Positions 1-32,000 of a stretch of DNA of 32,000 bases are shown here, one piece after another (the stretch's first letter is position 1; every line of letters starts with the position of its first letter). A program made the translations under genes and the position numbers. The stretch comes from Sulfolobus acidocaldarius DSM 639 (GTDB lineage Archaea; Thermoproteota; Thermoprotei_A; Sulfolobales; Sulfolobaceae), in contig NC_007181.1 of the NCBI RefSeq assembly GCF_000012285.1, positions 1,440,001 through 1,472,000 on the forward strand, written 5' to 3'. Below the pieces are notes generated by a model that saw only the letters and a list, made by a program, of their open reading frames with translations, was not told the DNA's origin and made no database searches.

Positions 1-1
1 T

Positions 2-871
2 AAGGTACTATTTCCAAATGGAACGATTAAACAGTACAATGATTCTAGTCTTACAGTAGTGCTAAACAATCAAGCGGCATCAGTATTAGGTTCTGGGCAA
101 ATCTCAGTAACAAATACTCAAGTTTTAAACGTAACCAAGTTAACGGGAAATATAGAGAATGCAATAGTTTACTTATCAGGAAATGTACAGCCTGGTTTTA
201 CATTCTTCACTGGGTATATGAATGGGACATTGCTAAGCAATATCGCAATTCCAATTATAAACGATCTACCCACTGGCCTGGTTTTACCATTAATCACATT
301 GCTCTCAAGTACAATAGACGGACTATCTAATTTAGGAACCCTCTTATCTTCCTTAATAGAAGGAGTATCAGGATTGGGAAATTCTGCAGTGTCTTCTTTA
401 CTACCTCCAATTATAATATCTGCAGAGAAGGTGACGGGTGTTAACATCATCTATTTAGCTGCAGTGACTCCTGAAATAATAACCTTAAAAGGCGTAGTAT
501 ACAATCCTACTTCGCAGTTACTATACATTAATTATACATATATCATGCTTCAGGAATACGATACATTGAGCGGTGTTGGTGGACCAACAACACTAGGGCA
601 AATAGTTGGTATGGTTCAAGTGCCTGTCAATATGTATGTTTACCCTGGTACATATCAAGACATAGATCTGAAGGTAGGGATACCATTGACCTTACCAAAT
701 GTCTTGCTAAATAATTTACTATCAAATAGTGACAATCAAGGACCAGCAACTCTGACCTTGTCTTCAACTTATAGAGTATTAACCATAGAGACTTATACAA
801 ACATGGGGCTCATATCGTCAGGTCAGTTTATATTACCTTCTACTCAGCCACCTGTTTCGCTCCCAGATTAG
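2..871 (+). CDS. 5'-truncated ORF for an N/S/T/L-rich secreted or surface protein (last 289 codons in window)
   Basis: The reading frame is open from base 2. No stop precedes the GTG at 59 used by the ORF track, so the gene probably starts left of the window. Composition matches the downstream cluster, with N-x-S/T sequons (NVT, NGT, NYT) and a hydrophobic LSS/LGN-rich central segment. Confidence 0.55.
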   Translation, partial: KVLFPNGTIKQYNDSSLTVVLNNQAASVLGSGQISVTNTQVLNVTKLTGNIENAIVYLSGNVQPGFTFFTGYMNGTLLSNIAIPIINDLPTGLVLPLITLLSSTIDGLSNLGTLLSSLIEGVSGLGNSAVSSLLPPIIISAEKVTGVNIIYLAAVTPEIITLKGVVYNPTSQLLYINYTYIMLQEYDTLSGVGGPTTLGQIVGMVQVPVNMYVYPGTYQDIDLKVGIPLTLPNVLLNNLLSNSDNQGPATLTLSSTYRVLTIETYTNMGLISSGQFILPSTQPPVSLPD

Positions 872-944
872 TTTTTAAACAAACTATTTTTTCTTTTTCT
901 CCATTCAATGGCTTTCATTCTTCCTCTCTATTCGTCCTCTATAT

Positions 945-1511
945 CTATGGGCTTTGAGGTACAGTTGTATAAGTATATACTATTCTAAACCAATAGTTGT
1001 TTACTTTATATATAATCCACACTACTAAATCTTGGTTACTAGAGACTCCATTATATATTATTGTAAATGGAGAATTAAAGGAGACCGTGTAGACCTGTAG
1101 CTTAGAAGGGGAATAAATTACTGACCCTCCTACGTCATATATACTCCCTGATATAGTGGTGGTGTTAGCTCGTTTATTGTTTGTCAAGTAAACTTGATAA
1201 TTCAGTGAAGAAGTAGACGGTGTAACTACTCCTACACTGGGCTGTAGTGATGCAGGTATTGTAAACGCTACTACCTCAATACTACCGTTAACGCTGGGGT
1301 TATAAACTTCTGCCACTACACTTCCTACAGTGTTATTTATAAGTAGAGGTCCCACAGACAGAGAAGTGGAACCAGCTATTTGGTTAGCTTGTTGCTGTGA
1401 TATTGAAAATACCTCTTTTGGTAAGAAGTAAGCGAATGAGAATGCTAGAAGTGCAATCCCAATACCTACTACAGCAATAATCAGTATTAATTGAGGAATT
1501 ACTGACTCCAT
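945..1511 (-). CDS. 188-aa protein with N-terminal hydrophobic helix and beta-rich sequon-bearing domain (pilin-like architecture); paralog of the N-domain of the 1593..2975 product
   Basis: The N-terminus is MESVIPQLILIIAVVGIGIALLAF. An in-frame stop lies two codons upstream of the ATG, so there is no longer leader. The C-terminal motif IIYNGVSSNQDLVVWIIYKVNNYWFRIVYTY aligns with IIYANVKPGQIIVLWFLLYYNGNWYRLGYGY in the neighbour. An A/T-rich TATA-like element sits about 27 nt upstream on the minus strand. Confidence 0.7.
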   Translation of the reverse strand: MESVIPQLILIIAVVGIGIALLAFSFAYFLPKEVFSISQQQANQIAGSTSLSVGPLLINNTVGSVVAEVYNPSVNGSIEVVAFTIPASLQPSVGVVTPSTSSLNYQVYLTNNKRANTTTISGSIYDVGGSVIYSPSKLQVYTVSFNSPFTIIYNGVSSNQDLVVWIIYKVNNYWFRIVYTYTTVPQSP

Positions 1512-1592
1512 TGTTTAACAACTATAATCGACAATATATAAGTTTTTCAGAGGAATCGAAAGATATAAAACTGTCTTATACAATTTTAGAAT
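1512..1592. promoter_or_regulatory. 81-bp divergent promoter region between the two paralogous genes
   Basis: ATATAAAA at 1563-1570 lies about 27 nt before the GTG at 1593. The minus-strand TTATATAT (within 1531-1541) lies about 27 nt before the ATG at 1511. This spacing is typical of leaderless Sulfolobales transcripts. Confidence 0.45.
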
Positions 1593-2975
1593 GTGCCTAC
1601 TGTAGTAGCTACATTCATATTAGTCGTAGCTGTATTCTTGATATCTATCATAGTCTTCTTCTATTACGCAGGATACTTGGGTTTACTTTCTCCATCAATC
1701 TTAAACCAAGAGTACCTTATAGGTCTATCTAAATCTATACAGATAAGTGTCTCTAGTGTAGCATTTAAAGGTGTCTCACCAAACCTGATTAGCTTTAACG
1801 TTAGCTATTTAATCACAGTTAACTCTCCTACTAAAGTCCTCACAGTTGTCCCCTTTGTGACCTTAAATTCGCCTAGCATATTTTACTCTCAACCATCAAC
1901 AAAACAAAATGCAATAATTGCAAAAGCCAACTCAACAGGATATATTCCCCTTAAAAACTTCAAGATAAACGGACCTGTATATATACCACAACAGAGTATG
2001 CTGTTGGGAAATTTGGTCAATATTTATGCGTATAACGTGTCTTCCAACTCCTCCTACATAATTTACGCGAATGTGAAGCCTGGTCAAATAATAGTCCTTT
2101 GGTTCCTACTATACTATAATGGGAACTGGTACAGACTAGGTTATGGTTATTTGGACCCTAATCCGTCATTAGCTATAAATACTATTTCAGGTACAGGTAA
2201 ATATAAGGTAACTGCTCCACAAGCTCCTCCACCTTTAATAGATGCGAATCAAAAGGGGTTCCAATTTGGCATGTGGTTTTCTCCCATAATAAACTCATCG
2301 ATTCAAGTTCCATTACTTAATATATCATTTAACTCTGTAAGTAGATCTGGAGGCAGCGGTTCTCAGAGAACTACTTATGTGTTAACATTTTATGTGAAGA
2401 ATAGTAATTTGTATGTAGTATCTTATAGTTCATCAGAACCTCAAAAATTTATTACTACTAATATTGCACAGCTTAATGTTAGGCAATATTATTTCCTCAA
2501 TTTTAGTTTTGGGTCTCAAGTTGAGAAGTCTAAGAATGTTATTATAGATTTATACAATTCCACAAGCCTAATAAAAGGAGGAATATTAATTCCCCTTGGT
2601 CAAGGTTCAGCTAACAGTCGCTACTTTAACGTAACTTTTGGATCTACTAAGTACTCTGAGTTTGCGATATTTCAAGCGTTTTTCGTTACTACCCAAGACA
2701 AAACAGCTTTACAAGACCAACAAGTTCCATCGGCGTTCTACAATGTGTCTAATCAGGTTCTAAATAACGGTTATCTCTATAACAACACTCAAGTATTGTA
2801 TTCTATAATCTACAATAGCGAAAATGAACTTTACGCCATAGGATACTGGTATTTTGTAAACCCCTCTTTCCCAATTCCCAAACAAATTTCAGGCTTATTG
2901 TGGTATTGGAACTCTGAAAAACTGCATAACTCAACTATACCTGAGACTTCACCAAATACTTATATTGCAGTATAG
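1593..2975 (+). CDS. 460-aa surface protein: N-terminal hydrophobic helix, pilin-like domain (about aa 1-190), Pro-rich linker, and a roughly 260-aa beta-rich C-terminal domain (possible lectin/jelly-roll)
   Basis: GTG start. An in-frame stop at 1587 leaves no room for a longer N-terminus. The protein begins (M)PTVVATFILVVAVFLISIIVFFYY. The N-domain is paralogous to the 945..1511 product, followed by the linker APQAPPPL. Many N-x-S/T sequons. Confidence 0.75.
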   Translation: MPTVVATFILVVAVFLISIIVFFYYAGYLGLLSPSILNQEYLIGLSKSIQISVSSVAFKGVSPNLISFNVSYLITVNSPTKVLTVVPFVTLNSPSIFYSQPSTKQNAIIAKANSTGYIPLKNFKINGPVYIPQQSMLLGNLVNIYAYNVSSNSSYIIYANVKPGQIIVLWFLLYYNGNWYRLGYGYLDPNPSLAINTISGTGKYKVTAPQAPPPLIDANQKGFQFGMWFSPIINSSIQVPLLNISFNSVSRSGGSGSQRTTYVLTFYVKNSNLYVVSYSSSEPQKFITTNIAQLNVRQYYFLNFSFGSQVEKSKNVIIDLYNSTSLIKGGILIPLGQGSANSRYFNVTFGSTKYSEFAIFQAFFVTTQDKTALQDQQVPSAFYNVSNQVLNNGYLYNNTQVLYSIIYNSENELYAIGYWYFVNPSFPIPKQISGLLWYWNSEKLHNSTIPETSPNTYIAV

Positions 2976-3154
2976 TCAAAATCTTATTGCGAATACATAG
3001 ACCCTGTTTTTAAAGACTTCATATAATTTCCCTCTAATCTAGTTTTGCTTTCAAAAATCTTTAAATAAAGTCAAGGAGTTGAGTAATACTACTTATAGTT
3101 AAATATATTACATTTCCGACCATAAGTGAGTAAAAAGATACATTTATTAAATAG

Positions 3155-3421
3155 ATGTCTATAATAATATGCAGGAGAATGAAAAGAAGGAAATTAAGTA
3201 TTGGTTTATCAATCCCTATAGGTCTCTTGATATTTCTAGTTATATTAGCTTTAGTTCTGGTTCCAGCTATAATTATATTTAATTCTTCTTCCTCATATCT
3301 TTCCCAATCTAACATAGCTAACTCTGGTCAGCAACAACTTAAAGAAAAAGAACAACAGCAAATACTTAGAGGAAATCCTAATATCTTCTATAATTCAACA
3401 AAAAATCCACCCCAACTCTAG
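3155..3421 (+). CDS. N-terminal fragment (signal/anchor helix plus first conserved block) of a frameshift-split surface-protein gene; likely true start is the ATG at 3179
   Basis: MKRRKLSIGLSIPIGLLIFLVILALVLVPAIIIF is followed by SYLSQSN...QQQ...GNPNIFYNST. This aligns with the N-termini of the 4832..6238 and 6235..6705 products. The ORF ends 13 nt after an A6 run. The TATA-like TTTATTAAATA at 3143-3153 is about 29 nt before 3179. Confidence 0.65.
   Translation: MSIIICRRMKRRKLSIGLSIPIGLLIFLVILALVLVPAIIIFNSSSSYLSQSNIANSGQQQLKEKEQQQILRGNPNIFYNSTKNPPQL
3400..3406 (+). promoter_or_regulatory. A-AAA-AAT heptamer in correct X-XXY-YYZ phase at the junction of the two ORF halves (candidate -1 frameshift site, or site of a homopolymer indel)
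   Basis: Zero-frame codons are aca-aaa-aat. The -1 frame is open from 3394 and continues to 4839. The zero frame stops at 3419-3421. Confidence 0.4.
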
Positions 3422-3498
3422 TCTTTATTTATAATAACATACCTGTCCCCTTCAACATCTCCACTGTATATTACTTTAATGGGACAATATGGTTACCT

Positions 3499-4839
3499 GT
3501 GACAAAGAATATAGTTGTAGGGTATAACGTAACACTTCCATTACCAAATTATGTGTTCAATAAACCTCTGCTGATAGTAAGTGCACTATCTAATTTCTAT
3601 TTCCTATATCCTAACACTTCTGTCACAGCAATCAGGGTATCAGGACCTGCAGGTAAAATACCAGTTTACATTACAGCGTTTGCCATAAATGGGTCAAGGT
3701 ATTTACCATTAAACGTTAACATGACACTTGGACAGACAAATCCCTTTACCTCTCCTCAAATATTCTACCTGACACCAGGTACCTATCAGCTGACTGACAA
3801 CAATATTAGAGTGTTTTTACAGCAATACGGTCTAACCGCACAGTTTATGAACTGGTCTTATGTGGGATCAGGTCAGTTAACAAGCGCTACAAACCCGTCT
3901 ACCACGTTCACTGTAACTGGTCCACTCGTGATAACTGCAGTATATAAGACATTTACGCAGACCTATAAAGTGCTCATAGTGCCAAAGAACATACCGCTTG
4001 GGACAAGTTTGAGCTACACTATTACAGGAGATTGTACAGTTTATTATCTAAGCTGTGAAAGCACTACAGTCACTCTGACCTCTCTGAATAATACTATTCC
4101 AGTTTTTGTAGACAATAGATTATATCAAGTCGGACAAAACGGCATAACATTAAGTTTATCTTACGGTTACCACATTATTCAGTTCCCATCAAATTACAAT
4201 ATAACCTTTAACTATACTGGTGGTTATTTCACAAAACCAGTATTAGGTGGTCAAATTACCACATATACATTTCAAAGCCTATCATCTAGTTCTAGCAATA
4301 TATCAGTGCTTGGTAGCACCGAGATATTTCTACAAGGTAGCGGTACAGTTCAGGGTGTGTTTAGTAATAGCTCCACGTATTACTTAGTTACAGTTTACAA
4401 TAATTTTTCATTTCCTGGTAACGTTTATAATTATACTAATAATACACCAGTTTTAGGCGATATAGCGGCACAACTACTAGGCGTAAATGTATCTACTACA
4501 GGTCAAAATATCGTATTGGGTCCAACTCAGAACTATGTACCTGAGAAAATTTATTTTATGGCAAACACTAGTCTTTATATATACATTGACTACTTGCATA
4601 ATATTAATGGTACATTTAATATAAGTTATTATGATTATTATAGTAAAACACAAAATTTTACAGCACTATTATCAAATCCAAATAACGTTACGGTCTACAA
4701 CGTTTCTAGTTATTTAAGTGGACCTGAAATCTATTATTTTAATATAAATCAGTTAAATTATGGGACAATTCAGGTAATATCTCCACTTATAATAATTAAC
4801 AATCAGGTGTGGGAATACGGTGGTGTGGAAAATGGCTAA
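3499..4839 (+). CDS. C-terminal main body (frame open from 3394) of the frameshift-split surface-protein gene; a fused product from 3179 would be about 553 aa
   Basis: The frame is open upstream of the track's GTG back to 3394. The upstream residues STPTLVFIYNNIPVPFNISTVYYFNGTIW continue the alignment with paralogs (LFILYSNGTFVPNAS in E, PTIMVFKQSGNYT in F). The protein is sequon-dense and carries the motif NWSYVGSGQLTSATNPSTTFTVTGPLVITAVYK, also seen in the next gene. Confidence 0.7.
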   Translation: MTKNIVVGYNVTLPLPNYVFNKPLLIVSALSNFYFLYPNTSVTAIRVSGPAGKIPVYITAFAINGSRYLPLNVNMTLGQTNPFTSPQIFYLTPGTYQLTDNNIRVFLQQYGLTAQFMNWSYVGSGQLTSATNPSTTFTVTGPLVITAVYKTFTQTYKVLIVPKNIPLGTSLSYTITGDCTVYYLSCESTTVTLTSLNNTIPVFVDNRLYQVGQNGITLSLSYGYHIIQFPSNYNITFNYTGGYFTKPVLGGQITTYTFQSLSSSSSNISVLGSTEIFLQGSGTVQGVFSNSSTYYLVTVYNNFSFPGNVYNYTNNTPVLGDIAAQLLGVNVSTTGQNIVLGPTQNYVPEKIYFMANTSLYIYIDYLHNINGTFNISYYDYYSKTQNFTALLSNPNNVTVYNVSSYLSGPEIYYFNINQLNYGTIQVISPLIIINNQVWEYGGVENG

Positions 4840-6238
4840 GGCTATATCTGCTCCCATTACTTTTGCCATAATTCTAGTCATTGGCATATTGCTTCTAATT
4901 CCTTTCCTTACGTACGTAACATACTTATCTCAAAGTAACCAGATCTCTCAAGCTCAATTCAATAATTATATCTATCTGAAGAACTTGGAACAACAGAGGG
5001 CAGTATCCGGTAGACCAGGCGTGTACTATAATGGTAGCTCTCTATTTATCCTATATTCCAACGGAACTTTCGTGCCCAATGCGAGTATAGTTGTTGTAGG
5101 AATTCTCTACCTTAACAATTTGGGTGTTTGGCAGAATATAACGAGCCTTAAGTATCCTATAATTCTAAATAGGACTGGTTCAGTTAATCTGCCATCAAAT
5201 GTAGCTGGTAAACCTATAATACTGGTGACTTCACTGGGTAATATATTCTTTTTACAACCTGGGTCAAGTATTGGTCCGTACTCTAACTCCATTGGTAAAG
5301 GTGGAGTAACTATAATATCCCAGATTTACACTTCATCTCAAATATATTCAACCTCAATTAATATTACAACCAACATAAATGGAAAATTTAGCAATTACAC
5401 TACTCCAATAACTTTTCCCAACCAGACAGGGACATTTCAAGTAAAGGCACGAGAGTACATCTACTATATTAACAGTAAGACGGGTAAAGTTATCACGGGA
5501 GTATTTAGTAATTGGCAAATCCTAGGTTCAGCAACAGTAAATAGTACAACAACTCAGGGAATTACAGTTACATTACAAGGGAAGCCTGTCATTTTAATAG
5601 CTAATTATTCCCAGCTAGTCCAGAGTGTAAATCTTTCCATTAAGACTAATGCCAACTTTAGTATAGTGGTTAATATAAATGGTGTGAATTATACGGTAAA
5701 TAATCATGCATTATCAGCTACTGTACCAGCAGGATATGTCAACTTTACAGTTTATACACTGCAGGGAAATGATACTAGTTCAATGAGTAGCGGAATTATT
5801 AAACATTATAAGTTTAACACAATTAATTATACCGGAAATACTTATGTAACTAACTCTCAGCTACTATTCCTTCCCCCTAATTCATTGCCTTATGTGCAAA
5901 TAAACTATGTCAACGACTATAACTATTATAAAGTGTTTCTTTATGACTATTACGACTCCCCACCTCCTCCAGGCGGAGGATTAGTTGTAATTTTAAATGG
6001 TACGGAGTATAATTATAATAATACATATGGATATTGGATAATAGGGGGTAACTATAGTTTTGTTCCTACTGGGATATTTAATGGTTCTATGAGCTACGAA
6101 GCAAAAGAAGTGACTATTGCTGGAAATAACGGGATACTGAACTATTATTTTCCTGACATACCAAGCTACATAATTATTAATCAACCAATGACCATAACAG
6201 TCTACTACGACTATGTGATAAAATGGGTGCCAATATGA
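4832..6238 (+). CDS. 468-aa sequon-dense surface protein with a pilin-type (class III-like) signal peptide
   Basis: MAKA|ISAPITFAIILVIGILLLIPF fits the K/R-G/A|hydrophobic-S/T pattern. A GGTGGTG SD-like motif lies 6-14 nt upstream. There is an 8-nt overlap (ATGGCTAA) with the upstream gene. I hand-counted about 20 N-x-S/T sequons. The track start at 4820 (GTG) is an alternative. Confidence 0.8.
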   Translation: MAKAISAPITFAIILVIGILLLIPFLTYVTYLSQSNQISQAQFNNYIYLKNLEQQRAVSGRPGVYYNGSSLFILYSNGTFVPNASIVVVGILYLNNLGVWQNITSLKYPIILNRTGSVNLPSNVAGKPIILVTSLGNIFFLQPGSSIGPYSNSIGKGGVTIISQIYTSSQIYSTSINITTNINGKFSNYTTPITFPNQTGTFQVKAREYIYYINSKTGKVITGVFSNWQILGSATVNSTTTQGITVTLQGKPVILIANYSQLVQSVNLSIKTNANFSIVVNINGVNYTVNNHALSATVPAGYVNFTVYTLQGNDTSSMSSGIIKHYKFNTINYTGNTYVTNSQLLFLPPNSLPYVQINYVNDYNYYKVFLYDYYDSPPPPGGGLVVILNGTEYNYNNTYGYWIIGGNYSFVPTGIFNGSMSYEAKEVTIAGNNGILNYYFPDIPSYIIINQPMTITVYYDYVIKWVPI

Positions 6239-6705
6239 GGGCGATTTCAGACTATATAGGGTTTGCAATAGCGCTTATCATAATTGTAGTATTGTTAATA
6301 CCACTTTTTCTTGTACTTACAAACTATTCTTCACCCTCAACTCAACAGATCAACTATTATCCTATAATAAGTAATCAGGTTAATGGCGGTGGTGTACCGA
6401 TTTACTATAATGCAACTCCTAAGGGTCCGACTATAATGGTGTTCAAACAAAGCGGAAATTACACATTGTTTGGTGTTTATTGTTTGAGTAACGGTAAAAT
6501 TTACAATATAACCCAATCAGTGGGGGTGATTACTATAAGTCCAAGTGGTAAAGTGACCAATACTGGAAAGTCTCTACCAGTCGCTATGGTATACAACTTT
6601 ACCGTTCCAGCTCAGTACTGGAACTATACTTTGATTTTACAGCTTAAGGCGTATCAGACAACCGTGTATGCAACGTTATATCCTAACACTACAGCCTTGG
6701 TCTAA
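6235..6705 (+). CDS. 156-aa small pilin-like protein with a class III-like signal peptide
   Basis: MRA|ISDYIGFAIALIIIVVLLIPLF. ATGA start/stop overlap with the upstream gene and GGGTG 5 nt upstream. The block GGVPIYYNATPKGPTIMVF is paralogous to D and E. The track start at 6223 is an alternative. Confidence 0.75.
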   Translation: MRAISDYIGFAIALIIIVVLLIPLFLVLTNYSSPSTQQINYYPIISNQVNGGGVPIYYNATPKGPTIMVFKQSGNYTLFGVYCLSNGKIYNITQSVGVITISPSGKVTNTGKSLPVAMVYNFTVPAQYWNYTLILQLKAYQTTVYATLYPNTTALV

Positions 6706-6820
6706 ATTATTAATACTTTTACACGAAAGTTCAATACTTGGTAACAAACAAAGGAAACAAAATACGGGGAGAATTTAAAAAGAAGATTTTTGGCTTTCTT
6801 TACTAACCTTTTATAACCTT

Positions 6821-7354
6821 CTATTTGTATTCAATTAGGTATGTCCCTAGGCTTATACCCCAAACCAGCTCAGGGTACACTATAAGCCTCTCTAAACCTC
6901 CGTTACCTAGAGGTCCATACATTTTTCCTAGATATAGAAACAGTGAAATTAGTGTTATTGCTCCTAATACAGTCCAGAAGTAATTCCTCTTAATTGACGT
7001 TAGTATAGCTGCTAGACCACCGAAGAGGAAAGCTGATAGTGCACCGATAAGGTGGGGTAGACCAGTTGTTTCAGGAAAGAGACCGACTATTAGGGCTCCT
7101 ATTCCGTTCAGCAGAACTAGGTATGAGGCATATGAGAACACTTTTCTCATTAAGATTGACGCTACAATCACCAACACTCCAAGAAGGGCTACTGATACGT
7201 TAAATATTACGGCAGTTCTCCCAACCCCTAGATCACTTATGTAGTTGTTTTTTACTGAGTATCCAGGGTATAGAGCTTCTGCTACTATCATTAGGATTAA
7301 AAATTGGGATGTTCCAATTAAGGCTAAGTAACCTGCAATTTTACTTTCTTTCAT
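6821..7354 (-). CDS. DUF998-like integral membrane protein
   Basis: About 6 predicted TM helices. YSVKNNYISDLG matches the Y-x-ISxLG signature I associate with DUF998. Confidence 0.6.
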   Translation of the reverse strand: MKESKIAGYLALIGTSQFLILMIVAEALYPGYSVKNNYISDLGVGRTAVIFNVSVALLGVLVIVASILMRKVFSYASYLVLLNGIGALIVGLFPETTGLPHLIGALSAFLFGGLAAILTSIKRNYFWTVLGAITLISLFLYLGKMYGPLGNGGLERLIVYPELVWGISLGTYLIEYK

Positions 7355-7462
7355 ACAGTAATTTTCTTTTGTTAGCTTATATAACTGATAAGTAAAATGT
7401 TGGTATAATCATGGTGGATTATTGAAAAAGTATTAATTAGTTTATAAAACACACAGTAATAT

Positions 7463-8230
7463 GTGGATTTAAAAAAGAGAGCTGTCATAATAACATTGCT
7501 TTTACTTGTAAGCCTTTTAGCTTACGCCTTAGCTAAAAGTACGGGTTATTCTGTCTTAATCCTCTCTACGACCTCAGCTTTATCATTCTGGTCCGCAATA
7601 CTTCTGTTAATTCCTAAGAGGTTTTATAATTCCACATTCTTTAGCTTGAGAAAGGGGAAGGCATACTGGATTACTCTCTCCTCTTACTTAATATTTCACT
7701 CCATTCTCTATGGTACTTTCCTAACAGTACTCTTAGGTTATGTGGGCTTCTATCCCTATTTCAGTTGGGGTGTGGGGTTTGCTGTTCCTCCTTCGCCCGA
7801 ATATTTCATTTATTGGGTAGCCTCTAGTCCAGCGTTTTGGATGTTTATAGGTCCTTATGAGAGTGACATACTACCATTCACGTTGGTAATTGGTGTCATA
7901 CTTGGATTGCTCCTCAGTGCAAACGTTCAGAGTATTGTGGAACTAAGTAGAAATGTAAGTGTGTCAAGAAGTAGAATTTCTTCCTCTATCGTCGCTATAC
8001 CAACGCTCGGTGTCATATCTGGTACAGCGTGTTGTATCTCCCTCCCAACAATAATCCTCCTGTATGTTTCACTGTCAATAGGTGCAGTTACCTCAATTCT
8101 GCCTATACTCTCATCTCCGGTCTACTTCAACTTTGTGTATTTTGGTTTGCCTATTTTATCTAGCGTAATTCTGTATTACAACCTTTTGGAACTTAGGAGG
8201 ATAAACAGAAAGGTATGTGAATTGAAGTGA
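7463..8230 (+). CDS. Polytopic membrane protein of unknown function
   Basis: GTG start. Multiple hydrophobic helices, an intramembrane GTACCISLP motif, and a basic C-terminal tail. No family recognised. Confidence 0.6.
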   Translation: MDLKKRAVIITLLLLVSLLAYALAKSTGYSVLILSTTSALSFWSAILLLIPKRFYNSTFFSLRKGKAYWITLSSYLIFHSILYGTFLTVLLGYVGFYPYFSWGVGFAVPPSPEYFIYWVASSPAFWMFIGPYESDILPFTLVIGVILGLLLSANVQSIVELSRNVSVSRSRISSSIVAIPTLGVISGTACCISLPTIILLYVSLSIGAVTSILPILSSPVYFNFVYFGLPILSSVILYYNLLELRRINRKVCELK

Positions 8231-8373
8231 AATTCAAGTTGTGGGGGAGGGCTTAGCTGACTTCCTCTATACCCTAAAGGGCTAGACTTTCCTCACCATG
8301 TGGAAAAAAGTTTTAGTCTATTAAAATAGACTGAATCATAGTGTGAGATTAAAAAAGTTAGAGCGAACATGGA

Positions 8374-9369
8374 TCATTTATTTCCTATGAATATCCTACC
8401 GTCCCTATCCTCATTAAATAAGGACTTTACTGCTTCTACACCGTCTTTCAGATCAAATATCTTCCAAGTCTTGACCTTACAGTCCTTGCATAACTCCAGT
8501 AATTCCACAAAATCTTTTCTATTACCCCTGTTGACTCCCAGAATGCTTATGTGCTTTGAGTAGAGCTGAGACAGGTTTACTTTTACCTCAGCTCCTAGGA
8601 GTGTCCCAAAGGTCACTAATTTCCCCCTTATTCCCACAACTGAGAAACTCTTCTCCCAGAATTTCTCTCCTAGTGAGTTAACTACCACATCAGCCATCTT
8701 TCCGTTGGTTACCTCCTTCACTTTCTCCTCAACTTCATTATAGTCTACTACTAGGTCAGCCCCAAAGTCCTTGAGCCATTTCTTTCTACTAACTGCTACT
8801 ACTTTAGCTCCAAATTTCTTAGCTAACTGTACTATAAAAATCCCTGTATTTCCCGAGGCACCAAACACTACAACTGTTTCACCTGGTCTCAGGTTAGCTT
8901 CCTTTAGAGAGTGGTATGCTGTAAGCCCTGCTACTGTTAGGCTTGCACCAAGTTCCCATGAATAACTCTCTGGAAGTCTGAACACATACTTCTCTTCCAG
9001 TGAGATATATTCAGCAAACCCACCATTAGCGTCTACCCCCACTCTTCCTCCACTTCTACAGACAGTCTCATAGCCTGACATACACATGTCACAGGTACCG
9101 TCGAATATCCTTCCATATATTGTGACTCTGTCACCTGGTCTTACACTCCTAACATGTTCTCCGACTTTAACCACTTCTCCTGCAAACTCTACTCCAGGTA
9201 TGTGGGGGATCGGATTTACCTTTAATGCCTCTATTGTGTAGTAATCTACAGGATTGACCCCTGCCAACTTAACTTTGATTAACACGTCGTGTTGTCCTAC
9301 TGAGGGGTCTTTGTAGTCAACATACTTTAGGTTATTTAAACCGTTCTTATCAAAAGCTAAAGCCTTCAA
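8374..9369 (-). CDS. Zinc-type alcohol dehydrogenase / MDR-family NAD(P)-dependent oxidoreductase
   Basis: GroES-like N-domain with HIPGVEFAGEV, a Cys cluster CDMCMSGYETVC, and the Rossmann motif VFGASGNTG. Confidence 0.85.
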   Translation of the reverse strand: MKALAFDKNGLNNLKYVDYKDPSVGQHDVLIKVKLAGVNPVDYYTIEALKVNPIPHIPGVEFAGEVVKVGEHVRSVRPGDRVTIYGRIFDGTCDMCMSGYETVCRSGGRVGVDANGGFAEYISLEEKYVFRLPESYSWELGASLTVAGLTAYHSLKEANLRPGETVVVFGASGNTGIFIVQLAKKFGAKVVAVSRKKWLKDFGADLVVDYNEVEEKVKEVTNGKMADVVVNSLGEKFWEKSFSVVGIRGKLVTFGTLLGAEVKVNLSQLYSKHISILGVNRGNRKDFVELLELCKDCKVKTWKIFDLKDGVEAVKSLFNEDRDGRIFIGNK

Positions 9370-9389
9370 ATTTGTTCCCCTCTAAACTA

Positions 9390-10328
9390 TTAGGTTTCAA
9401 AGTGTTTAAGAATTACTCTCATTGCGTTTTTCCATAATACTTCCTCACTATGTCCATCTAGCATATCAGATAATTCCCTTAACTTCATAACGTTCTCAAA
9501 TCCCTCAGGGACTTTTTGAATCCCCAAGAAGTCTGTCCCTATGGCTACGTATTCCCATCCAAAGGACTCACCAATGTACTTTATGTTTTCCACTAGACCA
9601 TTAATTGTTGGTTCCCTAAGTGTCTCAACTATCGCTGTGACTCCTATAACACCATTCGTCTTTACTATAGCCTCTATTTCCTCGTCGTCTAAGTTTCTTC
9701 TATGGTCCTTAAGCTTTCTGGCGTTGCCGTGTGACACTATTATTGGTCTTTTACTTATTGAGGCTACGTCCAGTAGAGTCCTTTTTCCGGCATGGGCTAA
9801 GTCAATTATTATTCCCAGTGAGTTTGCTGTCTTGACTAATTCTTCTCCCTCATCTGTCAACCCATAGTCTTTGTTAGACATGCACGATGAGGCAAACTTG
9901 TTATCATAATTCCACGTTAGTCCCAGGTTATATACGTGCAGTTCCTTAAGTAGGTAGATATCCTCGTAGTCTCTTAGTACGTCTGCTCCCTCTAAAGATA
10001 GGAGTACCTTTATTCCTGGTTTCTCTAAGTCCTCCTTTCTTCTCACAAGTGTGATGTAACCTCTCCTGTCGAGATAGTAGTAGAATTTGACTTGGTCAAG
10101 AAATAGGGAAAAAGAGAAAGATGTTCCCCTGGTGGGTCTACCGTAAAGGTTACTCAGCTTATGACTCTTATCGTTAAGTGTGTCAATATGGGGGAATATT
10201 GAGCCAAAAATTAAACTGTCGAAGTTACGTAGCATCTTTATACTTGACTGCTTTTGTTCCTCTTCAATCACATCTCTTCCCATTTGGTTTGAATATGCAA
10301 GGTCTTGGTGTAGATCTACTATCTTCAT
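9390..10328 (-). CDS. Membrane-dipeptidase-like metallopeptidase (peptidase M19 family)
   Basis: Motifs VDLHQD, LSLEGAD, DLAHAG, SHGNARKLKDHRRNLDDEEI and IGTDFLG parallel the M19 renal dipeptidase signature blocks. Confidence 0.7.
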   Translation of the reverse strand: MKIVDLHQDLAYSNQMGRDVIEEEQKQSSIKMLRNFDSLIFGSIFPHIDTLNDKSHKLSNLYGRPTRGTSFSFSLFLDQVKFYYYLDRRGYITLVRRKEDLEKPGIKVLLSLEGADVLRDYEDIYLLKELHVYNLGLTWNYDNKFASSCMSNKDYGLTDEGEELVKTANSLGIIIDLAHAGKRTLLDVASISKRPIIVSHGNARKLKDHRRNLDDEEIEAIVKTNGVIGVTAIVETLREPTINGLVENIKYIGESFGWEYVAIGTDFLGIQKVPEGFENVMKLRELSDMLDGHSEEVLWKNAMRVILKHFET

Positions 10329-10415
10329 ATTTATATGAACTCCGAAAGGAATATATTTTTTCAGCCAAGTTTATGGAGTAAAATGTTTATAAGTTTTAAT
10401 TAATTAATTTATCAT

Positions 10416-10697
10416 ATGGACGAATTCAACAAAAAAGAAATTAATAATGAACTTAGGGTCATGAGATTTCAGGTATTTGATGTGGAGTGTGGTAATTGCG
10501 TGTATAAAATTAAGAGAGCCTTGGCTACCCTACCTGATGTCGTGGATATAAATATTACTCCAGATTTTGACAATTCCAAGGCTGTTGTTATTTTAAGGTA
10601 TAAAGGTAACCTTGACAAAAGAGAAATAGAGGAGATTCTGAAGGAAATTTCAGAGGAGTCTCCTTATCATGAGTATAAGGCAGTGTGGGAGAGCTAA
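10416..10697 (+). CDS. Small heavy-metal-associated (HMA)-like CxxC protein, putative metallochaperone
   Basis: MRFQVFDVECGNCVYKIKRALATLPDV...AVVILRY follows the beta-alpha-beta-beta-alpha-beta HMA pattern, with CGNC at the usual MxCxxC position. Confidence 0.55.
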   Translation: MDEFNKKEINNELRVMRFQVFDVECGNCVYKIKRALATLPDVVDINITPDFDNSKAVVILRYKGNLDKREIEEILKEISEESPYHEYKAVWES

Positions 10698-11040
10698 CCT
10701 AAGGGACATAGCCCAGTAGAAGTATTTGCAGAGGATGTTATAGGTTCAGGGAAGAGTGTTTTCATCAAACTTAATTTTACCCCTTATGCCCTTTTAACGA
10801 AATAGAGGTTTTGTTAAATTACCTGGAAATTGGTGAGAGATACGTGCCTATTCGTTGGCTGGTAATGGGTAAAGCTGATCCATAAGTTTTCTCTTGTAAC
10901 TAAAAATGTCTAAGCATTTTGCTTTGATTTTCTATTTTTAATCTCAATGTAGATTAAGGAAATTCCGAAATGATCAGTTAGACTATACTCCGTTAGTTGA
11001 AAGTAGATTTAAAATTCTTTCTGAGTAAGATATTTTGAAA

Positions 11041-11967
11041 ATGTTATTGTTCTGGGTCGAATTCATAGGTACCTTTATTGGTCTCTTTATCTCAGCAGAG
11101 CTGATCGCTAAAGGTGCCGATGAGTTAGAGGAAGTATTGGGTCAAGGGATTACGGGTGGTATACTTTTAGGGTTTATAACCGCACTTCCTGAGACAATAT
11201 TTGTTATAATAGCCTCTCTTGGGGGTAGTCTTGACGTAGCCTTTGGTTCAGCCATAGGGGGCAATATATTGTTGTTCACTGTGGGAGCGGGTCTGGTGGG
11301 AATTGTTTATTTTTGGAAGTGGAAAAACAACTTGGTAATGGACCAGGAGTACCAGGTGGAGAATAAATTTTTGATAATTAGTACAGTAGCTCTAGTTTTA
11401 ATCACTCTTTACTCTAAGCTAAATGTGATAGCTGGGGTCTGTCTAATTTTGATCTATGTTTACTACGTAATATATAGGCTGAGGAAATTCAAGAGGGATA
11501 AACCGATTGCAAAAAAGGAGGTTGACTACGTTAAAATCTCAATTTTCATGGTGGTTGGGGCTATATTACTCATCATACTATCACATTATTTCGTGGAACA
11601 ATTAGACCAGATTTCCCTCAGTTTTGGTATTCCCGCTGTCTGGATATCTCTAGTTTTGTCCCCTATAGCAGGTGAATTAGAGGAGAAGATCTCTGCATTT
11701 AGGCTTATAACACTCTCAAAGAAAGGAGGTTCCCTGTCGCTTTTGAGTTTTGTAGGTAGTAAGATAGAAAATAATACAGTCCTTCTAGGTATCATAGGAT
11801 TATTTGGAGACTACAGTTTACGCCCAGTTATTCCAGAGATGGTATCATTGATTCTGGTTAATGTTTCTGTCTTACGTGTGCTCTTTGATAGGAAATTAAC
11901 TGTTTTGGAATCGTCTTTACTAATAATTGCATATGCTGTTATAATTATTGCACTTTATTACTTGTAG
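11041..11967 (+). CDS. Ca2+/cation antiporter (CaCA, sodium/calcium exchanger family) membrane protein
   Basis: Alpha-repeat-like GSAIGGNILLFTVGAG and ALPETIFVIIAS in the first half, with a second hydrophobic half after a basic loop. The track start at TTG 11035 is an alternative. Confidence 0.7.
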   Translation: MLLFWVEFIGTFIGLFISAELIAKGADELEEVLGQGITGGILLGFITALPETIFVIIASLGGSLDVAFGSAIGGNILLFTVGAGLVGIVYFWKWKNNLVMDQEYQVENKFLIISTVALVLITLYSKLNVIAGVCLILIYVYYVIYRLRKFKRDKPIAKKEVDYVKISIFMVVGAILLIILSHYFVEQLDQISLSFGIPAVWISLVLSPIAGELEEKISAFRLITLSKKGGSLSLLSFVGSKIENNTVLLGIIGLFGDYSLRPVIPEMVSLILVNVSVLRVLFDRKLTVLESSLLIIAYAVIIIALYYL

Positions 11968-12063
11968 GAGCAAAATATTCTAAGCTGTAGGATTCTCCTA
12001 AGTCTGGTTAAAGGTAATATGATATCTCTTACCTAAAACATTATATATAAAAGTATATAAGAT

Positions 12064-13305
12064 ATGGAAAGTAGTAGTGTATCAAAAATGAGTATAATTG
12101 GCGCGCCAAGGTCTTCTAGGAAGGTTCTTACACTTACTGTGAAGGGTCTCCCCCCTGACGTTTTGACGAAAGTGGTAGTTAATGGATTACCATACTACCT
12201 TTCAAATGAGACTGTCACTTTTATAGAACCTATAATTTGGAAAGCCTCAAAGGTCATAAAGAAGAACAAGGTTTATGAACCTATCCAAAGCGAAGGTAGT
12301 GCTTCCCCTCCTGATAATGCTGAAATAGTTTATAGGGAGACCAGCACAATCCCTGAGTACTGGTTAGAGAAGAAAATTGGTGGGAAATATAAAATAAGCA
12401 AAATTTTGGGTAGTGGTGGAGCAGGCTATGTTATGCTGGCTGAGGATAAGCAGGCTAATAAGTTAGCAGTAAAGATCTACAGGCTCGAGAGCGAAAACCA
12501 GGGCGAGACTGCTCTATTCAGAGATTCCATGATAGAGTTAGCAAACAATATAAACAAGATATCTAAGTTAGACCACCCCAAACTTATAAAATTCTATGAT
12601 GTGAATGTGAATCTAGAAGTTATCAAGAGTTATTTTAAAGGCATAACTTATTTGTATCTTAAGGATCCCCCCTATGTTGCAATGGAGTATATGGGCAATG
12701 GAACTGTTAAGGACTTACTTTTGAGGGATGAATACTTCTACTCTGTGAGGTGGAAGAAACTTGTATACAGAATAATATTCCAGGTTGCGAGGGGACTATT
12801 GTACCTCCACTCGGAGGGTTATGTCCATTTAGATGTAAAACCCTCAAATATATTCATTGAGTCTGTAAAAGGTGACGATATAAGGGTTAAACTTGGAGAT
12901 TTAGATTCAATGAAAAGAGTTGGTCAATCGATACTTGAAATTACACCAGAGTATGCGCCACCTGAGCAATTGCAGGCTCACTATACTAAGGAGGGTGCTA
13001 GACCCACAATGGACATATTCTCTCTGGGAATAACATTTTATGAGCTACTGACAAGGAAGAAAAGGCAACCTAATTATCTTGTATCTGCTCTGGAAGCTCT
13101 ATCTAAGGGTAATCATGACGAGGCTAAGAAATTAATTAATGATGATATAATTTACCTTTCAACTTGGAATATTGATTCGATTGATGATGATAAGATTAAG
13201 GACTTGATCCAACGAATGGTAAGTCCAGACCCTAAGTCTAGACCTACAGCAAAGGAAATAGTGTATGAACTTGATGACTTATTACAAAGAGCAGAGAAGA
13301 AATGA
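12064..13305 (+). CDS. Hanks-type (eukaryotic-like) Ser/Thr protein kinase with a roughly 100-aa N-terminal extension
   Basis: GSGGAGYV (G-loop), AVKIY (VAIK Lys), HLDVKPSNIF (catalytic loop), LGDLDS (DFG position), APPE (APE position). Confidence 0.85.
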   Translation: MESSSVSKMSIIGAPRSSRKVLTLTVKGLPPDVLTKVVVNGLPYYLSNETVTFIEPIIWKASKVIKKNKVYEPIQSEGSASPPDNAEIVYRETSTIPEYWLEKKIGGKYKISKILGSGGAGYVMLAEDKQANKLAVKIYRLESENQGETALFRDSMIELANNINKISKLDHPKLIKFYDVNVNLEVIKSYFKGITYLYLKDPPYVAMEYMGNGTVKDLLLRDEYFYSVRWKKLVYRIIFQVARGLLYLHSEGYVHLDVKPSNIFIESVKGDDIRVKLGDLDSMKRVGQSILEITPEYAPPEQLQAHYTKEGARPTMDIFSLGITFYELLTRKKRQPNYLVSALEALSKGNHDEAKKLINDDIIYLSTWNIDSIDDDKIKDLIQRMVSPDPKSRPTAKEIVYELDDLLQRAEKK

Positions 13306-13604
13306 TGAGATGAATTTACAGGAACTATTAAAAAGGAAAATCGGATTGATTTAAACTTTATCTAAACTTTAGATTAAGAGAGATTTTAATGAGCTAATAT
13401 AGGTTAAAAATGGTGTTAGGTTAATACAAAAAGTTCAATTCACTATAGAATACACATTGGACTGGTTTAGTCTTATCTGATTTTATCTTGATTTATTCTT
13501 CTGAAGAGTATTCAATAATACGTAGAATATGAGCCTTGAGATAAGAGTGTTTGACCTAATTGATGCAAAAACTTAAAGTGATAGGATAACATACATTATC
13601 ACAT

Positions 13605-13901
13605 GTGAGTAGCGAGGAGGAGATTATTAAGAAGATAATGGGGAGCCCAAAGCTTTTAGATACCCTGGCGGGCAAAATTTTTGAGAAGATAAAGGACCAT
13701 GTGGTTATCAAGAGAATTGAGGAACTTGAAAAAGTAACTGAGGAACTTGTAGAGAGTATAAAGGACATTAAGAAAGTATCACAGAATAACACGGATCAGA
13801 TTTCTCTTGTTCGAGAAAGTCAGCAAAGGATATTGAAAGAGTTGGGGGAGATAAAGGAGAATAAAAGAGTATTTGGGAGAGTATTGAGAAGATCAACTTG
13901 A
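13605..13901 (+). CDS. Coiled-coil N-terminal part of a split gene (DUF3782-like, from memory)
   Basis: Heptad-like, E/K/I-rich sequence. The ORF ends at TGA 13899-13901, while the -1 frame is already open from 13865. Confidence 0.5.
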   Translation: MSSEEEIIKKIMGSPKLLDTLAGKIFEKIKDHVVIKRIEELEKVTEELVESIKDIKKVSQNNTDQISLVRESQQRILKELGEIKENKRVFGRVLRRST

Positions 13902-14347
13902 ATATTCAAGGATTACAAGAGGAAAACAGAAAGACATGGAAAGAAATTCAAAAATTAAACGTTGCCTTCTCCTCATATACTTCTAGGGGAGGTCATTATA
14001 TAGAGAAAACAATAATGGAGTTGTATAAGGAGGCTCTAGAGATACATGGCATAGATCCTTCAAAGGTTAAACACGGGTATATTGAGGATAAGCTTGGAGT
14101 GGTATCTAGAGGCAGAAAATATGAGGTTGACTTTTATGAGACAAATGATCACATATACCTCTTCGAGATCAAGAATTTAGCTGATGAAGGAGCCATAGAA
14201 CAACTTGAGACAAGGGAGAAAATATCTGTGTCACTGTATAACAAGCCTGTAAAGAAATCTTTAGTAACTAACTCTACGGAGAAGGAAATAAAGGGGCAGG
14301 CTGAAAATTCAGGTATTATTGTAGTTGCTGGGATAGTTGTGGAATGA
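13898..14347 (+). CDS. PD-(D/E)xK nuclease-fold-like C-terminal part of the split gene (PDDEXK_10/DUF1626-like, from memory)
   Basis: YEVDFYETNDHIYLFEIK gives a D...E-x-K motif. The frame is open upstream to 13865, where KSIWESIEKINLNIQGLQEENRK continues the coiled coil of the previous ORF. The only available start is a TTG. Confidence 0.5.
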   Translation: MNIQGLQEENRKTWKEIQKLNVAFSSYTSRGGHYIEKTIMELYKEALEIHGIDPSKVKHGYIEDKLGVVSRGRKYEVDFYETNDHIYLFEIKNLADEGAIEQLETREKISVSLYNKPVKKSLVTNSTEKEIKGQAENSGIIVVAGIVVE

Positions 14348-14359
14348 AATTCTTAATAA

Positions 14360-14380
14360 AGAGGATGTTTCTAATCCTCT
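14360..14380 (+). terminator. Hairpin (7-bp stem AGAGGAT/ATCCTCT, 7-nt loop) 13 nt after the stop at 14347
   Basis: Perfect inverted repeat read directly from the sequence. A terminator role is inference only. Confidence 0.25.
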
Positions 14381-14539
14381 ACATGGTTTAAATTAGTTCA
14401 TAATATCAAACAGTGTTTTTCGACCTATGTAAAGACCTTCAAACAGTAATTCGGAGCTCTTTGGTCATTGATTATATAGTCATGTAAGTTATTTCACACA
14501 TAGTATACAAAAATTAAGGAAAAATCTTTCAACGCTCTC

Positions 14540-15670
14540 TCAAGTCCTCTCCTTGTACACTTTCTTTACAGAGGATTTACTGAGGACCACACTGAGTAGG
14601 GAGAATACACCCACTAATCCTAGGATAATCACGTAAATCTCGGAAGCTATAAGACCTATCGTGTAAACAAGTGCAAATACACTACTTCCTAAAACTCCTC
14701 CTATAGCCTTTCCTGTATATAATATTCCACTATTAACTGTCGAAAACTTAGTCCCAAAAATTTCCCCAGATATATTGAAGTATAGTGTTATTATTGACCC
14801 ACCTGCAAAACCTACAAGTATTGTTGATAAAGCTAATTGGTTAAATAGGAGCATAAATGCGCCAAAAGTTAACACGACATTCAGTAATAACGCTGTTCTA
14901 ACCAGACCTATCCTATCTCCAACATATCCAAAGATAGGTCTCAGTCCTCCACTTAGTAATGGTAATATGGAAACCAATGTAATTAACTCCTGTTTAGGTA
15001 GACCTTTCCCCAGAACTGATAATTGGGAAGAGAGCACACTAAGTACTGCTGTCGCACCAATAAACGAGATGTAAATTAACCAAAACCTCATATCTATTAT
15101 TGTCTCTCTAGGTGGTTGTCCCTTTAGAGTCTTTGGATATTCTGAAATCCATAATAGTATAGGTAATAGGACAATCTCAACTAGTCCAATAGTTAAGGTA
15201 ACAGTCTTGTAATTACCAACTAAAGATATGAATGGGTTAGCAACAGCTGATCCTATTCCAAATCCCATGGAAACTATACCCGTAGCAAATGCCATTTTGT
15301 CCGTGAACCATTTCATTGCTAAGTTTGCAGCTATACCGTAGAGTATACCTTCTCCTATACTCCCTAATGTCCAAAATACATAAAACACATAAATGTTAGG
15401 TGAAAAATAAGTTCCAAGAAACCCTAGAGCTGATAAAATTGCCGAGATCACTCCTATCTTTCGTGGTCCTTGTTTATCCGCAAAGTGACCTCCCAAAGGT
15501 TGGAACATTGAAGAGAAGAACGAGAAAAGCGTAAAACCTAAAGATAATTGAATGATACTTTGTGTTAGTCCTTTCTCAAGCAAAGGCTCAAGTGCGTTCC
15601 ATGAGTACTGGTATAAGGAGTTGAAACTCATTACGATAAAGCCAATTATCACGAACTTATTCCTGTTCAT
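14540..15670 (-). CDS. MFS transporter (oxalate/formate-antiporter-like subfamily)
   Basis: About 12 TM helices and an N-terminal pattern SLYQYSWNAL...GGHFADKQGPRK typical of OFA-type MFS proteins. Confidence 0.75.
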   Translation of the reverse strand: MNRNKFVIIGFIVMSFNSLYQYSWNALEPLLEKGLTQSIIQLSLGFTLFSFFSSMFQPLGGHFADKQGPRKIGVISAILSALGFLGTYFSPNIYVFYVFWTLGSIGEGILYGIAANLAMKWFTDKMAFATGIVSMGFGIGSAVANPFISLVGNYKTVTLTIGLVEIVLLPILLWISEYPKTLKGQPPRETIIDMRFWLIYISFIGATAVLSVLSSQLSVLGKGLPKQELITLVSILPLLSGGLRPIFGYVGDRIGLVRTALLLNVVLTFGAFMLLFNQLALSTILVGFAGGSIITLYFNISGEIFGTKFSTVNSGILYTGKAIGGVLGSSVFALVYTIGLIASEIYVIILGLVGVFSLLSVVLSKSSVKKVYKERT

Positions 15671-15693
15671 AAAAGTCGATTAAATGATAGAAT

Positions 15694-16410
15694 CTAAAAA
15701 GCTTTTTTCATCAGCAGTGAGCTCAAGAACGAGAACAGAAATCCTATGACTACTGTTCCGCCAAACCATGCTAAAGAGATTGGGTTACCCACTAGAGCAA
15801 AGTAGGTGGATTGGGATACGTAAGTTGTAGGTTCTAGATAAGCTAAGTATCTAAATGGAAGTGGTATCTGTGTCAATGGGAAATAAACTGGTGCAAAGAA
15901 GGATAGGATAAATCCTATAATTGATGACCACTGATTTACTGCATGTAAGTTCCTTATTGCAGTCCCTATCAACAATCCTACCATTGATGCCATATATATT
16001 GATCCTATTATAGACAAGACGAAGAAGAGTGCTGAACTTATTCTTACGCCCAATAGAAAATATCCTAGGACTAGAAAGACAGGTATCAACATTAGAGTTT
16101 GAATACCATTAGATATGGTTATACTTATAGCGTAAAGTTGTATGGGTATACCACTGGCAATCATTAATGAAAACCTTCCACTGCTCCTCTCTAGGGCTAG
16201 ATTCTGTGCAACGGATATAATGCTGTTAATGGATATGAAGAATGTTATTGATCCAGATATCAAGTATGTGGACAAAGTCCTCTGTATAATTGTACCAAAG
16301 GAGAATATGAATCCTAACGGAAATAGAATGGAGAAGAAAATAAATACAGGCAAGTAAGCCTTAATCATTTTGAATTGCATAAATAAGAGGTTAATGAACT
16401 CCCTGAACAC
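15694..16410 (-). CDS. ABC-2 type transporter permease
   Basis: Six-TM hydrophobic protein. It overlaps the upstream ABC ATPase gene by 20 nt. Confidence 0.75.
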   Translation of the reverse strand: MFREFINLLFMQFKMIKAYLPVFIFFSILFPLGFIFSFGTIIQRTLSTYLISGSITFFISINSIISVAQNLALERSSGRFSLMIASGIPIQLYAISITISNGIQTLMLIPVFLVLGYFLLGVRISSALFFVLSIIGSIYMASMVGLLIGTAIRNLHAVNQWSSIIGFILSFFAPVYFPLTQIPLPFRYLAYLEPTTYVSQSTYFALVGNPISLAWFGGTVVIGFLFSFLSSLLMKKAF

Positions 16411-17242
16411 TTTTGATCACCTCTAAGTACACGTCCTCTAAACTTGGTGCCCTCACTTCAAATTTTCCATTTAGTTGTTGGATTATTCTCTTAACTTCAT
16501 CCTCTCCCTTAACCCTGTATACATTACCTGTTGAGTAATCTATGACCTCATACCAATTTGCGAATTTGTCCTTAACCTCGTTTGGTGTACCTTCTACTAT
16601 TATTTTTCTATATATGAAATAAATTCTATTTGCTAGTCGCTCTGCCTCTTCCAGGTAATGTGTAGTCAACAATATACTTTTACCCTCTTTCTTAAGCTTA
16701 AGTAATATATCCCAAACTTCCCTCCTGGCTTGAGGGTCTAAACCAGTTGTGGGCTCATCTAATATTATCAATTTTGGGTCATTAACAAGAGCCATGGAGA
16801 TTAATAACCTCCTCTTTAACCCACCAGACAAATCTCTCCCTAATGTTTTACCTTTATCTGACAATTCCAATTGTTCTAACAGTTCCTTAGTCCTCTCCTT
16901 TGCCCTTTCCTTATCTACTCCTTTAATCCTAGCCATATAATAGATGTTATCCCAAACAGTGAGGTCACCGTAAGGTTCACATTCCTGGGGAACCACTCCC
17001 ATATGTTTCTTTATTCCTCTGTCGGTAGGCTTAGATCCTAAAACTCTAATTTCCCCTTTATTCGGGTTCAGCTCCCCATAAAGTTGCTTCACCAGTGTTG
17101 TTTTCCCTGCACCATTGGGACCTAATAAAGCAACTATCTCTCCCTCTTCGATATTCATGGAAATGTTCTCGTTAGCCACAAATTTTCCGTATAACTTCCA
17201 TACGTTATTAACTTCTACTAACACAAATGTATCTGTATTCAT
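16391..17242 (-). CDS. ABC transporter ATP-binding protein (ABC-2/DrrA-like exporter subfamily)
   Basis: Walker A GPNGAGKTT, signature LSGGLKRRL, Walker B LIILDEPTTGLD, H-loop TTHYLEE. Confidence 0.9.
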   Translation of the reverse strand: MNTDTFVLVEVNNVWKLYGKFVANENISMNIEEGEIVALLGPNGAGKTTLVKQLYGELNPNKGEIRVLGSKPTDRGIKKHMGVVPQECEPYGDLTVWDNIYYMARIKGVDKERAKERTKELLEQLELSDKGKTLGRDLSGGLKRRLLISMALVNDPKLIILDEPTTGLDPQARREVWDILLKLKKEGKSILLTTHYLEEAERLANRIYFIYRKIIVEGTPNEVKDKFANWYEVIDYSTGNVYRVKGEDEVKRIIQQLNGKFEVRAPSLEDVYLEVIKSVQGVH

Positions 17243-17388
17243 GACTAATTAAATCTTAGCTAGTTTCTTTTACCCACAACGACCTAGGCATGTTTTTAAG
17301 TTTCCACAAAGGGCTTATTTTGGAGAAAAAAGGAGAAGATATGACTTGGAGATAGGGCAGGAGAGTCTCCTTCATCTTCTCAAGTCCC

Positions 17389-18834
17389 TTAATATTGTAA
17401 GTGGACTGCCTTTATCTTAGTATAGAAGTCTAAGGCTTCCTCACCTAACTCTTTATATACATCATTACCTGAACCTTTAAAACCTCCATAGGGCACCCAT
17501 TGGTCTAACTCAACTGTAGGTCTATTGACCTTTACAACCCCTGCTTCTACACCCTCACTGAACTTCATAGCCTCATTTAAGTTATTGGTCACTATTTCTG
17601 CTGTAAGACCGTAATCCGTTGAATTGACTATCTCTATTGCCTCGTCTAAGCTTTCATAAGTCATTATTGCCAAGACTGGACCGAAAATCTCTTCTTTAGC
17701 GATTCTCATATCTTTGGTTACATTATCGAATATTGTAGGCTTCACGAAATAACCATAGTCGTAGTCCTCCCCCTTAATAGGCTCACCTCCGTAAACTAGT
17801 TTAGCACCTTCATCCTTTCCTATTTCCACATAACCTAGCACTTTTTCGTACTGGTCTCTACTGGATAAAGGACCCATGTGAACAGGTTGTTTTAACGCAT
17901 TACCCACAACTAAGGACTTAAAGGACTCAGTCATTGCGTTTACAGCCTTATCATGCAACTCTTTTGGAACCAAGAACCTGGACGTGGCTAAACAAACTTG
18001 ACCAGTATTTACCATGACCGACCACGTAACATGTTCAATAGCTAAGTTGAAATCACCATTTTTGGTGAGAACTGTAGCATTTTTCCCTCCTAGCTCTAAC
18101 TGTAATCTGGTGAATCTATTTCCTATTTTACTATTTACTTCTCTCCCAACTTCTAGTGAACCCGTAAAGGAAACAGCCTTTATCTCCTTGTTTGTCACTA
18201 TTTCGTCTCCAACTTCTCTTCCTGACCCAGTAACTAAGTTCACTACACCCTCAGGTAAACCAGCCTCGTATAGTGCATTAACAAGCTCAAATGCAACTGT
18301 GGGAGTGTTGGATGCAGGTTTGAATACAACTGTATTCCCTGTAGCCAAAGCAGGAGCTATCTTCCAACCAGGGATTAGGAAAGGGAAATTCCATGGCGTT
18401 ATGATCCCTACAACCCCAATTGGCTCCCTTACGGTTAGGTGCATACTATTCTTCATACTGGACTGTAAGGTTTTGCCGTGGCTGTTTAGCGTTAACCCGC
18501 CATAGTATCTGAGCAAGGATGTGACTCTTTCCACTTCATACGCACTTTCTCCAAGGGTTTTTCCCTCTTCCATGGTCAAGGTCTTTGCAATCTCCTGCAT
18601 TCTAGATTCCAATATATCTGCGGTTTTGAAGAGGATCTTAGCCCTCTCATATGCTGTATATTCTCTCCACTTCTCATAGGACTCTTTTGCTATTTTGATC
18701 GCGTCTACGACATCTTTTCTGTGGAGACGTGGAAATTTTGACACAATTTCTCTATAGTCTGCTGGATTTCTTACTTCATACCACTCCCTGTCCACTGGTT
18801 TAACTAATTTACCTATATACACTCCTTTTTCCAA
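17389..18834 (-). CDS. NAD(P)+-dependent aldehyde dehydrogenase
   Basis: ITPWNFP, FTGS, LELGGKN (catalytic Glu), GQVCLATSR (catalytic Cys), EEIFGPV. Confidence 0.9.
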   Translation of the reverse strand: MEKGVYIGKLVKPVDREWYEVRNPADYREIVSKFPRLHRKDVVDAIKIAKESYEKWREYTAYERAKILFKTADILESRMQEIAKTLTMEEGKTLGESAYEVERVTSLLRYYGGLTLNSHGKTLQSSMKNSMHLTVREPIGVVGIITPWNFPFLIPGWKIAPALATGNTVVFKPASNTPTVAFELVNALYEAGLPEGVVNLVTGSGREVGDEIVTNKEIKAVSFTGSLEVGREVNSKIGNRFTRLQLELGGKNATVLTKNGDFNLAIEHVTWSVMVNTGQVCLATSRFLVPKELHDKAVNAMTESFKSLVVGNALKQPVHMGPLSSRDQYEKVLGYVEIGKDEGAKLVYGGEPIKGEDYDYGYFVKPTIFDNVTKDMRIAKEEIFGPVLAIMTYESLDEAIEIVNSTDYGLTAEIVTNNLNEAMKFSEGVEAGVVKVNRPTVELDQWVPYGGFKGSGNDVYKELGEEALDFYTKIKAVHLQY

Positions 18835-18901
18835 TATCTCACCTCAAAATATTTTCACTCGGATATATTTTTGTTTGTACATATATATTTAAACATTATT
18901 T

Positions 18902-18929
18902 TAATTATCTAAACCTGTCTAGATAATTA
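18902..18929. promoter_or_regulatory. 10-bp perfect inverted repeat TAATTATCTA-N8-TAGATAATTA, 68-95 nt upstream of the aldehyde dehydrogenase start
   Basis: Arms at 18902-18911 and 18920-18929 were checked base by base. It lies upstream of a TATA-like element near 18860. Confidence 0.3.
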
Positions 18930-19195
18930 GAGTAGTTACGTGACTTCTGATTAAGATAGAGCCTACAACCCTCTTTCTTTAGTTTTTTTCTTAGTTAGCT
19001 TATCATGTTATACATTAATTGTCTAATGACTAAACTACTATATTAGTAGTATATCTAAAAGAGTAGAAACCCAACTGTTCCAAGTGAAAAGAGATAGTAT
19101 AGAATGTTTATACACCTGATAAAGTGTTTTGGAAACGAAGAGATATGTATAAAAAATAAACAATAACTTCTTTATATTATATTCACAAAAACACT

Positions 19196-20647
19196 CTACA
19201 GCCCTGTAGCCAGTAATGCGAAATATATTATAAATAGTATTGTAATTATTATGCTTCCTAACTTTAGGTCTCTAAATTTACCTGAGGCTAGCTTCAAAAC
19301 AACATAACTTATGAAGCCTAATCCTATACCTGCTGTTATACTGTAAGTGAATGGGATCGAGATCATTGTAACAAATGCCGGTATAGTATCTGTCATATCA
19401 TTATTTGTAACCAGTTTACCAGCCAACGATAAGAAGAGTAAGCCAACTAGCACGAGAACCCCACCGGTGGCAAAGCCTGGGACTACAGAAAACAGTGGTG
19501 CTAGTGGAATTGATGCGAAGAAGAGAAGCGAAATCACAAGTGCAGTTAATCCGCTCTTTCCCCCTTGCTCTATTCCTGTAGCACTTTCTACATAAATTAC
19601 AGTTGTTGAAGTCCCAAAGAATGGAGCCAATATGGACGCAAGTGCATCAGAGATTAGCGTCCTGTTAATGTTCTTTATCTTCCCTTTTTCGTCTATAAGA
19701 CCAGCCTTCGTCGCTAAACCTGAAATGGTTCCAACTCCGTCAAAAAAGTCCACAAGGAAGAGGGAAAACGCTATCGGGAAGCCCAGTCCAAACAGCACAA
19801 AGTATAGGTAGAATGAAGTACTTAGGTTTGGAACAATAGATGTGGCAAAATCAGGAACTGTAAGGATAGCTGATGGAAGGCTAACATACCCCATTACCCC
19901 TCCTACCACAGTTGTGGCAATAATTGCGATTATGAATCCACCAATTACTCTTGCTATAAGTAGTGCAGCTGCAATGAAGAAGCTTACCAATCCTAGGTAG
20001 AAAGCTCCCTGAGATAATAGGGCGGTATTTAGCTGAATGGGTGTTCCCTGTCCAGGTTCTACTATACCAATATCCGCAAGTCCTATAAGCGAAATGAATA
20101 GCCCAATACCAATACCAATGCCAATCCTCAATGTCTCAGGGACAGAGTTTATTATAAACTCTCTTATCCCTCCAACAGAAAATATCAAAAAGAGTATACC
20201 ATTAAAAAATACTGAAATAAGGGAAAGGTATACTGCAAAGACTGCAGCTGATTCTCCCTGCATGTAGTGTGAGGTTATTAGTACATTTGTAAATGAAGGT
20301 ATAACAGTGTAAGCTATAAAGGCGTTTTCACCCATTCCTGGAGCTAGTCCAAATGGCATTTTTCCAAACAATGCCATAATCAATGTCGCTACAGCTGCTG
20401 CAGTGGCAGTTGCTACAGTGAAACCAATCCTTATAACATTGTCCAGAGACTGGTACGCTGCTGGTATAGGGGCAGTAGGAGAGAGTCCAAGTGATGTCCT
20501 CAGGGCTAGTTCAAATCCACCTGTAAGTATGGACGGATTTACAAACAATATGTATGCCATTGCTAGAAATGTCGTAATTCCCGCAATTGTTTCTGTTTTA
20601 AGATTCGTGTTCCTTGCTTTCAATTCAAAGAAGCTTGTAACACTCAT
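19196..20647 (-). CDS. NCS2-family purine permease (AzgA/PbuG-like adenine/guanine/hypoxanthine transporter)
   Basis: The N-terminal FELKARNTNLKTETIAGITTFLAMAYILFVNPSIL is the hallmark opening of AzgA-type permeases. Polytopic. Confidence 0.85.
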   Translation of the reverse strand: MSVTSFFELKARNTNLKTETIAGITTFLAMAYILFVNPSILTGGFELALRTSLGLSPTAPIPAAYQSLDNVIRIGFTVATATAAAVATLIMALFGKMPFGLAPGMGENAFIAYTVIPSFTNVLITSHYMQGESAAVFAVYLSLISVFFNGILFLIFSVGGIREFIINSVPETLRIGIGIGIGLFISLIGLADIGIVEPGQGTPIQLNTALLSQGAFYLGLVSFFIAAALLIARVIGGFIIAIIATTVVGGVMGYVSLPSAILTVPDFATSIVPNLSTSFYLYFVLFGLGFPIAFSLFLVDFFDGVGTISGLATKAGLIDEKGKIKNINRTLISDALASILAPFFGTSTTVIYVESATGIEQGGKSGLTALVISLLFFASIPLAPLFSVVPGFATGGVLVLVGLLFLSLAGKLVTNNDMTDTIPAFVTMISIPFTYSITAGIGLGFISYVVLKLASGKFRDLKLGSIIITILFIIYFALLATGL

Positions 20648-20687
20648 AAACTAGTTTAAAAGAGCTTAAGTTAAAAGTTTTTCTATC

Positions 20688-20744
20688 TTTATGTAAATAG
20701 TACAGTAGAGCTTAATACGATTTTTTTACTTGTTTATGTAAATA
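20688..20744. repeat. Two exact copies of TTTATGTAAATA (20688-20699, 20733-20744) upstream of the purine permease gene
   Basis: 12-bp direct repeat with 45-bp periodicity, read directly from the sequence. Confidence 0.5.
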
Positions 20745-20942
20745 CATGTTACGTTTTAGAACGTTGATTGGAGGACCCAAAGTAAGGAATTCATATGTAT
20801 TACTAAATTACATTTTGTACTTGAATCGGTAGGAGAAATTTAACATGAGTTTGTTAATGGACTTTTTAATATACCTGTTCAAGTAATGAGTAAGACACGA
20901 GTAAAAGTCGTGTATTTACTTTGGTCTTTTCTTCTTAAAAAT

Positions 20943-21917
20943 CTAGTTAATTAGTCTTATAGCCCTAAATATACCAAACTTTTTAGCTAATTCAGCCATA
21001 TCTCCTCTGACGAACCTTCCCATAAAATCTCCAAAGGACTCACTTCCAATTTTCACAATAACTGCTAACTGTTTGTACCTGAATTTATCCTCGTTACCAA
21101 TTGCATTCAGCATGGCTCTCTCTCCTGCTTGGACTGCAACTTGAGCTGACATAGGTATGAAACTTTTTGTAGTTGCACAATCACCAGCCCCATAAACATC
21201 CTCAAAGTCCTCAGACCTCAGATATTCATTAACTAGCATTCTGCTGTTGACGTTCGTTAGCCCCAATCTGCTTATTATTTCAGGTCCCTTAAATCCGACA
21301 CCTGATATTACTAAATCTGCTTTTAAATTACCGTTAGTAGTGACTAAGGTACCATTGTCAATTCCCTCAACCTTCGTTTTCAGATATAAATTAACCCCCA
21401 TTTCCTCCAACCTTCTTTTTGCGTACTCAGAGGAGTCCTTACTCATGAATCCTAATAACTTATCCCTTTCCTCCACTAGGTAAACTTCCTTTCCTAGCTC
21501 TCTAGCATAACCTGCAAGTTCAACAGAAAGAGCACCTCCTCCAAGTACTGCCACTTTTTTCGCCTTTCTTAACTTCTCTCTTATTCTTAATGCGTCCTCT
21601 ATGTTTTCTAACTTCTCTGAACCAGGTATGAGCCTTTGTGAATAGCCCAAGGTTATAATCAGCTTATCGTATGGTATGGTCCCTTCAGTAGTAATCACTT
21701 TTTTCTCCTTGAAGTCAACGCTTTTAACCGTAGCCCTTAACACTTTTCTGTAGGGCAACTTAGCTATTTCAGGGTTTCCAGTCCTGACTACATCAACTAG
21801 TCTGTGGGTTAATACAAAGTAGTCCTTTTCGTCAATTAAAATTGAATTTCTGTAAGTCTTCAACGCAGAAAGACCAGCAAAACCTCCCCCTAGGATGACA
21901 ACTCTCATAATATTCAA
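20943..21917 (-). CDS. FAD-dependent pyridine nucleotide-disulfide oxidoreductase (short NDH-II-like)
   Basis: VVILGGGFAG (FAD), VAVLGGGALSVELAG (NAD(P)H), GAGDCA. The start may be the ATG at 21908 (MRVVILGGG). Confidence 0.8.
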   Translation of the reverse strand: MNIMRVVILGGGFAGLSALKTYRNSILIDEKDYFVLTHRLVDVVRTGNPEIAKLPYRKVLRATVKSVDFKEKKVITTEGTIPYDKLIITLGYSQRLIPGSEKLENIEDALRIREKLRKAKKVAVLGGGALSVELAGYARELGKEVYLVEERDKLLGFMSKDSSEYAKRRLEEMGVNLYLKTKVEGIDNGTLVTTNGNLKADLVISGVGFKGPEIISRLGLTNVNSRMLVNEYLRSEDFEDVYGAGDCATTKSFIPMSAQVAVQAGERAMLNAIGNEDKFRYKQLAVIVKIGSESFGDFMGRFVRGDMAELAKKFGIFRAIRLIN

Positions 21918-22256
21918 TCTATTCTTGAGGGATTTAAAATCCTTCTACACAACACGTTTAAACTTGATATTCGTTAAAAAGTATAAGTATAAAGAAGGGA
22001 ATACTCTAATAACTTATCAGAGATGACATATAATATAACAGGGAATCTGCGAAAATTTTTAAAATAACTAGAAGATAAAGTCTAAGTTTTTAGTCTTTGA
22101 ATTAATTAATTTAAATATTCATTTATGGATTCTCCAGCTGTATAAAATATATTAATTTTTGGATACAACCTTTTTTACATAGGATCTTTGTCACAAAAAG
22201 AGAATTTTGGGTTGGATAAGATTAAAATTTTTACAAACCCAATACACTCTTTAGTA

Positions 22257-23306
22257 ATGAAAGCCATTATACTTCACGGCGGTCAGGGGACTAGACTAAG
22301 ACCTTTAACACACACAGGACCAAAGCAACTCATCAAGATCGCCGGCAAACCCATATCCTTATGGGGCGTTTTATCACTGAGGGATATAGGCATAAGAGAC
22401 TTTGGGATTATACTTGGGAATAACCACCCAGAAAAGGTGATCGAGTATTATGGTGATGGATCAAAATTCGGCATAAAGGTTACGTATATATATCAGGGAG
22501 AGGCAAGAGGTCTAGCTGATGCTATTTACAAGGTAAAAGACTTTGTAAAAGACGATAATTTCATAGTATATTTAGGCGATAACGTGGTTCTTGAGGGGTT
22601 AGACAAACTCGTTAGTTTCAACAGTTCAGCATCAATACTCCTTGCAAGGGTGGATAATCCTAACCGTTTTGGTGTAGCTGTTATAAACAACGACAATAAG
22701 GTCGTGAGACTGGTCGAGAAACCTAAGGAGAGGATATCTGATTTAGCTCTTGTAGGTGTTTATACGTTTACCCCTGAAATTTTTCATGCAATTGAAAAGA
22801 TAAAGCCGAGTTGGAGAGGAGAACTTGAGATAACTGATGCAATTCAGGAACTTATTAATGAAGGTAAAGAGGTGTCCTACTCAATCATCAAGGGGTGGTG
22901 GAAGGACACTGGAACACCCGATGATCTATTGGAGGCAAATATGATCTTACTCGACAGGTACCTGGAAACTGTGAATAAAGGCAAAGTCGTCGACTCGAGA
23001 GTGGAGGGTAGAGTGGTAATAGACGAGGGAAGTGTAGTGGAGAAGTCTGTTATCAGAGGACCAGTGTATGTAGGGAAGAACTGTAAAATAAGGGGTTCTC
23101 ACATACTGCCCTTTACATCCATTGGCGATAATGTAGTGATCGAGGACTCAGAAGTGTCAAACTCGTTAATAATGGACGATGTTCAAATTAAGGGACTATC
23201 CATAACTCAATCATTAATTGGGAGTGGGGCAAGAGTCCTAAAGAAGGAGAATTTACCAACTGGTAGGATATTCATTATAGGTGAGAATTCTTTAGTGGAG
23301 GTATAG
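22257..23306 (+). CDS. rmlA: Glucose-1-phosphate thymidylyltransferase, long archaeal form with C-terminal left-handed beta-helix
   Basis: MKAIILHGGQGTRLRPLTHTGPKQLI nucleotidyltransferase motif. The C-terminus has hexapeptide-like repeats (VVDSRVEGRVVIDEGSVVEKSVIRGPVYVG...). The track's TTG at 22188 adds 23 non-conserved residues and is less likely. Confidence 0.85.
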   Translation: MKAIILHGGQGTRLRPLTHTGPKQLIKIAGKPISLWGVLSLRDIGIRDFGIILGNNHPEKVIEYYGDGSKFGIKVTYIYQGEARGLADAIYKVKDFVKDDNFIVYLGDNVVLEGLDKLVSFNSSASILLARVDNPNRFGVAVINNDNKVVRLVEKPKERISDLALVGVYTFTPEIFHAIEKIKPSWRGELEITDAIQELINEGKEVSYSIIKGWWKDTGTPDDLLEANMILLDRYLETVNKGKVVDSRVEGRVVIDEGSVVEKSVIRGPVYVGKNCKIRGSHILPFTSIGDNVVIEDSEVSNSLIMDDVQIKGLSITQSLIGSGARVLKKENLPTGRIFIIGENSLVEV

Positions 23307-23316
23307 GTGAGCTAAA

Positions 23317-24252
23317 TTGATCATGGTCACTGGTGGGGCTGGTTTTATTGGTTCTTCTTTTTCACGTGAAGTGAAAAAACCTGTGATCTTTGATCTATTA
23401 ACATATGCAGGGAGGTTAGAGAACCTAATAGGTGTAGACCATATATTTGTCAAAGGAGATATACGAAATTACAGTCAGTTGGAGGATACTGTAAAGAAAT
23501 ACGATATAAAAATTATTGTAAATTTTTCAGCAGAGACTCATGTTGATAGGTCAATAAATAACGCCCATATATTCTTAGACACTAATGTCTATGGAGTAGT
23601 AAACTTGTTAGAAATATGCAGAAGGTATGATACCCGCCTAGTTCAAATCTCAACTGACGAAGTTTACGGAGAACAGGAGAATGCTACAGAGGATTTTCCG
23701 CTGAGACCCTCTTCCCCTTACTCTGCATCTAAAGCTTCCGCCGACATGTTCATTTTAGCTTATGTTCGTACCTATGGAGTTGATGCAATAATTATTAGAC
23801 CATCAAACAATTACGGACCTAGACAACACATCGAGAAGCTAATTCCCAAAACCATTGTCAGGACACTGTTGGGACTTGAAATACCAATCTACGGTAAAGG
23901 TGATCAGGAAAGGGATTGGATATATGTTGAAGACACTGCAAAGGTTATCGCTCAATTAGTTGAAACAGGAAAGAAAGGTGAAATTTACAATGTACCAGGG
24001 GGTCAGAGGACAACTAATATAAAACTTGTCGAAATGATAGGTGAGTTAATGGGGAGGGAACCTAAGATAAAATTTGTTAAGGATAGACCTGGTCATGACA
24101 AAAAATACTCAATGGTTTCCACAAAATTGAGTTACAAAGTTACCCCCTTAAAGGAGGGACTGAGCAAGACAATTAAATGGTACCTGGAAAATGAGTGGTG
24201 GTGGAGACCACTTTTAAATGATGAATACTTTTTGAGGGAAACGTCATGGTGA
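23317..24252 (+). CDS. rmlB: dTDP-glucose 4,6-dehydratase
   Basis: VTGGAGFIGS, STDEVYG, YSASKASAD (SDR Y-x3-K). GGTGA SD upstream. ATG at 23323 is an alternative start. Confidence 0.9.
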   Translation: MIMVTGGAGFIGSSFSREVKKPVIFDLLTYAGRLENLIGVDHIFVKGDIRNYSQLEDTVKKYDIKIIVNFSAETHVDRSINNAHIFLDTNVYGVVNLLEICRRYDTRLVQISTDEVYGEQENATEDFPLRPSSPYSASKASADMFILAYVRTYGVDAIIIRPSNNYGPRQHIEKLIPKTIVRTLLGLEIPIYGKGDQERDWIYVEDTAKVIAQLVETGKKGEIYNVPGGQRTTNIKLVEMIGELMGREPKIKFVKDRPGHDKKYSMVSTKLSYKVTPLKEGLSKTIKWYLENEWWWRPLLNDEYFLRETSW

Positions 24253-25094
24253 CTCTAATAATCGGTGGCTCTGGACAACTAGGTCAGGAACTTGGAAAGT
24301 TAATAAAGGACAGTATACTCACCTTTAGCTCAAGACCAATTGAAGGTGGTATTTACTTAGATACACGGGACTACATAAGGGTAGAAGACTTGATCATGAA
24401 GACTAAACCTGAAGTTATCATAAACACATCTGCAATTACAGATGTGGACAAGTGCGAAGTGGATAGAATCAATGCGCATAGTGTAAATTCTTTGGCTGTG
24501 AAGCACATGGTAAGAGCGGCTTCAATAACTAAGTCATACTTCGTTCAAATATCTACAGATTATGTATTTGACGGAAACAGGGGGAACTATAATGAAGACG
24601 ATTTACCAAACCCTTTGAATTACTATGGGCTCACTAAGTTACTTGGAGAGACGTATTCTTTATCTTACGACTACTCACTTGTAATAAGGACTTCTGGGAT
24701 CTATGGGAGTAACAAGGAGAATTTTCCTCTTTATGTCTTGAAGTCACTGGAGAAGGGGAGTAAGGTAAGGGCAGTTTGGGATATGTATTACTCTCCTATT
24801 AATGTTAAACAACTAGCTGAGGCTATAGTACAGCTGTTACCTTTAAGGAAAACGGGTATTTTGAATATTGCTGGGGATAGGATATCAAGATATGACTTAG
24901 CCCTAAAAATTGCTAAAATGTCCTCTCTAAATGAAAACTTGATAGAAGCTGCTAGTTACGAAGAAATGTCGTGGAGGGCAAAAAGACCCAAGGACTCTTC
25001 CCTGGACTCGTCAACTGTTAAGAAATATGTGAGTGTCAATCTGTCCTTAGAGGAGGGATTAAGGAGGTTGATAAACGATGTTCAGAATAAATGA
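24246..25094 (+). CDS. rmlD: dTDP-4-dehydrorhamnose reductase
   Basis: IIGGSGQLG, STDYVFDG, YGLTKLLGE. It overlaps rmlB by 7 nt. Confidence 0.85.
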   Translation: MVTLIIGGSGQLGQELGKLIKDSILTFSSRPIEGGIYLDTRDYIRVEDLIMKTKPEVIINTSAITDVDKCEVDRINAHSVNSLAVKHMVRAASITKSYFVQISTDYVFDGNRGNYNEDDLPNPLNYYGLTKLLGETYSLSYDYSLVIRTSGIYGSNKENFPLYVLKSLEKGSKVRAVWDMYYSPINVKQLAEAIVQLLPLRKTGILNIAGDRISRYDLALKIAKMSSLNENLIEAASYEEMSWRAKRPKDSSLDSSTVKKYVSVNLSLEEGLRRLINDVQNK

Positions 25095-25632
25095 GAAAGA
25101 TATTCCTGATGTTCTTGTTATAGAGACCGATAAATATGAAGATGAGAGGGGGTTATTGATGGAGCTATTCAAGAGGTCTAACTTCATTTTCATCGATAGT
25201 ATAGTCCAAGTTAACTACTCTTACTCTAAGAAAGGGGTAATAAGGGGGTTACATTACCAACTAAAGCCCAAAGAACAGGGTAAACTAGTTACAGTGATCG
25301 ATGGTAAGATATACGATGTAGCTGTAGACATTAGAAGAGGATCACCGTGGTATGGAAAGTTTGTTAGCGAGATCTTAGTCCCAGGGAAGATGTTGTGGAT
25401 ACCGCCAGGTTTTGCTCACGGTTTTCAAGCTCTGGAGAACTCTCATGTTGTTTACTTCATCTCTGGAAACGATTTTTCTCCTCCCAGTGAGGCAGGAATA
25501 AGATATGACGACCCAGATATAGGAGTGAACTGGCCAATACAGAACCCTATCGTATCACAAAAGGACTTAAGGTGGCCTAGCCTTAAGGAGTGTAAAAACA
25601 ACTTTGAATATGTACCTCACAACAAGAAGTAA
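25078..25632 (+). CDS. rmlC: dTDP-4-dehydrorhamnose 3,5-epimerase
   Basis: Cupin with DERG, RGLHYQ and PPGFAHGF. It overlaps rmlD by 17 nt. Confidence 0.9.
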   Translation: MFRINEKDIPDVLVIETDKYEDERGLLMELFKRSNFIFIDSIVQVNYSYSKKGVIRGLHYQLKPKEQGKLVTVIDGKIYDVAVDIRRGSPWYGKFVSEILVPGKMLWIPPGFAHGFQALENSHVVYFISGNDFSPPSEAGIRYDDPDIGVNWPIQNPIVSQKDLRWPSLKECKNNFEYVPHNKK

Positions 25633-25795
25633 CATCAAAAGGATGTGTGACTTCCATACTCGCTCTTGGAATGCAGTGGTTAAGGTCTGAAAGACTGTGT
25701 TCTGTTATAGCGCTATAGAAACGTCACATATATGGTTTCAGGTAAATATGATTAGTTAGAAAAATTTTTAAAAGTAAATATTTCCTATACTACAT

Positions 25796-26929
25796 ATGTC
25801 CTATAAAAAAGCTATAACTAGAGTTCAAGCCATAGTAATAGTAGTAATAATAGTTATCGCAGTTGTAGGAGTGGCAGTCTACTTTCTAAGCCAGAAACCT
25901 TCTTCATCTCCTACTTCCAGTTCATCTACTTCCTCCTCTTCTTCAAATTCAGCATCATCTACTAGCCAAAGTGGGAATTTAGTTATATATGGCGCAGGAG
26001 CTTACGCAGCAATACTGAACTATCTAGCGAGTCAGTTTCAAAATCAGACAGGGATTCAAACGCACGTTAATCCAGGTGGGTCATTTGCTTTGGCAAGTCA
26101 AATCTCTCAGGGTTCACCTGTAGACGTCTTTGTGCCAGTTGCATTCATACAGGCTATTCCACTTGAGGGATCTGAAAACCCAGGTTGGACAATTGCTTTC
26201 CTATCAGACCAGATGACCATAGTCTACTCAAATTACACTGAAAGTGCTCCATACTGGAATCAGCTCTATTCCAACTACACTATGGCTATGAAAACCAATC
26301 AAACACAGTACTGGTATAACTTCTTCTATCTACTTTCAACTAAGTTCAGTTTGGGAATAGCTAATCCAAATACTGATCCTGAGGGGCTATATGCTTACTT
26401 GATTTTAAACATGGCTGGTTACCTATATGCTAACCACAACAGTAGCTACTTCACCGATCTGGTAAAGGCTAATCCAAATGTGAAGAGCGCTACAACAACT
26501 GCCGCTTTCGTATCTCCGCTAAAAGCAGGAGAGCTGGACTTCACGTTCTCCTATGTATCCTATGCTGTTTCTCAGAAGCTGGACTATTTAAAACTACCTC
26601 CTTGGCTGAGTTTCGGTTATTATCCTAATGAGACGCAGTGGTATAGTCAATTTTCCTATAACATTACAGTATCAGGAAAAACTCTCACTATTCACGGAAA
26701 TCCTGTGTACTTGTACATCACTGTACCACTCACCTCAACCAATCCCAATGCAGCATATCAGTTCATCCAGTTTATTCTGTCCCATGAGAGCGAGTTATCG
26801 CAGTTTGGTGTGACTCCAGTGTACCCGGCAGTACTATTTTACAACAACTCCACCTCACTACCCCAGCCTATAAACCAGCTATTGCAAAGTGGAGAGTTAA
26901 AATATGGAGGAACAATCCCAAGTATTTAA
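25796..26929 (+). CDS. Extracellular solute-binding protein, WtpA/ModA-like (oxyanion-binding PBP2 fold), with class III-like signal peptide and Ser/Thr linker
   Basis: MSYKKA|ITRVQAIVIVVIIVIAVVG, then PSSSPTSSSSTSSSSSNSASSTS. Further motifs are GGSFALASQISQGSPVDVFVPVA and GIANPNTDPEGLYAY, resembling ModA/WtpA anion-binding blocks. No permease or ATPase gene is adjacent. Confidence 0.65.
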   Translation: MSYKKAITRVQAIVIVVIIVIAVVGVAVYFLSQKPSSSPTSSSSTSSSSSNSASSTSQSGNLVIYGAGAYAAILNYLASQFQNQTGIQTHVNPGGSFALASQISQGSPVDVFVPVAFIQAIPLEGSENPGWTIAFLSDQMTIVYSNYTESAPYWNQLYSNYTMAMKTNQTQYWYNFFYLLSTKFSLGIANPNTDPEGLYAYLILNMAGYLYANHNSSYFTDLVKANPNVKSATTTAAFVSPLKAGELDFTFSYVSYAVSQKLDYLKLPPWLSFGYYPNETQWYSQFSYNITVSGKTLTIHGNPVYLYITVPLTSTNPNAAYQFIQFILSHESELSQFGVTPVYPAVLFYNNSTSLPQPINQLLQSGELKYGGTIPSI

Positions 26930-27049
26930 TTTTTTACTTATTACTTATTGACTGACTTCCCCCCCAAATGGCGTGGTTTTTCTCATACTGTGGGTTTTAT
27001 TTCTCCTTTGATATTAACGAGAGGGGAGAATTCTGCTTGTAAGCTAAGA

Positions 27050-28423
27050 CTAGTCTACACAACAACTCATTCTCTTTACGTCTCTCTCAAATGCTATTGC
27101 GGCGATTTTTAAGCTCTCTGACATTGTAGGGAATACGTGAATAGTATCGATTATATCATATATAGTAGCCCTAAACTTAATTGCAAGGGCTGCTTCATTA
27201 ATTATCTCAGCCGAGTTCTTACCAAATATTTCCGCACCTAGAATTCTCATATCTTCCCTGTTAACTACCATCTTAATTAAACCATGACTCTCTCTTAATA
27301 TCCTGGCTTTAGGAACACTTTCCATGTTAACTACCCTGTAATCCACAGTATATCCTGAGGACTCTGCCTCAACCTGAGTTAAACCAACTCTAGATACATT
27401 AGGATCAATGAAGACCACTTGTGGAATACTTAGCTTATCAATTTTTTTATGGGAGTTCAGTATCGCATTATCTACAGCTATAAAACCCTCCTTCCCTGCG
27501 ACGGATTCTAACATCTGCTCACCTATCACATCACCAGCGGCAAAGATGTTTGGATTCGTAGTTCTCAACTCTTCATCAACCTTTACTCCTCCCTTTTCGT
27601 TTAAACTGACCCCTGCGACATTCAAATTTAAGTCTACATTGGGTCTCCTTCCCGTTGCAACAAGTATCTCATCCACCTCTACTTCACCCATATCCGTTAT
27701 AATGACCTTCTGGTCATTCTTAGTCTCCACTTCTTTTACTTTAACCTGAGTAAAAACGGGTATCTCCTCCATATTTTCCAGGTAACTTTTGACCGACAGG
27801 GAGATCTCTGGTTCCCAGTTAGGTAAAATTCTATTACTCCTCTGGAGGATGACAGTGTCTACGCCTAATCTTTTATACATTTGTGAGAATTCAAGTGCCA
27901 ATGCCCTTCCCCCTATTATTGCCAATGAAGAAATCCTCCTTGTAGGGGATAGGGCTTCGACATTAGTCCAATAACCAGCTTCTCTCAAACCCTTAATATC
28001 AGGAATAGATGGTGATGAACCAGTTGCTATGATGAATTTTTTAGCCTCCACAATTTCCCCATTAACTTTAATGGCGTTAGGCGAAATAAAGTGAGCCCTG
28101 CCTTTGATCACTTTTGCATCGTAACTGTTTAATACATCCTCATATTTCTCCTTTCTGAGAGACGAGACTATTTCTGACTTATCTTCGAATGACTTCTCAA
28201 AGTTTGGCGTAGTCTTTTGATTTAAGGCTATTGAGGCGTACTTATAAGTTTCACCAATACTTAACAATCTCTTAGAAGGTACGCAGCCAACGTTCACACA
28301 AGTACCTCCAATTTCCCCATAGCCTATTATTACTGGTTTTATTCCCAGTTCGTTTGCCCTTATCAGTGCTGAGAAGCCTGCGGCACCATAACCTATTATT
28401 GCTAGGTCATACACTTTTCTCAC
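27050..28423 (-). CDS. merA: Mercuric reductase (core form without N-terminal HMA domain)
   Basis: GTG start immediately after an in-frame stop. DLAIIGYGAAG, redox-active GGTCVNVGCVPSK, and the C-terminal vicinal pair SCCVD diagnostic of MerA among disulfide reductases. Confidence 0.85.
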   Translation of the reverse strand: MRKVYDLAIIGYGAAGFSALIRANELGIKPVIIGYGEIGGTCVNVGCVPSKRLLSIGETYKYASIALNQKTTPNFEKSFEDKSEIVSSLRKEKYEDVLNSYDAKVIKGRAHFISPNAIKVNGEIVEAKKFIIATGSSPSIPDIKGLREAGYWTNVEALSPTRRISSLAIIGGRALALEFSQMYKRLGVDTVILQRSNRILPNWEPEISLSVKSYLENMEEIPVFTQVKVKEVETKNDQKVIITDMGEVEVDEILVATGRRPNVDLNLNVAGVSLNEKGGVKVDEELRTTNPNIFAAGDVIGEQMLESVAGKEGFIAVDNAILNSHKKIDKLSIPQVVFIDPNVSRVGLTQVEAESSGYTVDYRVVNMESVPKARILRESHGLIKMVVNREDMRILGAEIFGKNSAEIINEAALAIKFRATIYDIIDTIHVFPTMSESLKIAAIAFERDVKRMSCCVD

Positions 28424-28451
28424 CTATCTTCTTTATAGTTTTCCCGTGATT

Positions 28452-28476
28452 AAAGATAAAAAACAAAACTAAAAAA
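28452..28476 (-). terminator. T-tract (minus strand TTTTTTAGTTTTGTTTTTTATCTTT) directly after the merH-like stop and before merA
   Basis: Read directly from the sequence. Oligo-T tracts are the usual archaeal termination signal. Function here is inferred. Confidence 0.3.
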
Positions 28477-28620
28477 TTAAAAATTAAATTTCCTTTCAAA
28501 TTCATTTGAGCAGTCTGCACAGCAAAAGTAATGCTCTTTCCCTTTAATCATCCTAGTGTAAATATGTTCCTCTGTTAATTCCATGCCACAGTTTTCGCAC
28601 TTTAACTCATTTTTATTCAT
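28477..28620 (-). CDS. merH: 47-aa TRASH-domain metallochaperone-like protein (merH-like); absent from the ORF track
   Basis: My translation is MNKNELKCENCGMELTEEHIYTRMIKGKEHYFCCADCSNEFERKFNF. It has the C-x2-C...C-x3-C TRASH spacing (C8, C11, C33/C34, C37). It lies upstream of merA on the same strand, with a TATA-like element about 30 nt upstream. Confidence 0.7.
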   Translation of the reverse strand: MNKNELKCENCGMELTEEHIYTRMIKGKEHYFCCADCSNEFERKFNF

Positions 28621-28679
28621 TCTTATCTTAACCACTTCAAATCACATATACTATAACTTTTCACATATATAAATATTTA

Positions 28680-28701
28680 TTCATATGAACAAGTGTTCAT
28701 A
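28680..28701. promoter_or_regulatory. Overlapping palindromes TTCATATGAA and TATGAACA-AG-TGTTCATA in the merR/merH divergent intergenic region (candidate operator)
   Basis: Three ATGAA/TTCAT half-sites checked base by base. They lie 36-57 nt upstream of the regulator ATG and 60-81 nt upstream of the merH-like ATG. Confidence 0.45.
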
Positions 28702-28736
28702 AAAAGACTAATTAATAGGGCTTTTAATCTAATATC

Positions 28737-29135
28737 ATGGAACCGATTTTAAGCGAATTAGAATCATTCTTCTCGGCATTATCAGATAAGACTAGGCTAA
28801 GTATTGTGTTGTTTCTTCTGGAGAAAGAAGAGGTAACTGTTGATGAAATAAGTAGGACTTTAAACAAATCTCAATCCCTTATATCACATCATCTGGCTTG
28901 CCTAAGGAATTGTGGTATAGTTAAGGTAAGAAGGGAGGGAAAGTTCTCTTACTATTCTTTGGCTGACGAGGACATTAAGAACTTAGTTAAGAACGCCATA
29001 GAACACGTTAGGAAATATAGCAAGTCAATACTGGCATGTGAGGTTGTCAGTAATAGCAAACCAGAGAATCTTAGCGATAGAAAGATAGTTTTGCAAACTG
29101 ATCAGATTGAAACTGGTACTCCAGGCAATACATAA
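28737..29135 (+). CDS. merR: ArsR/SmtB-family winged-helix metalloregulator, divergent from merH-merA (archaeal mercury regulator candidate)
   Basis: ALSDKTRLSIVLFLLEKEEVTVDEISRTLNKSQSLISHHLACLRNCGIV is a canonical ArsR HTH with Cys residues in and after the recognition helix. The call also rests on its position next to merHA. Confidence 0.7.
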   Translation: MEPILSELESFFSALSDKTRLSIVLFLLEKEEVTVDEISRTLNKSQSLISHHLACLRNCGIVKVRREGKFSYYSLADEDIKNLVKNAIEHVRKYSKSILACEVVSNSKPENLSDRKIVLQTDQIETGTPGNT

Positions 29136-29147
29136 GGAGTCTGTATT

Positions 29148-30911
29148 CTAAGTGTTAATCTCACCAATTTTCCCTACCCTCTTCATCTCTTCTTTGTAAG
29201 CATTTAGTAGGTCATCGATAGTAATTATCCCTAAGAACACATTATGATTAACCACTGGAACCCACCTGCTTTTTAACCTACTCAATATTTCCCATGCTTC
29301 TTCAAGCGAAGAGTTAAGTGTTACATAAGGTGTTCCCCTAACCACGTATTTAATAACAGGGTCAGACGACGTTCTTCCCTCAATATCTTTCATGTATACT
29401 ATACCTATAAAGTTAGAATTATCGTCAACTACAGGTAAACTCAAAAGGTCTTTATCTCGCATTATTTTAAGAGCTTCCTTGACGCTAGTATATACCTTTA
29501 CTTTCACATCTTCAATACGACAAGAGCTTACTTTGATAAGGGTAAGAAGAGGGGTTTCATACTCTTGTAAGTGTGCAGGGGAGTCTCTTCTCGTTGGTAC
29601 TTGCGCTTGATAGATTGTATAATTACCCGAAATTAGATAGGATATTGCTACTGCTATCATAGCTCCCGGCAATAACTGTAAACTCCCCGTCATTTCCGTA
29701 ACCATTATTATCACTGATAAGGGTGCTTTTCCTGCTGCTGAGAAGAAGCTCATCATTCCTATGATCACAAAGGGAGATATATCTGGGACAATTGTTGGAA
29801 ATAGAAGATGGAACACTAAACCCACATCAGCTCCCATAAATGCGCCTATGAATAGACCAGGTGCGAAGACTCCTCCACTAGCTCCTGAACCAATAGAGAA
29901 GGAGGTTGCTAATATTTTTAGAAATGGAATTAATGCTAGAATAACGAAAAAGGGAAGTATAGGAGAGTAGAAACTAGAAAATTTTTCATATTCTACTAAA
30001 TTTATCCAACCATATCCCACACCCATAACCTCAGGCACAAGTAGTGCAATGGCTCCTGAGACTAGCCCACCTATCAATGGTTTAATATAATTTTTAGTTT
30101 TTAATTTCTTAAAGAACGAATTTATACCGTAAAAAGTTTTTACGTAGAGTATTGCCAGTAATCCTGAGATCACTCCTAAAATGGCGTACATAGGCAGTCT
30201 TAAAGGATTGAAAGAACCAGTGTAATATCCAAATACTGGTTCAAAACCAAAGATGGAACCGAAAATAGTGTACCCTATTGCTGAGGCAATTAATGTGGGG
30301 TAAATGACCTCAGGCTCTATATCTCTCTTATAGAGTATTTCCGCAGCTAAAATTGCCCCACCAATAGGTGTCTTGAAGATCGTTCCTATACCAGCACCTA
30401 TTCCCACTGCTACAGCTTTCCTTCTGTCTTCGGGTGATAGCTTTAACAAATCGGCTATAATTGATCCGACTCCTGCAGAAAACTGTGCAGTAGGTCCTTC
30501 CCTTCCTGCGCTTCCACCTGACCCTATTGTTATTGCTGAAGCAATGATTTTTACCGGTACAACTATCCACTTAATTTTACCTTGATAATAATGATATGCC
30601 TTTATTGCAGCGTCAGTGCCGTGACCTTCAGCTTCAGGAGCAAAAGTGTAAACAATTAAACCAGACAGTAATCCGCCTAAAGCAACCGAAAGGGGAATGA
30701 GGTAATATCTTCCACTGCTAAATACAAAGTTTAATGAACCACCTTCACCTAATGGTTTAGGAATGGAAATTGATACTAGGGAATATAAGAATAAGCCCTC
30801 AAATACATGAAGTAGTAGATAAAATGCAGTAGCTGCCAACCCTGCTATTATGCCGAGTATCACACCAAGGATGAACCACTTCTCAAAGTAGGGCAGAGAA
30901 GATAACTTCAT
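29148..30911 (-). CDS. ClC-family chloride channel / H+-Cl- antiporter with C-terminal CBS-domain pair
   Basis: [23 protein letters not shown], and a C-terminal tandem of CBS-like segments ([35 protein letters not shown]). Confidence 0.9.
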
Positions 30912-31108
30912 AGGATTAATAGATTCATAGGATTATTTTAAACCTAACTTAGAACCTATATAACTAAATTTGTTAATTTAAAGTGTATACATGCGCTGTA
31001 TTATAAAAATTTTCCTCAAAAAATCCAGTCATTCAAACGGAGAATATTAATATTTCTCATCTTCTTTCTATGCTTTTACCCATAAATTTTAAATTTTTTC
31101 CTTCTTTT

Positions 31109-31735
31109 TTACACAAACTTTACACTTATAGTCTTCTTACCCTCCACCCTCACTCTGTCTCCTTTCCCTATAGCATGAGGTCCAATGAACACACCTAAAG
31201 ACACATAACCCTCCATATCTTGTCTGACTACACTTGAGGGATTATAGGCAGGACCACCCTCTCCTACTAGCTTGTCATTTATAAAGAGTTTAAAGTTTCC
31301 GAAAGGTGGTTCTAATTGTTCCCCTACGAAAAGTCTTCCTGCGAATGCGTCATCAGCAATTATATAGTGTTCAGGGAGATTCCATGTGTTAAACCTAGTT
31401 GCTGGTATCTCAAGTCCCAGGTAAGTCTTTTCCACTTTACCTTTCTTCACAAGTGCTATAATTTCAACCTCTAACTTATGGGTCTTAAACCATAGTTCTA
31501 CTTCCTCATCAAATGTTATCATAGGTCTTGTTATCACTCCTAAAGCCTTTCCTTGAAGCGCTATTTTATATCCTACAAGTCCCTCATGATCAATTAACAT
31601 TTTCGAAAAGTCTTTGTAAACCTGATAGCCTTCTTCCTTCTCTAGGGAGAAAGGTTCTATTTCTTTCCTATTCTTATAGGCATCGAAAAGTAATTCTGCT
31701 TTGTTCATATATTCTATTAACACAACGTTCAACAA
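31109..31735 (-). CDS. 2-keto-4-pentenoate hydratase / 4-oxalocrotonate decarboxylase-like (MhpD-type, FAH superfamily) protein
   Basis: The pattern Y..Q......[31 protein letters not shown] resembles hydratase/decarboxylase family blocks. The start may be the ATG at 31708. Confidence 0.5.
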
Positions 31736-31923
31736 AAACTTTTGTATTTACATTTAAAAGATAGTGTATATTGTTAGGGTTACCACTTCACCTGAGTAAT
31801 GGGAGACAGCTTTTGTGATTTACTTATCATTTTTTCTACAATTTTTTCTATTCTATAGGAGACACTTTAACTCATTGAAGATATAATGTGTATCTTTATT
31901 TTTGTTTCTACAATTTAATACTC

Positions 31924-32000
31924 ATGTTAGCAAGAGTACAGGACGAGGAAGAAAAGCTGATTCTCTCCACAGTTAACGAGCTTATGAAGAAATATGATGA
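31924..32000 (+). CDS. Start of an ORF running off the right edge (MLARVQDEEEKLILSTVNELMKKYD...)
   Basis: ATG with a T/A-rich element (CTTTATTTTT) about 27 nt upstream. Only 25 codons are visible and there is no function call. Confidence 0.3.
   Translation, partial: MLARVQDEEEKLILSTVNELMKKYD

What the first reader, a model, noticed from the sequence alone, without database searches (positions are those of the whole stretch)
1..6705. Cluster of six paralogous, sequon-dense, helix-anchored (pilin-like) surface proteins with no assembly machinery in view
Seen in the sequence: every ORF here is Asn/Ser/Thr/Tyr-rich and packed with N-x-S/T sequons (about 20 by hand count in the 468-aa product). 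Each complete ORF opens with a 20-25 aa hydrophobic helix. Two paralog families exist. Family 1 is the 945..1511 product plus the N-domain of the 1593..2975 product. Family 2 is the N-terminal blocks of the 3179.., 4832.. and 6235.. products (YLSQSN / QQ / G-x-P-x-x-YYN-x-[ST] / hydrophobic beta strand). The last three genes are translationally coupled (ATGGCTAA and ATGA overlaps with GGTG motifs). The two large members also share a beta-sandwich-like motif (NW..GSG/A...S..T.TVT..GP/KPV...A.Y). Established knowledge: Sulfolobales build archaella, Ups and Aap pili and the bindosome from class III signal peptide proteins processed by PibD, and also make heavily glycosylated thread filaments. Inference: the mix of one small and several very large pilin-like proteins resembles a minor-pilin, tip-adhesin or novel filament module rather than any of the named loci. 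No PilB/VirB11-type ATPase or PilC-like platform gene lies within 25 kb downstream.
Basis: partly seen in the sequence, partly recalled or inferred. Interest (0 to 1): 0.8.

Follow-up and report, generated by a model that had tools for sequence, protein, structure and literature searches.

The report
Pilin-like surface gene cluster, known virus-entry locus
This is a real, Sulfolobales-wide cluster of glycosylated pilin-like surface proteins. It is the counterpart of the S. solfataricus sso3138-sso3141 genes needed for rod-shaped virus SIRV2 to enter cells, and it most likely supplies accessory or tip subunits for the adhesive (Aap) type IV pilus.

Summary
Window 1-6705 (Sulfolobus acidocaldarius, saci_1681-1686) encodes six helix-anchored proteins poor in charged residues, in two paralog families. 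No pilus ATPase or platform gene lies within about 10 kb left or 25 kb right.

Three corrections are needed:
- saci_1682 (945-1511) is on the minus strand.
- The "3179.." gene is frameshifted in this window.
- Sequon enrichment beyond composition holds only for the three downstream genes.

The cluster is not an orphan. The 468-aa protein is 54% identical to SSO3139. The five-gene core (A-E) keeps its order in every complete related locus. It corresponds to sso3138-3141 plus a divergent neighbour, the locus whose disruption blocks SIRV2 entry.

Families C, D and E carry a [KR][GA]|[LIQ][ST] class III signal motif. Families A and B are almost leaderless. Predicted structures show a long N-terminal helix followed by beta domains. 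Protein A best matches the lectin-bearing minor pilin PilC of Streptococcus sanguinis.

A published deletion of saci_1676-1686 gives hyper-archaellated cells. Their filament preparation listed archaella and threads but no Aap pili, which resembles an aapF deletion.

Best reading (confidence about 0.45): accessory or tip pilins of the Aap pilus. Nearly identical strains differ almost only by disruptive changes inside these genes.

The parts
2..871 (+). C-terminal 289 aa of saci_1681 (598 aa). Accessory family-2 pilin-like protein whose N-terminus (KKA|ISP... plus helix) lies left of the window.
   Evidence: Identical to P0097/Q4J890. N-terminal module is homologous to families C, D and E (hhalign 87.6-96.5%). 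At least 10 different truncation or deletion breakpoints fall in this part among S. acidocaldarius genomes.
945..1511 (-). saci_1682, family B (188 aa; SSO3141 ortholog). Leaderless pilin-like protein with few sequons.
   Evidence: 40-50% identical to the 184-195-aa gene that opens the operon in other Sulfolobales. Homologous to the N-domain of A. Begins MESVIPQ... with no [KR][GA] motif.
1512..1592 (.). 81-bp divergent intergenic region between saci_1682 and saci_1683, with A/T-rich TATA-like boxes about 25-30 nt upstream of each start.
   Evidence: Read directly from the sequence. Promoter function is inferred, not tested.
1593..2975 (+). saci_1683, family A (460 aa). Family-1 pilin-like module (1593-2153) plus a C-terminal ConA/LamG-like lectin-fold domain (about 2259-2951).
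   Evidence: AF2 model pLDDT 72.5. Foldseek top hits are PilC minor pilin of S. sanguinis, 7oa8/7oa7, E 1e-5, followed by neurexin LNS, galectins and other ConA-like folds. Orthologs of 437-467 aa are divergently transcribed in other species.
3179..3421 (+). N-terminal fragment (80 aa) of saci_1684, family C (SSO3140 ortholog). It ends at a premature TAG because of a frameshift.
   Evidence: Other strains have an intact 553/561-aa gene.
3400..3413 (+). Frameshift site: A6 tract (3400-3405) and C4 tract (3410-3413). A-AAA-AAT heptamer in the zero frame at 3400-3406.
   Evidence: Window and L001 have A6+C4 (out of frame). L002 and L004 have A6+C5 (in frame). L003 has A7+C4 (in frame). The heptamer is the same as the S. 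solfataricus fucA1 -1 frameshift site. No downstream RNA structure is predicted.
3403..4839 (+). C-terminal part (478 codons in the -1 frame) of family C, including an InlB B-repeat-like domain at 3844-3951.
   Evidence: It has 22 sequons against 10.1 +/- 2.7 expected. 37-50% identical to the C proteins of 7 species.
4832..6238 (+). saci_1685, family D (468 aa), ortholog of SSO3139. Class III signal (MAKA|IS), family-2 module (4832-5281), then beta-sandwich domains including an InlB B-repeat-like domain (5501-5731).
   Evidence: 54% identity, E 3.7e-140, to the 90% cluster that contains SSO3139. AF2 pLDDT 83.5. All 56 full-length family members carry the [KR][GA][LIV][ST..] motif, and 10 sequon positions are conserved in at least 79% of them.
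6235..6705 (+). saci_1686, family E (156 aa; SSO3138 ortholog). Consists of the minimal family-2 pilin-like module with a class III signal (MRA|IS; orthologs have MKA|QS).
   Evidence: Published primer 11194 maps to 6703-6732, which fixes this gene as saci_1686.

Best explanation
The cluster encodes a conserved set of type-IV-pilin-like surface proteins that work with a pilus machine encoded elsewhere, most probably the Aap adhesive pilus (AapE ATPase / AapF platform).

Proposed mechanism:
- Families C, D and E, plus the accessory saci_1681, are inserted in the membrane by their N-terminal helix.
- The prepilin peptidase PibD trims them at [KR][GA]|[LIQ][ST], and they are heavily N-glycosylated.
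- They then form a low-abundance minor-pilin complex at the start of the fibre. That position becomes the distal tip of the finished pilus.
- Families A and B, plus saci_1680, are pilin-like but start at or within about 3 residues of the position matching the cleavage site. They either join the complex without processing or stay membrane-anchored at the pilus base.
- A contributes a ConA/LamG-type lectin domain. C and D contribute strings of Ig-like / InlB-B-repeat-like domains. Together these provide adhesion.
- In Saccharolobus the same surface would be what the rudivirus SIRV2 docks to.

Shown here: orthology to sso3138-3141, conserved operon structure, signal motifs, predicted folds, absence of linked machinery, and the strain-level disruptions.

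Inferred: PibD cleavage, glycosylation, location at the Aap tip, and any role in priming assembly.
For: **Pilin-like nature**
- Class III motifs occur in all C, D and E orthologs examined.
- Seven of 57 D-family members hit Pfam Pilin_N weakly.
- The AF2 models have a long helix followed by beta domains.
- Protein A's best PDB match is the modular minor pilin PilC of a bacterial type IV pilus.

**Extracellular and glycosylated**
- Sequons are enriched about 2-fold or more over composition (z about 4).
- Ten sequon positions are conserved across the D family.
- K+R+D+E content is only 5-8%.

**One functional unit**
- The five-gene order and overlapping stop/start codons recur in S. tokodaii, M. 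sedula, S. islandicus, S. solfataricus, A. manzaensis, Stygiolobus, HS-7 and two metagenomic lineages, with unrelated flanking genes.

**Link to Aap**
- In S. solfataricus, SIRV2 resistance maps only to sso3139/3140 and to the aapE/aapF homologs sso2387/2386.
- SIRV2 binds pilus tips.
- Aap pili adhere by their tip, whose composition is unknown.
- Deleting saci_1676-1686, which contains all of window 1-6702, gives a hyper-archaellated strain. Its filament preparation is described as archaella plus threads, while a parallel strain gave Aap, archaella and threads.
- Hyper-archaellation is the known phenotype of aapF deletion.
- That deletion strain makes abundant archaella, so the cluster is not needed for archaellum assembly.
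Against: - No ATPase or platform gene is linked to the cluster in any locus, so the partner machine is inferred only from genetics in other work.
- Gene C is frameshifted in this DSM 639-type sequence. Strains of that lineage nevertheless make Aap pili that were solved by cryoEM. So C, at least, is not needed to build the fibre.
- The published deletion also removes saci_1676-1679: two paralogous cytoplasmic proteins, Trm10 and an S9 peptidase. The phenotype therefore cannot be assigned to the pilin-like genes.
- The paper does not explicitly state that Aap pili are absent.
- Families A and B lack the charged leader that PibD substrates have.
- No pilin HMM reaches its threshold.
- The original authors proposed a membrane-bound complex acting as a secondary receptor rather than a pilus component.
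Confidence: 0.45

Rival explanations
1. A stand-alone, membrane-anchored surface complex, comparable to a bindosome or short pseudopilus, that is not part of any long filament. It sits in or under the S-layer and acts as adhesin and secondary virus receptor, as first proposed for sso3139-3141.
For: [quoted passage not shown]
- No machinery is linked to the cluster.
- Families A and B lack a cleavable leader, so they may stay in the membrane.
- Aap fibres form in strains whose gene C is broken.
Against: - Class III signal peptides in C, D and E imply PibD processing. In known cases that processing precedes extraction from the membrane into an oligomer.
- It does not explain why the saci_1676-1686 deletion looks like an aap mutant.
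- It does not explain why aapE/F and sso3139/40 mutants share a single phenotype.
Confidence: 0.25
2. Subunits of a separate, still undescribed thin filament or short fibre. E or B would be the repeating subunit and A, C and D accessory adhesins. It would be assembled by borrowing one of the three known type IV machines.
For:
- The families have no sequence relative among solved filament subunits.
- The families occur only in Sulfolobales, with just 54 hits among 1.84 billion representative proteins.
Against: - Extensive EM and cryoEM of S. acidocaldarius reports four filament types, all with assigned subunits.
- Frequent natural disruption of three of the genes argues against an indispensable major subunit set.
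- Filaments from MW001-derived strains, which carry this cluster, showed no unassigned class.
Confidence: 0.1
3. A split function. C, D and E are minor pilins. The leaderless A and B act like ArlF/ArlG of the archaellum, as uncleaved pilin-like proteins forming a pseudo-periplasmic anchor. The lectin domain of A would bind S-layer N-glycans and brace the Aap machine during retraction.
For: - A and B form a family distinct from C, D and E, with no detectable relation beyond the helix.
- In most species they have at most 3 residues before the helix.
- B has almost no sequons.
- A has a ConA-like lectin fold.
- The aap operon is described as having no ArlF/G counterpart (own knowledge). S-layer glycan binding by ArlF has been proposed.
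Against: - Neither A nor B hits the ArlF/ArlG or archaellin HMMs.
- Some A orthologs do carry MK[AG]|LS leaders, which suggests they can be PibD substrates.
- The idea rests entirely on analogy.
Confidence: 0.12

Closest known systems
sso3138-sso3141 'cell surface' cluster of Saccharolobus solfataricus P2 (SIRV2 entry; Deng et al. 2014, J Virol 88:10264)
   Same: - Direct orthology: D is 54% identical to SSO3139.
- The P2 locus has the same genes in the same order, 187/550/478/166 aa plus a divergent 467-aa gene.
- Like the REY15A homologs, the S. acidocaldarius genes are often disrupted.
   Different: - In S. acidocaldarius the A and B genes have swapped position and orientation.
- A second paralogous pair (saci_1680/1681) has been added.
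- Gene C is frameshifted in this sequence.
- A role in virus entry has not been tested in S. acidocaldarius.
- The primary paper could not be read here.
Minor-pilin / tip-initiation complexes of bacterial type IV filaments (GspH-I-J-K; PilV-W-X-FimU with PilY1/PilC; S. sanguinis PilA-PilB-PilC)
   Same: - A set of four or five low-abundance pilin-like proteins with N-terminal helices, encoded together, some carrying large adhesin modules.
- Protein A resembles PilC of S. sanguinis structurally, as a pilin module plus a ConA-like lectin module.
   Different: - No sequence homology to the bacterial proteins.
- Archaeal class III signals.
- Two members have no leader.
- The genes are encoded away from the ATPase and platform.
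- Tip location and a priming role have not been shown.
Aap pilus system of S. acidocaldarius (aapA, aapB, aapX, aapE, aapF)
   Same: - Same organism.
- Same genetic pathway for SIRV2 entry in S. solfataricus.
- The deletion phenotype (hyper-archaellation) matches that of aapF deletion.
   Different: - The cluster lies far from the aap locus, judging by locus-tag numbers (saci_168x against saci_2317).
- No sequence similarity to any solved filament subunit.
- The solved Aap fibre contains only AapB.
ArlF/ArlG of the archaellum (uncleaved archaellin-like stator proteins)
   Same: Like families A and B, they have an N-terminal membrane helix without PibD processing, followed by a beta-sandwich domain on the outer face of the membrane.
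   Different: No HMM or sequence match. A and B are specific to this cluster, and A carries an additional lectin-fold domain.
Thread filament subunit Saci_0406 (donor-strand complemented, heavily glycosylated)
   Same: A heavily N-glycosylated surface protein of S. acidocaldarius made of beta domains.
   Different: The solved thread subunit did not appear in PDB sequence searches with any of the seven proteins. Threads are still made by the saci_1676-1686 deletion strain.

Membership tests
Archaeal type IV pilin-like proteins (class III signal peptide, PibD substrates) | Short positively charged leader ending in [KR][GA], followed directly by about 20 hydrophobic residues | tested here: met
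   Met for families C, D and E and for saci_1681: every ortholog from 8 species except saci_1684 (C), which reads KLS|IG, and all 56 full-length D-family proteins.
Archaeal type IV pilin-like proteins (class III signal peptide, PibD substrates) | The same leader motif in families A and B (saci_1683, saci_1682) and in saci_1680 | tested here: not met
   Most begin M[PDEGN][STN].. with no K/R and at most 3 residues before the helix. Only a few A orthologs (A. manzaensis, P0122, P0123) start MK[AG]|LS.
Archaeal type IV pilin-like proteins (class III signal peptide, PibD substrates) | Long N-terminal alpha-helix followed by a beta-rich globular domain | tested here: met
   AF2 models: D has helix 6-58 and is then all-beta (pLDDT 83.5). 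A has helix 2-48 followed by beta domains (pLDDT 72.5). B, C and E were not modelled.
Archaeal type IV pilin-like proteins (class III signal peptide, PibD substrates) | Match to a curated pilin model (Pfam PF07790 Pilin_N or NCBIfam equivalents) above threshold | tested here: not met
   The window proteins gave no hit at E <= 1. Only 7 of 57 D-family members hit PF07790, below threshold (best E 0.0023).
Archaeal type IV pilin-like proteins (class III signal peptide, PibD substrates) | Cleavage by PibD and incorporation into a filament | not testable with these tools
   Needs biochemistry, proteomics or EM.
Type IV pilus locus (pilins linked to ATPase and platform) | PilB/ArlI-type ATPase and PilC/ArlJ-type platform gene in the neighbourhood | tested here: not met
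   No T2SSE or T2SSF domain in the 32-kb window or in the 10 kb to its left. None within 8-10 kb in the related loci examined.
sso3138-sso3141 SIRV2-entry cluster | Orthology of the component proteins and conserved gene order | tested here: met
   D hits the 90% cluster holding SSO3139 at E 3.7e-140, 54% identity. A-E are 31-55% identical to their counterparts in 7 species, in the same order.
sso3138-sso3141 SIRV2-entry cluster | Requirement for virus entry | not testable with these tools
   Reported for S. solfataricus only. No infection data exist for S. acidocaldarius.
Known S. acidocaldarius filament subunits (AapB, ArlB, thread Saci_0406) and thermopsin | Sequence similarity to the solved subunits or to the Thermopsin family | tested here: not met
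   PDB sequence searches with two profiles and four single proteins returned no filament subunit at E <= 10. Pfam gave no Thermopsin hit, although UniRef names the 446-aa fragment 'Thermopsin'.
ConA-like lectin / LamG fold (C-terminal domain of A) | Jelly-roll fold match to LamG, galectin or ConA-like domains | tested here: met
   Foldseek probability 1.00 to PilC lectin-module pilins, neurexin LNS domains, galectins and pentraxin. No Pfam LamG hit. Sugar binding was not tested.
InlB B-repeat (Pfam PF18998 Flg_new_2)-like domain in C and D | Profile-level similarity to B-repeat proteins | tested here: inconclusive
   Residues 224-300 of the D-family profile hit bacterial proteins carrying 6-17 PF18998 repeats (E 8e-20 to 1e-5). 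PF18998 itself does not hit any D-family member at E <= 0.1.

The most novel reading that the evidence does not exclude
The cluster would be the archaeal counterpart of the bacterial tip-initiation complex. Three PibD-processed minor pilins (C, D, E) and two naturally leaderless pilin-like proteins (A, B) would be encoded away from the machine. Together they would cap the Aap pilus, carry its lectin adhesin and form the long-sought tip receptor for rudiviruses. The complex would also be switched on and off in natural populations by homopolymer slippage and small rearrangements, as a form of receptor variation under virus pressure in an archaeon.
Probability: 0.25. Interest if true: 0.8.

Novelty: new member of a known kind. 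Interest (0 to 1): 0.6.

Why it matters
The composition of the Aap pilus tip is an open question. So is the identity of the structure that SIRV2 grips. Archaeal minor pilins are also barely characterised.

This analysis links three separate published observations to one conserved set of pilin-like genes:
- SIRV2 resistance mapped to sso3139/3140.
- Tip binding by the virus and tip adhesion by Aap pili.
- The unexplained hyper-archaellation of a saci_1676-1686 deletion strain.

That gives a concrete hypothesis that is cheap to test in a genetically tractable organism.

The strain comparison also suggests that these genes are the main target of disruptive mutation in otherwise clonal S. acidocaldarius populations. 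This is relevant to virus-host dynamics and to the choice of laboratory strain, since the DSM 639 lineage carries a broken gene C.

Tried and rejected
**Searches that found nothing**
- Pfam, NCBIfam and PHROGs scans of all seven proteins gave no significant family.
- PDB sequence searches with two profiles and four single proteins returned no relative.
- Megablast of the region against plasmids gave no match, so the region is not a plasmid-borne element.

**Searches that were uninformative or unavailable**
- Foldseek of the D model against PDB and BFVD returned only generic tandem beta-sandwich matches with TM 0.1-0.2: Gram-positive pilins, adhesins and phage fibres.
- The word-indexed homolog search with the 156-aa protein found only S. 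acidocaldarius copies.
- The genome-contig scan recovered only 8 loci, too few for a phyletic co-occurrence test with aap genes.
- The primary paper by Deng et al. 2014 is not held.

**Ideas considered and set aside**
- Programmed -1 frameshifting as a rescue of gene C. The fucA1-type heptamer is present, but the region downstream folds at 0 kcal/mol. Intact alleles differ by simple 1-nt tract changes. Mutation is therefore the simpler reading.
- The 'Thermopsin' name given by UniRef, which Pfam does not support.
- Thread, Ups or archaellum subunit identity. There is no similarity, and archaella and threads persist in the deletion strain.

Full report
**Source and gene content**

The window is from Sulfolobus acidocaldarius of the DSM 639 type. 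The 188-aa protein at 945-1511 occurs unchanged in dozens of S. acidocaldarius assemblies. The products match GenBank AAY80990-AAY80995 of DSM 639.

A published primer maps to 6703-6732. This fixes the last gene of the finding as saci_1686, so the genes are saci_1681 to saci_1686, with saci_1680 just left of the window.

The ORFs are:
- 2-871 (+): C-terminal 289 aa of the 598-aa saci_1681.
- 945-1511 (-): 188 aa.
- 1593-2975 (+): 460 aa.
- 3179-3421 and 3403-4839 (+): two fragments of one gene.
- 4832-6238 (+): 468 aa.
- 6235-6705 (+): 156 aa.

**Check of the observation**

The description is essentially right.
- All complete products begin with a hydrophobic helix.
- They are rich in Asn, Ser, Thr and Tyr. 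They contain only 5-8% K+R+D+E, against 20-30% for cytoplasmic neighbours.
- The 468-aa product has exactly 20 N-x-S/T sequons.
- Shuffling each protein shows that sequons exceed composition by about four standard deviations in three products. The large fragment of the frameshifted gene has 22 against 10.1 +/- 2.7. The 468-aa protein has 20 against 8.9 +/- 2.6. The 156-aa protein has 7 against 2.0 +/- 1.2.
- The excess is about two standard deviations in the 460-aa protein. There is none in the 188-aa protein or the saci_1681 fragment.
- The ATGGCTAA and ATGA overlaps and the GGTG motifs are present.
- No type IV ATPase or platform gene exists in the window. The remainder is housekeeping: a kinase, transporters, dehydrogenases, the rml genes and a solute-binding protein.
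- None exists in the 10 kb to the left either.

The 188-aa gene is on the opposite strand. The '3179..' gene is interrupted by a frameshift.

**Two protein families**

BLAST and profile-profile comparison confirm two families.
- Family 1 comprises the 188-aa protein (B), the first ~187 residues of the 460-aa protein (A) and saci_1680. A~B scores 98.1% and B~saci_1680 98.6%.
- Family 2 comprises the 553-aa (C), 468-aa (D) and 156-aa (E) proteins and the N-terminus of saci_1681. C~D scores 99.9% (E 3e-34), C~E 96.3%, D~E 96.9% and D~saci_1681 96.5%.
- The two families show no relation beyond the helix.

A D-family profile searched against 1.84 billion representative proteins found only 54 hits at E <= 1e-3. 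Most of these were D, C and E proteins, some of them fragments, and apparent C-D fusions. The remainder included five bacterial surface proteins that matched D residues 199-300. Four of those five carry 6-17 Pfam PF18998 (divergent InlB B-repeat) units. PF18998 itself does not hit the D family directly.

**Pilin-like features**

- Every C, D and E ortholog examined carries a [KR][GA]|[LIVQ][ST..] motif just before the helix. This includes all 56 full-length D-family proteins and saci_1681. The one exception is saci_1684 (C) itself, which reads KLS|IG. The motif is the class III (PibD-type) pattern; the PibD rule is from established knowledge, and no cleavage was tested.
- Family E has Gln at +1 (MKA|QS).
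- Families A and B usually have no leader. They begin MPS.., MES.. or MDN.. and run straight into the helix. A few A orthologs begin MK[AG]|LS, and this aligns the usual start with the position of a mature N-terminus.
- Ten sequon positions are conserved in at least 79% of D proteins.
- AlphaFold2 with family alignments gives D (pLDDT 83.5) a helix at 6-58 followed by several beta-sandwich domains.
- It gives A (pLDDT 72.5) a helix at 2-48, a beta domain and a C-terminal jelly roll.
- The best PDB matches for A are the PilC minor pilin of Streptococcus sanguinis type IV pili (7oa8/7oa7, E 1e-5, probability 1.0), then LamG/LNS domains, galectins and other ConA-like lectin folds.
- The matches for D are only generic tandem Ig-like adhesins and Gram-positive pilins, with low TM scores.
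- No curated family model reaches threshold. Pfam Pilin_N appears weakly in 7 of 57 D proteins.

**Conservation**

- D has 73 relatives at 36-89% identity, nearly all labelled Sulfolobales (Sulfolobus, Saccharolobus, Sulfurisphaera, Metallosphaera, Acidianus, Stygiolobus, Sulfuracidifex and metagenomes) and none carrying a functional annotation.
- A five-gene module recurs in S. tokodaii, M. sedula, S. islandicus, S. solfataricus, A. manzaensis, Stygiolobus, HS-7 and two metagenomic lineages, with unrelated flanks. Its layout is A (437-467 aa, divergent) followed by B (183-195), C (527-555), D (457-510) and E (142-173).
- In S. acidocaldarius, A and B have exchanged position and orientation.
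- S. acidocaldarius has also gained an extra pair, saci_1680 (B-like) plus saci_1681 (E-like N-terminus with a large extension). A. manzaensis has a similar pair.
- No PilB-type ATPase lies near the module in any locus.

**Identity with a known locus**

The 90% cluster of the S. solfataricus relative of D (E 3.7e-140, 54% identity) contains 'Hypothetical protein SSO3139', AAK43237. The P2 locus shows B, C, D and E as 187, 550, 478 and 166 aa, which are sso3141 to sso3138.

According to papers citing Deng et al. 2014:
- Disruption of sso3139 or sso3140, or of the aapF/aapE homologs sso2386/2387, makes S. solfataricus resistant to SIRV2 by blocking entry.
- The sso3139-3141 products were described as uncharacterised membrane-associated cell-surface proteins, possibly a secondary receptor.
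- SIRV2 binds the tips of pilus-like filaments.
- In S. islandicus REY15A the homologs of sso3139 and sso3140 carry premature stops. The 301-aa REY15A protein in the D cluster agrees with this.

I could not read the primary paper.

**A published deletion covers the finding**

Gaines et al. 2024 built strain MW2106, a deletion of saci_1676-saci_1686 in MW001, and used it as a 'hyper-archaellated strain'.
- Their primers place the deletion from within saci_1676 to window position 6702. It therefore removes everything in the finding, plus saci_1676-1680.
- The agl3 mutant, grown in the same way, gave Aap, archaella and threads. Wild-type Aap data were taken from another strain.
- Deletion of aapF is known to give hyper-archaellated, hypermotile cells.

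So the only phenotype on record for this region resembles an Aap-deficient strain. Three caveats apply:
- The paper offers no explanation and does not state that Aap pili are absent.
- The deletion also removes Trm10 and an S9 peptidase.
- It removes two paralogous cytoplasmic proteins as well.

**Strain variation**

Four S. acidocaldarius genomes are identical over 20.5 kb apart from one SNP and one low-quality stretch containing an N in L003. Yet they differ by six structural changes, all inside cluster genes:
- Gene C: C5 to C4 in this window and in L001, which shifts the frame.
- Gene C: A6 to A7 in L003, which restores the frame on the C4 background.
- Gene A: an 8-bp tandem duplication (CCTTTAAT) at window 2240 in L001.
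- saci_1681: a 242-bp inversion (window 545-786; L002).
- saci_1681: a 419-bp deletion (window 269-687; L003).
- saci_1681: a 181-bp deletion (window 734-914; L004).

Across public assemblies, saci_1681 has at least ten distinct C-terminal breakpoints on an otherwise 100% identical background. D shows no length variants. In A. manzaensis, gene C is split in two.

If events fell uniformly, six out of six landing in about 38% of the sequence would have p of about 0.003. However, purifying selection on the housekeeping flanks alone could produce this bias. What is shown is therefore that the genes are dispensable and are lost repeatedly. It is not shown that they are hypermutable.

The population study of these strains did not flag this locus.

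**Most likely mechanism**

Taken together, the evidence fits a set of accessory pilins for the Aap pilus.
- C, D and E (and saci_1681) would be PibD-processed, glycosylated minor pilins. They would assemble first and therefore end up at the distal tip.
- A would supply a lectin-fold adhesin module.
- B and A, being born without a leader, would either enter the complex unprocessed or remain as a membrane anchor.
- SIRV2 would recognise this tip complex in Saccharolobus.

Shown here: orthology, operon conservation, signal motifs, predicted folds and lack of linked machinery. Taken from the literature: the genetic link to aapE/F, tip binding and the deletion phenotype. Inferred: cleavage, glycosylation, tip location and any priming role.

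The main objection is that gene C is broken in the DSM 639 lineage, which nevertheless makes Aap fibres. So C, at least, is an adhesin or receptor component rather than an assembly factor. I put this explanation at about 0.45.

**Rival explanations**

- A stand-alone membrane-anchored complex, which was the original proposal (0.25).
- A split role, with A and B acting like the ArlF/ArlG stator proteins (0.12).
- An undescribed separate fibre (0.10).

The archaellum is excluded as the partner because the deletion strain is hyper-archaellated. Threads also persist in that strain.

**Novelty**

The gene cluster is already known genetically, and at least one laboratory has deleted it. No paper in the library searched describes its products as a two-family, five-protein pilin-like set, identifies the lectin-module pilin, notes the leaderless members, or reports the strain-level disruptions.

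It is best filed as a new member of a known kind, namely type IV minor or accessory pilins. The membership is partial: the signal motif and fold criteria are met for C, D and E, while the leader criterion fails for A and B and the linkage criterion fails for the locus.

**Dead ends**

The A-AAA-AAT heptamer at 3400-3406 is identical to the fucA1 -1 frameshift site. It lacks any predicted downstream structure, so programmed frameshifting remains only a possibility.

Noticed in passing
window 3400-3413 (A6 tract 3400-3405, C4 tract 3410-3413): Gene C (saci_1684) is out of frame here and in L001 (A6+C4). It is in frame in L002 and L004 through C5, and in L003 through A7. These are two different 1-nt tract changes in otherwise identical strains. 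The zero-frame heptamer A-AAA-AAT equals the fucA1 -1 frameshift site. A -1 slip would give exactly the protein encoded by the A7 allele. No downstream RNA structure is predicted.
   Followed up: yes
window 2-871 (saci_1681 C-terminal third); L001-L004: This region is a hot spot of disruptive alleles. Four near-identical genomes carry a 242-bp inversion (545-786), a 419-bp deletion (269-687) and a 181-bp deletion (734-914). Public assemblies show at least 10 distinct truncation points, between residues 371 and 553, on a 100% identical background.
   Followed up: partly
window 2240 (saci_1683); L001: In strain L001 an 8-bp tandem duplication (CCTTTAAT) splits the 460-aa gene into ORFs of 234 and 217 aa. 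The 234-aa product is seen on 20 contigs.
   Followed up: partly
window 945-2975 compared with L005-L011, L020, L021: In S. acidocaldarius the A (460 aa) and B (188 aa) genes have swapped position and orientation relative to all other Sulfolobales examined. Elsewhere B opens the operon and A is divergent.
   Followed up: partly
P0165-P0168 (e.g. Acidianus brierleyi P0166, 1014 aa): In four 50%-identity clusters, C and D are called as one ORF of 1014-1034 aa, with D's class III motif and helix in the middle. This is probably read-through or a gene-calling artefact over the overlapping stop/start. A true fusion would put D on the wrong side of the membrane.
   Followed up: partly
L007 1786-2574, L008 1-569, L020 726-1735: Genes with Pfam CedA1 hits (DNA-import Ced system) lie 4-6 kb from the cluster in S. 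islandicus, S. solfataricus and one metagenomic lineage. They are not near it in S. acidocaldarius. This may be coincidence.
   Followed up: no
L001 15366-16001 and 17128-17805 (saci_1678, saci_1676; left of the window): Two paralogous, charged, apparently cytoplasmic proteins of unknown function flank trm10. They are removed by the published saci_1676-1686 deletion, so they are alternative candidates for the hyper-archaellation phenotype.
   Followed up: partly
window 12064-13305 (+): A eukaryotic-type Ser/Thr protein kinase (Pfam Pkinase, E 1e-38). Counting locus tags from saci_1686 gives saci_1693 or saci_1694. It may therefore be ArnD (Saci_1694), whose deletion causes hypermotility. This was not verified.
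   Followed up: partly
window 22188-25632 (+): A four-gene dTDP-rhamnose-type sugar nucleotide pathway: nucleotidyltransferase, 4,6-dehydratase, RmlD-like reductase and 3,5-epimerase.
   Followed up: no
window 25796-26929 (+): A solute-binding protein (SBP_bac_11) that also has a surface-protein composition: 9 sequons and 7.5% K+R+D+E. It is unrelated to the cluster.
   Followed up: no
P0086 (446-aa fragment, window 3499-4839): UniRef names this fragment 'Thermopsin', but no Thermopsin (PF05317) or other Pfam hit supports the name.
   Followed up: yes
L012 and L016 (Metallosphaera yellowstonensis MK1): Two separate D-family loci exist in one genome (50% and 39% identity to the query), so some species carry a second copy of the module.
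   Followed up: no
L009 6810-8011 (Acidianus manzaensis): The C ortholog is split into ORFs of 202 and 198 aa and lacks its N-terminal pilin module. This is another independent disruption of the SSO3140 family.
   Followed up: partly
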